Program-made: the position numbers and the translations under genes
The notes under the pieces: model-generated
Databases searched by the model: none
What the model saw: the letters and a program-made list of their open reading frames with translations, nothing else
What the model was told of the DNA's origin: nothing
Part shown: one piece after another, positions 1 to 64,000 of the stretch
How the letters are laid out: the number at the start of each line of letters is the position of its first letter
Numbering within the stretch: the stretch's first letter is position 1
Assembly: GCA_965222605.1 (NCBI GenBank)
Contig: OZ244960.1
Coordinates: 864,001 to 928,000 of the forward strand
DNA from: Candidatus Latescibacterota bacterium
GTDB taxonomy: Bacteria; Latescibacterota; UBA2968
Direction of reading: 5' to 3'
DNA length: 64,000 bases

Positions 1-407
1 TAATCTTTGCGCTTATCACAGCCCTGCTCTGGGGATTGAGCACCACCATGCTCAAACCTGCGATGGCACATCTCACCAGTATTCAGGCCAACAGCGTGCG
101 AATGCCGCTCGTAGCCCTGGCATTATTTGGTATTTGGCGACTCAATCAGGGACGCGGCAACCTGCGCGATATCGGATGGCGCACATTTGCGCTTATTGCC
201 GTGACCGGACTTGTAGGCATGGGCCTCGGGTCTTTCTTCTACGTCGAAGCCGTTCTGTTCATCGGACCGGCCAAAACAGCAACACTGACATCTGCAACAC
301 CCGTTCTCGCACTTATTCTCGCCGTGATCTTTCTCAAAGAACAAATCACGCTCCGCATTCTCACAGGAGTTGCCCTCTGCGTGGCTGGCGTTCTGCTCGT
401 GCTTTGA
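1..407 (+). CDS. DMT/EamA family transporter, C-terminal part (5' truncated by window)
   Basis: Hydrophobic multi-TM sequence with the EamA-type motif IGPAKTATLTSATPVLALILAVIFLKEQIT; the frame is open to the window edge. Confidence 0.85.
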   Translation, partial: IFALITALLWGLSTTMLKPAMAHLTSIQANSVRMPLVALALFGIWRLNQGRGNLRDIGWRTFALIAVTGLVGMGLGSFFYVEAVLFIGPAKTATLTSATPVLALILAVIFLKEQITLRILTGVALCVAGVLLVL

Positions 408-496
408 TCCTTAATTGCACAGTTGACAAAGAATTACATTATGGGACCTCTTGGAAACCCAGTAAACAACCACGACAGCTAAACACAGGAGCGACT

Positions 497-1168
497 ATGG
501 ACGGCATTCACGACATGGGCGGGATGCACGGATTTGGTCCCATCGTGCGCGAAGAAAACGAACCTTTATTTCACCACTCCTGGGAAGGCCGGGTACTCGC
601 CATATCCGTAGCCACACCTGTACCGATCCCAGGAGGCTCCCGCAACAATATCGAAAACATGGACCCCGCGCACTACCTCTCGTCCAGCTATTACGAAAAA
701 TGGCTATATTCCCGAATCAAAGGGCTGATTGACGCTGGCGTGCTAACTCCGGAAGAGATGGAAACGCGGATGGCACTCTTCGAGAACAACCCCAATGCCG
801 AAACTCCGAAACATCCCGATCCCGATGCCGTCAGAGCAGAACTCGTGCGATCTCGCCCTGCTAATCCACCCCAACAAAAAATGGATATCCAGCCGCAATT
901 TTCCAATGGCGACCGCGTAAGAGCGCGCAATATCCACCCTGAAGGCCACACCCGGCTCCCCCGATACGTACGGGGCAAATACGGCACCATCACCAATTAC
1001 TACGGCATCGACAATCTCCAGGACGCCGAACTGCCCACAGGATGTACAAATCGCCAGCAACCCTTATATGCCGTGCGCTTTGAAGCCTCCGAACTGTGGG
1101 GTAATGCCGCCGAAACAAAAAGTGTCGTCTATCTCGACATGTGGGAAAGCTATCTGGAAACGGCTTAA
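497..1168 (+). CDS. nthB: Nitrile hydratase beta subunit
   Basis: Canonical N-terminus [14 protein letters not shown] at ATG 497 after CAGGAG; also [18 protein letters not shown] and DMWESYLE. Confidence 0.97.
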
Positions 1169-1197
1169 TCATCCTGAATCAAAAAGGATTTTTTGTT

Positions 1198-1800
1198 ATG
1201 AACAATCTTCAAGCAACTGATCAAACCGAGACTGCCCTGCGCACCAGAGCACTCGAATCGCTTCTAATCGAAAAGGGTTTGCTTACAACGGAGGTTATAG
1301 ACGAAATCGTAGAAAAATACGAAAAAGACGTAGGTCCCCTCAACGGCGCCAAAGTGGTTGCCCGCGCCTGGACCGACCCGGACTATAAGCGACGGCTAAT
1401 AGTAGATGGCAGAGCGGCTATTGCCGAACTGGGTTTTGACAGTGCACAGGGTGCCAAAATCGTCGTACTGGAAAACACATCAAGCGTCCACCACCTCGTC
1501 GTCTGCACCCTTTGCTCCTGTTATCCCTGGTCCATGCTCGGCTTGCCTCCGAGTTGGTACAAATCCTACGCGTACCGCTCTCGAGTCGTGCGGGAGCCAA
1601 GAGCCGTCTTGCGGGAATTTGACCTCGACCTACCCGATTCCGTAGAAATCCGCGTCTGGGACAGCAACTCGGATCTCCGCTACATGGTCCTGCCCGAACG
1701 CCCTGCCGGTACAGAAGACTATACTGAAGAACAACTCATTCCACTTGTCACGCGCGACTCAATGATCGGCGTGGCTAAGATCGAATCGCCTTCAAAGTGA
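1198..1800 (+). CDS. nthA: Nitrile hydratase alpha subunit, cobalt type
   Basis: Metal-binding motif [10 protein letters not shown] (Thr...Tyr is the Co-type signature); also [12 protein letters not shown] and [17 protein letters not shown]. Confidence 0.97.
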
Positions 1801-1807
1801 GGCTCGA

Positions 1808-2158
1808 ATGACACAAAAAACCGACGGACAAATCGCCGCAATGAGAGCAAAAATCGCCCTGCCCAGAGAAAATGGAGAACTCGTTTTTCAGGAACCCTGG
1901 GAAGCACGCGCTTTCGGCCTTGCCGTTGCACTCAACGAAAAAGACCTCTACGAATGGCGAGAATTCAGCGCGGAACTCGCTTCGAAAATCGCGGCGGCAG
2001 AACAAAATAACGACCCATCGAGCTACTATGCCCGATGGGTCGCTTCCCTCGAAGAATTGGTCATTGATAGGGGCCTGATCAGCCGGGAACAACTGGACGC
2101 CAGAACAGCGGAATACGCCTCTGGCATTCACGACGACCACGATCATCACGATCACTAA
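1808..2158 (+). CDS. Nitrile hydratase accessory/activator protein (P14K/NhlE-like) with His/Asp-rich tail
   Basis: Beta-subunit-like motifs VFQEPWEARAFGLAVAL and YYARWVASLE; C-terminal HDDHDHHDH; located directly after nthA. Confidence 0.92.
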   Translation: MTQKTDGQIAAMRAKIALPRENGELVFQEPWEARAFGLAVALNEKDLYEWREFSAELASKIAAAEQNNDPSSYYARWVASLEELVIDRGLISREQLDARTAEYASGIHDDHDHHDH

Positions 2159-2179
2159 AATTTACGACCCGCAAATCAG

Positions 2180-2215
2180 AAAGGGTTACGTCGAGATAAC
2201 GTAACCCTTTTTTTT
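2180..2215 (+). terminator. Rho-independent terminator of the NHase operon
   Basis: AAAGGGTTACGT-loop-ACGTAACCCTTT followed by a T run. Confidence 0.9.
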
Positions 2216-2304
2216 ATTAGCTATCTGTTTTTGACTTTTCATCTACGTTCATCTGTGTTCATCCCTGCTTACACCCGCAGGAACATGCCTGTGGTTGCTT
2301 TTTC

Positions 2305-3186
2305 TCAACGCTCTCGCCCCGACACAAACAAATCGTAAGAATTTGACTGCCAGCCGCCATCATTCACAATCCCATCATTGGTATCTCTCAGCCATTTGAC
2401 CATGCGATCCTTCATGCGCCTGAGTACATGTTTGTATCCCAACCTGGGATCTAAATTGTGCAATTCCCCGGGATCGCTCTCCAGATCATATAGTTCATCT
2501 TCGCTACACGGATTGTAGATATACTTCCACTTTCGGGTCTGCACCATCCGAATCGTACACAGCGCAGGCTCATACCCGTGATGCTCTGCAAAAATATCCT
2601 CCCGCCAATCCGGCGGCGTCTCCCCGTGCAGTAAGGGCAGCAGAGAACACCCATCAACCTTATCGGGAATATCCGCACCCGCCATCTCGAGAAACGTCGG
2701 CATAATATCGACCAAACTCACAAAATCATCGCAAACACTATTGGGTTCAACAACCCCTGGCCAACGGATCGCCAATGGAATCTGGTGCGTCTCGTTGTAC
2801 ATATTCATCATTTTATTGAACAAGCGGTGGCTGCCCAACATATCGCCGTGATCCGAACTGTACACAACCACCGTATTATCCAATTGACCCGCTTCTTCTA
2901 AAACATATAGAACGCGCTTCACCTGATCATCAATAAACGTGCAATATCCCCAATACGTCGCGATCACCTTCTGCCAATCGGGCCATGTCAAATGACTGCC
3001 ATTCCACCTGAGCATCTCCTTTTGCTGAATACTCGGTTTATCGACAAACTGCTCGTCGAAATTGATCCAGCGCTCCACAGTATCGGGATCGTACATCTCA
3101 TCATAAGGCTCCGGCACACAATAGGGAAAATGCGGGCCAAAAAAACTGCTACAAATCATAAAGGGTCTATCGCGTTCCGTATTCAT
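2305..3186 (-). CDS. Sulfatase-family protein lacking the N-terminal catalytic region (probable deletion derivative)
   Basis: GPHFPY, NTVVVYSSDHGDMLG, SLVDIMPT and ELYDLESDPGELHNL are present; there is no CxPxR/SxPxR motif. AGGAGG lies 8 nt before ATG 3186. Confidence 0.8.
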   Translation of the reverse strand: MNTERDRPFMICSSFFGPHFPYCVPEPYDEMYDPDTVERWINFDEQFVDKPSIQQKEMLRWNGSHLTWPDWQKVIATYWGYCTFIDDQVKRVLYVLEEAGQLDNTVVVYSSDHGDMLGSHRLFNKMMNMYNETHQIPLAIRWPGVVEPNSVCDDFVSLVDIMPTFLEMAGADIPDKVDGCSLLPLLHGETPPDWREDIFAEHHGYEPALCTIRMVQTRKWKYIYNPCSEDELYDLESDPGELHNLDPRLGYKHVLRRMKDRMVKWLRDTNDGIVNDGGWQSNSYDLFVSGRER

Positions 3187-3209
3187 CGCATAAACCTCCT
3201 GATCGTTTG

Positions 3210-4451
3210 TCAATTTTTATCTCTCCGAAAACAAATCCAAAACAGAAACGCCCCCATCCCCGTAAGCACTGCCCCGGTCAGAAAAAGACTCGAATATCCC
3301 GCAACCGGGATCATATACCCACCGCCCAGAGCCATTGCCGAATAGCCCACCCCCGACATCATAGCAGTCGCACCCGACATCGCTGTACGCCAGCGCACGG
3401 GCACCAATTCCTGATGAAAAATAGCAAAAGCCGAACGGCGGAGCGAAGCCATCGCCATAATCCCCATCAGGCACAAACCCGCAACAAGCCAATTTGAGAC
3501 CAACGCCATGAAAAAAAGAAAAAGAGCCGTAACAACCGTTACCAGAACCACCGTGCGGCGAATGCCAAAACGCGCAGAAAAAAACGGAAGGGACAGCGCA
3601 GATGGAACAGCGAGCAACTGTCCCGCGGCGAGTTGCACACTAATAAGAGAAAGACTGATATTGAGTCCTTTATCCATATAAACATTAAAAAATGTTCGCG
3701 CAGCCGCTTCGCCTGCAACGTGGAGAACGGAAATCAGTGCGGTAATAACAATAGCCGCGAGCGGAAGCGCAGGCGCGTTGGGCACACCACTATTGTCCCC
3801 CGCTTCCCGCTTGCGTCCAACCCGAGCATCCTGCGTGGCGAGCAACGCGAAAATCGCCGGAATCAGACAGAGCACCCCAATAAACAACGTATAGCGGTAA
3901 ACAACGGGCTCCGCGAGTGAAACATCGAGCACATCTGCCAAATAATCCGGAACAATGCCCCCCAACATACTCCCGACAAAACCCGAAAATGGCATCAGCG
4001 CGGCCTGCATGGCAAAAACAGGATCGCGCTCAACCGTACTCGTAATACCCATCAAATAAGGCGTACCATTCACAATAAACAGCGCAATGCCCATCACACC
4101 GAGCGAATAAGTGATCAAAATAAAATAATCGCGTGTACCGGAAGAAATCAACTCCGCCTGTGAAAGCAATCCAAAACCCACCACAGACACACAAATCCCA
4201 ACAACCATCGTAAGCCGACTGCCCCAGCGCCCACCCAGCATCCCGCTGGGCAAACTGGACAGGGCAAAACAAAGCGCCCCCGTCGCATTGGCCAATCCCA
4301 CAAATTGGGTATTATACCCCAGGCGCAACAAATAGAGATTGTACAAAAGGGGATAAATCCCACCAAAAAGGACAAAACCAAACAGCGCATTAGCCATTAA
4401 ATAGAGGCGTACATCGCGGGAAAAATGCACATTTGAAAAAAGGATAGGCAT
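3210..4451 (-). CDS. MFS transporter
   Basis: 413 aa with about 12 TM segments and the MFS motif A-like sequence GMLGGRWGSR. Confidence 0.9.
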   Translation of the reverse strand: MPILFSNVHFSRDVRLYLMANALFGFVLFGGIYPLLYNLYLLRLGYNTQFVGLANATGALCFALSSLPSGMLGGRWGSRLTMVVGICVSVVGFGLLSQAELISSGTRDYFILITYSLGVMGIALFIVNGTPYLMGITSTVERDPVFAMQAALMPFSGFVGSMLGGIVPDYLADVLDVSLAEPVVYRYTLFIGVLCLIPAIFALLATQDARVGRKREAGDNSGVPNAPALPLAAIVITALISVLHVAGEAAARTFFNVYMDKGLNISLSLISVQLAAGQLLAVPSALSLPFFSARFGIRRTVVLVTVVTALFLFFMALVSNWLVAGLCLMGIMAMASLRRSAFAIFHQELVPVRWRTAMSGATAMMSGVGYSAMALGGGYMIPVAGYSSLFLTGAVLTGMGAFLFWICFRRDKN

Positions 4452-4457
4452 CTGCGA

Positions 4458-5673
4458 TCACCTGTTTCTGCCCAAACCGAGCTTTTGCCATGCCGCGGGT
4501 AGATTGTCCTTCAGGAGTTCGCTTTGCATGCGGATATGTGCGGTATCTCGGTCCGCTGTGTGTGCAGCCCAAAAAGTGCTATCTCGCGTGGTTGCCTCTG
4601 GCAGAATCACAATTTCCGCTGCCTCAAAAATCGCGGGTGGCAAATCCGTATTGAGATCATAGCGATAGCAACGCGTTGTCGCTTGCGCGGTATAATCGCG
4701 TGTCTTAATCGTGCAAATTTGACGCGCAGGCAACCAGTACTCGTTGATATATCGCGTATTTTGCTGATAAACCTGCCAGTGATCTATGCCGCGCAATTGC
4801 AAGAGCGCGGAAAAATTGAGACGCAGGTCATAGCCCACAAGTGAAAAGTCATCGCGGGCGATCCATATATCGCCAAGCAAGCCCGGCTTTTGCCCGTGCC
4901 GTGGCGACACACTAATGCGCGAAACGTGAAGATCGCCCACCTGCACCGTGGAAACGCGTTCATAGTGGTAGTGTTCAAGCGCATCGGGCGATAGGGGATG
5001 CGGCGCGATTTCAAAGGACTTATTCCCCACAGTGCCCCGTGCAGGAGTTTGCGTAAGACCTGGGGAAACACTCAACCGCCACTTGCCCCAATTGCGTATG
5101 CCCGTAATATGCTGTGCGAGACTATCGGGGGATTGGTAATAGCCTTTGATCGTGTATTCAATACCCGCAACAATTTCTTCTGTTTTGCGGTTGATTACCT
5201 TCTGGCTACTGTACGCATTGAATGCGTAAGTATGCATATTGGCGTGATACGTGTGGAGATATTCGAAGCGGGTGCTCGCGATCAGGCGGCGGATTAGCTC
5301 GGGTGCCGAGAGATCCTGCACTGGGATTTCCTCGCGCAGGAGTATAGGGACGGAAGAAAGTGAAAGTTGTAGCGTGGAAATCAAACCACGCGAAAGCACG
5401 AGGGTCGTGTCCGACGGGGCATAACCCTGGTGGCGTGCCTGGATGTGGATAACTCCCGGCGCAAGTCCTTCTATTTCAATACGCCCGTGTAGATCGGTAA
5501 TATGAACGCGGGGAAATTCGCCCGGTCGGCGGAGAACAACGGTCACATAAGGCAGGCTTGCATCGGTATCGGCATCGCGGCACTGCGCGTGAAGAACAGA
5601 TGTTGAGTCGGTCTGGGCAAGTGAGATTGAAGGCCAGAGGAAAGCGAAAAAAAAAAGGCAAAAAGAGGATCAT
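4458..5673 (-). pseudogene. Secreted carboxypeptidase-regulatory-like/DUF5686-type protein, frameshifted in a T10 tract in its signal peptide
   Basis: ATG 5673 overlaps the upstream TGA. Removing one base from the A10 run at 5647-5656 gives MILFLPFFFAFLWPSISLA-QTDST...YVTVVLRR, in frame with ORF 4458..5546. Confidence 0.7.
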
Positions 5674-6761
5674 TGTTTTTTGCCGCGCGCGAGAATATCC
5701 CACACGACTTCGACGCGATCATTGCGCGTGCCGTAGATTTGATCGTGCAAAAATACGGTCATGTCGGAATACCCGGAAATAAATTGAATTTTATCGCCAA
5801 TTTCTATATCGCTATTCGTCAGACTGAGTAAGGCGTGTTCTGCCGACAGGCCGGTTACCACAACATCTGTTCGGTCTTTGACCTCGGGCAATGAAGGATG
5901 GCTACTCGTTGTCTTGCGCCCGGCATCGGCGACTGCGCGATCGGGAGCCGCGCGACTAATAACCGTGGTAAGCACGGAAAGCGCGTGTTCCAACCCACGA
6001 ACATGGAGTCCATCGCGATAATAAGTATCCATAAAAATGCCCCCGCCAGCCTGTATCTCAGTAATACCGGGAAAATCAGGGGTAAACGCGAGCGTGCCCG
6101 TGCCGCCCGCACTGACAATACCGACGCGCAACCCCGCATTCTCGATGAGATTGCGCGTCTTTGACAATTCTCCCACAGCCTTCCTGCATGCGGCTTCTTT
6201 GGCGGCATTATCCAGAGCCATCGCGTGTCCCTCATAACCCATAATCCCCGCAAAAACCACACCGGGTGCGGCATGTGCCTGCCGTGCCAGCGCAAGAGTT
6301 GGAGCACCCGGCGGCACGCCACAGCGTTTCATGCCAACATCTACTTCAATAAGCACGCGAACATCAACGCCAACATCTGTGGCCGCGTCACTTATCGCGC
6401 GGATATGAACGGGATCGTCAACCGCCACCATAACATCTGCGCGACGGCGCAGATTGACCAGACGCGCAATTTTTTGTTGCCCAACAACTTGATTGGCGAT
6501 AAGTATATCCGAAATACCGGCATCTGCAAGCACTTCGGCTTCACCGAGTTTGGCACAGGTAATACCAATAGCACCTGCACGCAGTTGTTTGTGGGCAATA
6601 GCAGGTGTTTTATGACCCTTCGCATGGGGCCGCCAGTGCAACCCGCTGTCTCGACATCGAGCCGCCATCTTCTGGATATTATTTTCCATCTTATCCAGAT
6701 CAACGAGCAACGCGGGCGTGTCGAGCACCTGTACGGATTTACCAATAGGAGAATAAGGCAT
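5670..6761 (-). CDS. DSD1/D-threonine aldolase-like PLP enzyme (alanine racemase fold)
   Basis: LDTPALLVDLDKMENNI, RPHAKGHK, GIMGYEGH, SAGGTGT and LSAEH motifs. Confidence 0.92.
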   Translation of the reverse strand: MPYSPIGKSVQVLDTPALLVDLDKMENNIQKMAARCRDSGLHWRPHAKGHKTPAIAHKQLRAGAIGITCAKLGEAEVLADAGISDILIANQVVGQQKIARLVNLRRRADVMVAVDDPVHIRAISDAATDVGVDVRVLIEVDVGMKRCGVPPGAPTLALARQAHAAPGVVFAGIMGYEGHAMALDNAAKEAACRKAVGELSKTRNLIENAGLRVGIVSAGGTGTLAFTPDFPGITEIQAGGGIFMDTYYRDGLHVRGLEHALSVLTTVISRAAPDRAVADAGRKTTSSHPSLPEVKDRTDVVVTGLSAEHALLSLTNSDIEIGDKIQFISGYSDMTVFLHDQIYGTRNDRVEVVWDILARGKKQ

Positions 6762-6787
6762 GATGAACCTTTTAACTTTCTTACCAA

Positions 6788-7798
6788 TTACCCAAGATGA
6801 ACATTGCTATCCCGCCACTCAGAAAGCGGAGGCAAGATCCCGTCGTCAATAGTCTGGTCTCGCAACGCGGTCAGATGGGTGTAGGATTCACGCAGGGCAT
6901 TGATATCGTCTTCGGTGCCTTCGGGCATGGACCAGCTCACGCCCGACGCAGACAGGGTCGCAGGCATAGCCATCATGATATTGTCAAATCCCTCGGCATT
7001 GAGATATGCACCACAGGGCCAAGAATATGACTCCCCCAGAACGCCGCGCAGCATAAAAACACTTTGTTGTGCCGGCGATTGAAACGAAGAACGCCCCCGC
7101 AGATCGATAATGCGAGCACCGCCCCCGCGTACGTGTTCTTGGACACCTGCCCATTCATCGGCACTCATACCAACGCCATTGACCGTTTCTCCAGCGAGAA
7201 TATCCGTGAGGGGCGTGCCGTCAATCTGAATACCACCGATAAACACGGCCATCTGTTCGCCGTGCCCTCCGTACGTGCGGCAACCGGTGACTTTGCTTTG
7301 CAAAATACCAAAGTGTTGTGCCAGTCGGGTTTGCAAGCGCGTGCTATCGAGCGCGGCGAGGGTGGTCACGCGACCGGGTTCGAGGCCCGAATGTACCAGC
7401 GTGGTCAGCCCCGTGATATCGGCGGGATTAAAAATAATGACGACAAATTTGCAGTTTGGACAATACTGTTTGATATCGAGACCGAGTTCTTTGGCAATTT
7501 CCGCATTGTCGCGCCGCAAGTCTTCGCGGGTCATGCCCTCTTTGCGCGGCGCGCCCCCCGAACTGATAACATAAGATGCGCCTTCAAGTGCTTCGGCAAC
7601 ATCGGTTGTCCACGTCACATCGGCATTGGGAAAACCGCAGTGATAGACCTCCTCGGCCGCACCTTCAAGCCCCGGCGCAAAAGGATCGTACATAGCCACC
7701 CGAGACGCCGTGCCCGAAGACAGGAGCGTTTGCGCAAGGTTGGAACCAATGGCGCCTGCTGCGCCCATTACGGCAACTTTTTCATCTGTCAGATACAT
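6788..7798 (-). CDS. mdh: Malate dehydrogenase (Bacteroidota-like type)
   Basis: Starts MYLTDEKVAVMGAAGAIGS; also GGAPRKEGMTREDL, IFNPAD, LDSTRL and YGGHGEQM. Confidence 0.9.
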   Translation of the reverse strand: MYLTDEKVAVMGAAGAIGSNLAQTLLSSGTASRVAMYDPFAPGLEGAAEEVYHCGFPNADVTWTTDVAEALEGASYVISSGGAPRKEGMTREDLRRDNAEIAKELGLDIKQYCPNCKFVVIIFNPADITGLTTLVHSGLEPGRVTTLAALDSTRLQTRLAQHFGILQSKVTGCRTYGGHGEQMAVFIGGIQIDGTPLTDILAGETVNGVGMSADEWAGVQEHVRGGGARIIDLRGRSSFQSPAQQSVFMLRGVLGESYSWPCGAYLNAEGFDNIMMAMPATLSASGVSWSMPEGTEDDINALRESYTHLTALRDQTIDDGILPPLSEWRDSNVHLG

Positions 7799-7827
7799 CG
7801 ATAATCCTCTTTCATGTGATGGACTTA

Positions 7828-7857
7828 GAAAACCCCGCACTTTGGCACGGGGTTTTC
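7828..7857 (-). terminator. Hairpin between the TPR gene and mdh
   Basis: GAAAACCCCG...CGGGGTTTTC inverted repeat. Confidence 0.65.
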
Positions 7858-7914
7858 GGATTTGAATTATTTGTCTAAATACCCACTGTGGTGAGCCGAG
7901 ATGCGATGGATCAT

Positions 7915-9102
7915 TTACTCTGGCTTCTGACTCTGAAGGGCTTCGTACATCTGAAATGCTTCGGTTGCTTTTTTTACACACTCCGCCGCAACATCACCTT
8001 CCGAGGTTTCGGACTTGCGCGCATAAGCGCGAGACAATGCCGCCCATGCTCTGGCATTACTCGCTTGCAGTTCGGTTACTTTTGTAAAAGCTTCAATAGC
8101 CTTGTCGTAAGATTCTATTTTGTCTGCGAGCAGACCAAGTTGGTACCACGAATCGACATCGGTTGGATTCGCTTCAACGCTTTTTCCAAACAGATCGAGT
8201 GCTTTATCGCCTTTGTCGAGTTGCTTATACGCGATAGCGAGGTTGAACAACGCGTCCATATTATCGGGTTGTATCTCGACCACTTTTTCGAGAATTTTGG
8301 CGGACTTTTCGTAGTTCTCAGCCTGTAAATAAATGCTTGCGGCAATATTCAAAATTTTTGGATCATCACCGGCGATAGCCAGTGCTTTTTCCGCTGATTC
8401 CGCCGCACCTTCTTTGTCGCCCAGTCGATATTGGGCAATCGCCATGTGCTGCAAAATATTGATTTCTTCGGGATCAATCGCGTGGCCTTTTTTTAACATA
8501 TCAAGTGCTTCTTCAACCCGTTCGACATTCATAAGCGCGCCGCCCAGATTGAAAAAAGACTCGGCTTTTTTGGGATTGAGTTCAACTGCTTTCTGGTACA
8601 TCTCAATACCTGCTTCTGAATTGCCCGTATTGAGATGCGTAATAGCCAATCCCTCATAAGCGTCGGCTTCATTGGGGTTAATCGTAATGGCGAGATCGAA
8701 TTGCTCCATTGCAAAGTCAAACCTTTGGGCATTCATCCCCTTGACGGCCATGTTGTAATACCGCGTCCAGAGTTCTTTGCGATCGCTATCGACTTTCTTT
8801 TTCCACTTTTTGTCTGTTGCCAGATTATAGTGCTCATTCATCTCTTCAAAAAGCTCTTTCTGGCTGTATAGCCAACCCAAATGATACTGGACCTCGGAAT
8901 CGTCGGGGCGTCCTTCCGCCGCGATTATATACTGCTCCATTGCCTTATCGTATTGGCGCTGGTTGATATACAATTTGCCCGAGCGTTTGGCTACAGAAGC
9001 CTGCCCTTTGGTCACTTCTGCCTCAGTGGACTGTACGAACAGTGGCGTCGCAGCAAAGGCCAGTGCAAAGGCAACAATAAGTCCGCGTTTACAAAATGTC
9101 AT
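7915..9102 (-). CDS. Secreted TPR-repeat protein
   Basis: Signal peptide followed by multiple 34-aa TPR units (e.g. AIEAFTKVTELQ, ALFNLAIAY). Confidence 0.9.
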   Translation of the reverse strand: MTFCKRGLIVAFALAFAATPLFVQSTEAEVTKGQASVAKRSGKLYINQRQYDKAMEQYIIAAEGRPDDSEVQYHLGWLYSQKELFEEMNEHYNLATDKKWKKKVDSDRKELWTRYYNMAVKGMNAQRFDFAMEQFDLAITINPNEADAYEGLAITHLNTGNSEAGIEMYQKAVELNPKKAESFFNLGGALMNVERVEEALDMLKKGHAIDPEEINILQHMAIAQYRLGDKEGAAESAEKALAIAGDDPKILNIAASIYLQAENYEKSAKILEKVVEIQPDNMDALFNLAIAYKQLDKGDKALDLFGKSVEANPTDVDSWYQLGLLADKIESYDKAIEAFTKVTELQASNARAWAALSRAYARKSETSEGDVAAECVKKATEAFQMYEALQSQKPE

Positions 9103-9228
9103 GGAAATCTTCCTTTCTCAACGCAACCGGCGCGTTCCGGCAGCAGGTTAAATAACAATACACACCGCCAATATATGCAGTGAGCAAAATCCTGTCAAGT
9201 CTCTGTGAACCACACGCCGCTATTGCCC

Positions 9229-9414
9229 TTATTGTTCCGAAAGAAGCGTGCCGCCTCTCGCCCAGTGATCGCGCGGGATCTCTTCAATAACGATCATTGT
9301 GCCATCGGCTTTGGCATCGCAAATATTGACCATCGCATCGGTAATAGCGCTGGCGAGTTCGCGTTTTTGCTCGTGCGTGCGGCCTTCGAGCATTTTGACA
9401 TTGATGAAAGGCAT
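9229..9414 (-). CDS. 4-oxalocrotonate tautomerase family protein
   Basis: 61 aa with catalytic Pro-1 (MPFINVKMLEGRTHEQKREL) and HWARGG. Confidence 0.93.
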   Translation of the reverse strand: MPFINVKMLEGRTHEQKRELASAITDAMVNICDAKADGTMIVIEEIPRDHWARGGTLLSEQ

Positions 9415-9425
9415 GGTATCTCCTT

Positions 9426-10754
9426 TTAAAAAATAATGAGTTCTGGACTTTGCAACCTGGGTATTGCGGGTTTGGATGCGCCAAAGGAAAAAGCAATCGG
9501 CAAGCTAAAGCCGCGGATGGTACCCAGGGTTCTATTATTTTCGAGATCGACAATAAAGACCTGCAAATTGCCCGTTGTAGCAAAAGCGTCGAGTCTTTCG
9601 ACCCCGGCGACATACACGGTTTTACCGTCGGGTGTGAGGCCGATGCTGGCCACACTTTCACCGACAAAAATTTCGGCTGTCTGCTCCCAGGTCTGTGTAT
9701 CAATGACCACAATACCGCCCCAAAACGCAAGAACGGAATTGCCCAACGCATCAAAGCCCAAAAAGAGGCGACTGAGAGATGCGACAAGGCGCGTGCCATC
9801 GGCGGAAAGCGCGATATCGCGGATTTCAATACCCAGATCATTGGCCTGACCGAGCGAGAGGCTATCCGCAATCGCTTTGGTGCTGGTATTGACTTTGAGC
9901 ACGCGGCCCGCACGAGTGTTATTGAGATAAAGGGTTTGCCCATCGGGCGAGACAGCCAATCGACTGACGGTTTGGCCTACAGAGATGCTGTCGATCAGAG
10001 CTGGAATACCCGTATCAATAACAGACACAGCATTGGTAGCACTGCCGTGCCCAACGTAGAGGCGCGCGCCATCGGGTGAGATGGCAATACCACTGGGCGT
10101 GGGCGGAACATTGACGATATCCAGGGACTGCCCTGCAAGTACATCAAAGACTTCGACTGCCGCACCGGATTCTTCGGTCACATAAGCAAACTGGTGATTG
10201 GGTGAAAGCACAATGCGAAACCCGCCCCGACCGATGAATGGTTCGCCGGGCGCGATTGGCATTTCGAGTGAGAGTTGAAATTCGGGAGTTCCATCTTCAG
10301 TAAATGCGTGAAAGGTATCGGTAGCTGCCACATAAAGCCGCTTGTTAATATTGGAAAACGCGATACCCCGGGGAAAAGAGACGGCAAGCATTCGGCTGGG
10401 ATCGAGCAAATTGGTCGAGGTATCGATAACCTGGATACTGCCAATCAAATCGCTAATATAAAGAAAACGAGGCTCGGGTTCTGCGGGTGGAGTCGTCGGA
10501 CTTGAAGACCCGCCAAAAGCACTGACAAAAAGAAGAAAATCTGAAAAGTCGATTGTGCCATTGCCGTCGAGGTCGAGTTTTTCATTGAAATCAGCCTGTC
10601 CAGCGGACTTGCCAAAACCCTGAACAAACGTCAGAAAGTCAGTGAAATCAACGGTACCATTGCCATCAAAATCAGCCGACTTTGTTTCCTGGGCATCGAG
10701 CAATGGGGCAGCCAAAAGCAGTGTGAGGGATAACGCAATTGCGGTATATTTCAT
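9426..10754 (-). CDS. Secreted protein with an N-terminal dockerin-like double EF-hand and a YVTN/YncE beta-propeller
   Basis: Signal peptide MKYTAIALSL; DFDGNGTVDFTDFL and DLDGNGTIDFSDFL; repeats of the type GIAISPDGARLYV...VSVIDT. Confidence 0.85.
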   Translation of the reverse strand: MKYTAIALSLTLLLAAPLLDAQETKSADFDGNGTVDFTDFLTFVQGFGKSAGQADFNEKLDLDGNGTIDFSDFLLFVSAFGGSSSPTTPPAEPEPRFLYISDLIGSIQVIDTSTNLLDPSRMLAVSFPRGIAFSNINKRLYVAATDTFHAFTEDGTPEFQLSLEMPIAPGEPFIGRGGFRIVLSPNHQFAYVTEESGAAVEVFDVLAGQSLDIVNVPPTPSGIAISPDGARLYVGHGSATNAVSVIDTGIPALIDSISVGQTVSRLAVSPDGQTLYLNNTRAGRVLKVNTSTKAIADSLSLGQANDLGIEIRDIALSADGTRLVASLSRLFLGFDALGNSVLAFWGGIVVIDTQTWEQTAEIFVGESVASIGLTPDGKTVYVAGVERLDAFATTGNLQVFIVDLENNRTLGTIRGFSLPIAFSFGASKPAIPRLQSPELIIF

Positions 10755-10881
10755 AATATTTCCTTTTTTAAGAATACGTATGATACATTTGACCGTTGAG
10801 GCTGTCAATCTGATTTAATTACACTTTGGGACGCTTTCCATTCGCTTATAGTTCCAGGTTCCATATAAAATAGGAGATATT

Positions 10882-11667
10882 GTGTTACCTGATTACCCGA
10901 CGGTTTTTTGGATTTTGGCTACCATTTCTGTAATTTTTGTCGGTATAGCCAAAGCCGGATTTGGCGGGGGCGTTGGTATTTTGGCGACGCCACTTATGGC
11001 ACTCGTCATTCCCGTAGCAGATTCAGCGGCGATTTTGTTGCCACTTTTAATTGTTTGCGACGTATTTGCCATTGCACACTACCGCAAGCATTTTCATCGG
11101 CGCAGTGTAAAATTGCTCTTGCCCGGTGCTGCAATCGGGATCGGCATAGGAGCATTATTCTTTGGGTACTTCAGCACGAATGAGCGTGTGTTACAACTCG
11201 GTTTGGGGATTTTGAGTTTGTTCTTTGTAATATTCCAGGCTTTGCGCGCATTGATTACGGGCGCACTGGCAAAGCGGCAGCCACACAGTGCAGAAGGCGT
11301 TTTCATGGGCGTGGTATCGGGCTTTACGTCAACCATCGCACACGCAGGCGGTCCCCCCACAACCATCTATTTGCTTCCCCAACAATTGCCCCGCAACCTC
11401 TTTGTGGGAACGACTGTGATTCTTTTTGCCGCGATCAATCAGATGAAATTAATTCCCTACTTGGGATTGGATATTTTGCGGGCCGAACATCTCGTCGCAA
11501 TTGCGATTCTATCACCATTGAGTTATGCGGGCGTGAGATTGGGCATTTTTTTCAACAAGCGTTTTACAGACCGCTGGTTTAATCTAATAGTCTATTCAAT
11601 TCTATTTGTCGCTGGCGCACAGTTGATTCTGGGCCAAAATCTGATTCAGTTGTTAGGCATTGTGTAA
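10882..11667 (+). CDS. TauE/SafE (TSUP) family transporter
   Basis: VGIAKAGFGGGVG and GFTSTIAHAGGPP motifs; about 8 TM segments. Confidence 0.92.
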   Translation: MLPDYPTVFWILATISVIFVGIAKAGFGGGVGILATPLMALVIPVADSAAILLPLLIVCDVFAIAHYRKHFHRRSVKLLLPGAAIGIGIGALFFGYFSTNERVLQLGLGILSLFFVIFQALRALITGALAKRQPHSAEGVFMGVVSGFTSTIAHAGGPPTTIYLLPQQLPRNLFVGTTVILFAAINQMKLIPYLGLDILRAEHLVAIAILSPLSYAGVRLGIFFNKRFTDRWFNLIVYSILFVAGAQLILGQNLIQLLGIV

Positions 11668-11749
11668 ACTGTAAAATTGCCCTATTTTTTAGAAATAAAG
11701 GGCTGGGGACTGGTGTGATCCTTTCACGTTTCACCTCTGGAGGTTAGCC

Positions 11750-12379
11750 ATGGCATCGCGCATCTGCTTTATACTGACCTGTCTCATCGTTTTTGCCGGA
11801 TGTTATACGCAGCTTCGGGCACCGCGCGTTCAGCAAAAACAACGCGCTGAATCCCCTGTCTCGCCTTCTGAGAGTTCTGTACAGCGGTTTGAATATTACT
11901 ATCACAATTATTGCAATCCATCTGAGTGGCGACCTCTGCGATTTTATGGTTCGTACAATCCATATCGCCCGTACAGTTCATATCGGCGATATCCCGTGTG
12001 GAATCGGCACCGTCTCATTTGGAAATATTCGTGTTGGGCAACGGTGTACGACCCCTGGTGGCGTGGATGGTCGCCGAGGATTTTGGTGCCTCATATTGTG
12101 TATGCCCCGGCAGTAAGACCTCGGATCGAAACGGATTGGAATGAAAAGCCCAATCTGCGCCCCCCCATCAGGCACACGGGCGTACGTGGCACACCCGCCT
12201 CAGCCAGCACAATTCGGAGTGGCAGCACCAAAACAGAGAGCACCCCCACAACACAGCAGACGGGAAACTCGCGCAGCACCAAAACACAATCATCAGAAAA
12301 ATCTGAAAAAAAAGAAGAAAAATCTGAAAAGCGCGAAGAAAAACGCTCAACACAGCGTCGCAGAGGGGAAATGAGATAA
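11750..12379 (+). CDS. Hypothetical lipoprotein with a Tyr/Trp/Pro-rich middle and a charged low-complexity tail
   Basis: Lipobox FAGC; stop overlaps the start of the next gene. Confidence 0.7.
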   Translation: MASRICFILTCLIVFAGCYTQLRAPRVQQKQRAESPVSPSESSVQRFEYYYHNYCNPSEWRPLRFYGSYNPYRPYSSYRRYPVWNRHRLIWKYSCWATVYDPWWRGWSPRILVPHIVYAPAVRPRIETDWNEKPNLRPPIRHTGVRGTPASASTIRSGSTKTESTPTTQQTGNSRSTKTQSSEKSEKKEEKSEKREEKRSTQRRRGEMR

Positions 12380-13653
12380 TGCTAAACCATCTCTATATCT
12401 CGACATTTGTGCTTTGCGCCTTCGCCGCGTCTATCCATGCGCAAGAAGTCGTTCTCGATGGATTTTCCGGCATAGGTGCCCGCGCCATGGGCATGGGAGG
12501 TGCTTATATTTCCGTATCCGATGATTTTTCTGGCCTGTTCTGGAACCCCGCGGGATTGGCGCGAGCCGAGCGCGGAACCGTAAACTGGGGTGTTTCACAC
12601 GACCGCTTTCGCAACATATCACAATTTTTTGACCGCTCTTCTACTCTCGAATTGCGCAGTACGCGGATTGCATCCCTGGGCTTTGTTTATCCCGTCCCCG
12701 TATATCGCGGAAGTCTGGTCTTTGCCGCGGGCTTTGGGCGCAACCGAAATTTTGACGGGGGATTACAGATCAATGCCTATGATACCATCGCCAATTTTGA
12801 TAAAGCGGGATTTTCAGAAGACAAAGGTGCTCTCGGTGCGTGGACATTGGGGGCTGCAATTGATCTGATGCCGCGTTTGTCGGTGGGGATCTCATTGTTT
12901 CGCTGGGGAGGAACCAATCGTTTTTTGCAGGAATTGACCCTTGAAGATGTGCAGCGAGTACACGCCGACACCGTCCGCATTTTCCAGCGTTTTGAATCTG
13001 AGGAAAGCTATTCCGCATGGGGTGTGCAAGGCGGTATTCGGTATTGGCATCCCACGGGTTTTCAATTTGGCCTTGTGGCAGCAGCGACCACGCCCTTGCG
13101 CGTATCGGCTGAGCTGGCAGATGAATTTGAAGATGAGTTTGAAGACCGCACAGATACCTATCCACGCGAATCTTTTTCGGACGCATATGAAATTCGTCAA
13201 CCCCTGACTTTTGGGATGGGAATTGGATGGTCGTCGGGCGGATTGACGGTGAGCGGCGACGTGCATTACGGCGATTTGCAAGAAGTGACTTACGAGATTT
13301 CGCCACTAAATATTGCACCCAATGTCGATGATTTCCGGCGGCAATATCGCAGCGCAGCGCGATTGCATTTGGGATGTGAATATGCCATTTCGCGTTGGGG
13401 TATCGCGTTTAGAGGCGGATACTACCGCGACCCGGTTCGCTATGTGGGAGGCGGCAGTGTCCCAGAAATTCAAATTGAGACAGACCGCGATGCGTGGACA
13501 CTCGGTTTTGGCGCCGAATTGGAAAAGGCTGTAACCCTGGATTTTGCCGCTGTTATTGGCGGCTACAAAGCTATCGAAGGCAATCGCGCAGATCGCGTGC
13601 GTGCAGTGCGGGTGCTCGCGTCGGCGCGTTTTTATTTTCTCTCGGGACTTTAG
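12379..13653 (+). CDS. OmpP1/FadL-family outer-membrane beta-barrel
   Basis: GARAMGMGGAYISVSDDFSGLFWNPAGLA hatch motif and amphipathic beta strands. Confidence 0.85.
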   Translation: MLNHLYISTFVLCAFAASIHAQEVVLDGFSGIGARAMGMGGAYISVSDDFSGLFWNPAGLARAERGTVNWGVSHDRFRNISQFFDRSSTLELRSTRIASLGFVYPVPVYRGSLVFAAGFGRNRNFDGGLQINAYDTIANFDKAGFSEDKGALGAWTLGAAIDLMPRLSVGISLFRWGGTNRFLQELTLEDVQRVHADTVRIFQRFESEESYSAWGVQGGIRYWHPTGFQFGLVAAATTPLRVSAELADEFEDEFEDRTDTYPRESFSDAYEIRQPLTFGMGIGWSSGGLTVSGDVHYGDLQEVTYEISPLNIAPNVDDFRRQYRSAARLHLGCEYAISRWGIAFRGGYYRDPVRYVGGGSVPEIQIETDRDAWTLGFGAELEKAVTLDFAAVIGGYKAIEGNRADRVRAVRVLASARFYFLSGL

Positions 13654-13678
13654 GATAAAATACAAAGGAGTTATCCGA

Positions 13679-14473
13679 ATGGGCCAGTATATTTCTAAAG
13701 CACAGTGGGCAACATTTGAAATGCAGGGATATCTTCACCTGGGCAATGTGATGGACGATGGGGAACTGGAGGCATTACAGCGGCGTATAGACGAAATCAT
13801 GCTGGGCACGGCGTCCATCGACTATGACCACGTGATGATGCAACTGGATTCCGACCCCGAGCACGGTGGAAAACCCGGCCCACAGAGCAAAGGGCATAAA
13901 TACGTAACCCTGGGGTATCGCAAAATTCAAAATTTGGAATTGGATTCCCACTTTCTCTCATTTTTGCAAAAACCGCAGTTTCGAGAAATCTGCGAACACA
14001 TCTATGAGAAAAATACGCCCATAGATTGTTTTCGGGCAATGTTTATGAACAAACCCGCGCACGATGGCACCCCGCTGGTGTGGCATCAGGACCGCTGGAC
14101 CGATCTAACCCTCGATCCCCAAATCACAATATGGACGGCTCTGGATCCCACATCAGTTGAGAACGGCTGTGTGAAAATTATTCCCAGATCGCATCGCCAG
14201 TTGATCAATCCCGAACACGGATCTGGATTTTTAACCGAAGAGCACATCGAGACTATTGTATCCCAATACGAGCCGATTGATTTGATATTAGAAGCCGGCG
14301 ACTCGGTTTTGCTCCACAACTGGATGCTGCACAGTTCGGATGTGAATACCACAGATATTGCGCGACGCGCATTCAGCGTGTGTTATATGCACGGTGATAC
14401 GCGCTCATTGCGCGGCAGCTCCTTCACCCGTGTCTTCGGCAAAGGCGCAGTGGTTCCCAAAGCCGTCGCGTAA
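13679..14473 (+). CDS. Phytanoyl-CoA dioxygenase (PhyH) family
   Basis: WHQD (HxD), ENGCVKIIPRSH, LHSS and RRAF; AAGGAG before ATG 13679. Confidence 0.92.
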   Translation: MGQYISKAQWATFEMQGYLHLGNVMDDGELEALQRRIDEIMLGTASIDYDHVMMQLDSDPEHGGKPGPQSKGHKYVTLGYRKIQNLELDSHFLSFLQKPQFREICEHIYEKNTPIDCFRAMFMNKPAHDGTPLVWHQDRWTDLTLDPQITIWTALDPTSVENGCVKIIPRSHRQLINPEHGSGFLTEEHIETIVSQYEPIDLILEAGDSVLLHNWMLHSSDVNTTDIARRAFSVCYMHGDTRSLRGSSFTRVFGKGAVVPKAVA

Positions 14474-14556
14474 TCCTGTATGTCAGACCCCATCGTTACA
14501 TGATCAATTCTGTGCGAAAATGGACAAGGCTCAAACTCGTAGATTAGGAGATCGTT

Positions 14557-15738
14557 ATGTACCGTATAGGACAGCCCGAAGTCAAGCGCGTGGAAAAACT
14601 CTTGGAAAGCGGTGAAATTTTTCGCTATGGCAAAGCCGGCGAATGCGATCAGTTTGAAGCAGATTGGGGAAAGCGATTGGGCGGTGTGCAGGCGCGGATG
14701 ACCACAAGCGGCACGGCATCGCTTTATTGCGCCCTCATTGGCCTGAAAGTGGGACCGGGCGATTCGGTCATTGTGCCATCGTGTACCTATATGGCGACCG
14801 CACTCGCCGTTGTTGCCGCAGGTGCCATGCCCATTATTGCCGAAGTAGATGAATCAATCACCCTCTCGCCCGAAGATGTCGAGCGAAAAATTGCCCCGCA
14901 CACAAAAGCCATCATTCCCGTGCATATGTGGGGATTGCCCTGTAATATGGACGCGTTGATGGACATTGCAGAAAAACGCGGGGTAAAAGTATTAGAAGAT
15001 GCGTGCCAGGCCGTGGGCGGTGGATACAAAGGGCGCGAACTCGGCTCCATCGGGCATGCCGGGGCATTCAGCTTTAACTATTTCAAAAATATGACCAGCG
15101 GCGAAGGCGGCGCGTTTGTCTCTGCCGATGAATCTGTGTTTCGTCGCGGATCAGTGGCCGCAGATTGCTGTTCTTATTACTGGAATCCCGACGAGCACCG
15201 TCCAGATGAACAATTTGCCGGATTGAATTTCAGAGCCACGGAAATCTCAGGCACCATTCTCAACGCACAACTCGAGCGCATAGACGAAATGCTGGATCGC
15301 ATGCGCGGCCACAAACGAACCCTGACAAAAGTGGGCGAAGACGCGGGCTTGACATCTATTACAAATAACTGTCTGGATTGCGAATGCGGCACCCATGTCG
15401 GCTTTATCTTTGATTCTGAAAAAAATGCACGCGCCTTTGCCGGGCAGATAAAGGAATCGACAGGACGCGCTTTTTTGCCCATCGATACCGGGCGACACGT
15501 TTACACGCGATGGGATCCCATTATGCGGAAGCAGGGCGCACACCATCCCGCGCTTGATCCGTTTCAGTTACCACAAAACAAAGCATTGAATATCGAATAC
15601 TCAATGGATATGTGCCCCAAATCGCTGGATATCTTGAGCCGCGCAGTACTCATTGGCATGCACCCGGACAACGACAAAGAAAAGATCGATGAACTTGCAG
15701 ACGCTATTCGGGCATCTGCACAGGTCGTTAAACAATAA
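14557..15738 (+). CDS. DegT/DnrJ/EryC1/StrS PLP aminotransferase
   Basis: TSGTASL, IIPVHMWG, EDACQA and SFNYFKNMTSGEGG. Confidence 0.93.
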   Translation: MYRIGQPEVKRVEKLLESGEIFRYGKAGECDQFEADWGKRLGGVQARMTTSGTASLYCALIGLKVGPGDSVIVPSCTYMATALAVVAAGAMPIIAEVDESITLSPEDVERKIAPHTKAIIPVHMWGLPCNMDALMDIAEKRGVKVLEDACQAVGGGYKGRELGSIGHAGAFSFNYFKNMTSGEGGAFVSADESVFRRGSVAADCCSYYWNPDEHRPDEQFAGLNFRATEISGTILNAQLERIDEMLDRMRGHKRTLTKVGEDAGLTSITNNCLDCECGTHVGFIFDSEKNARAFAGQIKESTGRAFLPIDTGRHVYTRWDPIMRKQGAHHPALDPFQLPQNKALNIEYSMDMCPKSLDILSRAVLIGMHPDNDKEKIDELADAIRASAQVVKQ

Positions 15739-15755
15739 AAAAAGGAGCTTTTGGC

Positions 15756-16379
15756 ATGAAAATGCAATGGATATTGATTTTAATTTTGACCCTTAGCAAC
15801 AGTGTATTGGCTGCGCCGAGTAAACCCGCACCTCGCAAACCCAAGGAAGGCCAAAACGAAGCCGCTATCCGCCACCATAAAGAAGGCTTGCGCCACCGGG
15901 ATGCAGCCTGGGTTTACGAAGAAAAAATGTCGGGCACAGAAGGCGAAGAACGAGAATCGTACGCGCGTTTTATTCAGGACCTGTACAATCGCGCACTGGG
16001 AGAATTTGCGAAAGCGACCGAGCAGGACTCAACCTATTATCAGGCATTTAGCAGTTTGGGATATGTCAAGCGCAAGACCGGGGATATGGACGGAGCAATG
16101 GCGGCGTACAATCGCGCTTTGACATTAAATCCAAACTACGCAGAAGCCATTGAATATCGCGCAGAAGCGTATTTGATCCTGGGACAGGTGGAAGAAATGA
16201 AAAAAGCTTATGGCGTATTGGCCGCACTGAATCGCCCTCACGCAGCGCGATTATTGACCTTTGTAACACAATGGACAGATGGCGCAACTGATGCAGATAT
16301 GGCGACCTCTTTGCGCGCGTGGGCGTCTGAACAAAAAGAAAAACTCGGCGAAGTAAAAACATTTGTTGAGAAGTGGTGA
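15756..16379 (+). CDS. Secreted TPR protein
   Basis: Signal peptide plus TPR units (AFSSLGYV...AYNRALTLNPNYAEA). Confidence 0.85.
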   Translation: MKMQWILILILTLSNSVLAAPSKPAPRKPKEGQNEAAIRHHKEGLRHRDAAWVYEEKMSGTEGEERESYARFIQDLYNRALGEFAKATEQDSTYYQAFSSLGYVKRKTGDMDGAMAAYNRALTLNPNYAEAIEYRAEAYLILGQVEEMKKAYGVLAALNRPHAARLLTFVTQWTDGATDADMATSLRAWASEQKEKLGEVKTFVEKW

Positions 16380-16395
16380 TACGCCATCGTATTGT

Positions 16396-17103
16396 CTAAT
16401 AAAAAAAACTGGTAATCAAACCAATAAAACCACCAAAAACCCCGCCCCAAACAACCAGCCAGCCCAAATGTTTGTGAATCATATCCTGGACAATGGTCTT
16501 AACCATTTCGGGCGTCAACTCATTTAGACGCTGCATAACAATAGTATCAACCCTGTCAATCATTTCGTCCGTATGACTCGCGGTATTCAGCCCTCTCTGG
16601 ATAGCATCGAGAAATTTGGGTGAGGAGAGCAAGAGGCGAATTTCTATCTGAATTTTTTTAACAAAGGGATCTCTGAGAGGCTGCAATGCCGTTGCACCGC
16701 CGATCATATTGATCACGCTGCCAAAAGGAGAGGTCATAACAGCCTCCATCAGACGGCTGAAAATGCGGTCGCAGTCAACGGCCTCAATAACGGGATCGGC
16801 ATCGAATTTATCTGGAATTTTTTGCTCGGCGATAAATTTTTTAACATTTTCAGCGGTGAAAAACTGGTTCATAATCAAAGCGTGGATACCCGTCTTAAAT
16901 TCTTCAAACCGACTCGGCACAACACCCGAACCGTAGAGTCCCGGCACTTTCTCAAAAAGCATGTGAACCGCCAACCAGTTGGTCAGGGCACCCGAAGTTG
17001 CAAAAAGCCCAACCGCGAGCAAATGATCGGAATAAACAGGACTGACATAACCTGCTCCGATCACGCCGACCGCGAGCAGATTTGTCACAAGACTTTTATT
17101 CAT
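16396..17103 (-). CDS. DUF445-family membrane protein
   Basis: SGALTNWLAVHMLFEKVPGLYGSGV and HLGWLVVWGGVFGG; start MNKSLVTNL. Confidence 0.88.
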   Translation of the reverse strand: MNKSLVTNLLAVGVIGAGYVSPVYSDHLLAVGLFATSGALTNWLAVHMLFEKVPGLYGSGVVPSRFEEFKTGIHALIMNQFFTAENVKKFIAEQKIPDKFDADPVIEAVDCDRIFSRLMEAVMTSPFGSVINMIGGATALQPLRDPFVKKIQIEIRLLLSSPKFLDAIQRGLNTASHTDEMIDRVDTIVMQRLNELTPEMVKTIVQDMIHKHLGWLVVWGGVFGGFIGLITSFFY

Positions 17104-17134
17104 ACTGAAGTCCTTAAAGGGGCGACAAAAAATA

Positions 17135-18211
17135 TCAAGCGTGGAGATAAAAGAACAAAGTGGCAATCAGATTGTCAAAAACGCTCAGACGGCAGACCTC
17201 ATAACCGTGAGAATTCTCTCGCGGATACCCAATAGTTGCAGCCCGAGGCACGTGACCCGTCTGAAGAACGCCCGAGGCATCGGACGCCGCGCGATCGTAC
17301 ACGGCGTATTGCAACTGTGTACCCGCGCGTTGAGCCGCTGCTGCGAGATCGGCAATCAGAGCCTGATCGAAATGCATCTGGCTATCTCTTGACCAGATAG
17401 CTGGGCGACCATCGAGTTGAAGTTGTTGATTTCGCGGCATCGGGGAAGAATCAACCGCGATAAAAATTTCGACCGGATTTCGCGCAGTCCAACCGCGTGC
17501 CCCAATCAATCCAGTTTCTTCCTGAACGAGAAAACACAAACAGGTAGTGCGATTGGGGCGTGTCTTTTCTTCCGCAATGCGCTGAAGCAGGCGCAACAGC
17601 GTGAGACTCCCGCCCCGGTTGTCAAATAACCACGCGGAAACGAGCGGATCTTCGGGTGGCCCCAAAAAATGGGGACCACGCACATCGGCCACTGGTACAG
17701 CAGTCGATCCAACGCGCACACCTGCGCGGGCGAGTTGATCGGGTGTCAGACCAGTAAGCAAATGACAGTAGGGCCAGGTAACACCGCTTTGCCCCGTTGC
17801 AAATTGTGTGTTGGGATCCGATGGATCAGTAGTATGCGTAGAACCAAAACAGAGATGTGCCGCAACTGTTTCCGCACCATCTGAAAGGATTTCAACAGGA
17901 CATTCGCCGAGTTTCCAGGGATGCAACCCACCACTCGGGCGCACCTGCAAGGTACCATCGGCATTGATGGCGGTAATCACCATGGCGAGTTCGTCCATAT
18001 GACTGGCAAGCGCGATACGCCCCAGATCGGGATTTTGCCCGGGCACTTCCACCCAAACATTGCCCTGCTGGTCTTGTTCGGGCGTATGCCCCAAATCGGC
18101 AATGAGATCCATAATAAACCGGGCCATAAGTTCTTCGCGGCCCGATGGCGCAGGAACGCGCAAAAGGTCTGATAGCAGACGTACATTGGGATCATCTTGA
18201 GGATAAGACAT
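17135..18211 (-). CDS. M42-family metallopeptidase/hydrolase
   Basis: APSGREE, SHMDE, FDNRGG, VQEETGLIGA, AVDS and NSHGYE metal-ligand motifs. Confidence 0.9.
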   Translation of the reverse strand: MSYPQDDPNVRLLSDLLRVPAPSGREELMARFIMDLIADLGHTPEQDQQGNVWVEVPGQNPDLGRIALASHMDELAMVITAINADGTLQVRPSGGLHPWKLGECPVEILSDGAETVAAHLCFGSTHTTDPSDPNTQFATGQSGVTWPYCHLLTGLTPDQLARAGVRVGSTAVPVADVRGPHFLGPPEDPLVSAWLFDNRGGSLTLLRLLQRIAEEKTRPNRTTCLCFLVQEETGLIGARGWTARNPVEIFIAVDSSPMPRNQQLQLDGRPAIWSRDSQMHFDQALIADLAAAAQRAGTQLQYAVYDRAASDASGVLQTGHVPRAATIGYPRENSHGYEVCRLSVFDNLIATLFFYLHA

Positions 18212-18367
18212 AAAGCGTCACCTTTTCGTTTCATGATTATTATCGACCACTAAGAATACGCTGGCGCGTGTGATTTATCAAGCTATTTCAAAATTCATGA
18301 AGCCCTTTTGGCGATTTGCCCGTCCAATGAAATAATTTGACTTAAATTTTAACCTTGTGAGAAACCT

Positions 18368-21300
18368 ATGGACCGCCAGTCTGCCCTGTTGCCACGCATC
18401 TCAGTAAATCGCCCCGTCACGGTTGCGATGTGCCTCGTCGCGTTGCTCCTGGTGGGTATTGTGGCCTATTTTCGCGTGCCGGTGAAATTTTTTCCCTCGG
18501 GATTTACACCGGCTTTTTTGTATGTGGATATTGAATACAATCACCGCAACGCCTCGCCCCAGGAAGCCGAACAACAAATCGCCCGCCCCCTGGAAGAGCA
18601 GTTGCGCGCAGTAAAGGGCATAAAGAAAATTCGCACGTACAGCGCGTCTTATGGCGTGGATGCGCCCATTGAGTTTCAGCCCGATACAGATATGGTCCTG
18701 GCTTATAATCAGGTCGTTGACCGCCTCGAGCGTCTCAAATTAGAATTGCCCGAGGAAGTGCGCGATCAAGTCTATATATATAAGTTTAATGCAGATAGCT
18801 GGTCCATTATGTGGGCGGGCGTTTCTCTGGATACGTCCATTGTAGATCCATATCAGTTCTTAAACCTGCATGTAAAACGGCGTTTAGAACGGATCGAAGG
18901 CGTGGGCAGAGTTGGCTTTTGGGGTGTGGATGAAAAAGAAGTCATGATTGAACTCAGCCACGAGCGATTGATGACCCGAGGAGTAGATCTGGGAACGGTG
19001 GTACAATCGCTGAGATCGGACAACTTCGCGCTTTCGGTCGGGCATGTACGCGAAGGCGGCAAGCGGTTTTTCGTGCGATCACTCGCCAAATATCAAAGTG
19101 TAGATGAGATCAAAAATATTCTCATCCGTACGCCCCAGGGCGAAGTGCGCCTTGGAGATGTATCAGACGTGGTTTACGATGTGCCCGCGCGCTCCTGGTA
19201 TCAGCGCATTGATGGGCGAGAAGCCGTATCGATCGCGATTTATCAAGAATCGGGCGCCAATATTGTAGAGGTATGCGAGCGCGTGGTAGCGGCTTTGCAG
19301 GAGATTGAAAACGATCCGATAGTGGGAGGGCAGATCGTGTTCAATGTGTTTTTTAATCAGGGCGAATACATCAATGATTCGATTCAAAATTTGGAAACCA
19401 CAGGGCTTTGGGGTGGGCTATTTGCCGCGATGGTCTTGCTATTCTTTTTGAAAACATTGCGCATGACGGCGATTATCACCCTATCTATCCCCCTGTGTGT
19501 GATGATCACAATTACGGCACTTTATTTTCTCGGGTGGTCTCTCAATGTACTGACCATGATGGGATTGATGGTGGGCGTGGGGATGGTGGTCGATAATGCT
19601 ATTGTGATCCTGGAAAATATCTATCGCATGCGCGGCAAAGGACTGCCCGCCAAAGAAGCGGCCATCGCAGGTGCCGGCGAAGTCGGGTTGGCGATCACCA
19701 TGGCAACGTTGACAACCGTTGTCGTGTTTTTGCCGCTAATGCTGATGAGTGGCAATGTAGAACTGACCTTTTTTTTAGCGCGCATTGGTGTGCCGGTTGT
19801 GGTCGCGCTTGTTGGATCGCTATTTGTCGCCCTCATTTTTATTCCGCAGGCAGCATTGCGCTTTGGAGGTTCCCAGGTCAAATCCGATCCCACAATTATT
19901 CAACACGCGCGCCATTATTACACGCGCATGCTAAACTGGACACTCGCACACCGGCGCGATGCTTTTCTGATCGCCCTCGTCCTGCTCGGAAGCATCAGCT
20001 ATCCAATGAACGAACTCAAGCGCGGCGATTCAGATGGCAGCATGCTCAATGATTTTCGCATCGGTTTTCGTTTTCCAAAGGATTTTAGCATTCAGGATGT
20101 CAGCGACACACTCGTGGAAGTCGAGGATTTTTTGGAGACCCGCCGCGAGAAATACGGAATTGAGACCATGCGCGTGTGGTTTAGGTCCACGTATGGATCC
20201 ATTCACGTCTTTCTAAAAAAGACCGATGAGGCGTGGTGGCAGACAACCTATAAATCCGTACGCGCATTGATCGGTATTCCTGTACAACAGCATCTGTCGC
20301 GCAACGCCGTCATTGAAGACATGAAAAAGCACGCGCCCCAATTTGTAGGCGTCAAAGTGGCTGTACAGGGGCAAGGCAGGAGCGGTAGCGATAGCGGCGA
20401 TTCCTCCGTATCACTGGTTCTCTATGGAGATAACGTCGATGTCCTGGCAGATTTGGTGCAAGAGGTTGACCGACGGCTAAAAGAAATCCCATCGGTCATA
20501 AGCGTAGATTCCGATCTGGAACGCGCCAATGATGAGGTGCAAGTCATTATCGACCGGGAACGCGCACAAAAATTGGGACTCGTAGCTCGAGACGTGGGAC
20601 GCAGTATTGGTTTCGCGCTTCAAGGCGTACAATTGCCCTATCTCCAGTCTGACAACCACGAAATCAGGGTGCGATTGTATTTGGAAAAATTGAATCAGCA
20701 AACACTGCAACGCCTGAAGCGTTTGACTTTCCCGTCTGAGACGGGCACACAGGTTTCATTGCTGGATTTTGCCGTATTGCGCGTAGATCAAGGGCGCGGC
20801 ACCATCAGGCGCGAAGATGGCAAAACGCGGTTGCGGGTACAGGCTTTTACGACCGAAGAAGATGTAAAAGAACTTTATGTAGAAATTGACCGCGCAATGG
20901 AAGGATTTGAGTTGCCGCGCGGTTATACCTGGGACAAGGGTGAAAGATATTCCAAACTGCGTGAAGAAGATTATACCATGTATTTCGCCGCGATTATGGC
21001 CGTGACCTGCGTATTCCTTTTAATGGGCGTTTTGTTCGAGTCTTTTGTCCTGCCGTTTTCTGTATTGTTTTCCATCCCCTTTGCCTTTCTGGGAGTTTAT
21101 TGGACGCTGTTTGCGACCCAAACGTCTATGGATGGGTTGGCTATGGTGGGTATCATTGTGCTCATCGGTGTGGTCGTCAACAACGCGATTGTACTGGTCG
21201 ATATGGTGAATCGCATGCGCGCAGAGGGCATGCATCGAACCGCTGCAATCATGGAGGCCGGTGCAAATCGCTTCCGCCCTATTATGATGACGACATTTAC

Positions 21301-21541
21301 AACAGTCTGCGGTCTTTTGCCAATGGCTCTTGGAAGCAGTAAAGTTTTGGGACAGCCCTACGCACCAATGGGACTCACCATGATCGGCGGCTTGCTTTCT
21401 TCGACCCTGCTCACCCTGTTGCTCGTACCCTTGTTTTATACATTTTTGGATGACCTGCGCTCAGCCCTCAAAAGGCTGACAAATAGTGCCTTCAACGCAC
21501 TGAAAGTTGGCGATACACAAGCGGCGGACATGGCGGATTAA
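18368..21541 (+). CDS. RND efflux transporter permease (AcrB/AcrD/AcrF family)
   Basis: 1057 aa with GMVVDNAIVILENI, GVVVNNAIVLVD and RFRPIMMTT. Confidence 0.96.
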   Translation: MDRQSALLPRISVNRPVTVAMCLVALLLVGIVAYFRVPVKFFPSGFTPAFLYVDIEYNHRNASPQEAEQQIARPLEEQLRAVKGIKKIRTYSASYGVDAPIEFQPDTDMVLAYNQVVDRLERLKLELPEEVRDQVYIYKFNADSWSIMWAGVSLDTSIVDPYQFLNLHVKRRLERIEGVGRVGFWGVDEKEVMIELSHERLMTRGVDLGTVVQSLRSDNFALSVGHVREGGKRFFVRSLAKYQSVDEIKNILIRTPQGEVRLGDVSDVVYDVPARSWYQRIDGREAVSIAIYQESGANIVEVCERVVAALQEIENDPIVGGQIVFNVFFNQGEYINDSIQNLETTGLWGGLFAAMVLLFFLKTLRMTAIITLSIPLCVMITITALYFLGWSLNVLTMMGLMVGVGMVVDNAIVILENIYRMRGKGLPAKEAAIAGAGEVGLAITMATLTTVVVFLPLMLMSGNVELTFFLARIGVPVVVALVGSLFVALIFIPQAALRFGGSQVKSDPTIIQHARHYYTRMLNWTLAHRRDAFLIALVLLGSISYPMNELKRGDSDGSMLNDFRIGFRFPKDFSIQDVSDTLVEVEDFLETRREKYGIETMRVWFRSTYGSIHVFLKKTDEAWWQTTYKSVRALIGIPVQQHLSRNAVIEDMKKHAPQFVGVKVAVQGQGRSGSDSGDSSVSLVLYGDNVDVLADLVQEVDRRLKEIPSVISVDSDLERANDEVQVIIDRERAQKLGLVARDVGRSIGFALQGVQLPYLQSDNHEIRVRLYLEKLNQQTLQRLKRLTFPSETGTQVSLLDFAVLRVDQGRGTIRREDGKTRLRVQAFTTEEDVKELYVEIDRAMEGFELPRGYTWDKGERYSKLREEDYTMYFAAIMAVTCVFLLMGVLFESFVLPFSVLFSIPFAFLGVYWTLFATQTSMDGLAMVGIIVLIGVVVNNAIVLVDMVNRMRAEGMHRTAAIMEAGANRFRPIMMTTFTTVCGLLPMALGSSKVLGQPYAPMGLTMIGGLLSSTLLTLLLVPLFYTFLDDLRSALKRLTNSAFNALKVGDTQAADMAD

Positions 21542-21574
21542 AAATGTAAGACGTAAAATGTAAGACGTAAAACG
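21540..21574. repeat. Short tandem repeat with 7/14-bp period
   Basis: AAAATGTAAGACGT AAAATGTAAGACGT AAAACG immediately after the RND stop codon. Confidence 0.8.
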
Positions 21575-21609
21575 CGAGAAGCACCCACGAAGCAGGGGGA
21601 TGCTTTTAT

Positions 21610-22947
21610 TTATTCAATCAAACTCTGCCTACTCTGCTCATGTACCTCAGCTTCCGGCCAGTGCGTATTCAGAATATCTTTAATATTATCCTTCGGCCCG
21701 CGAAAGATCATGACCATATTCTGTGACACGAAAAATTTTTCGAAAAATAAACGCACCTCCTCATCAGTAACCGAATCATAACCGCCTTTGCGACGTGGCG
21801 GATTATGGATGGCTCGATATACCTCACTGTACAGTCTTCGCTGTGGTGTCAATTGTTCGTGGACATGGGCATAGGCGACATTGCGATTTTCTCGCAACTC
21901 TTTGATTGCCTCCCAGAAGCGAGGATTGTCGGGAAGTTCGCGGAGGAAATCGGACATTTTTGCTATCAGTTCTTCGCTATTCTGCAACTGGGGATCGGCG
22001 GAGATTTCGAGAAACCTGACATATTCCTCTGTTCGATAACTGCTACCAGTACCATAGAGCAACCCCAACTCTTCTCTGAAATATTTATAGAGCAACCCCC
22101 GAGCGCCAGGTCGCCCAAGTGCCCTGGATATCATTGATGGAAGATAATCTTCTTCGCCTATCATTCCACAGAGAATCAGCCAATAACACCCAACATTCTT
22201 TAGGTTTGAATCAGAGACAAAAGCCGTAGGGCCAATCTTAGAATCCATTGTTGGGGATCCCAGGGTATGCACAAATCCACCTGTCTCTCGTTTTTCTGTA
22301 ATTGGACGAAGTAACGTCGCAACCTCAGTAGAATCGAGATCTGAGATTACCTTAAAAAACACCACATCTGTTTTCAAAAGCTGATCATAATATTGCCTGA
22401 TGTCCTCAAGCGAGAGATTTTTGAGAGCTTTTAAGGACTTGTACTTCTTTATCCCTGTTGTTTGTGAAAGGGCAAAATTTCTCATATGCGTACGGGGATT
22501 TTTCCTGAGATCGTTTTCGTAATCAGTAGCCATTAATTTTTTGACATCTTGCAAGTCTGACTCAGAAAACTCGAGATTATATATGAGGTCGCGGACTATT
22601 TTTATAGATTTGCCACAGTTTTCAGACAGGCCATAAATGGATATTGTCTGATATAGGGTACTGGTAGAGATATTAAGGCGTGTACCCAATGCTTCCAGTT
22701 GATCCAGGTGCCCCTGCTTTTTTGCCAACTCCCAAATCAATTTTGATACTGTTCTTGCAAGCCCAATCTGAGAAGGTGGTTCCTGGTTATTTCCCGCGCC
22801 AAGGAATACAATCTCAATACTGGTCAATGGCGCACGATTGTCATTGCGATAAAAAATATGGTGGTTGGAAATTTCGGCATACGCGGGCAGAACGCCAACC
22901 GCGTAGCACATAGCAAAACTAACCATCAATTTCAGAAACATATTCAT
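21610..22947 (-). CDS. M16 peptidase-like subunit, non-catalytic (no HxxEH), secreted
   Basis: Signal peptide MNMFLKLMVSFAMC...AYA; GLLYKYFREELGLLYG resembles the M16 C-domain R-Y motif; lies downstream of the catalytic partner. Confidence 0.75.
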   Translation of the reverse strand: MNMFLKLMVSFAMCYAVGVLPAYAEISNHHIFYRNDNRAPLTSIEIVFLGAGNNQEPPSQIGLARTVSKLIWELAKKQGHLDQLEALGTRLNISTSTLYQTISIYGLSENCGKSIKIVRDLIYNLEFSESDLQDVKKLMATDYENDLRKNPRTHMRNFALSQTTGIKKYKSLKALKNLSLEDIRQYYDQLLKTDVVFFKVISDLDSTEVATLLRPITEKRETGGFVHTLGSPTMDSKIGPTAFVSDSNLKNVGCYWLILCGMIGEEDYLPSMISRALGRPGARGLLYKYFREELGLLYGTGSSYRTEEYVRFLEISADPQLQNSEELIAKMSDFLRELPDNPRFWEAIKELRENRNVAYAHVHEQLTPQRRLYSEVYRAIHNPPRRKGGYDSVTDEEVRLFFEKFFVSQNMVMIFRGPKDNIKDILNTHWPEAEVHEQSRQSLIE

Positions 22948-22954
22948 TAGCCTT

Positions 22955-24424
22955 TCAAGAGAACTTCCTGTGTAATTTTTTTCCACCCCATACCAGCATT
23001 ATGATAAGACCTCCCAACAGCGTTAGAAAACCTATGCCTGTCAATGCCAATACTGGAATTCTATATTCCGATAGGATTCTCGGAAGAAGCTCTTGCTTTT
23101 CGGGTACCGTTAGAGAGTGGGTTATCGAATTATAGTCTCTCAAATATCGATTGATGATGCGCGGAATGTCGTCTCTGCGAATGGATTCGATGTCTTTTAT
23201 CAGTTTAGGATATAAGAGGGGGTCGTTGGCAGAGGCAAATGCCCGCCCAAATGAAGAAGCCATGCTCAAGCGATTGTAAAATGCGGAATACATTGCGGTT
23301 AGCTGCTGATTTCGAGCCGCATTGAGTTCAGCTTTGGAGATGGATTTTAGTTTCTCTAACTCTGCATTAATAACGGTATGGAGCTTATTTCTGGACGTAT
23401 CATGAGGCAATTCTGCATAGCAACTTATCAAGCCGAATCCTTTAAAGCTGTTAACCGACATACTGAAAGATTTTGCAAGCCCTGAATCAACTAAAGAAGA
23501 TCTCAATGAATTTGAAGACCTCTCTAAAATGCGCTCCAAAATGAGCAGCCCAGCATAGTCGCGATGGCCTAAATTGGGTATGTACCAGCCCTTCCTGAAC
23601 CTGGTAAGACTGAGACTTTTCGCAGTGCGTTTTAATCTTCTTCCAAGCACTTCATAGCTGGGATAGTGCGGAGCAGGTAATTCGAGCGACAATTCGTCTG
23701 GTATTTGCTCGTTGCCATAAGTTGCATCCAATTTGGTCAGGACATAGTCAATATCCACATCGCCGATTATGACAATCAATCTTTTTTGGCGGCGCAGAAA
23801 ATTCTCATAATACGCTTTCAAATCAACAGAATTGAGTTGTTTAATAAAATCCTCAGTCCCAAGTCCATCAAAATTTTTCTTCCCATAGATTAAACCAAAA
23901 AAAATATTCAAAGATCCGCGGGTTACACTTGCCCGTCTGCGGCTTCGTTCTGTCAGGATAATTTTCGACTCCTTTTCTACAACTTCCTCATTAATTTTTG
24001 TGTCGTAATATCTATCGCGGTCTATCTCAACTGCGAGGTCAAACTTATTCTTAGGAAATCTCATTATAAAGCGCGTGTAATGATTAGAAGTAGTAGCTCT
24101 TTTTTGTCCTCCATTCTCAATAATGATCTGGTTGAGTTTTCCATATTCATGGCTTCCAGTGCCTGACATGATATGCTCTAAGAAGTGTAGTCGCCCTTGT
24201 TCACCTTCTTTTTCGTCTGCCGAGCCAGCACTGTAGTAAGTATGGTATTCAAATGTCGGGATTGTTCGATCCACGACGATAACAGCGTCGAGGTTGGGAT
24301 TGATGGTGTAGTGTTGCGCGGTGAGTTCTTTGGACAATCCCTCCGTCCCAATAAGCTCATAGGCAGGGCAGTTGCTCGACAAGCCGCATACAATGAACAA
24401 AATGAACGCGTATGTTTTCATCAT
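22955..24424 (-). CDS. M16 (insulinase-like) zinc peptidase with a C-terminal TM anchor
   Basis: GSADE...HFLEH (inverted HxxEH), EKESKIILTER, an N-terminal signal, and a C-terminal hydrophobic helix followed by KKLHRK. Confidence 0.88.
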   Translation of the reverse strand: MMKTYAFILFIVCGLSSNCPAYELIGTEGLSKELTAQHYTINPNLDAVIVVDRTIPTFEYHTYYSAGSADEKEGEQGRLHFLEHIMSGTGSHEYGKLNQIIIENGGQKRATTSNHYTRFIMRFPKNKFDLAVEIDRDRYYDTKINEEVVEKESKIILTERSRRRASVTRGSLNIFFGLIYGKKNFDGLGTEDFIKQLNSVDLKAYYENFLRRQKRLIVIIGDVDIDYVLTKLDATYGNEQIPDELSLELPAPHYPSYEVLGRRLKRTAKSLSLTRFRKGWYIPNLGHRDYAGLLILERILERSSNSLRSSLVDSGLAKSFSMSVNSFKGFGLISCYAELPHDTSRNKLHTVINAELEKLKSISKAELNAARNQQLTAMYSAFYNRLSMASSFGRAFASANDPLLYPKLIKDIESIRRDDIPRIINRYLRDYNSITHSLTVPEKQELLPRILSEYRIPVLALTGIGFLTLLGGLIIMLVWGGKKLHRKFS

Positions 24425-24436
24425 GTCTGAACCTCA

Positions 24437-25459
24437 CTAAAGTTCGACATCCACCGGAGCTTTTCGCTCGATACTATCGCAAATAGCCTCGCATATCACC
24501 ATCGCCTGACACGCATCTCTCAGAGTTGGTGAACCTGATTCTCCCTTTTGTACAGCCCGTGCAAAAGCCTGCATTTGCCCCCAGTACCCGCCTCGTTTTT
24601 CCGCATTGTCGCGCACAGCGGGCGAATACGATTGAGATGGAATACCGGGCGAGGGTTGGTATCCCCCTTCGGGCGAGTGGGGTTCAAAATCCAACGTATG
24701 CAAATTCACCAGACACAAATGCGCCCGCGCATCGCCCGCCGCTTCAATCTTACACGTCCAATTTGGGGTACAACCTGTCAGCGTGATCATTCCGGTAGCA
24801 CCGCTATCAAAATGCGCGGTACAGGCAATTGCAAATCGCCCGCCCTCACCGACCGACAAATCCGCGTAAACCCGCTCAATTTCCCCGCCCAAAAAACGCG
24901 CGAGATCGACCGCATGCGTTGACTGAAAAATCATATACTGCCAGCCCGCGCGATAGTCTAAATCATCCTGCCACATTGGGCTGGGCATAAAATATCGGCT
25001 TTCCAAAAAAAGCAATTTCCCAAACTCGGGCGTCGCCATTAACTCTCGGAATTTCTGCACCCCAGGCGCGTGTCGCATGTTGTGACCAATCTGCGTAATC
25101 AGCCCCCGGCCCGCAGCCATATCGGCCAACTCCCGCGCATGGGCTGTTAAACGCGCCGGTGGCTTCTCCATCATCAACGGCAACCCCGCAGCCAGCACCT
25201 GCTTGCCGCACTCAAAATGCATATCCGGCGGCCCCACGACCATAACGGCATCCAGATCTTCCTTCTCGATCATATCAGACAAATTTGTGTACCATCTTCT
25301 CGCCCCAAAAAACCGCGCATTGCGCTCTGCCAGCGCCGCTTGCAAATCACAGCAGGCATACAAATCCAATTCCGGTATGGTCGCAAAATTGGGATACCAC
25401 GATGCACTCGCCTGTCTCCCACAGCCTACAAACCCAACGCGAACAGGTGCGTCACTCAT
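24437..25459 (-). CDS. Gfo/Idh/MocA oxidoreductase
   Basis: VRVGFVGCG, MEKPP and HAVDL. Confidence 0.92.
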   Translation of the reverse strand: MSDAPVRVGFVGCGRQASASWYPNFATIPELDLYACCDLQAALAERNARFFGARRWYTNLSDMIEKEDLDAVMVVGPPDMHFECGKQVLAAGLPLMMEKPPARLTAHARELADMAAGRGLITQIGHNMRHAPGVQKFRELMATPEFGKLLFLESRYFMPSPMWQDDLDYRAGWQYMIFQSTHAVDLARFLGGEIERVYADLSVGEGGRFAIACTAHFDSGATGMITLTGCTPNWTCKIEAAGDARAHLCLVNLHTLDFEPHSPEGGYQPSPGIPSQSYSPAVRDNAEKRGGYWGQMQAFARAVQKGESGSPTLRDACQAMVICEAICDSIERKAPVDVEL

Positions 25460-26004
25460 TTTTCACCTCTCAGTTTATCGCGAAACGACTTGCGAAACTT
25501 TTGCACCTTGGGATTGATAACAAAGATGCAATACGGTTGATATGGATTCTCCACAAAATAATTCTGATGATAATCTTCCCCTTCATAAAATATTGTGAGC
25601 GGCGCGATCTCCGTCACAATCGGATCGGGCCACAAATCCGATGCCTCTGTCTCTGCCTTTGACCGCTCGGCAATACTTTTCTGCTGTTCATCGTGATAAA
25701 AAATCACCGACCGATACTGCGTACCCACATCATTTCCCTGGCGATTTAAAGTCGTTGGATCATGCGTGCTCCAAAAAATGAACAGAATCTCCGCAAACGA
25801 AATCACGGCCGGATCAAACACAATCTGCGCCACCTCGGCGTGTCCTGTGGTGCCCGAACACACCTGCTGATACGTCGGGTTCTCTATCGCCCCCCCCGCG
25901 TATCCCGACACGACTTTATGCACCCCAATCACATCCTGATAAATCGCCTCCACACACCAAAAACACCCGCCCCCGAGCGTCGCGGTCTCCATTGTACTGG
26001 ACAT
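25456..26004 (-). CDS. msrA: Peptide-methionine (S)-S-oxide reductase MsrA
   Basis: GGGCFWCVEA, GHAEV, RQGNDVGTQYRS and EDYHQNY. Confidence 0.97.
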   Translation of the reverse strand: MSSTMETATLGGGCFWCVEAIYQDVIGVHKVVSGYAGGAIENPTYQQVCSGTTGHAEVAQIVFDPAVISFAEILFIFWSTHDPTTLNRQGNDVGTQYRSVIFYHDEQQKSIAERSKAETEASDLWPDPIVTEIAPLTIFYEGEDYHQNYFVENPYQPYCIFVINPKVQKFRKSFRDKLRGEK

Positions 26005-26202
26005 ATTGATACTCCTTTGTGTCTATTTGCACTCTGTAATTTTCATGCATCATATTCCTACCCGCACCTTTTGTCAAGGCGAAATCAAAATCCCACCGCG
26101 CAACGGATGGAGATTTTCTATTTGACACACGCGCACTATCCTGTCAAATTAAAACCTTGTTTTAGACCGTTATTTTTCTCGCTAATCTTAAAGGAGTGTT
26201 AC

Positions 26203-27027
26203 ATGCCCCAACGGGAATTCAACCTCAAATACGCCCCGCATCACGGCCATTTCACACATAGTGCAGGCAATGACTATCTCGACCAGCTCAAATACGCCGC
26301 AGATCAGGGCTTTACGGCCTGGGAAGACAATGGCATGCCCAAACGCGACATAGGAATGCAAAAAAAAATTGCCGCAGAAATGACCCGATTAAACCTTGAA
26401 ATGGGTGTATTTGTCGCCACGGGATCTTTTTCAGATGTCACATTTGCCGGCGACGATGAAGATGCAAAACAGGCCGTGCTAAAAGATATCAAAGCCGCCA
26501 TTGAAATTGCCAAGCGCGTAAATGCAAAATGGTGTACGGTCGTGCCCGGGCTTTACGACTTAAAACTCGCGTGGGATTATCAAACAGCCAATGTGATCGA
26601 ACTGCTCAAACGATGCTGCGACATTCTCGAAGAATCGGGTCTGGTAATGGTGTTGGAACCACTCAACCGCCTGACGAACCACCCCCGCGTTTTTTTGGCT
26701 GGCTCGCCACAAGCATATCTGATCTGTCAGGCCGTCAACCACCCGTGTTGCAAAATCCTCTTTGACATCTACCACCAGCAAATCACCGAAGGCAACCTCA
26801 TCCCCAACATCGACCGCTGCTGGTCTGAAATCGGCGTTTTTCAAGTGGGCGACAACCCCGGTCGCAAAGAACCCACCACCGGTGAAATCAACTACAAAAG
26901 TATCTTCAAGCATCTACATGAAAAAGGCTGCACGAGCATCGTCGGCATGGAACACGGCATCAGCTTGCCCGGCAAAGAAGGCGAAGGCCGTCTTGTTCAG
27001 GCTTATGTCGAATCGGATGATTTCTAA
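26203..27027 (+). CDS. Hydroxypyruvate isomerase-like TIM-barrel protein
   Basis: VLEPLN, ILFDIYHQQITEGN, GDNPGRKEPTTGEINY and GMEH; AAGGAG before ATG 26203. Confidence 0.9.
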   Translation: MPQREFNLKYAPHHGHFTHSAGNDYLDQLKYAADQGFTAWEDNGMPKRDIGMQKKIAAEMTRLNLEMGVFVATGSFSDVTFAGDDEDAKQAVLKDIKAAIEIAKRVNAKWCTVVPGLYDLKLAWDYQTANVIELLKRCCDILEESGLVMVLEPLNRLTNHPRVFLAGSPQAYLICQAVNHPCCKILFDIYHQQITEGNLIPNIDRCWSEIGVFQVGDNPGRKEPTTGEINYKSIFKHLHEKGCTSIVGMEHGISLPGKEGEGRLVQAYVESDDF

Positions 27028-27043
27028 GTAAGGAGAATATCTC

Positions 27044-28042
27044 ATGAAAGCAATTCTCGTCGGCCTCGGTGGTCGTTCGCGTCACTGGCAGGCCGCCTGT
27101 GACCAACATCCCGAAGTGGAATTGGTCGCCTATGTTGAACCCTCAGAAGAAAATAAAAAACGCGCGATAGGAGAACGCGGTGTACCCGCGACTCTCATCT
27201 TCGACGACCTCAGCGATGCCGCCTCAGTAGAAACCGACTTTGTCGTAGATGTCACCCCACCCGCTGTTCACGAAACCATCGCGATGAAAGCCTTTGATGC
27301 GGGCCTCAATCTATTGGGCGAAAAACCCCTGAGCGATAACTTCGAAGCCGCCAAACGCGTCGTTGAAGCGGGCAAAAAAGCGGGTGTCAAACACATGATC
27401 ACGCAGAACTATCGCTTTAATGAACTGCCCCGCACCACTCGGCGCCTGCTCGAAGCCAGACATATTGGCGACGTGGCACAACTCGACGTATCGCTTTATG
27501 TCGATTGGGCAGACAACCCGGGCAGTCACTATGTGACGGAACCCTATATGTTCCTCACCGACATGGGCATCCACCACTTTGACATGATGCGCTATACCCT
27601 CAATGCCGACCCCGTCAGCGCACACGCCATCACCTGGAATTTACCCTGGGGCTGGCATCAGGGCGACGCCTGCCAGATTATCGTCTTCAAATTTGAAAAC
27701 GGCATTGTCGCTACACATCGCGGTATTGGCTGCACAATGGGACATGTGCCTGCGGGGCACAACGGCGAATGGCGATACGAAGGGCCAAAAGGCACGCTGA
27801 CGTGGGAGGGCTTTGACCTCTTTTACACACTCAAGCACAAACAGAATCCACAAATCCGCGAGCAAATTGAACTCGCCGAAACTGACGGACCGAATCCCGT
27901 GCTCAACGAATTTGTTCGCGCCCTTCGTGAAGATCGCCAACCCGAATGCAATGCCGAAGACAATCTAAAATCCATGTCCATGGTCTTTGGAGCGGTCACA
28001 AGTGCAAAGGAAGGACGGGAAGTGCAACTGTCAGAACTCTAA
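27044..28042 (+). CDS. Gfo/Idh/MocA oxidoreductase
   Basis: ILVGLGG, GEKPL, QNYRF and DMGIHHFD. Confidence 0.93.
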   Translation: MKAILVGLGGRSRHWQAACDQHPEVELVAYVEPSEENKKRAIGERGVPATLIFDDLSDAASVETDFVVDVTPPAVHETIAMKAFDAGLNLLGEKPLSDNFEAAKRVVEAGKKAGVKHMITQNYRFNELPRTTRRLLEARHIGDVAQLDVSLYVDWADNPGSHYVTEPYMFLTDMGIHHFDMMRYTLNADPVSAHAITWNLPWGWHQGDACQIIVFKFENGIVATHRGIGCTMGHVPAGHNGEWRYEGPKGTLTWEGFDLFYTLKHKQNPQIREQIELAETDGPNPVLNEFVRALREDRQPECNAEDNLKSMSMVFGAVTSAKEGREVQLSEL

Positions 28043-28092
28043 GAAGGGGTCTGTGAGATTCTTGAATTGACATCAAAACAGATTGCACAATT

Positions 28093-28428
28093 ATGATTGT
28101 CCAATTTAGAGAACAGAATACCGAATATCTCGATCTCACGCCCAATCAATATTATGTTGTAATTGGGATAGAAGCCGATGATTTTAGAATCTTGAACGAC
28201 GCGGGCAGGCCCTTTCTCTACGATGCTACGTTGTTTGAGGTGGTCGATTCTAAGGAGCCAGATGATTGGGTCACAGAGATTGGCGAAGATGGCGAGCGTT
28301 ATGCTTACCCATTGCCGTTAAATTCGGTTGGTTTTTTTGAAGATTTTTTTGACGAAAAGAAAGACGCGATCGTCACATTCTGGCAGGTTGTCAATCATCA
28401 ACTTGCTGCTGCATCGGAAACTGTTTGA
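28093..28428 (+). CDS. Small acidic hypothetical protein
   Basis: Clean 111-aa ORF filling the intergenic gap (DLTPNQYYVVIGIEADDFRILND...GFFEDFFD). Confidence 0.75.
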   Translation: MIVQFREQNTEYLDLTPNQYYVVIGIEADDFRILNDAGRPFLYDATLFEVVDSKEPDDWVTEIGEDGERYAYPLPLNSVGFFEDFFDEKKDAIVTFWQVVNHQLAAASETV

Positions 28429-28443
28429 GATAAAGGAGAACAC

Positions 28444-29751
28444 ATGTCAGATCTTCAGGGTGACACAAACTGGTTTACGCATGATCGATTCGGACTATTC
28501 ATTCACTGGGGATTGTACGCATTGCCCGCGCGACACGAGTGGATAAAGCAGCGAGAAGAAATACCCGACGCGCAATACGACCGATATCTGAAATACTTCG
28601 ATCCGGATTTGTACGATCCCGAAGCGTGGGCAGATGCAGCAGCCAACGCGGGCATGAAATATTTTTGTATAACCACCAAACACCACGAAGGCTTCGCGCT
28701 GTGGGATTCCAAGCTGACGGAATACAAGGCGACCAATACACCCGCGCGCAGAGATTTGTTAAAACCCATGGTAGAAGCGTTTCGGTCGCGCGGAATGAAG
28801 GTCGGTTTTTACCATTCCCTGATCGACTGGCACCATCCGCATTTCAGAATCGACGCCATTCACAGCATGCGGAACCATCCCGATAAGGATAAACTGAATG
28901 AACCGCGCGATCAGGCCCAATACGCAGCGTATTTGCGCGGTCAGGTCCGCGAATTGCTCACCGAATACGGCAAAGTGGATATGCTATTTTACGATTTTAG
29001 CTATCCGGCTGGCGCAAGAGGCAGGCCCGAGGGTTTTGACGGCAAGGGACGAGATGATTGGAACAGTGTCGAACTGATGAAAATGACGCGCGAGTTGCAG
29101 CCGGGCATTGTGATTAACGACCGGCTGGATTTGGACGATGTGGAAGGCGGATGGGATTATCGCACGCCCGAACAATTTATGCCGCGCGAGTGGGTCACCT
29201 ATCAGGGTGAGCGCGTGTTGTGGGAGACATGCCAAACATTTTCGGGATCGTGGGGCTATCACCGCGATGAAACGAGTTGGAAAAGCGTCGAGCAACTGGT
29301 ACAAATGCTGATCGGTGTGGTAAGCCGCGGAGGCAATTTATTGCTCAATGTCGGACCGACCGGGCGCGGGGCGTTTGACGATCGGGCATTAAATTGCCTG
29401 AGCGGAATGGGCGAATGGATGAAATGGCACAGCCGATCCATTTACGGTTGTACTGCTGCGCCAGAGGAATTTCAGACGCCAGAGGATTGCCGCTTGACCT
29501 ACAACCCCGAGACCAATCGGATGTACGTACATTTGTTCACCTATCCATTTCGCCATCTGCATCTGGATGGATTTGCAAGCAAGGTAGAATACGCACAGTT
29601 ATTAAACGATGCTTCAGAAGTGCAATTTCACCAACCCCGCGCCGGACACACGGGAGACAGCGGTCCCGGAAGTGAAACGCTAACATTGGAATTGCCCGTG
29701 CAAAAACCCAATGTGACAGTGCCCGTGGTCGAGTTATTCTTAAAGGAGTGA
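28444..29751 (+). CDS. Alpha-L-fucosidase (GH29), no signal peptide
   Basis: RFGLFIHWGLY, TTKHHEGFALWDS, INDRL and GGNLLLNVGP. Confidence 0.96.
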   Translation: MSDLQGDTNWFTHDRFGLFIHWGLYALPARHEWIKQREEIPDAQYDRYLKYFDPDLYDPEAWADAAANAGMKYFCITTKHHEGFALWDSKLTEYKATNTPARRDLLKPMVEAFRSRGMKVGFYHSLIDWHHPHFRIDAIHSMRNHPDKDKLNEPRDQAQYAAYLRGQVRELLTEYGKVDMLFYDFSYPAGARGRPEGFDGKGRDDWNSVELMKMTRELQPGIVINDRLDLDDVEGGWDYRTPEQFMPREWVTYQGERVLWETCQTFSGSWGYHRDETSWKSVEQLVQMLIGVVSRGGNLLLNVGPTGRGAFDDRALNCLSGMGEWMKWHSRSIYGCTAAPEEFQTPEDCRLTYNPETNRMYVHLFTYPFRHLHLDGFASKVEYAQLLNDASEVQFHQPRAGHTGDSGPGSETLTLELPVQKPNVTVPVVELFLKE

Positions 29752-29755
29752 AAAG

Positions 29756-30463
29756 ATGACAATGACTGAAACGACCTTACGAAAACTCAGTACCGACGAG
29801 TTGGCGGTCTATCGCGAACAGGGCTATGTGATTGTGCCAGACGTCTTTCCGTTGGGGGAACTCGCGGAAATTGACCGCGAAATCGATCGGATTCAGGAAA
29901 CACAAAAAGAAACGGGGCGCAACAGGGGATGGGTCATGCAGTTGGGATTGCGATCAGATGTGACCCGTCAATTTGCACAGGATGAGCGGGTATTGGCACT
30001 GATCGAAGATATAGTCAAACCCGGCATTTCGATTTATTCGGCCAAGTTGACGGCAAAAGTGCCGCACTCCAACGACATCTGTCACTGGCACCAGGACAAT
30101 GCGTATTACAACACGCGTGCCCTGAGCAAAACGCGCATGTCCACCTGGATACCGTTACAAGATGCAGATGAGACAAATGGATGTTTGTGGGTCGTGCCGC
30201 ACAGCCACAAGGGCGGCGTGGTCACGCATGGGCCATTTGGCGGACAATGCCCAAAGTGTATGGGCCCAGCCGATCTCATGTTCGACGATGCGATTCCATG
30301 CCCTGTGAAAGCCGGGGATATCCTTTTATTCCACGCCTGTTTATGGCATCATTCCAAAGGCAACCAGACAGACCACGTGCGGCGGGCATTTATTGTCTCA
30401 TATCAAGAAGCCACCGTGCCGCGTGGCAATGGCGATCAATATAAAATTCTGAGGTCAGCGTAG
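29756..30463 (+). CDS. PhyH-family dioxygenase
   Basis: WHQDNAY, NGCLWVVPHSH and HHSKGN...RRAF. Confidence 0.93.
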   Translation: MTMTETTLRKLSTDELAVYREQGYVIVPDVFPLGELAEIDREIDRIQETQKETGRNRGWVMQLGLRSDVTRQFAQDERVLALIEDIVKPGISIYSAKLTAKVPHSNDICHWHQDNAYYNTRALSKTRMSTWIPLQDADETNGCLWVVPHSHKGGVVTHGPFGGQCPKCMGPADLMFDDAIPCPVKAGDILLFHACLWHHSKGNQTDHVRRAFIVSYQEATVPRGNGDQYKILRSA

Positions 30464-30479
30464 AAAGACGTGCCGAGTA

Positions 30480-33400
30480 ATGACGCGCCTTCACACCCCC
30501 ATCCGCATATTATCCTTCCTTTTCCTGTGCGCTTCCCTATTGCACGCCCCCACATGGGCGCAATCTCAGGCAACCACCGGCGTTATCCGCGGCTCTGTGC
30601 GGGATCAGTTTGGCAACCCCATTGGCAATGCCGCCATCGCGCTCAAAGAAACCAGCACCAATTACCAGCGAACCCTCACATCCTCCAATCTGGGGATATT
30701 CACCGCGACCTTGTTGCCCCTGGGTTTTTACGACATAACAGTACAGGCGACGGGACAGGCAGAAGTGCGCCAAACAGGGGTGCAGGTGCGGGTCGGCGAG
30801 ACAGTGGAACTCATCTTCAAAATGGCACTGCAAATGGATGAGGTCGTCATTGAGGCGACGAGACCCGCCGTTGACATCACCCAGAGTGAAACAGCTACGC
30901 GCCTGCCCGAAGAAGCCGTGCAGGACTTGCCCAACAACGGGCGCAATTTTCTCAACCTCACGCTATTGACCCCGGGTGTGAGCATCGTGCAAGGACCTGA
31001 CGGCGATGAATTGACCATTGCCGGGCAGCGCGGCATACACAACAATATCTCGGTAGATGGCGCGGATTTCAACAACCCCTTCTTCGGCGAACAGCGCGGC
31101 GGACAGCGCCCTGCCTTCACCTTTAATCTGGACGCAGTAGCGGAAATCGTAGTCGTGCCCCAGGGAGCCAATGCCGAATTCGGACGCTCCAGCGGCGGCT
31201 TTGTCAATGTCATCACCAAATCGGGCACCAACCAATTCCACGGCTCCGTGCATTTTTTTGGCAAACACGATGCCCTATCCGGCATAGCCAGACACAACGG
31301 GATGGAACGCACGCCCGATTTCAAGCAGGGACAGTTCGGCTTCACTTTGGGTGGCCCGTTAAAAAAGAACAGGGCATTCTTCTTTGCCGCGTACGACCAG
31401 CAGATTTTCAGAGACACCAGACAGAACAATATCGAGCGCGGAGATACCCGCCTGCGCCACCTCATGTCCACCGCGTTTAACCTGTCCGATGACTACGGCG
31501 CCATTGACCGCACCAATGATGCCCGCGCTTTTCTACTCAAAGTCGATTACCATCTGTCGGACGAGCACTCCGCCACCTTCAAATACAATTACACCTGGTC
31601 CGAACAGAAAAACGGCACCTTTGATGTTGACTCGTGGGCGCGCAGCGCCAATGCGATTGAAAGGGACTGGTCACACGCTTTCAACGGCAGTCTGGTATCG
31701 CTTCTTTCCACCAGCACGATCAACGAGTTCCGCTTCCAAATCGCCCGGGAAGATCGCCCGCGTCCCTACGGCGGACCGCAGAACCCCAGCACCAGGCGAC
31801 CCTTTCCCGATACGGGCATGGATTTTCTACACGGCTATCGCTTTGGCATGCCCTTCTTTATCCCAGTCGAATACTACGACACACGCATCCAGTTACTCAA
31901 CAATATCTCCATAAGCAAGGGCAATCATCTGATCAAAGCCGGGATCGAGTGGAACCGCGTCGAATCCGTGCAAACCTTTATCGGTTTTGCCAATGGACGC
32001 TACATCTTCAATTCCGTAGATGGCTTTCTCAACTTCGTCAAGCAGGGCAACCGTTATGTCGAATGCTCCGATAGCAGCACCAGCACCACCGGGACCTGTC
32101 CCGACGGAACGGAAATTACCGGGCCTGTCCTCATCTATTTGCAGCAATCCGGCATCGGCGGCCTGAGCGTGGAAGAAGCGGGCACCCAAAATATCCCCCA
32201 GCACGAATTGGCCCTTTTTGTGCAGGACAGTTGGCAGCCCTCGAACAAGCTCACACTCAATTACGGCTTGCGCTGGGAGGCACAGATCCAGCCCGATGTG
32301 ATCACCGATCCAGACGAGGTCTTCTTCGCCGATTTCATTGGCAAAACTGTCACCAATCAGACGGGTACATACCAATTCCCCTCCAATGGCAAAATCCCTT
32401 CTGCCTGGGATATGTTCCAGCCGCGGCTGGGCATAGCTTACGATGTACACGGCGACAATAAGACCCTGTTGCGGGGCAGCGCCGGGATCTACTACGCCCG
32501 CATTCCGGGCTTGAACGTAGCCAGCACCCGCTCGACCAATGGCTCGCGCGGGCAATCCATCTTCCGCTCCAGCGCACTGACGCCCGTATTGGGTCCGCCC
32601 CCGACCTACGGCGAATTGTTGCCCGCGCCCACAGGAGATCCCTTCCGCCCCAATATCTTTGTCTTCGACCAAAATTTTAAAAACCCCCGCACCATCAGCA
32701 CGCATGTGGGCCTTGAACGCGAGTTGCATGCAAAGGGGGTAGTCGGTACCTTCGGTTATACATACTCCCGCGCCGACAATCTAACGCGCTTTGTCAACCA
32801 CAACGATGCGGTCTTCAATTCACCCTGGTCAACGGGTTCAGGTCCCGATGGTATCAACGGCATCGGCGACTTGGCCGTGGTCGAGAGCACAGCTAAATCG
32901 CGCTACCACGGCATCAGCTTTGGGCTGCGCCAGATGGTGCAAGACAATTTCCAGTTCCAGATGAATTATACCCTGTCGTGGGACAAATCCGACGACGACA
33001 ACGAGCGAGATCCCTTCACCTTCCGCTACGTCGATGCAACGCAATTGGACCGCGAGTGGGGCTATTCAGACCGCGACCAGCGCCACCGCTTCAATCTGTG
33101 GACCCTTTCCAAATTGCCCGGCGATATATCCCTCAACAATCGCGTAAGCTACTATTCGGCACAACCGACCTCCGCATCCTGCACGGGCAAGCCCACGATT
33201 AACCCCTGGGGCGCGACCTCTGACCGTATATGCGCCGACGGCAACATTATCCAGCGCAACACCCTCCGCAAAGACAATGCGTTTTTCTCATGGGACATGC
33301 GCCTGTCGCGCCCCATCCCACTCGGCAACGGCCAGTTGGAAGCCATCGCTGAGGTCTTCAACCTGCTCAACACAGACAACTTCCGCGACCCCTCCAGCGC

Positions 33401-33488
33401 GGGCTTACTATTCAACTTTGACGGCACCGTCCAATCTGGCCTCGGCGACCCACGCGAAGTACAAATCGGCATACGCTACGTTTTTTGA
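30480..33488 (+). CDS. TonB-dependent receptor (Oar-like) with N-terminal carboxypeptidase-regulatory-like domain
   Basis: Signal peptide; LPNNGRNFLNLTLLTPGV plug; AEFGRSSGGFVNVITKSGTN; C-terminal QIGIRYVF. Confidence 0.95.
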   Translation: MTRLHTPIRILSFLFLCASLLHAPTWAQSQATTGVIRGSVRDQFGNPIGNAAIALKETSTNYQRTLTSSNLGIFTATLLPLGFYDITVQATGQAEVRQTGVQVRVGETVELIFKMALQMDEVVIEATRPAVDITQSETATRLPEEAVQDLPNNGRNFLNLTLLTPGVSIVQGPDGDELTIAGQRGIHNNISVDGADFNNPFFGEQRGGQRPAFTFNLDAVAEIVVVPQGANAEFGRSSGGFVNVITKSGTNQFHGSVHFFGKHDALSGIARHNGMERTPDFKQGQFGFTLGGPLKKNRAFFFAAYDQQIFRDTRQNNIERGDTRLRHLMSTAFNLSDDYGAIDRTNDARAFLLKVDYHLSDEHSATFKYNYTWSEQKNGTFDVDSWARSANAIERDWSHAFNGSLVSLLSTSTINEFRFQIAREDRPRPYGGPQNPSTRRPFPDTGMDFLHGYRFGMPFFIPVEYYDTRIQLLNNISISKGNHLIKAGIEWNRVESVQTFIGFANGRYIFNSVDGFLNFVKQGNRYVECSDSSTSTTGTCPDGTEITGPVLIYLQQSGIGGLSVEEAGTQNIPQHELALFVQDSWQPSNKLTLNYGLRWEAQIQPDVITDPDEVFFADFIGKTVTNQTGTYQFPSNGKIPSAWDMFQPRLGIAYDVHGDNKTLLRGSAGIYYARIPGLNVASTRSTNGSRGQSIFRSSALTPVLGPPPTYGELLPAPTGDPFRPNIFVFDQNFKNPRTISTHVGLERELHAKGVVGTFGYTYSRADNLTRFVNHNDAVFNSPWSTGSGPDGINGIGDLAVVESTAKSRYHGISFGLRQMVQDNFQFQMNYTLSWDKSDDDNERDPFTFRYVDATQLDREWGYSDRDQRHRFNLWTLSKLPGDISLNNRVSYYSAQPTSASCTGKPTINPWGATSDRICADGNIIQRNTLRKDNAFFSWDMRLSRPIPLGNGQLEAIAEVFNLLNTDNFRDPSSAGLLFNFDGTVQSGLGDPREVQIGIRYVF

Positions 33489-33512
33489 TTGCAGTAAGAG
33501 AGGAGATGAAAA

Positions 33513-34127
33513 ATGGGTGAGTTTCAATCAGCGCAACGCGACCCGGAGCCACTTAAGCCTGAAACCTGCTTTACTCACAAGGGCCAACCGACCTCCTTTT
33601 CGGTACTGGACTTCTGGGTCTGGGCAACTTCCGACGTCTTGAACAACATTCTGCGTGGCACGGTCGCGGAATACATCGTAAGTCAGGCCACCAGGGCATG
33701 TGCGCCGGTCCGAGTCGAGTGGGATCCCGTCGATATAACGACACCCGAGGGGATTAAAATCGAAGTCAAGTCAGCCGCTTACCTTCAGTCCTGGCATCAG
33801 GATCGACCATCTGCAATTTCATTCGGTATCGCAAAGACACTTCCCTGGGATCCGAAAACAAACCAGTACGGAGAAACGCAAGTTCGCAGTGCCGATGTGT
33901 ATGTCTTTTGTGTTCTCGCTCATTTGGACGACCAGACCATCAACCCTCTTGAACTGACGCAGTGGGAGTTTTATATTCTACCAACGAGCACGCTTGATTC
34001 TTCTCTTGGGAACCAGAAGACCGTCTCGCTCTCGCGTCTAAAAGGGCTGGGAGTCAGAGCACTGGGTTATGACCAAATCCGCAACGCCGTTCTGAAAGCG
34101 CACAATGATGGACAGAATAGCACATAA
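33513..34127 (+). CDS. Putative PD-(D/E)xK-type nuclease, stand-alone
   Basis: RGTVAEYIV...WDPVDI...IEVKSAAYLQSW fits the E...PD...ExK arrangement. Confidence 0.65.
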   Translation: MGEFQSAQRDPEPLKPETCFTHKGQPTSFSVLDFWVWATSDVLNNILRGTVAEYIVSQATRACAPVRVEWDPVDITTPEGIKIEVKSAAYLQSWHQDRPSAISFGIAKTLPWDPKTNQYGETQVRSADVYVFCVLAHLDDQTINPLELTQWEFYILPTSTLDSSLGNQKTVSLSRLKGLGVRALGYDQIRNAVLKAHNDGQNST

Positions 34128-34166
34128 CAACATGGAACTCGTTCGTTACGTTTTTTGACTGTTTGT

Positions 34167-34210
34167 AATCAAATACCTTGACAGAATCTAAAACTCGGCT
34201 ACTTTGCAGT
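34167..34210 (+). promoter_or_regulatory. Repeated sigma70-like promoter module, copy 1
   Basis: AATCAAATACCTTGACA-N16-TACTTT; similar copies at 35882-35925 and 36598-36635. Confidence 0.7.
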
Positions 34211-34307
34211 TTATATGGCGGCTTTAGCAAGCCGGGTAGGTCAAGCGAGTACAGTTCCTCGCTATAAGGGATAGGCCTTTTGCCACGATGCAACAGGGGG
34301 ACCATTT

Positions 34308-34589
34308 ATGGATACGCACGACAATAATTCGACTGATGTCCGGACGATCAAGGCATCGGAGTTCAAGACCAAATGCCTCAAGCTAATGGACGAGGTTGCC
34401 GACAGCGGCACCGAAATTGTCATTACCAAGAATGGCCGACCTGTGTCGCGTCTCGTTCCCTATCGCGAGAAGAATTTTGGCAGGGATCGGGACAAAATTC
34501 GCATTCTCGGCGACATTATTGAACCGATCGGCGTAACGTGGGATGCAGAGAAGGGGAAGACGTGGGAGGAGGAAGATGATACTGCTTGA
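34308..34589 (+). CDS. Phd/YefM-family antitoxin
   Basis: IKASEFKTKCLKLMDEVA...IVITKNGRPVSRLVP. Confidence 0.93.
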   Translation: MDTHDNNSTDVRTIKASEFKTKCLKLMDEVADSGTEIVITKNGRPVSRLVPYREKNFGRDRDKIRILGDIIEPIGVTWDAEKGKTWEEEDDTA

Positions 34590-34974
34590 TACCCATGTGC
34601 TACTGTGGCTAAGAACAGGGGACGCTCGACTGGGGCCAATGGCTCGCCGAGTGATTGGTCGTGCAGAAAACGAAGGCGAAGTAGCGGTCTCCGCGATTTC
34701 GTTTTGGGAAACCGCAATGCTACAGGACAAGGGGCGAATTGAAATGAATGAAGATGTTGGTTCATGGCGTCGCTTGCTCCTTGACCAAGGCATTGTCGAG
34801 ATCGCTGTTAACGGCGAAATCGGCATTCGAGCTGTCGGTCTAAGAGACTTCCACGCTGACCCGGCGGATCGTTTGATTGTTGCTACCGCCATGGCCGGAC
34901 ATCAGTTAGTGACGGCAGACCGACGAATTCTCAATTGGTCCGGTACAGTAAACCGCCTCCGAGCCGCGGACTAA
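34576..34974 (+). CDS. vapC: VapC/PIN-domain toxin
   Basis: MILLDTHVLLW, SAISFWE, HADPADRLIVATA and LVTADRRI; overlaps the antitoxin gene. Confidence 0.94.
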   Translation: MILLDTHVLLWLRTGDARLGPMARRVIGRAENEGEVAVSAISFWETAMLQDKGRIEMNEDVGSWRRLLLDQGIVEIAVNGEIGIRAVGLRDFHADPADRLIVATAMAGHQLVTADRRILNWSGTVNRLRAAD

Positions 34975-35029
34975 CTTCCGCGCCCCTTCCAGCGCGGACC
35001 TGCTGTTCAACTTTGACGACACCGTGCAG
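34973..35029 (+). repeat. Diverged copy of the TonB receptor 3' coding end (33378-33434)
   Basis: 48/57 nt identical by manual alignment; reads NFRAPSSADLLFNFDDTVQ versus NFRDPSSAGLLFNFDGTVQ. Confidence 0.88.
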
Positions 35030-35177
35030 TTATCTGACTCACCAACTGTGCTACGAACTGTGCTACGAATGACCCATATTTCTAATTCTACGTAACATAT
35101 CTTGTGTCTGATTCGCTTTTGTGCAAGATGATCAATTCAATAGAATTATTGTTTTATAGCTCTATAGCCATCGAATT

Positions 35178-35459
35178 ATGCCTATCAATACCACCCAATG
35201 GGATTCAGCAGAGTACCTCAAAACTGAAGAAGATGTGCAGTTATATCTGGTAGCATGCCTTGAAGAAGCAGGTGATGACCCCGCTTTTATAGCCCATGCA
35301 TTGGGTGTAATCAATCGAGCCAAAAATATGAGTCAGTTCGAGAGCATCAAACAAGGATTAACAGAAGCGATTGAGCACGCGGCAGGCCAGGAAAGTGAAG
35401 CGGTTGTGCATCCCCCACGCCCCCCTGATGTAAAATCTAAAAATAAAAAAGCCCGATGA
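35178..35459 (+). pseudogene. Chimeric antitoxin remnant: addiction-module antidote N-terminus fused to the N-terminus of an HTH antitoxin
   Basis: WDSAEYLKTEED...AFIAHALGVI followed by MSQFESIKQGLTEAIEHA; neither HTH is present. Confidence 0.65.
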
Positions 35460-35503
35460 CCAAATAGGTCCCCGGGCTTAATAATCCTGGTTTCATCTAC
35501 CAG

Positions 35504-35731
35504 CTATATCTCAGTCAATTCAGGAACATGTTCCTCTTCATATTTCTCAATCAGCACACCAATAACTTCCATCAATGAGGCGAGGGGATGATCTTCATTC
35601 TCGCCTACCACATCAATCAAATCGTCCAGTATAGCCACAAGCCGTTGATATTCGCCCTCTTCATGGGGGACGAACACCACAGAGTTTAGCACGGGCCATA
35701 CATCTTGAGCGGTTTGTATTTCTGCTACCAT
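35504..35731 (-). CDS. HigA-like antitoxin N-terminal domain (no HTH)
   Basis: EYQRLVAILDDLID...HPLASLMEVIGVLIEKYEEEH. Confidence 0.8.
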   Translation of the reverse strand: MVAEIQTAQDVWPVLNSVVFVPHEEGEYQRLVAILDDLIDVVGENEDHPLASLMEVIGVLIEKYEEEHVPELTEI

Positions 35732-35734
35732 AAT

Positions 35735-35824
35735 CTACTCTTTCCATTTCTCTTTATCGTACTCATCGTGCATTAGAACTGCATGAATGTAAATTTTCTG
35801 TGGGTTGTAATGTATTGCTGCGAT
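35735..35824 (-). pseudogene. HigB toxin C-terminal remnant
   Basis: The reverse strand reads IAAIHYNPQKIYIHAVLMHDEYDKEKWKE*; its 5' part is replaced by a Uma2 3'-end copy. Confidence 0.8.
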
Positions 35825-35825
35825 G

Positions 35826-35874
35826 CCCATATTGCAAGGACTCACTTTGAATCTCGACGACATATTTTAAGTGC
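35826..35874 (+). repeat. Direct repeat of the Uma2 gene 3' end (36546-36594)
   Basis: CCCATATTGCAAGGA(C/T)TCACTTTGAATCTCGACGA(C/A)ATATTTTAAGTGC, 47/49 identical. Confidence 0.92.
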
Positions 35875-36041
35875 TCATTGGAATCAAATACCTTGACAAA
35901 AGTTAAAAATCGGCTATTTCTTAGTTGGATGTAATCAATCGCTTGAGACAAAAATATGAGCCCTTTTACGAGTATCAAACAGAAGCGATTGAACACGCAG
36001 CAGGCCATGCAAGCAACGCATCATCAGAGAGGACGACAACC

Positions 36042-36590
36042 ATGGCTATCCCAAATCCCATCGTCAAATTTACCTACGACGATTACCTGAACACGCCAGA
36101 CGACAAGCGTTACGAACTTCTGGACGGAGAATTGGTTATGCCCCCTGCACCGGGAGAATTTCATCAAAGCGTCTCCATCCAACTGGGGGCAAAACTGTTC
36201 CTATTCACATCTGAACATAGCCTGGGGCGGGTCTATCACGCGCCCTTCGACGTGGTGCTATCGGATATAGATGTGGTGCAACCCGATCTGATCTTCGTCT
36301 CCAATGAGCGTGCGCACATCATCACCCCCGCGAATATTCAGGGCGCGCCGGACCTCGTCGTCGAAATCCTATCCCCTTCCACAGCCGCACGCGACAAGAC
36401 CTTCAAGCGCAGCCTATATGCCAGGCACGGCATAACCGAGTACTGGATGGTCGATCTCACCACAAAAACCATAACAATATTGCGCCTTGGCGAGCGCGGA
36501 TTCGAGGTAGTCGATACCTACGGCGAAGGGGAAATATTGACTTCACCCATATTGCAAGGATTCACTTTGAATCTCGACGAAATATTTTAA
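36042..36590 (+). CDS. Uma2 (DUF820) family endonuclease
   Basis: RYELLDGEL, VQPDLIFV, GAPDLVVEILSPST and K..LYARHGITEYWMVD. Confidence 0.95.
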   Translation: MAIPNPIVKFTYDDYLNTPDDKRYELLDGELVMPPAPGEFHQSVSIQLGAKLFLFTSEHSLGRVYHAPFDVVLSDIDVVQPDLIFVSNERAHIITPANIQGAPDLVVEILSPSTAARDKTFKRSLYARHGITEYWMVDLTTKTITILRLGERGFEVVDTYGEGEILTSPILQGFTLNLDEIF

Positions 36591-36622
36591 GTGCCTGATA
36601 GCCTTGACAACATCTAAAAGTT

Positions 36623-36662
36623 CGGCTATTTTGCAATCCCACTGCAAAATAGCCGCTTTTTT
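36623..36662 (+). terminator. Terminator overlapping promoter-module copy 3
   Basis: Perfect 13-bp inverted repeat CGGCTATTTTGCA/TGCAAAATAGCCG followed by a T run. Confidence 0.85.
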
Positions 36663-36733
36663 CTACCCAAAATGTATATTACCCGCACTCTTGAGTCCTT
36701 TGTAGCATCTTCCCGATTTCCCATCTCATCTTA

Positions 36734-37702
36734 ATGATACCCGACCTCTTACCCTTAAAACCCTACCTCCGCGAAACCGTCTGGGGGGGACGCAGCCTGG
36801 GGACACACTACAACAAAGCACTTCCCCTAGATGTGCCTATTGGCGAATCGTGGGAAGTCTCGGCATACAAAGGGATGGAAAGCATTGTTGCAGACGGCCC
36901 ACTTGCCGGACAAAACCTCGCCGACCTCGTCGCAACTTATGGCGCAGACCTCCTCGGACAGCGCGTTATCGAGCGTTACGGCACCGAGTTCCCATTGCTG
37001 ATCAAACTCCTCGATGCGCGCGACGACCTCTCCATCCAGGTACACCCCAACGATACCTACACCCGTGCAAAAAACCTGGGCACTTATGGAAAAACAGAAG
37101 CGTGGTACATACTCAAATCAGACCATGGGCGCGTGGCTTGTGGCCTGAAAGACGGCGTTGACAAACACAGCTTTGAATCATCCATCCGCGAAAACCGCGT
37201 ACAGGACACCGTGCAATTCTTCGATGTACAGGAAGGCGATGTGATCTTCGTACCCCCCGGCACAGTACACGCCCTGTGCCAGAACGTCATGATCTACGAA
37301 GTACAGCAATCCAGCGACCTCACCTTTCGCATCTACGACTACAACCGCCCCGGCACCGACGGCAAGCCGCGCGAACTCCACATTGACCGCGCCCTCGACG
37401 TCATCGCCTTTGACGCACCCGCGCCAAAACCGCAACACCACAGCCATCTCGCAACCGACGCAAACACCACACTCATCGGCGCGGAAGACACCGAATACTT
37501 CCGCCTCGAACGCTTCGCCCCTGCAGGCACCATCCAGCACACCTATCCCACATTCGCGGCACTCACCATCCTCACCGGTCAGGCACGACTAAACGAAACC
37601 TTCACCGCTCAAACAGGCGACACTTTCTTCATCCCGGCCAATCGCACCATCACCGTCTCACCTGAAGAACAGGTGGAATATTTGATCTCATCCTGTGGGT
37701 AA
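36734..37702 (+). CDS. manA: Mannose-6-phosphate isomerase class I
   Basis: VWGG, GESWEVS, FPLLIKLLDA, LSIQVHP, KTEAWY and EVQQSSDLTFRIYDYNR. Confidence 0.95.
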   Translation: MIPDLLPLKPYLRETVWGGRSLGTHYNKALPLDVPIGESWEVSAYKGMESIVADGPLAGQNLADLVATYGADLLGQRVIERYGTEFPLLIKLLDARDDLSIQVHPNDTYTRAKNLGTYGKTEAWYILKSDHGRVACGLKDGVDKHSFESSIRENRVQDTVQFFDVQEGDVIFVPPGTVHALCQNVMIYEVQQSSDLTFRIYDYNRPGTDGKPRELHIDRALDVIAFDAPAPKPQHHSHLATDANTTLIGAEDTEYFRLERFAPAGTIQHTYPTFAALTILTGQARLNETFTAQTGDTFFIPANRTITVSPEEQVEYLISSCG

Positions 37703-37706
37703 ATCG

Positions 37707-37970
37707 CTAAACCTGTGCTTCGCCGTAGAGGTCAATGCGGGCGCGGAGGGATGGCTTGATGAAAACATCATCGAGGGGCAATTTGGAAAAGGCGTGTGCG
37801 AGAATATCGACCTGCGTGGGCACATCGAGGCGGTAATCGAGAATCAGGCGCTGTTCCCCGCGCACGACACACAGACCACCGGTACCACCCATGAGGTCTT
37901 CGCGGAATAAGGGGATATTCAGGCGATGGGCAAGGGCTTCAAATTCTTGAAGAAGTTGGGAATCGGTCAT
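37707..37970 (-). CDS. Small hypothetical protein
   Basis: MTDSQLLQEFEALAHRLNI...GGLCVVRGE...LDDVFIKPSLR. Confidence 0.75.
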   Translation of the reverse strand: MTDSQLLQEFEALAHRLNIPLFREDLMGGTGGLCVVRGEQRLILDYRLDVPTQVDILAHAFSKLPLDDVFIKPSLRARIDLYGEAQV

Positions 37971-38042
37971 GAGGTAGAAAGTTGAGAGATAGAGGAAGTT
38001 TGTACCTGATATTGCAAATATAGCCAATTAAAAAAAAAGCAC

Positions 38043-38074
38043 AAATGGATCGGCGAAGGCCGGTCCATTTTTTT
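38043..38074. terminator. Hairpin terminator after the DUF2357 gene
   Basis: AAATGGATCGGC-GAAG-GCCGGTCCATTT flanked by A and T runs. Confidence 0.75.
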
Positions 38075-38075
38075 A

Positions 38076-39665
38076 TCAAAGAATATGTTCTTTGATATAT
38101 TCTTTCAGAGCAGATAAGGTATTTATATCGCCGGGAAGGAGCGGAAGGCCGCCGATGCCATAAGACAGACTGGTATAAAAAGCGTGAGTCTGATACGCGG
38201 GATCTACCTGAGCGGGAAACAGAACAACAGCACTTTTGAGAATGCGTTGAAAATCCGTGTCTGTAACCTGACCGATAGCGTCCCTATAAGCGTGCATTTT
38301 GTCAATATCTTCGCGCATCGGAATCCACGTCCCATTGTAATCTTCGCGGCGATATTTGGCGTCAAATGCATAAATAGCGCGTTCTCCATTCGCTGTGTGA
38401 ATTTCGATAATTATATCGGGCCTCAGATCATGGGTGAGCGCGCGTCCCGATGTAGTGGTATAGGTCATATTGTAGAGACAACGGATGCGGCACTCGCCGC
38501 GCAGAAGATGTATCGCAGAGGATTCGCCCTGCGCGGGAGAAACGCTCAGACCGCGGTTGGTCAGGTGAAAAAGATTATCGTCACCGATCGGAACAAAGCC
38601 GATATCGCACAGTGTGTGAACCAGCGTAAAAAAGACCCAGTATTCGTAAAGTGTGTGTGTATCGCGATAGGACAGATCAAACGGGCCACCCGTACAGGGC
38701 GCGAGCGCGCGATTGAGATCGCGGATAAGCGCGAAAGCCGTCTGGTAACGCACATCGAGATGAACGGGTATCGTGTCATCGCGTCGCGCAGGTGGCAAAG
38801 GGAGCAAACGCAAGCAGCGATCGACGTGTATTTTCAGGCGATGCCCCAGATCGGTATGTGCGATAGGTCTCGCGCGCCGAGACAAACGCTTTAAGTGTGC
38901 AACGAGATGGCGATTGAGCGGCGTGTCAATATCGGGATGGCGATGGGTTTCGCGCAAATGCGTACAGCCAATACCATCCGCTATGGGAAAGTGTGGGAGA
39001 TCGGTCGCGGTATGTGTCCAGAATTGTGGCGAGCGAATCATGTGGGCAATCGCATTGGGATCGCGGCCCTGCGTGCGATCAACCGCGCGAATGCGTTGAA
39101 CGGTTTTGAGACGGCGGTGCGGGCGTTTGAGAATCGCATGCAAAGTGCGGACGAGTTGATTCAGAAGACGGTCCAGCACCTGATGAAAGTCCAAATTGCT
39201 ACCCCTGTCATCTATCAGACGTGTTGTGATACGGGTTTGATCGGGCAAAAGGTAAACGAGTTCACGGCTGACGCGCTCGAGATCGGCACGCATAACTTGA
39301 TAATGGGTCTCGTAGTTGAGGCGCGATGGACGCACATCGAGTTCGGCATAGAGCAGATCGACATTATCTGAGCGAATGCAAAAACGGATATGCCCCGGAT
39401 GATTGCCCGTAGCGAGCCGTCCCCATAGCGCATATCCATCGCGGAGAAAACCGAGCGTCTCGGCGGGTTGATCGTCGATATAGACCGAGAGATTTTTCCC
39501 ATTGAGCGGACGGATGAGGCAGTTGCACTCGGTGGCTTCAACCAGGTGGTCAGAAACCACATTGCCTTGCACGGGAGAGAGCAAAATGCGGGCGTGGTCG
39601 TTTTCTGCGACAAGACCATCGAATGTCTGCGTGAAAGAAGCGCGGATGTGTTGACCTGAGTCCAT
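38076..39665 (-). CDS. DUF2357 + PD-(D/E)xK nuclease (McrC-like)
   Basis: DTPLNR, LYEYWVF, RPDIII, FDAKYR and DIDKMHAYRDAI. Confidence 0.88.
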   Translation of the reverse strand: MDSGQHIRASFTQTFDGLVAENDHARILLSPVQGNVVSDHLVEATECNCLIRPLNGKNLSVYIDDQPAETLGFLRDGYALWGRLATGNHPGHIRFCIRSDNVDLLYAELDVRPSRLNYETHYQVMRADLERVSRELVYLLPDQTRITTRLIDDRGSNLDFHQVLDRLLNQLVRTLHAILKRPHRRLKTVQRIRAVDRTQGRDPNAIAHMIRSPQFWTHTATDLPHFPIADGIGCTHLRETHRHPDIDTPLNRHLVAHLKRLSRRARPIAHTDLGHRLKIHVDRCLRLLPLPPARRDDTIPVHLDVRYQTAFALIRDLNRALAPCTGGPFDLSYRDTHTLYEYWVFFTLVHTLCDIGFVPIGDDNLFHLTNRGLSVSPAQGESSAIHLLRGECRIRCLYNMTYTTTSGRALTHDLRPDIIIEIHTANGERAIYAFDAKYRREDYNGTWIPMREDIDKMHAYRDAIGQVTDTDFQRILKSAVVLFPAQVDPAYQTHAFYTSLSYGIGGLPLLPGDINTLSALKEYIKEHIL

Positions 39666-39735
39666 TGTTCGCGTAGATTTCAGTTTTCAACCATTTTGCG
39701 GAGGTCGCCTTTAAAAAAGAATATAAGGAGGAGTT

Positions 39736-40374
39736 GTGATTCGTGCAATTTTGTGGGACAACGATGGGGTGCTGGTAGATACCGAAGGTCTGTACTTTCA
39801 GGCGGGACATGAGGTATTGGCGACACAAGGTGTTGAACTAACACATAAGGATTTTGCCGAACAGTCGCTAAAAAAAGGACTGAGTGTATTCGATTTTCTG
39901 CCCGTTCAAGATGCTGAATTGATCGAGCAGTTGCGTTTAAAACGCAATGCGCGGTACAGCGCATTATTAGCCAACGGCGTACAGGTCGTGGATGGCGTGG
40001 TAGAAACACTTGAAACATTCTATGGTCGCGTACAAATGGGCATTGTGACGGGTTCTCGCAGAGATCACTTCGACATTGTTCACGCACAGACGAATTTGCT
40101 CCCATTTTTCGATTTTGTGCTCGCAAGAGAAGATTACGAAGAAGCAAAGCCACATCCAGATGCGTATTTAACGGCCATGCGATTACACGGGCTACAACCC
40201 GATGACTGTGTTGTCGTGGAAGATTCTGAGCGCGGATGTATCGCGGCAGCGGCGGCTGGCTTGCGCGTGCTCGCTGTGCCAAATGCGCTGTCGAAATACG
40301 GAGACTTTTCATCTGCGTACAAAATACTGAACTCGGTGCGAGATGTCGTAAATGAGATAGAAAAGTTGGATTGA
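39736..40374 (+). CDS. HAD-family phosphatase
   Basis: WDNDGVLVDTE, KPHPD and VEDSERG. Confidence 0.94.
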   Translation: MIRAILWDNDGVLVDTEGLYFQAGHEVLATQGVELTHKDFAEQSLKKGLSVFDFLPVQDAELIEQLRLKRNARYSALLANGVQVVDGVVETLETFYGRVQMGIVTGSRRDHFDIVHAQTNLLPFFDFVLAREDYEEAKPHPDAYLTAMRLHGLQPDDCVVVEDSERGCIAAAAAGLRVLAVPNALSKYGDFSSAYKILNSVRDVVNEIEKLD

Positions 40375-40412
40375 GTCTATTTTCTATCTCTTAACAAAAT
40401 GAGGTATGTGTA

Positions 40413-42485
40413 ATGAGTGCATTAAAAAACAATCCTTTACTTGTCAAAGAGGGATTGCCTCGGCACGACGAAATTGAGCCAGAACACGTTGTGCCGGGCG
40501 TAAAACATGTGCTAACAGAAGCAGAAAAACAGATTGCGGCATTGGAGCAAAACATGACCCCATCGTGGGATGGGTTGCTCGCCCCGCTCGAAGAACTCGA
40601 CGTACCCTTTTCTTATGCCTGGGGTCCGGTGGGACATTTGCTCAGCGTAAAAAATTCGGATGATTTGCGCGAAGCACACGAGGCCGTTTTGCAAGATGTC
40701 GTGGCATTTGGTCTGCGCGTACAGCAGAGCCGTCCCATTTACGAAGGTCTGGTGGCAATTCGAGATGGCGAGGAATGGGCGAAGCTGGATGAGGCTCAAA
40801 AGCGATGTATCGAGCTAAAAATTCGCGCAGCCGAACACGCCGGAGTGGGATTAGAAGGCGCGGCAAAGGAACGCTTTAATGAAATTGCCAAAGAATTGTC
40901 GCAAATCAGCACAGATTTTTCCAACCATGTGCTGGATGCGACCAAAGCTTATGAACTAATCATTGAGGAAAAAAAAGAAACAGAGGGCTGGCCGAACAGC
41001 TTGCGGCAAGTGGCCGCGCAGTCATACTCCCAGGCCAATGAAGGCAGCGAAGCGACACCGGAAAATGGGCCCTGGCGCATTACACTGGATTTCCCGAGCT
41101 TTTATCCCTTTATGCAACACCATCGCGTACGCGACCACCGAGAGCAAGTGTACAAAGCCTATGTAAAACGCGCATCCTCAGGTGAATGGGACAACAGCGA
41201 GTTAATTGCACGTACCTTACAATTGCGCCAGGAGCAGTCCGCGATCCTGGGTTTTACGACCTATGCAGACAGGAGTCTGGATGCCAAAATGGCCCCCGAT
41301 GTCGCCGCTGTCGAGCGCATGCTCGGCGAATTGCAGGCAGCTTCACAGCCCCATAGCGAAAAGGATTTTGGCGCACTACAAGCATTGGCAAAGGCGAATG
41401 GCCAGGAAGAGCCAGTCATGCATTGGGATACGTCCTTCTGGTCGGAGCGATTGCGCGAGCAAAAATTCGATTATACCGACGACCAGTTGCGCCCTTATTT
41501 TCCACTTCCCAAAGTACTCGATGGCATGTTTGCGTTAGCAGAACGCCTTTTTGATATTGAGATCGCGCGGGCAGACGATGAAGACGCGCACAAATGGCAT
41601 GGCGATGTGCAGTTCTTCAAAGTGCTCCGCGATGGCGAGCGCATAGCGTCGTTTTATCTGGACCCTTATTCTCGTCCAGCAGAAAAACGCGGTGGCGCGT
41701 GGATGAACGACTGTCTGGGACGGCGATGGCTCAATGACGATCTTCGCTTGCCCGTGGTACATCTCGTGTGCAACGGCACGCCTCCTGTGGGTGATACGCC
41801 ATCGCTGATGAGTTTTTCAGAAGTAGAAACCCTGTTCCACGAGTTTGGACACGGTTTGCAGGGCATGTTGACGACCGTCGATTATGCCGATGTGGCGGGA
41901 TTGCATGGCGTGGAATGGGATGCAGTGGAGATTGCCAGCCAGTTTATGGAAAATTGGTGTTACCAAAAACCCACACTGATTGGAATGACCGCGCATGTGG
42001 AAACGGGTGAGCCCTTGCCAGATGATCTATTTGAGAAAATCGTCGCCGCGCGCACATTTCAGGCGGGGTCTTTGATGATGCGCCAGTTGTCCTTCGGAAA
42101 AACGGACATGCTGCTGCATTCTGCCTACGATCCAGATGGCGAAGAAACGGCTTTTGATGTAGAGCGTCGGGTAACCGAAGAAATGTCCGTATTGCCCCCA
42201 CTGCCAGAGAGTCGCTTCTTGTGCTCATTCTCCCATATCTTCGCAGGAGGCTATGCTGCCGGGTACTATAGCTACAAATGGTCAGAGGTGTTGAGCGCGG
42301 ATGCATTCGGCGCGTTTGAAGAAGCCGGACTGGACGAAGAAGAAGCCGTGAAAGCGACTGGACGCAAGTTCCGAGACACAATTCTCGCACTGGGCGGCAG
42401 CAAACACCCAATGGATGTGTACCGAGAATTTCGCGGGCGCGAACCGAACACAGAGGCGTTGCTGCGGCACAATGATCTGTTGTAA
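40413..42485 (+). CDS. prlC: Oligopeptidase A (M3A)
   Basis: KRGGAWM, LFHEFGH, VEWDAVE and FSHIFAGGYAAGYYSYKWSEVL. Confidence 0.95.
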   Translation: MSALKNNPLLVKEGLPRHDEIEPEHVVPGVKHVLTEAEKQIAALEQNMTPSWDGLLAPLEELDVPFSYAWGPVGHLLSVKNSDDLREAHEAVLQDVVAFGLRVQQSRPIYEGLVAIRDGEEWAKLDEAQKRCIELKIRAAEHAGVGLEGAAKERFNEIAKELSQISTDFSNHVLDATKAYELIIEEKKETEGWPNSLRQVAAQSYSQANEGSEATPENGPWRITLDFPSFYPFMQHHRVRDHREQVYKAYVKRASSGEWDNSELIARTLQLRQEQSAILGFTTYADRSLDAKMAPDVAAVERMLGELQAASQPHSEKDFGALQALAKANGQEEPVMHWDTSFWSERLREQKFDYTDDQLRPYFPLPKVLDGMFALAERLFDIEIARADDEDAHKWHGDVQFFKVLRDGERIASFYLDPYSRPAEKRGGAWMNDCLGRRWLNDDLRLPVVHLVCNGTPPVGDTPSLMSFSEVETLFHEFGHGLQGMLTTVDYADVAGLHGVEWDAVEIASQFMENWCYQKPTLIGMTAHVETGEPLPDDLFEKIVAARTFQAGSLMMRQLSFGKTDMLLHSAYDPDGEETAFDVERRVTEEMSVLPPLPESRFLCSFSHIFAGGYAAGYYSYKWSEVLSADAFGAFEEAGLDEEEAVKATGRKFRDTILALGGSKHPMDVYREFRGREPNTEALLRHNDLL

Positions 42486-42493
42486 AGTTAAAA

Positions 42494-43783
42494 ATGAAGG
42501 AAATTATAATGTTGGAGTTCATTTATAATTGGTTACTCAGCCTGGGTATCGATCCAGAGATGGCTAAAAATTGGACAGCGCCTTTGTTAGTGGGGCTGTG
42601 CATTCTGATGCTGAGTGCTATTGCCGATTTTATCGTGAAGCGCATAGCTCTGCGAACGCTGAAGTACGTGATTGAAAAAACGAAAACACCCTGGGACGAT
42701 GCATTTGTGGAGCATCGGGTTCTGGACCGGTTGGCACACCTGGCTCCCGCACTGGTCATCTTCCTTTTGGCCGATTTGCCATTTGCTGAAATGACAGAAG
42801 CAGACCGGGATTATTGCACAGCGATTATTCGGGATGCTGTACAGGTTTTTATCGTGATCATCGGCGTCTGGGTAATCGCGGCATTTCTCAATGCCGCGCT
42901 ATCTGTTTATCAAACATTTGAGATCTCGCGCGAAATTCCCGGCAAGGGTTTTGTGCAGGTCTTAAAAATGCTGACGTATTTTGTAGGCGGCATTTTTATT
43001 TTATCAATTTTGTTGGATCGCAATCCCGTATATTTCCTGAGCGGATTGGGCGCATTGATGGCCGTGCTTTTGCTGGTATTCAAAGATGCGATCCTGGGAC
43101 TGGTCGCGGGCATACAACTGAGTGCGAATAAGATGGTAGCAGTAGGTGATTGGATTGAGATGCCAAAATACGGCGCAGATGGAGATGTCATTGAAGTAGC
43201 ATTGACCACCGTGAAGGTACAAAACTGGGACAAAACAATCACCGCGATCCCAGCGTATTCATTGATCAGCGAATCGTTTAAGAACTGGCGCGGCATGCAA
43301 GAATCGGGTGGCCGTCGGATCAAGCGTTCAATTTTAATAGATATTCAAACGATCAAATTTTGCGACGAAGAGATGTTGACGCGATTCTCAAAAATCAAAT
43401 ACATCGCTGCCTATATCGAACACAAGAAAGACGAACTCGCAAAATTCAACCAGAAGCAAGAGATAGATGCGTCGAGCCTGGTAAATGGGCGGCGCATGAC
43501 CAACGTGGGCACGTTTCGGGCATACATCGTCGCGTATTTGAGAAATCATCCAAAAGTCAATCGTGAAATGACATTTTTGGTGCGACAACTGCCGCCACAG
43601 GAACACGGCTTACCAATAGAAATTTACGTTTTCTGCAGCGATACGGTATGGGCGAATTACGAGGCGATTCAGGCGGATATTTTCGACCACATCCTATCAG
43701 TAGTGCCCGAGTTTGATCTCAGCGTATTTCAGACACCAACAGGGCATGATTTTAAGCATCTCGCTGAAAAAATTGAACCCTGA
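42494..43783 (+). CDS. Mechanosensitive channel MscS family (YbdG/MscM-like)
   Basis: VFKDAILGLVAGIQ, GDWIEMPKYGADGDV and SFKNWRGMQESGGRRIKRS. Confidence 0.93.
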   Translation: MKEIIMLEFIYNWLLSLGIDPEMAKNWTAPLLVGLCILMLSAIADFIVKRIALRTLKYVIEKTKTPWDDAFVEHRVLDRLAHLAPALVIFLLADLPFAEMTEADRDYCTAIIRDAVQVFIVIIGVWVIAAFLNAALSVYQTFEISREIPGKGFVQVLKMLTYFVGGIFILSILLDRNPVYFLSGLGALMAVLLLVFKDAILGLVAGIQLSANKMVAVGDWIEMPKYGADGDVIEVALTTVKVQNWDKTITAIPAYSLISESFKNWRGMQESGGRRIKRSILIDIQTIKFCDEEMLTRFSKIKYIAAYIEHKKDELAKFNQKQEIDASSLVNGRRMTNVGTFRAYIVAYLRNHPKVNREMTFLVRQLPPQEHGLPIEIYVFCSDTVWANYEAIQADIFDHILSVVPEFDLSVFQTPTGHDFKHLAEKIEP

Positions 43784-43794
43784 GGGAGGGCGCT

Positions 43795-44652
43795 GTGTCA
43801 CAATCTAAATATATCACACAGTTAAAAGCTGAGGGATGGTGTCTAATTGATGGCGTGATCCCCGAAGATCGGATTGATTATCTTCGAGAACACGTCATGA
43901 AGGGACACGAAAAAGCCTTATGCGATTACGAGATATCGGGTGGATCGCTTGGGTTTCAAGCAGATGCAAATGGAAATCCGAGCACCAATTTAGTGGCTTA
44001 TGTGCCCGATCTCACACCGTATTTCGGCGATAAGCGCGTGGTAGGTGTCGCAAAAGCCATGCTGGACCCGCATGTGCGCATCGCACAAACAGAATTTAAG
44101 ACGCGACAATCGGGCGATCGAAATATTCATCACCGCGGTTTTCATTCCGATTGGCCGCACGATATTCTGGACCGGGATTGTGCAGGCGCGATTCTCATGC
44201 CATTTCCCAATGTAACAATGGGGCTAACAGCATTGTGGATGTTATCGCCATTTTCCGCTGAAAATGGGGGCACATGGGTCGTGCCGCGCAGTCATTTAGA
44301 TATTCGCAACCCGCGCAGTCATATGGACCCCCGCAATTCTCCCGAAATGCACGATGGCATTGATCCCACTGCGCCAATTCCCGGCGAAATACAACTCCAG
44401 GGACCAGCGGGCAGTGTACTCCTGCTGGACAGCCGAATATGGCATTCGACAGCGAGCAATCCGAGCACCAAACCACGCGTGACAATGCTAACGCGCTATT
44501 CGCCGTGGTGGATCAGTCTGGAATTTGGCGGGCGGAATCGGTCAATCGTGCCGCGAGACGTATTTGAACAATTTCCAGATACAGTAAAAGATTTATACCG
44601 CCATCGGGCCGAAGAGGCGGAAAACCCTATTCGCAAACATTCTGCGCCCTGA
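43795..44652 (+). CDS. PhyH-family dioxygenase
   Basis: FHSDWPH, ENGGTWVVPRSH and DSRIWHSTASN. Confidence 0.92.
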   Translation: MSQSKYITQLKAEGWCLIDGVIPEDRIDYLREHVMKGHEKALCDYEISGGSLGFQADANGNPSTNLVAYVPDLTPYFGDKRVVGVAKAMLDPHVRIAQTEFKTRQSGDRNIHHRGFHSDWPHDILDRDCAGAILMPFPNVTMGLTALWMLSPFSAENGGTWVVPRSHLDIRNPRSHMDPRNSPEMHDGIDPTAPIPGEIQLQGPAGSVLLLDSRIWHSTASNPSTKPRVTMLTRYSPWWISLEFGGRNRSIVPRDVFEQFPDTVKDLYRHRAEEAENPIRKHSAP

Positions 44653-44763
44653 ATGTCGGCAGAAAATCGACTTTATATTTTTTAAGCCCTGCTTGACTAA
44701 GCAGGGCGTTTATTTTTGGATTCTATTCCAGATTTCAGGTTACAATTTCTTACATGACATCCA

Positions 44764-44850
44764 ATATCGCAAAAAAATGGACACTGGGACAAATTTTGAA
44801 CTTCAAGACAAACTTACGAGGTTGACATCTAAGGGTAAATAGGGTTATTC
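44764..44850 (+). promoter_or_regulatory. Duplicated upstream module X, copy 1 (copy 2 at 47529-47613)
   Basis: 36 bp identical (CAAAAAAATGGACACTGGGACAAATTTTGAACTTCA), then TTGACA-N18-TATTC in both copies. Confidence 0.8.
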
Positions 44851-44974
44851 ATTAGTAAGGCCTATTTTTAAGAGCGATATATCGTCTATAAAGACGCGGT
44901 TTTCAAACCGTGCGCAGGACACGCATCCATTGAGATTGCTCTCAACATAACCATTTTTCAAAGGAGTAGCAGAC

Positions 44975-45631
44975 ATGAAACACCTGCGTAAATCTATCGT
45001 TATAAGCGTCATAGCTCTGGTAGCTATGAACTTCCCCATCCCCATTTTCGGTCAGACCACAATCGCCATTCAGGGCGGCATGAGCCGGGCGACATTGGGC
45101 GGAAGTGATGTAGAAAATGCGGACGCGCGCATCGGCATCACGCTCGGTGCTTCTGCAACCATCCCAATACAAGACAAATTCAGCCTTCGACTCGGTGGCA
45201 ACTATGTGCAGAAGGGGGCCAAGTTCGGAGGCAACATCGAGGGTTTTGGTGGGGGATCGGGAAATACTGATGTTGATTACATCGAGCTTTCGGGCCTGGG
45301 CGTCTTCAAGCTCGCGCCGTCTGAAAGTCAGGCTTCAGTATATATGCTCGTTGGACCATCGGTGGCATTCAAGACCAAGTGTGAAGGCTCCTTCTCAGGC
45401 TCCTTCTTCTCAGAGGACATCAACCTATCAGAGGACTGCGGCGAGGACACCAACAGCTTTGACTTCGGTATTACTGGAGGGATTGGTGCAGGGATGGCGA
45501 TCTCCGAACAGATGACGTTCTCGGTAGATTTGCTGTACACCCTGGGGATCCTGTCGCTTGACGATGCAGATGACGTTAAGAATCGGGCCCTTATCATTCG
45601 GGCTGGTGTCGGCTTTCCTATCGGAAAATAG
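44975..45631 (+). CDS. PorT/OmpA-like small outer-membrane beta-barrel
   Basis: Signal peptide; YVQKG, GPSVAF, FDFGITGGIG and YTLG; terminal AGVGFPI. Confidence 0.85.
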   Translation: MKHLRKSIVISVIALVAMNFPIPIFGQTTIAIQGGMSRATLGGSDVENADARIGITLGASATIPIQDKFSLRLGGNYVQKGAKFGGNIEGFGGGSGNTDVDYIELSGLGVFKLAPSESQASVYMLVGPSVAFKTKCEGSFSGSFFSEDINLSEDCGEDTNSFDFGITGGIGAGMAISEQMTFSVDLLYTLGILSLDDADDVKNRALIIRAGVGFPIGK

Positions 45632-45647
45632 TGATAGGCAAAAATTT

Positions 45648-45690
45648 AAAAAAGGCGATCCATTACGCAATGGGATTTGGATCGCCTTTT
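45648..45690 (+). terminator. Terminator after the beta-barrel gene
   Basis: AAAAAGGCGATCCA...TGGATCGCCTTTTT. Confidence 0.85.
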
Positions 45691-46082
45691 TGTATATATC
45701 AATCACTCATGCCTGCCACAATTCACCGTGGACATCGGCACAAGGAAACTTCAAATCGGACACTTTATTGATAAATTCTCGACCCGTAAAAATCATAAAT
45801 TTCTATAATACAATTTATAGAATTGTCACTTTTTTGAAACTTTATAAGGGACAAAGCGTGAGAAACGGAACAGAGGCAGATAGCAAAGTTGGCTGACAAG
45901 CCTTATTTTGCCTTTCCTACCATATCAGCAGCATCAACGTTTTTATTGTATCCTTATCGGGAGGGAATTGCCACGATTAATAGTGTGAACGGTTTTCTTT
46001 AAGCTGTTGACAAACAAATATTTATGCAACTTGGGATTCGGAATCTGTAAGTTATCAAAACAAATCCTTACAAATCCAAATT

Positions 46083-46235
46083 GCAAAACTATTCACACGG
46101 TTGATCATGGCATTTTCTTTCAAATTCTTTTCCTTCGCGCTCGGCTTTACCAGTCTGCTGAGCCGGATATCCTCGCTTTACCTGCGGTCGCTTTACCCCC
46201 AGACCAGCAGCTTTTCCCCTTCTCTGGATCTGGAT
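46083..46235 (+). pseudogene. Degenerate 5' remnant of a paralog of the giant surface protein
   Basis: The leader GCAAAACTA..ACACGGTT.ATCATG and the reading KFFSFALGFTSLLS...RSLYPQTS...PSLD match 56260-56430 (KFLSFILGITSLLS...RSLSPQTS...PSLD). Confidence 0.8.
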
Positions 46236-46683
46236 AGTTCTGAAGGCGATCAAGTAGTATCCTCTCTCGATGTACCTCCCAATCACGCTGTTTTCCTTCA
46301 GATTTTCCGCACAGATATTCCAGGCCTGTACTGCATAGACCTGTCCCGTGATGATTCTACACGGGCCAAGTCCATGCGGTATGCCAGCGGTATTTCTGCG
46401 TGTATTGAATCTGATGTTACACATGTCTCGCGTTTCTGTCGTGCAGAGGGGGCGCAATGAATCACCTGCGCCCGACAGCCATTAGGCTGACAAAGTATCT
46501 TTTATCTGTGCGTTGACAGAAGACGAACTGCTATACTGACGTTGCGCTCCGCTCAGCACGCGCAGCATAACGTCAGTAATGACAGACACCTGATATTGTG
46601 CCTGTGCGTAACGTCAATAACTTCGAGTGTCATCTGATGCGGGCGATGTATTGCCCAATGCCCGGTCCCTTCAGGTCTTATTT

Positions 46684-46735
46684 TTGCAATCATTTGCATA
46701 CTGTTGTACTATGTATAAGGGCATCTGAAGCATTC
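46684..46735 (+). promoter_or_regulatory. Duplicated promoter module Y, copy 1 (copy 2 at 47692-47744)
   Basis: TTGCAA-N17-TACTAT in both copies, with shared TCATTTGCATA and GCATC.GAAGCATTC. Confidence 0.8.
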
Positions 46736-46769
46736 CGTTCACAGCGAAATTCAACAATGTGGGGGATGA

Positions 46770-47498
46770 ATGGATAAGCAGAAAATTCTGATTGTAGATC
46801 ATGAGCCATGTGTAATATCAGCGCTCGTAGAATTCTTGAAAGACGAACCGTATGAAATATTCACTGCGGAAAATGGACTAAAAAGCCTTGAAATTTTGAG
46901 AACAGAGAATATTGACCTCGCTGTGGTTGAGGCACATTTAGAGGATATGGATGGGATAACATTGTTGGAGCATGTGCGGGCAGAGAAAATTCAAACAGCC
47001 ATGCTGATCATGACGAGTTTGGGGTCCGCAGAATTGGGCGAACAACTGATCAAGGCCGGTGCTGTGAGTGTATTTGATAAACCAATAGAGAGAGATGTTT
47101 TTTTAACCAGAGTCAAAAGATACATCTCTCCACAAAATAGTTGGGAGAACCGTCTGGAATCATTTCTCGAAGATAATTACAGCAATCCAGAGCTGAAATT
47201 TGAAGACGTCATGCACTATTTCAATTTCTCTAAGACCTATGGATATGCATTGTTCAAGCAATATTTTGGAGAGTCATTCAGGATTTGCCTGCGCAATTTA
47301 CGCCTGACAAAGGCTGAAGAAGCATTGAAGAACACATCGGATTCCATTTCAGAAATTGCTCAGCGGTGTGGTTTTGCATACTTATCGACGTTTAGCAGAG
47401 TTTTCAAAGCGAAGTATGGAAATAACCCGACCACATATCGAAAATTCCATTTCAGAAATTGCCTATCAGTGTGGATTTATGCCCTCATCGACTTTTAG
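46770..47498 (+). CDS. Atypical response regulator: receiver domain + AraC HTH
   Basis: KILIVDHE...DLAVVEAHLEDMDG...FDKP receiver; RLTKAEEALKNTSDSISEIAQRCGFAYLSTFSRVFK AraC signature. Confidence 0.9.
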   Translation: MDKQKILIVDHEPCVISALVEFLKDEPYEIFTAENGLKSLEILRTENIDLAVVEAHLEDMDGITLLEHVRAEKIQTAMLIMTSLGSAELGEQLIKAGAVSVFDKPIERDVFLTRVKRYISPQNSWENRLESFLEDNYSNPELKFEDVMHYFNFSKTYGYALFKQYFGESFRICLRNLRLTKAEEALKNTSDSISEIAQRCGFAYLSTFSRVFKAKYGNNPTTYRKFHFRNCLSVWIYALIDF

Positions 47499-47899
47499 CA
47501 AGATTTTCAATGAAAATAATCCGGCCACATATCAAAAAAATGGACACTGGGACAAATTTTGAACTTCAGAACAAATTTGCGGGGTTGACATCGTAAGGGC
47601 AATAGTACTATTCTAAGAACTGACCATTAATAGGACTTACTTTTTTTCTAAGATGCAAAATATACCAGCAGGTCTTATGAGTAATTTTTCTTTGCAATCA
47701 TTTGCATAATGTCGTACTATATACTAAGAGCATCAGAAGCATTCTATATTTTTCCGTGTAATTTCCATACGAGAAGGTATTAAACTGGAGGAGGCGTAAC
47801 ATGTAAAAAATTAGTTGCCATCAAGTTCGACGTTCGACGACCAGTAACTCATCGATACTTTTTCTTATCACACAGGCAAATTCTAAAGGGAGGTTCCAA

Positions 47900-48394
47900 A
47901 TGCGTAACACAGGAATAGTATTCATGCTGGCTATCATTGTCGGCCTCGGCACTTTTACTGGCTGTGCAACGAGCCAGGCCAAGTCCCAATTGCAGATACG
48001 TGAGTTCCAAACTCGTAGTTTCGAGACCAAAGACGTCAAGGCGGTCCTCAAGGCTCTAATGAATATCTTACAAGACGAGGGATACGTGACGAAGCAGGCT
48101 AACTTAGAATTAGGGTTTATTAATGCCACAAAGGAGTATGAGGAGGGCCTGAAAGTCTCGGAACTTTTATTCATGCGTCGCGGAGAATGGTCGCGCAATT
48201 CTATCATCGACGCGACATTTAATGTCTCACAGTACGGTGAAACATGTCGTGTTCGAGCTAACTTCCAGACAAAAACCCTGAATCGTGAAGGTGGTGTTAA
48301 CAAGGTCAAACCGATCGACTCTGAGCAGTTCTACATTGACTTCTTCGCCAAAGTGAGTAAGGGGATTTTCATCAATGTTGACCAGGGGCTTTGA
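47900..48394 (+). CDS. Array lipoprotein, type A
   Basis: Lipobox FTGC; LQIREFQTRSFE...ILQDEGY...LGFINA...FYIDFFAKVSKGIF. Confidence 0.85.
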   Translation: MRNTGIVFMLAIIVGLGTFTGCATSQAKSQLQIREFQTRSFETKDVKAVLKALMNILQDEGYVTKQANLELGFINATKEYEEGLKVSELLFMRRGEWSRNSIIDATFNVSQYGETCRVRANFQTKTLNREGGVNKVKPIDSEQFYIDFFAKVSKGIFINVDQGL

Positions 48395-48536
48395 TCCAAT
48401 TTGGGCCAAGGATACAAATTGATCGATAACACATCAGATGCGATCTTTTTGCCAGGGCCAGCCTGCATCAGGCAATATCGTCTAAATTGTATAGGTACTG
48501 ATCTTACTGGCCATCATCAACAGAAGGAGGCGTAAC

Positions 48537-48977
48537 ATGAAAAAATTACTGATCGCAGTAATGGCTGTGGTATTCCTGTCGGGTTGCATGATGACCCCGC
48601 AGCACCGAAGAGCTGTGCGGGATGATTCTGGCGACCGGATGACTGTTGGAAAGGTTCAAAAAGAAATAAGGGTTGGTATGAGTGGTGCCGAAGTTGCCCA
48701 GGTTCTCGGATCGCCAAATATCGTTTCAACAGATGAAGAACGGCGTGAAGTATGGATATATGACAAAATTTCGACGGAAGAAGCATACTCAACCAGTCAG
48801 GGCGGTGTTGCTTCTCTCATCCTTGTAGGCCTGACCGATGTTTTGCTTGGCGGAAGTGGCGGACTGTCGGGTTCATCCGGAGCCAGTTCAACATCTCAGA
48901 GAACCCTCACTGTCATAATAAAATTTGACGAAAATAAACAGGTGAGAGACTTCGCGTATCACACATCGCGGTTCTGA
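48537..48977 (+). CDS. SmpA/OmlA (BamE-like) domain lipoprotein
   Basis: Lipobox LSGC; IRVGMSGAEVAQVLGSPN...EVWIYD...LTVIIKFDENKQV. Confidence 0.85.
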   Translation: MKKLLIAVMAVVFLSGCMMTPQHRRAVRDDSGDRMTVGKVQKEIRVGMSGAEVAQVLGSPNIVSTDEERREVWIYDKISTEEAYSTSQGGVASLILVGLTDVLLGGSGGLSGSSGASSTSQRTLTVIIKFDENKQVRDFAYHTSRF

Positions 48978-49035
48978 GGAAGACACACCAGATATAGTAG
49001 TGGAAGTTGTGAGCCGGCTTCAAGGGTGGTCACAG

Positions 49036-49590
49036 ATGATTTATAAAAAAAATCTTCTATTATCACTACTTGCCATAATGGTATTAGTTTTGACGAGTTG
49101 CGGAAGTAGTATTCCCAAAGGTGCTTTTAAGCTAACACCAGAATTATTGCAAAAGCGGGTTCTAAAAACGAGAAAATACGAAGGCATTTCAGAAGTTGAT
49201 ATTTTATCGGCATCTGCTGGCGTGCTTCAAGATTTGGGATTCAATATTGATGAGAGTGAATCAAAACTCGGACTTATCGTTGGCTCAAAGGTAAGAGATG
49301 CGACTGAAATAGGGCAGGAGGTTTGGTGGTGGACTAAGGCGTTGCTTCTCAGGTGGACGGCGTTTACTGATGAGACTGATGACTATCAAAAGTTCAGGGC
49401 GTCTGTTGTTATACGTCCAATATCAGAAGATAACGATAAAACACACTATGTTAGTGTGACATTCCAGCGGATTGTTTGGGATACTGCTGACAAAATTTCG
49501 AAACAAGAGACCCTGAATGAGCCTGAAATATATCAAGAGTTCTTTGATCGTCTTTCAAAATCAGTCTTTCTGGAAGGGCAAAAAATATGA
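49036..49590 (+). CDS. Array lipoprotein, type B1
   Basis: Lipobox LTSC; TRKYEGISE...LQDLGFNIDESE..LGLIVGSK...YQEFFDRLSKSVFLEGQKI. Confidence 0.85.
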   Translation: MIYKKNLLLSLLAIMVLVLTSCGSSIPKGAFKLTPELLQKRVLKTRKYEGISEVDILSASAGVLQDLGFNIDESESKLGLIVGSKVRDATEIGQEVWWWTKALLLRWTAFTDETDDYQKFRASVVIRPISEDNDKTHYVSVTFQRIVWDTADKISKQETLNEPEIYQEFFDRLSKSVFLEGQKI

Positions 49591-50009
49591 AAATCTCCAG
49601 GATACTGACAGCCTCAATTGCCATATTAATTGGGTTATCCGGATGTGGAACATCAAAAAATCATTTGCTGAAAATAGATGAAAGCCAGGTCAAGTTGCGA
49701 AGCATGCAAACCCGTGCATTCGACACCACAGAAAAGAATAAGATGCTTAGAACCGTAATAACCACAATCCAAGATTTCGACTATGTCCTGGATAAAGCAG
49801 ATGCAACGCTTGGAATGATTAGTGCCACAAAACTCGACGAACATCAATACCGAATAACGATTACTGTTCGACCGAGGGGCGAAACCCAATTGTTGGTACG
49901 TGCAAACGTACAATACAAACAAAAGGCTGTTAAAGATCCAATAATATATCAAAATTTCTTCACCTCTTTGGCAAAATCGATATTTCTGACCGCTCACGAG
50001 GTTGATTAA
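49587..50009 (+). CDS. Array lipoprotein, type C1
   Basis: ATGA overlap with B1; lipobox LSGC; LRSMQTRAFD...FLTAHEVD. Confidence 0.88.
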   Translation: MKISRILTASIAILIGLSGCGTSKNHLLKIDESQVKLRSMQTRAFDTTEKNKMLRTVITTIQDFDYVLDKADATLGMISATKLDEHQYRITITVRPRGETQLLVRANVQYKQKAVKDPIIYQNFFTSLAKSIFLTAHEVD

Positions 50010-50010
50010 A

Positions 50011-50154
50011 CGTAATTATTTAGGTTCTTGTGGTCGCGTAGGAGGGAAATCCTTTTCCCGACCTTGATCGCGGCAGGGATGCCGCTCCGACAGCATCCTT
50101 TTGTGATTTTTGTGCATTTTGTGGCTAATCATCCAAATGACCTAAATAGTTACG
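50011..50154. mobile_element. 144-bp MITE-like element with 15-bp TIRs and a 6-bp target duplication, carrying a GTAG-type REP doublet
   Basis: CGTAATTATTTAGGT / ACCTAAATAGTTACG (14/15 match); ATTAAA on both sides; the empty site GTTGATTAAACGA is seen after the four sister genes. Confidence 0.88.
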
Positions 50155-50298
50155 ATTAAACGATCATCAAAGAGCCGGAGTAGTTTCGCATTCAACCTGT
50201 CTGATGGCAGATCCCAACGTATCACGCATCGCGGTTCTCAGGTGGCACGCCGGTAAAGGAAGAGCCGCTCTCCGCACAGCTTTGCGAGGAGATTAAGT

Positions 50299-50913
50299 AT
50301 GATCATCCAGGGGAAAAGACATCCATTCGTATGGCTTACGATAATGGCACTGATTGTGGCAGGCTGTGGGAGTAGTTTGCCCAAACATGTCTTAAGACTA
50401 ACACCAGATACATTACAGAACAGGTCCTTACAAACAAGAAAATACGAAGGCATTTCAGAAGCTGATCTTTTATCTGCATCTACTGGTGTGATTCAAGATT
50501 TGGGATTCATCATTGATGAGAGCGAGATAAATCTCGGACTTATCGTTGGCTCAAAAGACAGAGATGCACCTCCTGATGCAGGACAGCGGATAGGGCAAGT
50601 GCTTGGGGGAATTTTTATGTTCACTCTCGCTATAGCCGCTGCTGCTATAGACGAGGAAGACATTGCTGAAGATCTTATAGATAACATGGTTTTGTCTGTT
50701 GACGACTATCAAAAGTTATGGGCGTCTATTGTTATCCGTCCAGCATCGGAAGATGACGATAAAATACACTATGTCAGGGTGACATTTCAGCGGATTGTTT
50801 GGGATACCGAAGGCGAAATAGACAGAATGCAAAGCCTAAGTGAGCCTGAAATGTATCAAAAGTTCTTCGATCTTCTTTCAAAATCAGTCTTTCTGGAAGG
50901 GGAAAAAATATGA
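50299..50913 (+). CDS. Array lipoprotein, type B2
   Basis: Lipobox VAGC; paralog of B1 with a different central insert; ends SVFLEGEKI. Confidence 0.88.
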   Translation: MIIQGKRHPFVWLTIMALIVAGCGSSLPKHVLRLTPDTLQNRSLQTRKYEGISEADLLSASTGVIQDLGFIIDESEINLGLIVGSKDRDAPPDAGQRIGQVLGGIFMFTLAIAAAAIDEEDIAEDLIDNMVLSVDDYQKLWASIVIRPASEDDDKIHYVRVTFQRIVWDTEGEIDRMQSLSEPEMYQKFFDLLSKSVFLEGEKI

Positions 50914-51377
50914 ACCTCTCCGGGATATTGATAGTCGCTATTGCCACATTAATCGCGCTTTCTGGATGCACATCATCATCTGGAAGCACATCATCACAAG
51001 AGCAATTGCTGAAGATGGATGAAAGCCAGGTTAAGCTGCGAAGCATGCAAACCCGTGCATTCGATACCACAGATAAAGATAAAATGCTCAGCACTGTAAT
51101 ATCCACACTTCAGGATTTAGACTATATCGTGAATGAAGCAAATGAAGTGATCGGAACGGTTAGTGCCCGAACAACTCACATTAGATATAAATACCTGAAA
51201 AAGAAAAAATATCCACTGCTAATAACGGTTACTGTTCGTCCAAGGGGCGAAACCCAATTGTTGGTACGTGCGAACGCTCAGTACAACCAAAAAGCTGTTG
51301 AAAATCCATTAGTATATCAAAATTTCTTCACTGTTTTGGCAAAATCAATTTTTCTCACTGCTCACGAGGTTGATTAA
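50910..51377 (+). CDS. Array lipoprotein, type C2
   Basis: ATGA overlap with B2; LSGC; ends FLTAHEVD. Confidence 0.88.
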   Translation: MNLSGILIVAIATLIALSGCTSSSGSTSSQEQLLKMDESQVKLRSMQTRAFDTTDKDKMLSTVISTLQDLDYIVNEANEVIGTVSARTTHIRYKYLKKKKYPLLITVTVRPRGETQLLVRANAQYNQKAVENPLVYQNFFTVLAKSIFLTAHEVD

Positions 51378-51977
51378 ACGACCATTGTCTCAGCCACAAT
51401 ACCGATAAAAATAAAAACATCTAAAGGGACATAAAATATGGCAATCTCCAGGATATTGACGGCTGTAATTGCCACCTCCATATTAATCGGGTTGCCCGGA
51501 TGTGGAACACTACAAAAGCGAATGATGGAATTGGAGACAAGTCGTCAACTCAAGCTGCGAAGCATGCAAACCCGTGCATTCGATACCACAGATAAAAATA
51601 AAATGCTTAGAACTGTAATAGCCACACTTCAGGATTTAGGCTATATCGTGAATGAAGCAAATGAAGTGATCGGAACGGTTAGTGCTCACACAACCAGTAA
51701 ATATATAATCTTGGAAAAGAAAAAATATCCACTGCTAATAACGGTTACTGTTCGTCCAAGGGGCGAAACCCAATTGTTGGTACGTGCGAACGCTCGGTAC
51801 AAACAACAAGAAGCTATTGAAAATCCATTATTTTATCAAAATTTCTTCACTGTTTTGGCAAAATCAATTTTTCTCACTGCTCACGAGGTTGATTAAACGA
51901 CCATTGTCTCAGCCACAATACCGATAAAAATAAAAACATCTAAAGGGACATAAAATATGGCAATCTCCAGGATATTG
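51315..51977 (+). repeat. 144-bp identical direct repeats at 519-bp period (51315-51458 and 51834-51977)
   Basis: Each copy spans a gene 3' end, the intergenic spacer and the next gene start; no differences were seen by eye. Confidence 0.9.
51438..51896 (+). CDS. Array lipoprotein, type C3
   Basis: LPGC; core nearly identical to C2; ends FLTAHEVD. Confidence 0.88.
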   Translation: MAISRILTAVIATSILIGLPGCGTLQKRMMELETSRQLKLRSMQTRAFDTTDKNKMLRTVIATLQDLGYIVNEANEVIGTVSAHTTSKYIILEKKKYPLLITVTVRPRGETQLLVRANARYKQQEAIENPLFYQNFFTVLAKSIFLTAHEVD

Positions 51978-52365
51978 GCGGCTGTAATCGCCACCTCCAT
52001 ATTAATCGGGCTGTCCGGATGCGCAACACCAAAAAAGCAGGAGACAAGTCAATTTGCGAAGCATGCAAACCCGTGCATTCGACTCTACAGACGAAAAAAA
52101 GACGCTTAGAAGTGTAATATCCACACTTCAAGATTTCGACTTTCTCATAGATGAAGTAAATAAAGTACTTGGAGTGGTTAGTGCCACAAGAAGGACCGAT
52201 TGGTTGCAAATAACAGTTACTGTTCGCCCAAAAGGTGAAACACAAGTATTTGTGCGTGCGAATATGGAATACAGGCAAAAGGGGGTTGAAGATCCAGCAG
52301 TATATCAAAAATTCTTCACGTATTTGGAAAAATCGATGTTTCTGACCGCTCACGAGGTTGATTAA
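51957..52365 (+). pseudogene. Array lipoprotein, type C4, frameshifted near 52050
   Basis: MAISRILAAVIATSILIGLSGCATPKKQETSQ is out of frame with LRSMQTRAFD...FLTAHEVD; the span of 409 nt is not a multiple of 3. Confidence 0.85.
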
Positions 52366-52420
52366 ACGACCATTGTGTCAGCTTCATCGACGCAATATCC
52401 CAGACCAGAGGAATAGAAAT

Positions 52421-52843
52421 ATGAATATCTCCAGGATACTGATGACAACAATTGCCGCATCCATTTTAATTGGGTTGTCCGGAGGTGTGTCATTTTCACA
52501 AAAAATAGAACTACATGAAAGTCAATTAGAAATTCGAAGCATGCAAACCCGTGCATTCGATACCACAGATGAGAATAAGACGCTTAGAGCTATAATAGCC
52601 ACACTTCAAGATTTCGGCTTTGTCATAAATAAAGCAGATGAAGCACTTGGAACGATTACTGCCAGAAGAATCGACAAATATTCATTGCGAATAACAGTTA
52701 CTGTTCGTACAAGGGGTGAAACGCAAGTGTTAGTGCGTATGAATGCGTACTATGGTCGGCCTGTTAGGAAACCAATAATATATCAAAATTTCTTCACATC
52801 TCTGGCAAAGTCGATGTTTTTGACCGCTCACGAGGTTGATTAA
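52421..52843 (+). CDS. Array protein, type C5 (lipobox Cys replaced by Gly)
   Basis: MNISRILMTTIAASILIGLSGGVSFSQK; IRSMQTRAFD...FLTAHEVD. Confidence 0.87.
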   Translation: MNISRILMTTIAASILIGLSGGVSFSQKIELHESQLEIRSMQTRAFDTTDENKTLRAIIATLQDFGFVINKADEALGTITARRIDKYSLRITVTVRTRGETQVLVRMNAYYGRPVRKPIIYQNFFTSLAKSMFLTAHEVD

Positions 52844-52890
52844 ACGACCATTCAAGCCGTATCTCCTTTCCGATATTGAGCAATAAACCC

Positions 52891-55800
52891 ATGCAAAAAT
52901 TCATTCTTTATTCCACCTTTTTTATTCTCGTCCTCTTGCTATTCGTGCGAGATAGTCGCGCTCAAAACGCCCTTACAGGGCATACCAATGCCGTCGAATC
53001 TGTGGCATTTTCTCAGGATGGCGCGCTACTCGCTTCTGGGTCAAGGGATGGCACGATCAAGTTGTGGAACGCGACGACCAGACAAAATACCGACACCTTT
53101 GACGGACACACGGATGTGGTCAGTGCTGTGGCATTTGCCCCAGATGGGACACTACTCGCTTCTGGATCATCAGTAGATGGCACAGTCAAGTTGTGGAACG
53201 TGCTGGCAGGCACAAATATCGCCATCCTTGAGGAACATACAGATGTGGTCAGTGCTGTGGCATTTACCTCAGATGGGATATTGCTCGCTTCCGGATCCGT
53301 GAATGGCGCGATCCTCCTGTGGGATGTGGCGACAAAGACCGCCACCAACCTTAAGGGACAGCCGGTCAGTTCTATAGCGTTTTCACAAGATGGGACGCTA
53401 CTCGCTTCCGGGTCAGCGAATGGCACAATCCTGCTGTGGGATGTCGCGACGGGCACAAATATCGCCACCTTTGACGAGCATACGGATGATGTCTCATCTG
53501 TAGCGTTTTCACAAGATGGAACGCTACTCGCTTCCGGGTCTGATGATAACACGGTCAAGCTGTGGGACGTGCAGGCGGGCACAAATATCACCACCCTTGA
53601 GGAACATACTGATGCCGTCAGTTCTGTGGCGTTTTCACAAGATGGAACGGTACTATCCTCCGGATCAGTGGATGGCATGGTTACACTCTGGAACGTGGGA
53701 AAAAGAAAACAGATCACCACCCTTGAGGAACATAGGGATGCGATCCGCTCTGTGGCGTTTTCCTCTGATGGAACGCTACTCGCTTCCGGGTCATTAGATG
53801 GCAGGATCTTGCTTTGGAACGTATCAGAATGGACACGGCCTCGCCCCGATATACTGAGAAAAATCTCCGGCGACAACCAGCAAGGCACACCCAGAGCAAT
53901 ATTGGCAAATCCCCTGATCGTTGAAGTACGAGATCAAAACGATAATCCCTTATCAGATGTGCAAGTCACCTTCAGAGTTACCGCCGGCGCGGGAAAGCTC
54001 AGCGGACGATTCACGATTGAGTACGCAACAACCGATGCCAATGGCCACGCAGAGAGGTCACTTACCCTCGGTCCCAATCCGGGAACAAACACCGTTGAGG
54101 TATCTATCGTCGGGCGCGACCCGGAGACGTTTAATGCAATAAGCATTGGAACGCCTGCGGTGCCGAGCCTGGACGGTGATTATCCAACATGGCATGTACC
54201 CGACGGTGCAATCGCACGCCTGGGAAAAGGACCTATTGGTACGGGGGACAAAGCGGTCGCATTCTCGCCAAACGGTCAAAGTCTCGCTGTGGCAAGTGGC
54301 ATTGGCGTATGGCTTTACGATGTGGCGACCTCCCGTGAACTCATGCTACTACCCTCTGCGAGTGCAGTCAGTTCTGTGGCGTTTTCAAGAGATGGGATGC
54401 AACTGGCTTCAGGGTCAGTAGATGGCACGGTTGCGCTGTGGGACATCGCGACGGGACAAAATACCGACACATTTGAAGCGCGCAGGGGCAATATCTCTCC
54501 CGTAGCATTTTCACAATATGAGACGCTGACAGCTTCCAGATCAGTCGAATCGGTGGCATTTTCACCTGATGGAACACTGATAGCTTCTGGGCGAAAGGAT
54601 GGCACAGTTGTGCTGTGGGATATTGCGACTGGGAACGCCACCACCCTTGAGGGGCATACAGATTGGGTCAGTTCTGTGGCGTTTTCTCGCCAGGGGGTAC
54701 TGGCTTCCGGGTCTTTGGATAGAACGATCAAACTGTGGGACATCGCGACGGGACAAAATACCGACACCTTTGAGGCGCACAGAGGCAATGTCTTGTCCGT
54801 GGCATTTTCACCCGATGGAACAATACTCGCTTCCGGATCAGGGGATGGCACGGTCGTGCTGTGGAACATTGCGACTGAAAATGCCATCATCCTTGAAGGG
54901 CATACAGATGATGTCAGTTCTGTGTCATTTTCACCCGATGGAACAATACTATCTTCCGGATCTGATGATAATACGATCAAACTGTGGAACGTGCAGGCGC
55001 GCAAAAATACCGCCACCTTTGAAAAACATACAGATAACGTCAGTTCTGTATCCCTGTCTCAGGATGAGGATGGGACGCTACTACTCGCTTCTGGTTCTTT
55101 GGATGGCGCAATCCTCCTGTGGGACGCAGCGACTGGAAACGCCTCCACCCTTGAAGGGCATACACAGGCAGTCAGTTCTGTATCCTTTTCACCTAATGAG
55201 GATGAGACGCTACTCGCTTCCGGGTCTTTAGATGGCACGATTCTACTGTGGGACACAGCGAGAAGAGAGCAGATTACCACCCTTGATGGATATTCGGGAG
55301 ATGTCTTTTCTGTGTCGTTTTCCCCAGATGGGAGGCTGATAGCTTCCGGGTCTTTGGATGGCACGATCCTCCTGTGGGACATTGCGACTGGAAACACCAC
55401 CACACTTGAGGGACAGGCGGTCAGTTCTGTCGCGTTCTCTCCCGATGAGGATGAAACGCTACTCGCTTCTGGATCAGTAGATGGCACGATCCTCCTGTGG
55501 GACATTGCGACTGGAAACACCACCACTCTTAAGGGACAGGCAGTCAGTTCTATCGCCTTCTCTCCCGATGGGACAATACTCGCTTCCGGATCTCTGGATG
55601 GCACGATCCTCCTGTGGGACATTGCGACTGAAAACACCACCTCACTTGAGGGACATACGCAGGTGGTCAGTTCTATGGCATTTTCGCAGGATGAGGATGG
55701 ACTACTCGCTTCCGGGTCAGTAGATGGCACGATTCTGCTATGGGATGTAGCCACGCGCACCACTACCGCTACCCTTAAGGGACAGGCAGTCAGTTCTGTG

Positions 55801-56205
55801 TCCTTTTCACCCGATGGGACGCTACTATCTTCCGGGTCTTTGGATGGCACGGTCCTCCTGTGGGACATTGCGACGGAAAACGCCACCATTCTTGAGGGAC
55901 ATAAGGACAACGTCTTTTCCGTGGCGTTTTCCCCAGATGGAATGCTGCTATCTTCCGGATCAGGGGATGGCACAATTCTGTTGTGGGATATGTCGCCGTA
56001 TATCACACCTTCAACCCCTACGCCAGCCCCTACACCTGACTTTAATGGCGATGGAACTGTTGGTATTCCCGACTTTTTGCTATTTGTAGAGCACTTCGGG
56101 GTAAGTCAAGGGGCTGCGGGGTATGATGCACGATACGATCTGGATGGCGACGGCACAATTGGGGTGGGTGATTTTCTGATCTTTATCGATGCCTTCGGCA
56201 AATAA
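52891..56205 (+). CDS. Secreted WD40 protein: 7 WD40 + Big_1-like Ig domain + 14 WD40 + PT linker + dockerin-like double EF-hand
   Basis: Signal peptide MQKFILYSTFF...SRA; 21 GH...SVAFSPDG.LLASGS.DGTI.LWD repeats; ISGDNQQG...VEVRDQ; DFNGDGTVGIPDFL and DLDGDGTIGVGDFL. Confidence 0.93.
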   Translation: MQKFILYSTFFILVLLLFVRDSRAQNALTGHTNAVESVAFSQDGALLASGSRDGTIKLWNATTRQNTDTFDGHTDVVSAVAFAPDGTLLASGSSVDGTVKLWNVLAGTNIAILEEHTDVVSAVAFTSDGILLASGSVNGAILLWDVATKTATNLKGQPVSSIAFSQDGTLLASGSANGTILLWDVATGTNIATFDEHTDDVSSVAFSQDGTLLASGSDDNTVKLWDVQAGTNITTLEEHTDAVSSVAFSQDGTVLSSGSVDGMVTLWNVGKRKQITTLEEHRDAIRSVAFSSDGTLLASGSLDGRILLWNVSEWTRPRPDILRKISGDNQQGTPRAILANPLIVEVRDQNDNPLSDVQVTFRVTAGAGKLSGRFTIEYATTDANGHAERSLTLGPNPGTNTVEVSIVGRDPETFNAISIGTPAVPSLDGDYPTWHVPDGAIARLGKGPIGTGDKAVAFSPNGQSLAVASGIGVWLYDVATSRELMLLPSASAVSSVAFSRDGMQLASGSVDGTVALWDIATGQNTDTFEARRGNISPVAFSQYETLTASRSVESVAFSPDGTLIASGRKDGTVVLWDIATGNATTLEGHTDWVSSVAFSRQGVLASGSLDRTIKLWDIATGQNTDTFEAHRGNVLSVAFSPDGTILASGSGDGTVVLWNIATENAIILEGHTDDVSSVSFSPDGTILSSGSDDNTIKLWNVQARKNTATFEKHTDNVSSVSLSQDEDGTLLLASGSLDGAILLWDAATGNASTLEGHTQAVSSVSFSPNEDETLLASGSLDGTILLWDTARREQITTLDGYSGDVFSVSFSPDGRLIASGSLDGTILLWDIATGNTTTLEGQAVSSVAFSPDEDETLLASGSVDGTILLWDIATGNTTTLKGQAVSSIAFSPDGTILASGSLDGTILLWDIATENTTSLEGHTQVVSSMAFSQDEDGLLASGSVDGTILLWDVATRTTTATLKGQAVSSVSFSPDGTLLSSGSLDGTVLLWDIATENATILEGHKDNVFSVAFSPDGMLLSSGSGDGTILLWDMSPYITPSTPTPAPTPDFNGDGTVGIPDFLLFVEHFGVSQGAAGYDARYDLDGDGTIGVGDFLIFIDAFGK

Positions 56206-56283
56206 GGATCCTCGAATTAACAACTGCTCTAATCGCGGACCAAATGTTAGCCCTGAGTGGCAAAACTATCTACACGGTTAATC

Positions 56284-59200
56284 ATGAAACCTCCCGTTAA
56301 ATTTCTCTCCTTCATACTTGGCATCACCAGTCTGCTGAGCCTGATATTCTTGATTTACCCGCGATCACTATCCCCACAGACCAGCAACTTAGCCTTAGAG
56401 ACCGCTGCGCCACCTTCTCTCGACTTTGACGGCAGTGGGATTGTGGATTTTCCCGACTTTTTGATGTTTATAAGCGCGTTTGGATCCGAGGAGGGCCAGA
56501 ATAAGTACAATGCAAAATACGATCTCAATAGCGATGGCAAAATTGCCTTTGAAGACTTTCTAATTTTAACCGACAACTTTGGAAAAAACATTGTAGCACA
56601 AAAGTCTCCAACGTCATCGGATCAGGACGCGAGCACGACTCAAAGCATGGCGGAGAACACGGGGACCACCGGTGCGACATTGCCTGTTACCGCGTTGGAT
56701 GAATCGGTTGTCGCATCAACACCACAGCCATTGACAGAAGCGACATTGGATGGCAGTGTGGTCAAACTGACCCTGAGCAGTGCTGCTTACGAGTCGTTTA
56801 TCTTCGACATTCGAGATAACGTGAAGGTATCGGGTATTGCTGGGGTTACCTTTGACAGTTTCTTCGATGTAGATCGCGTGAGCGATACAGTGGTAACCGT
56901 TGAGCTTACATTCAGTGGGAATATGACCACCGATGGCACGCTGATTTTCACCGTGGGAGCAGGTGCCATAGCCAACTACAGTGGCTCTGCACTCACTGCG
57001 ACATTGTCCGTTACCGCGCTGGAGGAATCGGTGGTCGCGTCAACACCACAGCCATTGACAGAAGCGACATTGAATGGCAGTGTGGTCACCCTGACCCTGA
57101 CAGGACGTTCTTATGAGCGGTCCGTGTTCGACATTAGTGATGCGGTGAAAGTATCAGGCATTTCCGGGGTTACCTTTGACGGTTTCTTCGATATAGATCG
57201 CGAGAGCGATACAGAGGTAACCGTTGAGCTTACATTCAGTGGGAATATGACCACCAATGGCACACTGACCTTCACGGTAGAGGCAGCTGCCATAGCGGGC
57301 TACAATGGTCCCGCACTCACTGCGACATTGCCCGTTACCGCTGGCCCTGGTAATGGAAGCCAACCACCACAACCACCGCCACCGGGCGGGGGCACGCCCA
57401 CTGGAAGTCCCGATCTAATTGTCGAATCGCCTACAGTCAGCGATAGTAGTCCGGGTCCAGAAGCTTACTTCACACTAAGTGCGACTGTTCGCAATCAGGG
57501 CGGCAGTCGGTCTGACTTTACGACATTGCGCTATTATCTATCAACCGATGAGACTATCACGACAGGTGATACGGAAGTAGATACGGACTTCGTGAGCCGC
57601 CTTGACGCTTCTGAAACCAGTGATGAGTCTGCTCGTTTGACAGCACCGTCGAGTGAGGGCACATATTACTACGGTGCCTGTGTCGAGTCTGTGTCTGGCG
57701 AATCCGACACAGGTAACAACTGCTCCGATGCAGTGCGTGTCACTGTTACTGGTTCTGACTTAGTCGTTGAATCGCCTTCGGTCGATAATAACACCCCGGG
57801 ACCGGGGGAGTCTTTCTACCTGAGTGCGACTGTTCGCAATCAGGGCGGCAGTCGGTCTGACTTTACGACATTGCGCTATTATCTGTCAACCGATGAGACT
57901 ATCACGACAGGTGATACGGAAGTAGATACGGACTTCGTGAGCCGCCTTGACGCTTCTGAAACCAGCGATGAGTCTGCTCGTTTGACAGCACCGTCGAGTG
58001 AGGGCACATATTACTACGGTGCCTGTGTCGAGTCTGTGTCTGGCGAATCCGACACAGGTAACAACTGCTCCGGTGCTGTCGCCATCACTATTACTGGTTC
58101 TGACTTAGTCGTTGAAGCACCCACAGTCAGCGAAGACATCCTGGGGCCAGAGGAATACTTCAGGCTAAGCACCACTGTTCGCAATCAGGGTGGCAGTCGA
58201 TCTGCCTCTACGACATTGCACTATTATCTGTCAACCGATGAGACCATTACGACAGGTGATACGGAAATAGAAACCAGCTACGTTAGCTCCCTTGATCCTT
58301 CTGAAACCAGCGATGAGAGGGCTTATTTGGACGCCCCGTTGAGCGAGGGCAAGTATTACTATGGCGCCTGTGTCGAGAGCGTCACTGGAGAGAGTAATAC
58401 GGGTAACAACTGCTCCAGTGCTGTCACTGTCACTGTTAGTGGTTCTGACTTAGTCGTTGAATCGCCTTCGGTCAGTGATAATACCCTTTCGTCAGGGCAA
58501 TCCTTCTACCTGAATGCGACGGTTCGCAATCAGGGTGGCAGTCGATCTGCTTCTACGACATTGCGCTATTATCTGTCAACGAATGAGACGATCAATACGA
58601 GCGATACGGAAGTAGATACGGACTATGTGAGTTTCCTTGACGCTTCTGAAAGTAGTGATGAGTCTGCTCGTTTGGCGGCCCCTTCGGGTGAGGGCACGTA
58701 CTATTACGGTGCCTGTGTCGAGGCAGTCACTGGCGAATCCGACACAGGTAACAACTGCTCCAATGCTGTCGCCGTGACCGTAGCTCGCACGATCAGTACC
58801 AATCAGCCACCGACTTTCAGCGAGGGTTCGAGCACCACGCGCAGCTTGCACGAGAACACGACAGGGACACAGGATATCGGGAACCCGGTGCGTGCGACAG
58901 ATAGCGACCATGACAGGCTGACCTACAGCCTTGAAGGTACGGATATAGGGAGTTTCAGCATTACCTCAACCACCGGTCAGATCAGAACCCTATCGAGTGT
59001 AACGTACGACTATGAGACAAAAAGTAGCTATTCAGTGAGGGTGCGGGTAGATGACAGTCAAGGTGGCAGCGCGATCATTGCTGTGAGGATCACCCTGACC
59101 GATGAGAACGAATCGCCACACAGACCTGCTGCGCCCACAGTGACCGCCTCAACGTTGAATAGCCTGAGTGTGCGTTGGACGGCACCGAATAACACCGGAC

Positions 59201-62200
59201 CTGCGATTAGCGACTACGATGTGCGCTACAAAGCGAACAATGGCAGTTTCACCAATTGGAACCACAGCGGCAGTAGCGCGACCACCACGATCACCGGCTT
59301 GACCGCGAATACCCGTTATGAAGTACAGGTGCGAGCGCGCAACGCCGAAGGGGACAGCCCCTGGTCCCCATCAGTTCATGGGACGACCACAGCCAATCAA
59401 GCACCCACGTTCAGCGAAGGTTCGAGCACCACGCGCAGATTGTACGAAAATACGACAGAGATGCAGAATATCGGAAATCCTGTGACGGCAACCGACAGCG
59501 ACGGAGGCACGTTGACCTATAGCCTTGAAGGCACAGATGCGGGGAGTTTTACTATTGTCTCGGATAGCGGTCAACTCAGGACCCAATCGGGTGTGATGTA
59601 TGACTATGAGACAAAGGACAGCTATTCGGTGACGATGCGAGTCGAGGACGGCAAAGGCGGCAGTGCGACCATTGAGGTAGAGATCACCCTGACCGATGAG
59701 AACGAACCACCGCACAGACCCAATGCGCCAACAGTGACAGTTCCGACATTGAATAGCCTGAGTGTGCGTTGGACAGCACCAGATAATACCGGACCTGTCA
59801 TCAGCGACTACGATGTGCGCTACAAAGCGAGCGGTGGCAATTTCACCAACTGGCCCCATACGGGCACGGGCACAAGCACGACAATCAGGAATTTGACCGC
59901 GAATACGCGTTACGAGGTGCAGGTGCGGGCGATCAATGACGAAGGCACGGGCGATTGGTCGCCATCGGTTAACGGAACAACCACTGCCAATCAGGCACCT
60001 GAGTTCAGTGAGAATTTGCCGACGCGCAACGTTGTCGAGAACACGACAGGGACACAGAATATCGGAAATCCTGTGACGGCAACCGACAGCGACGGAGGTA
60101 CGCTGACCTACGGCCTTGAAGGCTCGGATGCCGGGAGTTTTACTATTGTTTCGACCAGCGGTCAACTCAGGACTCAATCGGGTGTGATGTATGACTATGA
60201 GACAAAGGACAGCTATTCGGTGACGATGCGGGTGGAGGACGGACAAGGCGGCAGTGCGACCATTGAGGTGGAGATCACCCTCACCGATGAGAACGAACCA
60301 CCGGGCAGACCCACCCTGCCCCTGATGACGGCCTCGACATTGAATAGCCTGAGTGTGCGTTGGACAGCACCGGATAACACCGGACCTGTGATTAGCGACT
60401 ACGATGTGCAGTACAGGGAAGCAGGAGGCAATTTCGCCAACTGGCCCCATACGGGCAAGGGTCTGACTACAACGATCGCGGGTCTGACCACAGGTACGAC
60501 CTACGAAGTGCAGGTGCGGGCGATCAATGATGAAGGCACGGGCGACTGGTCGCCATCGGTTAACGGAACAACCACTGCCAATCAGGCACCCACATTCAGC
60601 GGTTCGAGCACCACGCGTAGCGTTGCCGAGAACACGACAGGGACACAGAATATCGGAAATCCTGTGACGGCAACCGACAGCGACGGAGGCACGCTGACCT
60701 ATAGCCTCGAAGGCACGGATGCAGGGAGTTTCAGCATCATCTCAACCACAGGTCAACTCAGGACCCAATCGGGTGTGATGTATGACTATGAGACAAAGGA
60801 CAGCTATTTGGTGACGGTGCGAGCCGAGGACGGTCAAGGCGGCAGTGCAACCATTGAGGTGGAGATCACCCTCACCGATGAGAACGAACCACCGCACAGA
60901 CCCAATGCGCCGACAGTGACAGCCTCAACGTCGAATAGCATGAGTGTGCGTTGGACAGTACCGGATAACACCGGACCTGTGATCAGCGACTACGATGTGC
61001 AGTACAGGGAAGCAGGAGGCAATTTCACCAACTGGTCGCATACTGGCACGGGCACAACCACGACGATCACAGGTCTGACCACGGACACGACCTACGAGGT
61101 GCAGGTGCGGGCGATCAATGACGAAGGCACGGGCGACTGGTCGCCATCGGTTAACGGAACAACCTCTGCCAATCAAGCACCCGCGTTCAATGAGAATTTG
61201 CCGACGCGCAGCATTGCCGAGAACACGACAGGGACACAGAATATCGGGAATCCAGTAACGGCAACCGACAGCGACGGAGGCACGCTGACCTACAGCCTCG
61301 AAGGCACGGATGCCGGGAGTTTCAGCATCATCTCGGATAGCGGTCAACTCAGGACCCAATCGGGTGTGATGTATGACTATGAGACAAAGGACAGCTATTT
61401 GGTGACGGTGCGAGTCGAGGACGGTCAAGGTGGCAGTGCGACCATTGAGGTGGAGATCACCCTCACCGATGAGAATGAACCACCGGGCAGACCCAATGCG
61501 CCGACAGTGACAGCCTCAACGTCGAATAGCATGAGTGTGCGTTGGACGGCACCGGATAACACTGGACCTGTGATCAGCGACTACGATGTGCGCTACAAAG
61601 CGAGTAGTGGCAATTTCACCAACTGGCCCCATACGGGCACGGGCACAAGCACGACGATCACGGGTCTGACCACGGACACGACCTACGAGGTGCAGGTGCG
61701 GGCGATCAATGATGAAGGCACGGGCGACTGGTCGCCATCGGTTAACGGAACAACCACCGCCAATCAGGCACCTGAGTTCAGTGAGAATTTGCCGACGCGC
61801 AGCATTGCCGAGAACACGGCGGCGGGACAGGACATCGGGAGTCCTGTGATCGCGACGGACAGCGACGGAGGCACGCTGACCTATAGCCTCGAAGGCAGGG
61901 ATGCCAGAGCATTCACCATCGTCTCGGATAGCGGTCAACTCAGGACCCAATCGGGTGTGATGTATGACTATGAGACAAAGGACAGCTATTTGGTGACGGT
62001 GCGAGTCGAGGACGGTCAAGGTGGCAGTGCGACCATTGAGGTGGAGATCACCCTCACCGATGAGAACGAACCACCGGGCAGACCCAACGCGCCAACAGTG
62101 ACAGCCTCAACGTCGAATAGTTTGAGTGTGCGTTGGACAGCACCGGATAACACTGGACCTGTGATTACTGACTACGATGTGCGCTACAAAGCGAGCAGTG

Positions 62201-64000
62201 GCAATTTCACCAACTGGCCCCATACGGGCAAGGGCCTGACTACAACGATCACGGGTCTGACCACGGACACGACCTACGAGGTGCAGGTGCGGGCGATCAA
62301 TGATGAAGGCACGGGCGACTGGTCAATCTCGGGCGAGGGTACGACCCAGAGGGTTTCCATTCCACAGCCGACGATCAATTCGGTGCCAATGCGACAAGGA
62401 GAAGTGGCTCGCGCGCTGATCACTGTGGGTAAGGCGCAAAAGTGGTACTCCCGGGCGGGTACTGAAAATATCGGATCGGCCATTGGAGACCTCCTCATCT
62501 TCGACGGCGTGAACGATCTGAACATAGATAGGATTTGGTGGTACAACGAAGCCGACTTTCGCCTCAATCGGAATCCACTGGACCAATCTCTCGGTGGACA
62601 GGCTGACTTTAACGGATACTTCGGCTCCGGCGGACCGGGAGAGAATAAGCTGGTCTATCTCGCCACGCCTTACGGAGACCTGGCGTTGAATATCTCGGTC
62701 CACAGATCAATAGGGCCTCACTATCTGAACATCACACCCAGTGCTTCGGATGTGGCTACGCTCAATCAGGTGAGGGCCAATGATCGCGTGAATTTCGTGA
62801 TTGCAGACCCGGTTATCACTACCAACAAAGCACCAGTGTTCAGCGATGTTGGGAGCACCATGCGCAGCGTTGTCGAGAATACAGCGGCGGGACAGGACAT
62901 CGGGAGTCCTGTGATCGCGACGGACAGCGACGGAGGCACGCTGACCTACAGCCTCGAAGGCACGGATGCCGGGAGTTTTACTATTGTCTCGACCAGCGGT
63001 CAGCTTCAGACCGCGGCGGGCGTGACCTATGACTATGAGACAAAGGACAGCTATTCGGTGACGGTACGTGCAGACGACGGTCAAGGCGGCAGCGCGACCA
63101 TTGCCGTGAGGATCACCCTGACCGATGAGAACGAACCACCGGGCAGGCCCAACGCGCCAACAGTGACAGCCTCAACGTCGAATAGCTTGAGTCTGACATG
63201 GACAGAACCGATGAATACCGGGTCAGACATCACCGATTACGATGTGCGCTACAAAGCGAGCGGTGGTAGTTTCATGGACTGGCCACATACGGGCGCGAGC
63301 CTGAGCACGGCCATCACGAATTTGCCCATGGGCACAACCTACGAGGTGCAGGTGCGGGCGGTCAATGACGAAGGCACGGGCGATTGGTCGCCATCGGTTA
63401 ACGGAACAACCACCGTCAATCAAGCCCCCACGTTCAGTAGTTCGAGCACGACACGCAGCATTGCCGAGAACACAGCGGCGGGACAGGACATTGGAAATCC
63501 TGTGATCGCGACGGACAGCGACGGAGGTACGCTAACCTACAGCCTCGAAGGCACTGATACGGAGAGTTTTAGCATCGTTTCGACCACCGGTCAGCTTCGG
63601 ACCAGGACAAATGTGACGTACGACTATGAGACAAAGGACAGCTATTCGGTAACAGTGCGGGCAGATGACGGTCAAGGTGGCAGCGCGACCATTGCCGCGA
63701 GAATCACCCTTACCGATGAGAACGAACCTCCTGAAGCCCTGGCCACACCAACAGTCACGGCAATCTCGCCTACGAGCCTGAAGGTAACATGGGCAGCACC
63801 GCCGAACACCGGGCCTGCAGTCACTGACTACGATTTGCAATACCGCACAGGCAGCAGCGGCAATTTCGCCGAATGGTCTCACACCGGCATCGGCACGACC
63901 ACCACGATCACCGGCTTGACCACGGGCACGACCTACGAGGTGCAGGTTCGGGCGATCAATGACGAAGGCACAGGCGATTGGTCCTCATCGGGCAACGGGA
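56284..64000 (+). CDS. Giant modular surface protein/adhesin, >2570 aa, 3' incomplete: signal, dockerin-like, 2x 108-aa Ig-like, Pro linker, 4x CARDB, 6x (cadherin+FN3), unique domain, >=2x (cadherin+FN3)
   Basis: Frame 1 is open from ATG 56284 to the window end, which is why it is absent from the ORF track. Repeats start at 56701/57025; ~57412/57757/58102/58447; 58801, 59395, 59989, 60580, 61171, 61762, 62824, 63418. Motifs: ENT...ATDSDGGTLTYSL...YDYE...LTDENE and YDVRY...YEVQVRAINDEG. Confidence 0.93.
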   Translation, partial: MKPPVKFLSFILGITSLLSLIFLIYPRSLSPQTSNLALETAAPPSLDFDGSGIVDFPDFLMFISAFGSEEGQNKYNAKYDLNSDGKIAFEDFLILTDNFGKNIVAQKSPTSSDQDASTTQSMAENTGTTGATLPVTALDESVVASTPQPLTEATLDGSVVKLTLSSAAYESFIFDIRDNVKVSGIAGVTFDSFFDVDRVSDTVVTVELTFSGNMTTDGTLIFTVGAGAIANYSGSALTATLSVTALEESVVASTPQPLTEATLNGSVVTLTLTGRSYERSVFDISDAVKVSGISGVTFDGFFDIDRESDTEVTVELTFSGNMTTNGTLTFTVEAAAIAGYNGPALTATLPVTAGPGNGSQPPQPPPPGGGTPTGSPDLIVESPTVSDSSPGPEAYFTLSATVRNQGGSRSDFTTLRYYLSTDETITTGDTEVDTDFVSRLDASETSDESARLTAPSSEGTYYYGACVESVSGESDTGNNCSDAVRVTVTGSDLVVESPSVDNNTPGPGESFYLSATVRNQGGSRSDFTTLRYYLSTDETITTGDTEVDTDFVSRLDASETSDESARLTAPSSEGTYYYGACVESVSGESDTGNNCSGAVAITITGSDLVVEAPTVSEDILGPEEYFRLSTTVRNQGGSRSASTTLHYYLSTDETITTGDTEIETSYVSSLDPSETSDERAYLDAPLSEGKYYYGACVESVTGESNTGNNCSSAVTVTVSGSDLVVESPSVSDNTLSSGQSFYLNATVRNQGGSRSASTTLRYYLSTNETINTSDTEVDTDYVSFLDASESSDESARLAAPSGEGTYYYGACVEAVTGESDTGNNCSNAVAVTVARTISTNQPPTFSEGSSTTRSLHENTTGTQDIGNPVRATDSDHDRLTYSLEGTDIGSFSITSTTGQIRTLSSVTYDYETKSSYSVRVRVDDSQGGSAIIAVRITLTDENESPHRPAAPTVTASTLNSLSVRWTAPNNTGPAISDYDVRYKANNGSFTNWNHSGSSATTTITGLTANTRYEVQVRARNAEGDSPWSPSVHGTTTANQAPTFSEGSSTTRRLYENTTEMQNIGNPVTATDSDGGTLTYSLEGTDAGSFTIVSDSGQLRTQSGVMYDYETKDSYSVTMRVEDGKGGSATIEVEITLTDENEPPHRPNAPTVTVPTLNSLSVRWTAPDNTGPVISDYDVRYKASGGNFTNWPHTGTGTSTTIRNLTANTRYEVQVRAINDEGTGDWSPSVNGTTTANQAPEFSENLPTRNVVENTTGTQNIGNPVTATDSDGGTLTYGLEGSDAGSFTIVSTSGQLRTQSGVMYDYETKDSYSVTMRVEDGQGGSATIEVEITLTDENEPPGRPTLPLMTASTLNSLSVRWTAPDNTGPVISDYDVQYREAGGNFANWPHTGKGLTTTIAGLTTGTTYEVQVRAINDEGTGDWSPSVNGTTTANQAPTFSGSSTTRSVAENTTGTQNIGNPVTATDSDGGTLTYSLEGTDAGSFSIISTTGQLRTQSGVMYDYETKDSYLVTVRAEDGQGGSATIEVEITLTDENEPPHRPNAPTVTASTSNSMSVRWTVPDNTGPVISDYDVQYREAGGNFTNWSHTGTGTTTTITGLTTDTTYEVQVRAINDEGTGDWSPSVNGTTSANQAPAFNENLPTRSIAENTTGTQNIGNPVTATDSDGGTLTYSLEGTDAGSFSIISDSGQLRTQSGVMYDYETKDSYLVTVRVEDGQGGSATIEVEITLTDENEPPGRPNAPTVTASTSNSMSVRWTAPDNTGPVISDYDVRYKASSGNFTNWPHTGTGTSTTITGLTTDTTYEVQVRAINDEGTGDWSPSVNGTTTANQAPEFSENLPTRSIAENTAAGQDIGSPVIATDSDGGTLTYSLEGRDARAFTIVSDSGQLRTQSGVMYDYETKDSYLVTVRVEDGQGGSATIEVEITLTDENEPPGRPNAPTVTASTSNSLSVRWTAPDNTGPVITDYDVRYKASSGNFTNWPHTGKGLTTTITGLTTDTTYEVQVRAINDEGTGDWSISGEGTTQRVSIPQPTINSVPMRQGEVARALITVGKAQKWYSRAGTENIGSAIGDLLIFDGVNDLNIDRIWWYNEADFRLNRNPLDQSLGGQADFNGYFGSGGPGENKLVYLATPYGDLALNISVHRSIGPHYLNITPSASDVATLNQVRANDRVNFVIADPVITTNKAPVFSDVGSTMRSVVENTAAGQDIGSPVIATDSDGGTLTYSLEGTDAGSFTIVSTSGQLQTAAGVTYDYETKDSYSVTVRADDGQGGSATIAVRITLTDENEPPGRPNAPTVTASTSNSLSLTWTEPMNTGSDITDYDVRYKASGGSFMDWPHTGASLSTAITNLPMGTTYEVQVRAVNDEGTGDWSPSVNGTTTVNQAPTFSSSSTTRSIAENTAAGQDIGNPVIATDSDGGTLTYSLEGTDTESFSIVSTTGQLRTRTNVTYDYETKDSYSVTVRADDGQGGSATIAARITLTDENEPPEALATPTVTAISPTSLKVTWAAPPNTGPAVTDYDLQYRTGSSGNFAEWSHTGIGTTTTITGLTTGTTYEVQVRAINDEGTGDWSSSGNG

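Follow-up and report, generated by a model that had tools for sequence, protein, structure and literature searches.

The window, a stretch of 64,000 nt from a Latescibacterota genome (contig positions 864,001-928,000), holds at 47900-52843 eight paralogous genes for small exported proteins (A, B1, C1, B2, C2, C3, a broken C4 and C5) and one gene for a BamE-fold lipoprotein, here called E (Table 1). Eight exported proteins surround one BamE-like gene because three versions of an E-B-C operon were brought together at a single, highly variable site; the array combines three cassette types that existed before and is not a local invention. We think it rather probable that this account holds as a whole, with E and its helix-grip partners forming an accessory, mobile envelope module and not a part of the core BAM complex.

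Table 1. Genes, relics and mobile element of the array, in window coordinates.
Feature	Position	Strand	Evidence
Relic of an E gene start (ribosome-binding site, ATG, first codons)	47783..47813	+	local alignment with 48519-48548 over 31 nt
A, 164-aa lipoprotein, lipobox FTGC; divergent member with loop insertion	47900-48394	+	profile E-value 1e-46
E, 146-aa BamE-fold (SmpA/OmlA) lipoprotein, lipobox LSGC	48537-48977	+	Pfam, AF2 model, Foldseek
B1, 184-aa lipoprotein, lipobox LTSC, type I cassette	49000/49036-49590 (184 aa from 49036)	+	tree, hhalign
C1, 140-aa lipoprotein, minimal helix-grip domain, type I cassette	49587-50009	+	ATGA-coupled to B1
MITE-like non-coding element	50012..50153 (142 nt)		20-nt inverted ends, 90% complementary
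Relic of an E gene 3' end, ahead of B2	50218..50242	+	25-nt match to 48955-48979
B2, 204-aa lipoprotein, B of type II cassette, longer loop	50299-50913	+	tree
C2, 155-aa lipoprotein, type II position-2 subunit	50910-51377	+	ATGA-coupled to B2
C3, 152 aa, chimeric extra copy, atypical lipobox LPGC	51438-51896	+	sliding identity
Pseudo-C4, type II position-3 subunit, broken	51957..52365 (ORFs 51957-52109 and 52054-52365)	+	DNA alignment
C5, 140 aa, type II position-4 subunit; signal peptide, no lipobox Cys (LSGGVS)	52421-52843	+	position-4 clade in tree

The gene family and its operon

A profile of the eight proteins matched exactly eight places in the whole 6.34-Mb genome (E-values 4e-66 to 1e-46), far beyond chance. 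The array, which is flanked by genes for a response regulator and a WD40 protein, is thereby the sole site of the A/B/C family in its own genome. Together with the gene coordinates, this search bears out what had been read from the sequence alone, namely eight paralogous exported proteins around an SmpA/BamE-like gene, and the motif described as common to them agrees with the 13 invariant columns of their alignment. The 4-nt ATGA overlaps of B1/C1 and B2/C2 had likewise been seen, as had the DNA shared by the ends of the five C genes, an identical 21-nt stretch which is part of an 86-nt repeat with five copies of 85-100% identity. B1, another helix-grip paralog, carries an inserted hydrophobic loop of about 30 residues, and a B profile aligned with a C profile by hhalign at 99.8% (E-value 1.6e-28). 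A, B and C are one unnamed family of small exported helix-grip proteins; the earlier failure to assign a named family is upheld by Pfam and NCBIfam, which gave no match for A, B or C (all 66 members of alignment A2 scanned).

Relatives were confirmed in genome contigs in 410 cases and 79 loci were kept, with maps drawn by naive ORF calling (longest ORFs, most upstream starts). The E profile matched in 75 of the 79 loci, under at least 11 phylum-level labels, while three of the other four begin at a contig edge and one holds only a C fragment (L006). The 4-nt overlap of B and C is present in 63 of 76 loci, and the flanks of the 79 loci have only E and the A/B/C family in common and are otherwise not conserved. 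An E-B-C trio is found on a 7,989-bp plasmid of a gammaproteobacterium and another on a 643-kb replicon, all three genes being annotated 'hypothetical protein' in both. The real unit is thus a widespread, unnamed three-gene operon, E-B-C, in which B and C are translationally coupled. Its two variants are E with a single A-type protein (in L080-L083, an A-type gene adjoins E without B or C) and E-B-C-C'-C''. The phylum labels of the records may partly reflect mislabelled bins of one lineage, as loci labelled Gemmatimonadota are nearly identical to Latescibacterota loci in the tree.

Within the phylum, the family was found in 29 of the 151 genomes sampled, our genome included, and was lacking in 122. 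Eight of 19 other genomes of the same genus carry it, and the remaining 11 have none at a completeness of 95-99%. Another complete genome (G077, locus L005) contains a comparable six-copy array, E-B-C-C-C-B-C.

Fusion of three cassettes at a variable site

In the tree, array members have position-by-position orthologs in other genomes. B1 groups with L001-L004 and L008 (support 0.90), B2 with L010_1 (0.94), C2 falls in the position-2 clade (0.97), and A has an ortholog in L080 with 87% nucleotide identity. In this genome the three cassette variants lie fused head to tail at a single chromosomal site, and two of their three E genes are gone except for short relics. A small mobile element has inserted behind C1, unequal crossover has produced the chimeric C3, and a recent 5-nt deletion has inactivated C4.

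The two relics can be recognised by alignment. The one ahead of A scores 45 against the start region of E (best of 300 shuffles, 28) and carries a 1-nt insertion which turns its start into ATG TAA; in the relatives L002 and L010 its counterpart belongs to a real E gene, whose start and upstream region it forms. The one ahead of B2 scores 40 (best of 300 shuffles, 25), and in L010 and L023 the stretch aligned with this region begins inside a real E that precedes a type II B. The element behind C1, which had been called a MITE, is 142 nt long with 20-nt inverted ends. It is flanked on both sides by the same 8-9 nt, and the genome holds a second full copy (96%) as well as ten partial matches. Read depth over its bin is 2-5x that of its neighbours in the public runs X1 and X6, and less in X3, with many loose ends.

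The 5' end and signal peptide of C3 are of C4 type and its body of C2 type, since the first 100 alignment columns show 94-100% identity to C4 and the later ones 83-100% to C2. C4 is broken by a deletion of 5 nt after 52044 relative to its orthologs in L023, L010 and L005; the five extra letters are present in contigs of runs X3, X6 and X8 and absent in X1. C5 is probably a soluble periplasmic form, as its sequence has a signal peptide without lipobox Cys. The Cys is also missing from the position-4 orthologs L005_4, L010_4, L014_4 and L029_4 and present in L033_4, so that five of the six readable position-4 N-termini among those listed lack it, which makes this a conserved feature and not decay.

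The site itself is variable. Where the array stands in our genome, close relatives have other cassette combinations or none, and the public runs contain several structural alleles side by side. These include joints without A (47797>48534, runs X3 and X8), without B1-C1 (48996>50335, X3) and from C1 to C5 (49616>52451, X8); no listed contig spans the whole array in the four runs compared, and all four have a B2 variant whose loop is shorter by 90 nt (50605>50696). The sequence-only reading also spoke of a system under diversification, and this does not hold at sequence level: dN/dS is 0.07-0.40 (purifying) in 21 of 24 ortholog pairs, the exceptions being C2 vs L023 (0.60), C3 vs L023 (0.80) and C3 vs L005 (0.50), and the recent C2/C3 pair has 0.72. 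What varies is gene content, not sequence under diversification.

Fold and nearest known systems

That the neighbour gene is BamE-like is supported by Pfam, where E scores 24.4 bits against a cut-off of 23.2 (residues 42-77), and by Foldseek, where ranks 1-6 are all BamE chains (E-value 3e-3, TMt 0.53-0.59). Rank 7 is 9uu1, a Bacteroides T6SS immunity protein, and OsmE follows at rank 19. The AF2 model has a pLDDT of 69.6, with a core above 88 and a loop below 50. With the BamE/SmpA-OmlA family (PF04355, including OsmE), E shares its lipoprotein nature, its approximate size and an order of two helices and then strands, and precomputed PF04355 is given for 40 among the best 120 E homologs listed. 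It differs from that family in that its Pfam score, barely above the cut-off, covers only profile positions 10-45 of 71, in an inserted hydrophobic, Gly-rich loop of about 30 residues (85-115), and in a cross-phylum conservation (46-88% identity to 52 homologs of other phyla) far above what the weak BamE match suggests. Furthermore, Proteobacteria with E hold a separate canonical BamE.

The earlier guess of a BamC-like helix-grip fold agrees with the C1 model (pLDDT 91), whose best Foldseek matches are the BamC N-domain (E-values 6.5e-7 to 4e-6, 18-22% identity), although in VIA-align BamC stands level with Flpp3, KA1 and Bet v 1. PF06804 (BamC) matched neither the 66 members scanned nor anything in our genome, and a profile search of PDB sequences listed 2yh6_A at an E-value of 0.32. 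The array proteins resemble BamC (NlpB) of the E. coli BAM complex in being lipoproteins with a helix-grip domain and in placing two such units side by side, here as two coupled genes. Unlike BamC, they have one domain each and no long N-terminal tail, and their genes are accessory, mobile, present in many phyla and coexist with a full BAM in Proteobacteria. Flpp3 of Francisella (PDB 6pny, 2mu4), a small Bet v 1-like lipoprotein, differs in sharing 7-8% identity, and no sequence-level relation was found. Flpp3 is also not known to have an E-like partner.

Possible roles of the module

The helix-grip subunits might bind a lipid or another hydrophobic ligand, as in START, Bet v 1, Flpp3 and KA1 proteins, so that the module would sense a lipid or shuttle it between membranes. 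Binding of anionic phospholipids is reported for KA1 domains and for BamE, and several Arg, Gln and Asp residues are invariant (R38, Q41, R43, Q62, D63 and R105 in C1 numbering). However, the domain has about 105 residues, below the 144-159 of the cavity-bearing START/Bet v 1 proteins, no lipid-transport gene is among the conserved neighbours, and likeness of fold by itself reveals no function. We regard this role as unlikely.

It is also quite unlikely, and slightly more so, that the array is a set of immunity or protective lipoproteins, multiplied and rearranged under conflict, against competitors' toxins that act on lipids from within the periplasm. A strain-variable locus with tandem paralogs that encode small periplasmic lipoproteins would fit, as would the movement of the trio on plasmids and the Foldseek match of E to 9uu1. 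In PMC12419801, BamE-like proteins anchored in the membrane are described as the most widespread kind of immunity protein for toxins that target lipid head groups; like E, they are periplasmic with a BamE fold, and they are often strain-variable. According to that source, however, they are rapidly evolving and linked to toxins, whereas E is slow, in its identity across phyla as well as in its dN/dS (about 0.2), and no toxin gene is found among the conserved neighbours of the 79 loci. The fixed E-B-C order and 4-nt coupling resemble a stoichiometric complex, and PADLOC, a library which covers phage defence and not toxin immunity, gave no match for the five proteins scanned.

A third possibility, to which we give a slim chance, is that E is the BamE ortholog of non-proteobacterial phyla and that B and C are BamC split in two genes, docking on BamA/BamD and aiding the folding of outer-membrane barrels. 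The best structural matches of C1 and E fit this idea, as do the lack of PF06804 in our genome and the fact that E is the only Pfam BamE match in this genome and in the Chlorobium-labelled and Planctomycetota-labelled ones. Close upstream of the array, at 44975-45631, the window contains genes for outer-membrane barrels, and a cluster of 94-297 aa recurs upstream of E in eight loci (by our own clustering, and not equated with the barrel gene of the window). However, the module is missing from the 11 near-complete genomes of the genus and most of the phylum, and BamD (genome position 72,831) and the best BamA (1,031,430) are unlinked to the window. A canonical BamE (47-97 bits) is encoded elsewhere in all three Proteobacteria checked that carry the trio, and one copy of the trio is borne by an 8-kb plasmid. 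In fold, non-BAM proteins match as well as BamC does, and the Pfam family of BamC is not matched. Neither BamA/BamD linkage nor coexistence with canonical BamE nor genome distribution links the module to BAM itself. Being accessory, unlinked to BamA/BamD and, in Proteobacteria, present alongside a canonical BamE, the module is not a core component of BAM.

That the assembly stitched co-existing strain variants into an array which is not one molecule, as the alternative joints in four public runs and the lack of a spanning piece could suggest, is very improbable given the single-contig genome, the comparable array in the complete genome G077, the E relics at both junctions, which real recombination would leave, and run X1. 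This run covers 30 of 30 bins and has zero-difference pieces from A into E (48233-48713), from the element into B2 (50103-50742) and from B2 into C2 (50844-51062), but it may be the source sample, in which case its support is not independent.

We therefore return to the accessory envelope module. The proposal of a multi-subunit system is weakly supported: E-B-C was predicted as a complex with an ipSAE of 0.60 (runs 0.53, 0.62 and 0.60) against 0.00 for the best control, including B replaced, with contact agreement between runs of at least 84% and partner pLDDT of at least 79, and the B/C overlap is conserved. In the calibration, 58 of 80 solved complexes passed the mark, as did 2 of 110 mismatched pairs, but at 0.60 or below only seven of the 80 passed it together with both of these mismatches, so that the tool grades the support as weak, for a prediction which, unlike the calibration set, used custom alignments and three chains. 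In E. coli, the residue after the lipid Cys bears on sorting (the +2 rule), and the absence of Asp at this place in the lipoproteins of the array points to an outer-membrane location.

E, B and C would be produced at a constant ratio and come together in the envelope as a membrane-anchored complex. Gene order and the 25-31-nt relics suggest that E may be the common hub and the helix-grip proteins partners that can replace one another. In E, B and A, the hydrophobic Gly-rich loops might reach into the membrane or hold the subunits to each other, and the C-type subunits, among them the unanchored C5 type, would sit at the periphery. The module would serve its hosts as an accessory, horizontally mobile device for envelope maintenance or protection.

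The paralog array and the fold of its proteins

The real unit of the array in the window is a conserved operon, E-B-C, in which the gene for the BamE-like (SmpA/OmlA) lipoprotein E is followed by a B-type and a C-type gene. The sequence-only reading had described eight paralogous small exported proteins around the BamE-like gene, and this array is real according to the ORF list, a 13-column motif and a genome-wide profile search. The 13 invariant columns in our alignment of the eight proteins reproduce the motif reported earlier, and a profile built from them gave exactly eight matches in the 6.34-Mb single-contig genome, all within the array (E-values 4e-66 to 1e-46). Both B1/C1 and B2/C2 overlap by 4 nt, and the final 86 nt, including the shared 3' end quoted earlier, are common to all five C genes with 85-100% identity.

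Genes of the array as called in the ORF list (window positions)
Gene	Position	Strand	Remark
A	47900-48394	+	
E	48537-48977	+	BamE-like
B1	49036-49590	+	possible earlier GTG start at 49000
C1	49587-50009	+	
B2	50299-50913	+	
C2	50910-51377	+	
C3	51438-51896	+	
C4	51957-52109 and 52054-52365	+	split over two frames
C5	52421-52843	+	

The sequence-only reading could not assign A, B and C to a named family, and this was borne out in Pfam, NCBIfam and PADLOC. The three types gave chance-level rows alone in Pfam and NCBIfam, as did 66 members of a diverse alignment, and PADLOC returned no match among the 5 proteins scanned. Searches against PDB sequence profiles reached a best E-value of 0.077, with the N-domain of BamC (2yh6_A) at 0.32. 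The 30 nearest ESM Atlas clusters are all ‘hypothetical’ with no Pfam domain in common; the nearest named one, DUF3568, is found on 13% of members (score 0.88) and may be a lead. The genes are ‘hypothetical protein’ in every naming source, except for two A-type homologs that JGI labels LpoB (TIGR02722). This identity was rejected for A, as its NCBIfam scan gave no LpoB model at E-values up to 1. Ten long homologs were also scanned, of which two (P0136 and P0155) have an unrelated C-terminal domain, DUF2141 or Lcl_C, and seven (283-480 aa) have C-terminal halves without any Pfam match; these long forms offered no hint of function.

The AlphaFold2 model of C1, made from the 66-row alignment, has a mean pLDDT of 91 and a pTM of 0.75, and consists of helix, strand, helix and four strands, closed by a long C-terminal helix. 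In Foldseek against the PDB, BamC chains fill ranks 1-10, in most cases with their N-terminal helix-grip domain (E-values 6.5e-7 to 1.9e-5, identity 18-22%), followed by KA1 and AMPK domains, a DUF4468 protein and Flpp3. The helix-grip fold guessed earlier was therefore a good guess, and the model establishes the predicted fold class of C1 as helix-grip (the class of START, Bet v 1 and KA1), an antiparallel sheet gripped by the long C-terminal helix. It does not establish a specific kinship of the family with BamC. In hhalign the B-type and C-type profiles prove homologous from end to end (99.8%, E-value 1.6e-28), and B differs from C by a hydrophobic loop of ~30 residues and a second, shorter insertion.

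The likeness to BamC lies in the globular helix-grip fold, which is predicted for the C-type protein too. In BamC, each chain has two helix-grip domains, preceded by a long unstructured N-terminal part through which it binds BamD, and its N- and C-domains as well as BamCD are named in the PDB titles of the Foldseek matches. Unlike BamC, C-type proteins are 140-155 aa long with one domain and a first helix ~12 residues past the lipid-bearing Cys, and B-type proteins are one domain plus loops. The BamC family PF06804 (Lipoprotein_18) had no match in the window proteins or the 66 family members at E-values up to 1, and none in the whole genome when all six frames were searched. Judging by the fold class, a lipid would be a plausible client or ligand of the module. 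That the module is a lipid binder or shuttle is compatible with our main reading of it as an accessory envelope complex, and we regard it as rather improbable.

The E-B-C operon across bacteria and its relation to BAM

Relatives of the C type were sought in one genome per species, giving 410 confirmed relatives and 79 loci that were kept; their ORFs were called by a custom script, followed by HMM searches. The locus order is near-universal, with a B-type gene of ~180 aa and a C-type gene of ~141 aa directly after it, and the two overlap by exactly 4 nt in 63 of the 76 loci having at least two members. Neighbour clustering of the 79 loci gave E, directly upstream, as the sole additional conserved gene. 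The E profile matches in 75 of them; of the four loci without a match, three begin at a contig edge and one, L006, has decayed.

Record titles of the 79 loci carry at least 11 phylum-level labels, which include Latescibacterota, Gamma- and Alphaproteobacteria, Planctomycetota, several ‘Deltaproteobacteria’ lineages, Nitrospinota, Nitrospirae, Omnitrophota, Chlorobium, Gemmatimonadota, Spirochaetaceae, Verrucomicrobiales and Binatia. A word search gave 1,518 clusters of the C type at 90% identity, and a full HMM search gave 2,257 clusters of the helix-grip family at 50% identity; E has at least 7,940 clusters at 90% identity. The E-B-C trio is carried by a 7,989-bp Acinetobacter plasmid, beside a toxin-antitoxin pair and a SulP transporter, by a 643-kb Azospirillum brasilense replicon and by replicons of Vibrio sp. 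THAF, where its genes are ‘hypothetical protein’ if annotated; E is at most labelled ‘BamE’, automatically, by JGI. A search of the non-subscription literature found no publication on the trio.

Within the phylum, the family is present in 29 of the 151 genomes sampled, our own genome counted. Eight of the 19 other genomes of the same genus have it, and the 11 without it are 95-99% complete. Copies per genome number 1, 2, 3, 4 or 6, so the eight in the window are the maximum seen. Of 24 ortholog pairs, 21 have a pairwise dN/dS of 0.07-0.40; higher values were obtained for C2 and C3 when compared with locus L023 (0.60 and 0.80) and for C3 with locus L005 (0.50). C2 against C3 gave 0.72, a sign of relaxed constraint. 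The system had been described as under diversification, which holds for gene content, as this varies, but not at sequence level, where pairwise dN/dS gave no sign of gene-wide positive selection.

The BamE-like character of E is marginal in profile searches. Pfam BamE (PF04355) scores 24.4 bits on E against a cut-off of 23.2, covering profile positions 10-45 of 71, and in a six-frame genome search E falls under the cut-off with 21.3 bits. Precomputed PF04355 matches are found on 40 of the 120 closest E homologs among the matches listed. The predicted model resembles BamE in having two helices (residues 37-43 and 50-57) before a three-stranded sheet. Blocks of its core are modelled at pLDDT 88-95, and residues 85-115 form a disordered insertion that is hydrophobic and Gly-rich. 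In Foldseek, BamE chains take ranks 1-6 and the majority of the first 21 (E-values 3e-3 to 7.5e-2, TMt 0.53-0.59), with a T6SS immunity protein at rank 7 and OsmE at rank 19. At the C-terminus of E (window 48945-48974), an AYH(T/S/A)S(R/K/S)F motif is found in the 27 of 53 alignment rows displayed, and the terminal Phe is invariant in 53/53 rows. Outer-membrane barrel signals, too, typically end in an aromatic residue.

BamE-like immunity proteins of lipid-targeting toxins are presented as fast-evolving and toxin-linked in one report (PMC12419801), and the array might be a set of such immunity proteins. However, while toxin-immunity lipoprotein arrays evolve fast, E evolves slowly, with 46-88% identity to 52 homologs from many phyla, 24 invariant columns and a dN/dS of ~0.2. 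In addition, no conserved toxin neighbour was found in the 79 loci, the flanks of which have nothing in common beyond E and the helix-grip family, and we judge an immunity role to be improbable.

E is the sole Pfam BamE match in its own genome, which would favour the trio as true subunits of BAM. Against this, BamD and the best BamA are at a large distance from the window, the module is patchy within the genus and plasmid-borne, and canonical BamE coexists with it. Of five other trio-carrying genomes checked, the three from Proteobacteria all have a canonical BamE elsewhere (47-97 bits), and the E of the trio scores 19-21 bits in two of these and is not among the matches listed in the third. 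E was therefore rejected as the canonical BamE ortholog. In the Chlorobium- and Planctomycetota-labelled genomes, the sole BamE match is weak (17.7 and 19 bits). The coexistence with canonical BamE, the patchy distribution and the plasmid carriage together argue against a core BAM role, and we find it decidedly improbable that the trio are true BAM subunits. A looser functional link of the module to BAM may exist.

Three cassette types at one chromosomal site

A maximum-likelihood tree of 191 family members shows a deep split between B and C. The clades of B1 and C1 (support 0.90 and 0.82) contain members of two-member loci from the nearest relatives that have a name, which are labelled Candidatus Latescibacterota and are 90-94% identical; this E-B-C arrangement is type I. 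B2, C2/C3, C4 and C5 fall in four separate clades (support 0.94, 0.97, 0.85 and 0.53), which are the first, second, third and fourth members of five-gene loci, E-B-C-C'-C'', here called type II. Such loci make up 12 of the 79 (L005, L010, L014, L018, L020, L023, L029, L032-L034, L040 and L059). The lipobox Cys is missing in five of the six position-4 members with a readable N-terminus, and C5 is therefore a conserved unanchored form and not a product of decay. A is a long branch in the tree. Additional A-type loci (L080-L083) were found by fetching single-hit genomes from the phylum sample, and in these the A-type gene directly adjoins E without B or C. The A-type gene precedes E in L080, from the same genus, and follows it in L081-L083, from other families.

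The array is flanked by the genes of a response regulator that has an AraC-type DNA-binding domain (46770-47498) and of a 1,109-aa WD40 protein (52876-56205). DNA comparison shows that the content of this same chromosomal site varies by genome: A-E in L080, E-B-C in L001-L004 and L008, E-B-C-C'-C'' in L010, and all three cassettes in a row in the window. A 31-nt copy of the ribosome site and start of E precedes A (score 45, shuffle maximum 28), and a 25-nt copy of the 3' end of E precedes B2 (score 40, shuffle maximum 25). As these relics of E mark both junctions, a single E is now common to three cassettes. Upstream of A, a 9-nt match to the tail of E was discarded, since its score of 18 is under the 95th percentile of shuffles. 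Collectively, the best reading of the array is that a widespread but unnamed module of a BamE-fold lipoprotein and helix-grip lipoproteins has been joined three times over at a recombination hot spot.

Several recent changes can be seen in the array. Behind C1 lies a 142-nt element (50012-50153), the candidate MITE of the sequence-only reading, with 20-nt inverted ends and the same 8-9 nt on both sides; the genome has two full copies, this one included, and 10 partial matches to its inner part. C3 is chimeric, with an upstream region and signal peptide 94-100% identical to C4 and a body 83-100% identical to C2. C4 has a 5-nt deletion relative to L023, L010 and L005. When contigs of four public sequencing runs (X1, X3, X6 and X8) were aligned onto 47700-53000, the five letters missing from C4 were present at 52044 in X3, X6 and X8 and absent in X1, and C4 is thus intact in the former three. 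Alternative joints leave out A (47797>48534, in X3 and X8), leave out B1-C1 (48996>50335, in X3) or fuse C1 to C5 (49616>52451, in X8). A back-joint 52397>51424 occurs in X1, X3 and X8, and a B2 allele with 90 nt missing from the loop in all four runs. The locus is therefore structurally polymorphic in nature. Although these joints, and the fact that no contig of the four runs spans the whole array, would also suit an assembly chimera, we regard a chimera as very improbable indeed. X1 covers 30/30 bins with zero-difference pieces over three junctions, but X1 may be the source sample. An Rfam search of 45000-53500 returned two chance-level rows, and a promoter and terminator scan gave counts not above shuffles.

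The surroundings of the site show further features. The WD40-repeat protein has a signal-like N-terminus and C-terminal Asp/Gly-rich calcium-binding-like repeats, and an open frame of more than 2,581 aa after it (56257-63999) runs off the window; in several related loci, type II cassettes are flanked on both sides by WD40 giants. The AraC-type helix-turn-helix end of the regulator has a partial tandem duplicate (47341-47577), where a 68-aa ORF (47356-47562) repeats the motif, and relatives have a second partial copy too. A ~240-nt intergenic stretch (46083-46320) also occurs downstream of the WD40 gene in L001, L002, L005 and L080 with 77-80% identity and may be a dispersed repeat; no clear gene was found in 45900-46700. 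An outer-membrane beta-barrel gene (OMP_b-brl, 44975-45631) lies upstream of the regulator. In eight related loci (L001-L008), between one and four genes of a recurring 94-297-aa cluster, putative barrel genes, stand upstream of E, and this cluster is absent from the trio flanks in the remaining loci. Further away, a 528-aa protein (38076-39665, minus strand) with DUF2357 and a PD-(D/E)XK nuclease domain looks like a restriction or defence-type nuclease, and the adjacent 209-aa gene (39680-40312) has no Pfam match.

Proposed mechanism and meaning

The gene order is fixed, the coupling is by 4 nt and E is very highly conserved, which suggests that E, B and C would be mutually binding subunits produced in fixed proportion. 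A three-chain prediction of mature E, B1 and C1, made from custom alignments and with C1 scored, gave 0.60 (runs 0.53, 0.62 and 0.60), compared to 0.00 in 3/3 controls, including one with B replaced. At least 84% of contacts agree between runs, and partner pLDDT is at least 79. In the calibration of this prediction, from which the E-B1-C1 job differs, 58 of the 80 solved complexes pass the mark, as do 2 of the 110 mismatches; at 0.60 or below there are just 7 of those 80 solved complexes, plus both passing mismatches. By this calibration, the support that the prediction lends to the multi-subunit system proposed earlier is weak.

No anchored member has Asp after the lipobox Cys. In E. coli, lipoproteins without Asp after this Cys go to the outer membrane, a rule that may not hold in these phyla, and this suggests that the anchored members are in the outer membrane. 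E, B and A have a hydrophobic Gly-rich loop of 20-30 residues that C lacks, and these loops might dip into the membrane or lock the subunits together. A single E serves three partner sets in the window and E is paired with A alone elsewhere, which would suit E as a hub whose helix-grip partners can be exchanged. The accessory, mobile and strain-variable pattern is in keeping with a protective role.

We tentatively propose, and consider unlikely as a whole, that E-B-C is a so far unrecognised, horizontally mobile outer-membrane lipoprotein machine, in which a BamE-fold hub takes swappable sets (A; B+C; B+C+C'+C'') that are varied between strains at a hot spot to tune an envelope property of importance in dense host-associated or sediment communities. 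If true, BamE and BamC folds would make up a modular toolkit outside BAM in more than ten phyla.

The module is a variant of known fold families, the family name of which is absent from the libraries searched. The trio is very common and strongly conserved, in cultured bacteria and on plasmids, yet unnamed. The window suggests how the module is built, with one hub gene and exchangeable partner sets, and is a natural allele series bearing on the hub idea. A defined function would make the trio a new accessory module of envelope biology and give BamE- and BamC-like folds a role away from BAM.

Follow-up and report, generated by a model that had tools for sequence, protein, structure and literature searches.

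CsgG and SlyB are among the bacterial lipoproteins that form rings, with Gly-rich or inserted segments reaching into the outer membrane as part of the oligomer. BamC (NlpB) is a lipoprotein of the E. coli BAM complex. It has two helix-grip domains and is confined to beta- and gamma-proteobacteria, according to the excerpted text of PMC3359395. The Francisella lipoprotein Flpp3 is described, in the excerpts available, as unique to that genus, with a cavity observed by NMR that is absent from the XFEL structure. The window considered here is the whole 64,000-nucleotide stretch of DNA that was analysed, and its positions 47900-52843 hold nine genes: eight tandem helix-grip paralogs (A, B1, B2 and C1-C5), which differ chiefly in a single loop, and one gene for a BamE-like protein. 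All eight matches to the helix-grip family in this genome lie inside this cluster. The locus is the largest expansion met so far of a cassette of three lipoproteins, namely a divergent BamE-like protein, a long helix-grip protein and a short one, the last two encoded by overlapping genes. The features are as follows, sites 1 and 2 being two insertion positions within the helix-grip domain.

46770..47498, + strand: response regulator with an AraC-type HTH (Pfam Response_reg and HTH_18)
47900..48394, + strand: paralog A, a lipoprotein of 164 aa (ORF; family match E 3e-47)
48134-48208 and 48272-48310, + strand: site-1 insert (25 aa) and site-2 insert (13 aa) of paralog A, coordinates counted by hand
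48537..48977, + strand: BamE/SmpA-like lipoprotein, 146 aa (Pfam BamE, residues 42-77)
48801-48896, + strand: Gly-rich hydrophobic insert of 32 aa within the BamE-like domain
49036..49590, + strand: paralog B1, long form, 184 aa counted from ATG (frame open from GTG 49000)
49291-49395 and 49471-49509, + strand: Trp-rich site-1 insert and site-2 insert of B1
49587..50009, + strand: paralog C1, short form, 140 aa, with a six-residue site-1 turn at 49833-49850
50299..50913, + strand: paralog B2, long form, 204 aa (ORF)
50557-50718 and 50794-50832, + strand: site-1 insert of B2 (54 aa, with a hydrophobic stretch of about 17 residues) and its site-2 insert
50910..51377, + strand: paralog C2, short form, 155 aa, with a 15-residue Lys/Tyr-rich site-1 loop at 51174-51218
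51438..51896, + strand: paralog C3, short form, 152 aa, with a 14-residue site-1 loop at 51693-51734
51957..52365, + strand: paralog C4, short form, broken, with a five-residue site-1 turn at 52192-52206
52421..52843, + strand: paralog C5, short form, 140 aa, with a six-residue site-1 turn at 52670-52687

The stop of B1 overlaps the start of C1, the start of C2 overlaps the stop of B2, and C3 is an additional copy of the C2 type (76% identity to C2). The sole close ortholog found for paralog A, in locus L017, is 83% identical and likewise lies upstream of a BamE-like gene. The response regulator is found upstream in 12 related loci and is a conserved neighbour within the genus only, not in other phyla. 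An Rfam search of 44000-53500 gave no match, and a promoter and terminator scan of the locus returned fewer promoter-like sites than shuffled sequence did.

The family profile matched 2391 clusters (50% identity, E<=1e-3) with bimodal lengths of about 140 and 180 aa, and the BamE-like gene occurs at no fewer than 471 confirmed loci in species-representative genomes. Related loci were collected with the BamE-like alignment as query, and 80 were kept; a search with one single protein had found 3 loci only. The order BamE-like, long, short is present in 68 of the 80, across many phyla, and six of the other 12 are interrupted by a contig end. The lipobox Cys is invariant among the orthologs of all three proteins (69/69 BamE-like, 69/69 long, 68/68 short); in the window it is kept by A, the BamE-like protein, B1, C1, B2, C2, C3 and C4, the last being frameshifted after the Cys. 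Pairwise distances of the three cassette genes correlate (r 0.76, 0.74 and 0.91), and long and short proteins are fused in 2 of 150 representatives, one of which, P0121, lacks a second signal peptide. Pfam and NCBIfam returned no family match for the long and short proteins, the orthologs being judged among the families listed, and NCBIfam gave nothing near any cut-off for the window proteins. RefSeq labels both forms hypothetical, and the ESM Atlas offers unnamed clusters only, with weak leads to DUF3568 and DUF2242; the DUF3568 lead comes from a language model and covers 13% of one cluster (score 0.88), with no Pfam or PDB sequence match to DUF3568/Flpp3. Literature searches retrieved no paper describing the cassette. 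The long and short proteins form part of a large family for which Pfam and NCBIfam hold no model. Within the same genus, 9 of 18 genomes lack the family, and copy number at one syntenic site ranges from 0 to 8. From locus to locus the cassette has different, unrelated flanking genes, transposases and defence genes among them, with no bamA or bamD among 85 flanking ORFs. The cassette is probably an accessory envelope module.

Orthologs of the BamE-like protein are called BamE or SmpA/OmlA in some databases. Residues 42-77 of the window protein score 24.4 bits against a Pfam BamE cut-off of 23.2 and align to profile positions 10-45 of 71 only; orthologs in five genomes score 19-22 bits, below the cut-off, over positions 10-43. 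Scores against the NCBIfam BamE and OsmE models fall far under their cut-offs, and a six-frame search of the window's own genome with the BamE profile gave no match. All five cultured proteobacteria that carry the cassette encode a separate, full-length canonical BamE (73-98 bits); judged by this comparison, the BamE-like protein is not the organism's BAM-associated BamE in any of the five. A Gly-rich hydrophobic insert, already noticed in a sequence-only reading of the locus, recurs in 69/69 orthologs. Its length there is 25-41 residues, and it is shortened in three loci (L040, L070 and L073) beside canonical long forms.

The sequence-only reading had proposed that every paralog carries one hypervariable insert at the same position of the scaffold, directly after a conserved G-x-(I/V)-x-(A/G) strand. 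All nine peptides that it quoted are present in the translations where it had placed them, its range of 48130-52700 agrees with the loop span counted by hand, from 48134 (A) to 52687 (C5), and the loops do directly follow that strand (E80-88 of the B1 model). A common position is largely borne out: in a family alignment of 128 sequences and 98 core columns, site 1, where strand 3 of the helix-grip domain connects to strand 4, has 0-51 extra residues and contributes 89.4% of the variance in length within the domain. The position is nevertheless not the only one, as site 2, before the C-terminal helix, has 3 versus 13 residues and accounts for 10.0% of the variance, being occupied in A, B1 and B2, as in long forms generally; long forms have a further 3-4 residues in the next turn. 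Nor does the claim extend to every paralog in working order, given that C4 is frameshifted and C5 has Gly for the lipobox Cys.

Hypervariability itself did not survive the comparison with other genomes. The loops are paralog-specific and conserved among orthologs, evolving about twofold faster than the core. Within orthologous groups, percent identity of the loop and of the rest of the domain was 67 and 88 for C1, 71 and 88 for C2, 59 and 81 for C4, 74 and 85 for C5, 57 and 80 for B1, and 55 and 85 for B2. Rather than differing between close orthologs, as a hypervariable loop would, the loops retain 55-74% identity against 80-88% for the scaffold. An identity of 55-74% also fits an ordinary surface loop under mild constraint. 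Four versions of site 1 recur: a turn of 5-6 residues in C1, C4 and C5; a Lys/Tyr-rich loop of 12-15 residues in C2 and C3; a segment of 25 residues in A; and one of 31-54 residues with a hydrophobic helix in B1, B2 and all long forms. Loop length is maintained within each class, the sole clear exception seen being a loop of 19 residues in the C4-type copy of L009 (5 elsewhere), and length and chemistry are preserved per class in genomes labelled as two phyla. The types A, B1, B2, C1, C2/C3, C4 and C5 each constitute a supported clade with orthologs from other genomes (95/98 for B1, 98/82 for C1, 100/99 for B2, 99/97 for C2, with C3 basal on a branch of 0.19, and 100/100 for C5). Since the loop versions are conserved in other bacteria, site 1 is not hypervariable but marks fixed subtypes of a widespread lipoprotein cassette, and these subtypes are old and stable. 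The idea of a constant scaffold bearing a variable specificity element is retained in a weaker form, that of a single fold with a class-specific loop conserved across genomes. Class-conserved loops would be the pattern expected of specialised subunits, not of a diversifying site.

Some copies in the window look damaged or vary between strains. In C4, a deletion of 5 bp near 52044, located by DNA alignment with the orthologs in L009 and L019, leaves the signal peptide and lipobox in one frame (that of 51957) and the domain in another (that of 52054); the five missing bases are present in contigs of sequencing runs X3, X6 and X4 and absent in X1. The L009 ortholog of C5 retains the Cys that C5 has replaced, and the C4-type copy of L009 is also without it. 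Contigs of three runs skip 50605-50696, within the site-1 insert of B2, and run X6 has an in-frame deletion of 9 nt inside the C2 loop.

An AlphaFold2 model of B1 (pLDDT 92.4) shows a helix-grip fold; a single-sequence fold of B2 reached a pLDDT of 35 and was unusable. BamC N-domain chains ranked first in a Foldseek search with the B1 model (E 3.6e-5 to 2e-4), and profile searches against PDB sequences gave chance-level matches only. The fold of the long and short proteins resembles BamC domains, Flpp3 and KA1 domains, and Bet v1-like and START-type proteins are also among the tied top matches. As these ties, within one Z unit, extend across very different protein families, the fold gives no pointer to function. 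In the model, the B1 insert extends the minimal helix-grip domain by a third helix (residues 92-104, pLDDT about 80) and by longer strands. Where the sequence-only reading spoke of a hairpin, the long forms have a predicted helix between lengthened strands instead of a simple hairpin.

Long-form inserts are distinctly hydrophobic: a 15-residue window with a Kyte-Doolittle mean of at least 1.6 occurs in 54/69 of them, compared with 2/69 for the rest of the mature protein. Over 19 residues, the value of 1.6 is reached by just 34/69. On the Eisenberg scale, the mean hydrophobicity of the insert is 0.73-0.74 and the moment is low. A hydrophobic helix of 13-15 residues is too short to span a bilayer. 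In the 69 orthologs, the Lys and the Gln that border the insert are both invariant, and the canonical 31-residue version of the insert is almost identical in many Proteobacteria among the sequences listed. Membrane entry of hydrophobic inserts, as the sequence-only reading suggested, makes chemical sense for two kinds of protein alone, the long forms and the BamE-like protein; the C-type loops have 5-15 residues and are polar or basic. Contact of the hydrophobic inserts with the membrane or a partner is plausible. Obligate pairing of the long-form and BamE-like inserts was also considered and is unlikely, because each can be lost alone: the L085 long form has no insert while its BamE-like partner retains one, and the three shortened BamE-like inserts accompany canonical long forms.

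The explanation that we favour, with a probability of about 0.55, is that the site-1 versions are subtypes in helix-grip lipoproteins that cooperate on one membrane face as an accessory module. The three cassette proteins would act jointly on that face, the long and short proteins corresponding to BamC's pair of helix-grip domains divided between two chains, and the site-1 element may be the part that contacts the membrane, a hydrophobic partner or a ligand. The long-form helix, rich in Ala and Gly, and the Gly-rich BamE-like segment may reach into the same leaflet as the lipid anchors of these proteins. The Trp-rich version in B1 may be located at the interface, and the Lys/Tyr-rich loop of C2 and C3 may bind anionic head groups. 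The additional short paralogs would be subunits that have specialised or are partly decaying, and the cassette would be an accessory, horizontally mobile envelope module instead of a housekeeping BAM machine. Several points count against this explanation: the damaged look of two of the eight copies, a hydrophobic helix too short for a bilayer, the independent loss of the two hydrophobic inserts, fold matches that give no pointer to function, and a loop identity that mild constraint on a surface loop would also produce. A bolder version, in which the cassette builds a lipoprotein assembly of a new type, partly embedded in the membrane and with short subunits that place class-specific loops at defined positions, is improbable; if true, the assembly would be the hetero-oligomeric equivalent of lipoproteins that form rings, and added paralogs, as here, would alter the size or specificity of the assembly.

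Other explanations draw on the same observations. The long-form helix might cover or line a pocket for hydrophobic ligands, as in helix-grip proteins of the Bet v1/START type; the proteins would then be periplasmic carriers or sensors of lipids or other hydrophobic molecules and would not insert into the membrane. Bet v1-like and START-type ligand binders among the tied fold matches, the third helix and lengthened strands, the uniform hydrophobicity with its low moment, and a model confidence suggestive of a packed rather than floppy insert are all consistent with such a pocket. Short forms, however, lack the insert yet are always co-encoded, and the best matches (Flpp3, KA1 and BamC-N) are minimal folds with no proven pocket, the Flpp3 cavity appearing in the NMR but not the XFEL structure in the excerpts available; we regard this option as possible but doubtful. 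That the loop differences are functionless, reflecting relaxed surface-loop drift after duplication in a local expansion now decaying, would account for the roughly doubled loop rate, the copy numbers of 0-8 at the same site, the C4 frameshift and the Cys losses in C5 and the L009 C4-type copy. It is unlikely in view of loop length and chemistry kept class by class across genomes labelled as two phyla, the invariant flanks and conserved hydrophobic core of the long-form insert in 69 orthologs, and the intact C4 in contigs of three other runs.

The BamE-like domain, the BamC N-domain chains at the top of the Foldseek matches and a long-short fusion that mimics two-domain BamC could also denote lineage-specific BAM accessory subunits, equivalents of BamC and BamE docking on BamA/BamD. 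Absence from half of the same-genus genomes, the lack of bamA and bamD among the flanking ORFs and of any BamC family match at E<=1, and the presence of the cassette in addition to canonical BamE in 5/5 proteobacteria, which are beta/gamma and so expected to have BamC too, make this quite unlikely. A constant scaffold that bears a hypervariable specificity hairpin, the hydrophobic versions inserting into the membrane as part of an oligomeric ring or pore, fits the concentration of length variation at one position, the hydrophobic long-form and BamE-like inserts and the strain-level indels in the B2 insert and C2 loop, and would have an analogy in the rings of CsgG and SlyB. It is nonetheless highly unlikely, as the loops are conserved per paralog class across genomes and phyla, the canonical 31-residue insert is near-constant in many Proteobacteria among the sequences listed, the C-type loops are short and polar, and the long insert is predicted to be helical with 13-15 hydrophobic residues. 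The hypervariable hairpin and pore are replaced by the more ordinary and better defined reading of stable subtypes. Diversification at a single site into such subtypes offers concrete experimental handles, namely a defined insertion site, invariant flanks and natural variants, among which insert loss, long-short fusion, frameshift and loss of the lipidation cysteine are already on hand.

Compared with known ring-forming lipoproteins, the window proteins have no fold or sequence match to CsgG or SlyB in the Pfam and fold searches, and their inserts are short and predicted to be helical. KA1 domains (of the kinases Chk1, MARK and SAD and of the AMPK alpha C-terminus) are eukaryotic and cytosolic, are not lipoproteins and have no sequence relation to the window family; their lipid binding would be a putative analogy. 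Flpp3 (PDB 6pny and 9nlt) has no sequence match and lacks both inserts, and in the excerpts available it is not part of such a cassette. With BamE (SmpA/OmlA, PF04355) and OsmE, the first gene of the cassette shares a small lipoprotein product matching half of the BamE profile; it differs in its conserved Gly-rich hydrophobic insert and in coexisting with canonical BamE. BamC shares the helix-grip fold, but its family model has no match at E<=1 among the window proteins and is absent from the families listed for the orthologs (68 short, 69 long). BamC has two domains behind a disordered, BamD-binding N-terminus, neither domain with the two inserts of the window family, whose proteins have one domain each apart from fusions in 2/150. 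Unlike BamC, the cassette is spread over many phyla and is probably accessory and mobile, and the family brings a BamC-type helix-grip fold and a BamE-like partner into phyla reportedly without BamC.

Nine small genes lie consecutively on the + strand at positions 47900-52843 of the window. They encode a BamE-like (SmpA-like) protein and eight paralogous lipoproteins, designated A, B1 and B2 (long form) and C1 to C5 (short form):

Within 47900-52843, + strand: A, lipoprotein paralog, 164 aa
Within 47900-52843, + strand: BamE/SmpA-like protein, 146 aa
From ATG 49036, + strand: B1, long-form lipoprotein, 184 aa
Within 47900-52843, + strand: C1, short-form lipoprotein, 140 aa
Within 47900-52843, + strand: B2, long-form lipoprotein, 204 aa
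Within 47900-52843, + strand: C2, short-form lipoprotein, 155 aa
Within 47900-52843, + strand: C3, short-form lipoprotein, 152 aa
Within 47900-52843, + strand: C4, short-form lipoprotein, split over two frames
Within 47900-52843, + strand: C5, short-form lipoprotein, 140 aa

B1 and C1 overlap each other by four bases, as do B2 and C2. All eight proteins other than the BamE-like one can be aligned as a single family, with 14 invariant columns and 25-36% identity to A; pairwise identity reaches 60-76% among C1-C5 and 61% between B1 and B2, and is 24-36% between classes. Searched against the 6.34-Mb genome, a profile of these paralogs hit these eight positions and no others. The genes upstream include one for an outer-membrane beta-barrel protein (OMP_b-brl_2; 44975-45631), also upstream of the cassette in six related loci. 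Another encodes a response regulator carrying an AraC-type HTH (46770-47498); it precedes the cassette at 12 related loci and may be a local regulator. Directly 3' of the cassette, a 1109-aa WD40-repeat protein (52876-56205) ends in an Asp/Gly-rich, calcium-binding-like tail; it is followed by a second, very large WD40-repeat protein (>2581 aa; 56257-63999) that runs past the window end.

The sequence-only reading had proposed one hypervariable insert at the same scaffold position in every paralog. Translation recovered all the loop peptides it quoted, directly after the conserved strand, as well as the Gly-rich hydrophobic segment of the SmpA-like protein. The eight paralogs were aligned together with the 120 sequences of 125-215 aa among the 150 best representatives; the domain core comprises 98 columns, with length differences in nine of the segments between them. 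The one following C1 residue 84 (site 1, the connection between strands 3 and 4) holds 0-51 extra residues and accounts for 89.4% of the length variance; the proposed position is therefore real, and the variation is far from even. A second segment after residue 112 (site 2, before the C-terminal helix) contributes 10.0%, and the remaining variable segments together contribute <1%. Site 2 comprises 3 or 13 residues, with the insert present in A, B1 and B2, and long forms also carry a few extra residues in the next turn.

Loop type follows paralog class. Short forms (~140 aa) mostly have a six-residue site-1 turn of a recurring type, and long forms (~180 aa) combine a ~31-residue site-1 insert of recurring pattern with a 13-residue second insert. 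The same classes, each with its own loop, occur in related Latescibacterota and Gemmatimonadota-labelled genomes, and a maximum-likelihood tree of window paralogs and related-genome orthologs (74 rows) groups each paralog of the window with those orthologs in a supported clade.

Table. Site-1 loops in related genomes and clades in the maximum-likelihood tree (class; loop; support; clade size)
A; 25 residues; 100/99; A with the related locus L017
B1; 35-37 residues, Trp-rich; 95/98; 8 rows
B2; 43-53 residues; 100/99; 11 rows
C1; six residues; 98/82; 5 rows
C2 (clade C2/C3); 12-15 residues, Lys/Tyr-rich; 99/97; 12 rows
C4; five residues; 100/100; 10 rows
C5; six residues; 100/100; 10 rows

C3 is an additional copy that branches basally in the C2 class, and the C4-type gene of L009, a locus in another genome, is exceptional in having a 19-residue loop. 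Within classes, identity is 55-74% in the loop and 80-88% in the rest of the domain; loops thus evolve about twice as fast yet are clearly conserved. The place originally proposed is correct; the labels "hypervariable" and "one" are wrong.

Two of the three cassette members carry hydrophobic inserts. The long-form insert, bounded by Lys and Gln residues that are both invariant, measures 29-33 residues in 47 of the 69 orthologs, 34-37 in eight, at least 40 in 13 and <20 in one. A 15-residue window with a Kyte-Doolittle mean of at least 1.6 occurs in 54/69 of these inserts versus 2/69 when the remainder of the mature protein is scanned, and a 19-residue window at 1.6 in 34/69. Eisenberg mean hydrophobicity is 0.73-0.74 (moment 0.13) for canonical and B2-type inserts and 0.39 (moment 0.18) for the Trp-rich B1-type insert. 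The BamE-like insert (25-41 residues, 25% Gly) has a short hydrophobic core, reaching 1.6 in 49/69 proteins with an 11-residue window and in 7/69 with a 19-residue window. Loss or shortening is seen for each of the two inserts with its counterpart retained.

The cassette is a conserved three-lipoprotein operon that is accessory and mobile. Searching one-genome-per-species contigs with the BamE-like alignment yielded 521 candidate stretches, 471 of which encode a BamE-like relative. The 80 loci kept bear the labels Latescibacterota, Gemmatimonadota, Gamma-, Beta- and Alphaproteobacteria, Methylomirabilis, Desulfobacterales, Desulfobulbaceae, Spirochaetaceae and others. Cultured carriers include Agitococcus lubricus, Nitrincola tapanii and Chromatium okenii. 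Gene order is BamE-like, long, short in 68 of the 80 loci; among the other 12, six are cut by a contig end, one has two long genes, two have the trio with gaps, and three have a BamE-like gene without a long or short gene. Across the three ortholog alignments the lipobox Cys never varies, and Asp follows it at +2 in only 2/69 long forms. Pairwise distances correlate from gene to gene across the trio (r 0.74-0.91), indicating that these genes travel together. Long and short forms are fused in two of 150 representatives (P0121 and P0175), P0121 being without a second signal peptide. Additionally, about 20 proteins of 220-512 aa (P0126-P0244) bear an N-terminal short-type domain with an extension, which is DUF2141 in one, Lcl_C in another and mostly without assignment in the rest. 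The 85 ORFs flanking cassettes have no family in common; among them are transposases, restriction-modification methylases, a Shedu protein, Cas1 and ParB/RepB.

Within the window's genus, the family is present in nine of 18 genomes with 1-6 matches each, and the eight matches of the window are the maximum among the 31 genomes searched. The chromosomal frame of beta-barrel gene, AraC-type response regulator, cassette and 1109-aa WD40 protein, a conserved neighbour, is retained in the genus (related loci L017, L018, L020-L025, L019, L013 and L027). Inside it the number of family genes is 0, 1, 2, 4, 6 or 8, from none in L018 and A only in L017 to eight in the window; this syntenic site is a hot spot of gene gain and loss.

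Damaged copies and strain variation were also observed. C4 is without five bases near 52044 that its L009 and L019 orthologs have, which puts the signal peptide and lipobox out of frame with the domain. These bases are present in contigs of three public runs, which come from two other studies (depth 73.3/73.3, 56.8/56.8 and 59.7/59.7), and missing from the best holder, X1, possibly the source sample (0/68.8); the break is therefore real and strain-specific. C5 has Gly (GGT) at the lipobox Cys position; in L009 the C5-type ortholog retains its Cys and the C4-type copy has lost its own. Run X6 shows a 9-nt in-frame deletion within the C2 loop, X3 and X4 contigs a 9-nt in-frame insertion in B1 at 49406, just past the site-1 insert, and some contigs skip 90 nt inside the B2 insert, their intervening sequence being not known. 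In contigs of X1, X3 and X4, position 52397 is followed by 21 other letters and then by 51424; this is the signature of a C3-C4 tandem repeat, or of an altered gene order, in a fraction of the population. In all four runs, positions 50038-50100 between C1 and B2 show very high summed contig depth with many loose ends and joints; this intergenic stretch probably contains a short repeat that also occurs at other sites or in other organisms.

Pfam and NCBIfam returned no match for the eight window paralogs, and Pfam found no significant match in 68 short and 69 long orthologs. In 25 of the longer representatives it identified only unrelated C-terminal domains, in two of them. RefSeq/UniRef names are "hypothetical" apart from one "Lipoprotein" and one "DUF4410 domain-containing", the latter on a long form. 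DUF4410 may be a distant relative of the long/short family; an ORF directly upstream of a BamE-like gene on a gammaproteobacterial contig (L063:515-1108) matches it at 26.6 bits (cut-off 26). A profile search of PDB sequences gave no match. The AlphaFold2 model of B1, built from 127 sequences, is confident (pLDDT 92.4, pTM 0.78) and predicts a minimal helix-grip arrangement: helix 35-44, strand 45-49, helix 53-66, strands 70-75 and 80-88, the site-1 insert as helix 92-104 (pLDDT ~80), long strands 115-130 and 133-149, the second insert as strand 154-159, and a terminal helix 163-181.

The family comprises one fold, one main insertion site and stable subtypes. The site-1 element would serve as a contact surface for membrane, partner or ligand, and the BamE-like, long and short proteins may act jointly on one membrane face. 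The long-form helix and the Gly-rich BamE-like segment could dip into the leaflet, with the Trp-rich B1-type insert sitting at the membrane interface. KA1 domains provide a precedent for binding anionic head groups, and by analogy the Lys/Tyr-rich C2/C3 loop may do so. The main rival to this membrane-contact reading, drawn from Bet v1/START-like proteins, is that the long-form helix forms a lid over a hydrophobic pocket; a Bet v1-like plant protein scored 9.6 against the B1 model in VIA-align. An oligomeric pore or ring in which hydrophobic inserts enter the membrane, as first suggested from sequence, is conceivable, hydrophobicity being the sole point that bears on it. The trio might instead be BAM subunits: the BamE-like protein reaches 24.4 bits against Pfam BamE (cut-off 23.2), over residues 42-77 only. 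This explanation is weakened by the patchy distribution of the cassette and by a canonical BamE encoded separately (73-98 bits, versus 19-22 for the cassette copy) in five of five cultured proteobacteria with the cassette.

Among known structures, Foldseek placed BamC N-domain chains on top (E 3.6e-5 to 2e-4), with DUF4468, a TBP-like protein and AMPK/KA1 domains next. In VIA-align, run on 48,161 chains and again on the Foldseek top 999, Flpp3 scored 10.2 and 9.8 (rmsd 2.4-2.7 over 92-97 residues), the Chk1 KA1 domain 9.5, and the BamC N- and C-domains 9.1 and 6.5. The leading matches differ by less than one unit, and none of the families stands out as the closest. BamC has a two-domain architecture, as described in PMC3359395, and the long and short proteins could be a split analogue of its two domains. 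New in this locus are the anatomy of the insertion site, the fixed loop classes and the largest family expansion so far among the 31 genomes searched; the object itself is an unnamed variant of known lipoprotein folds.
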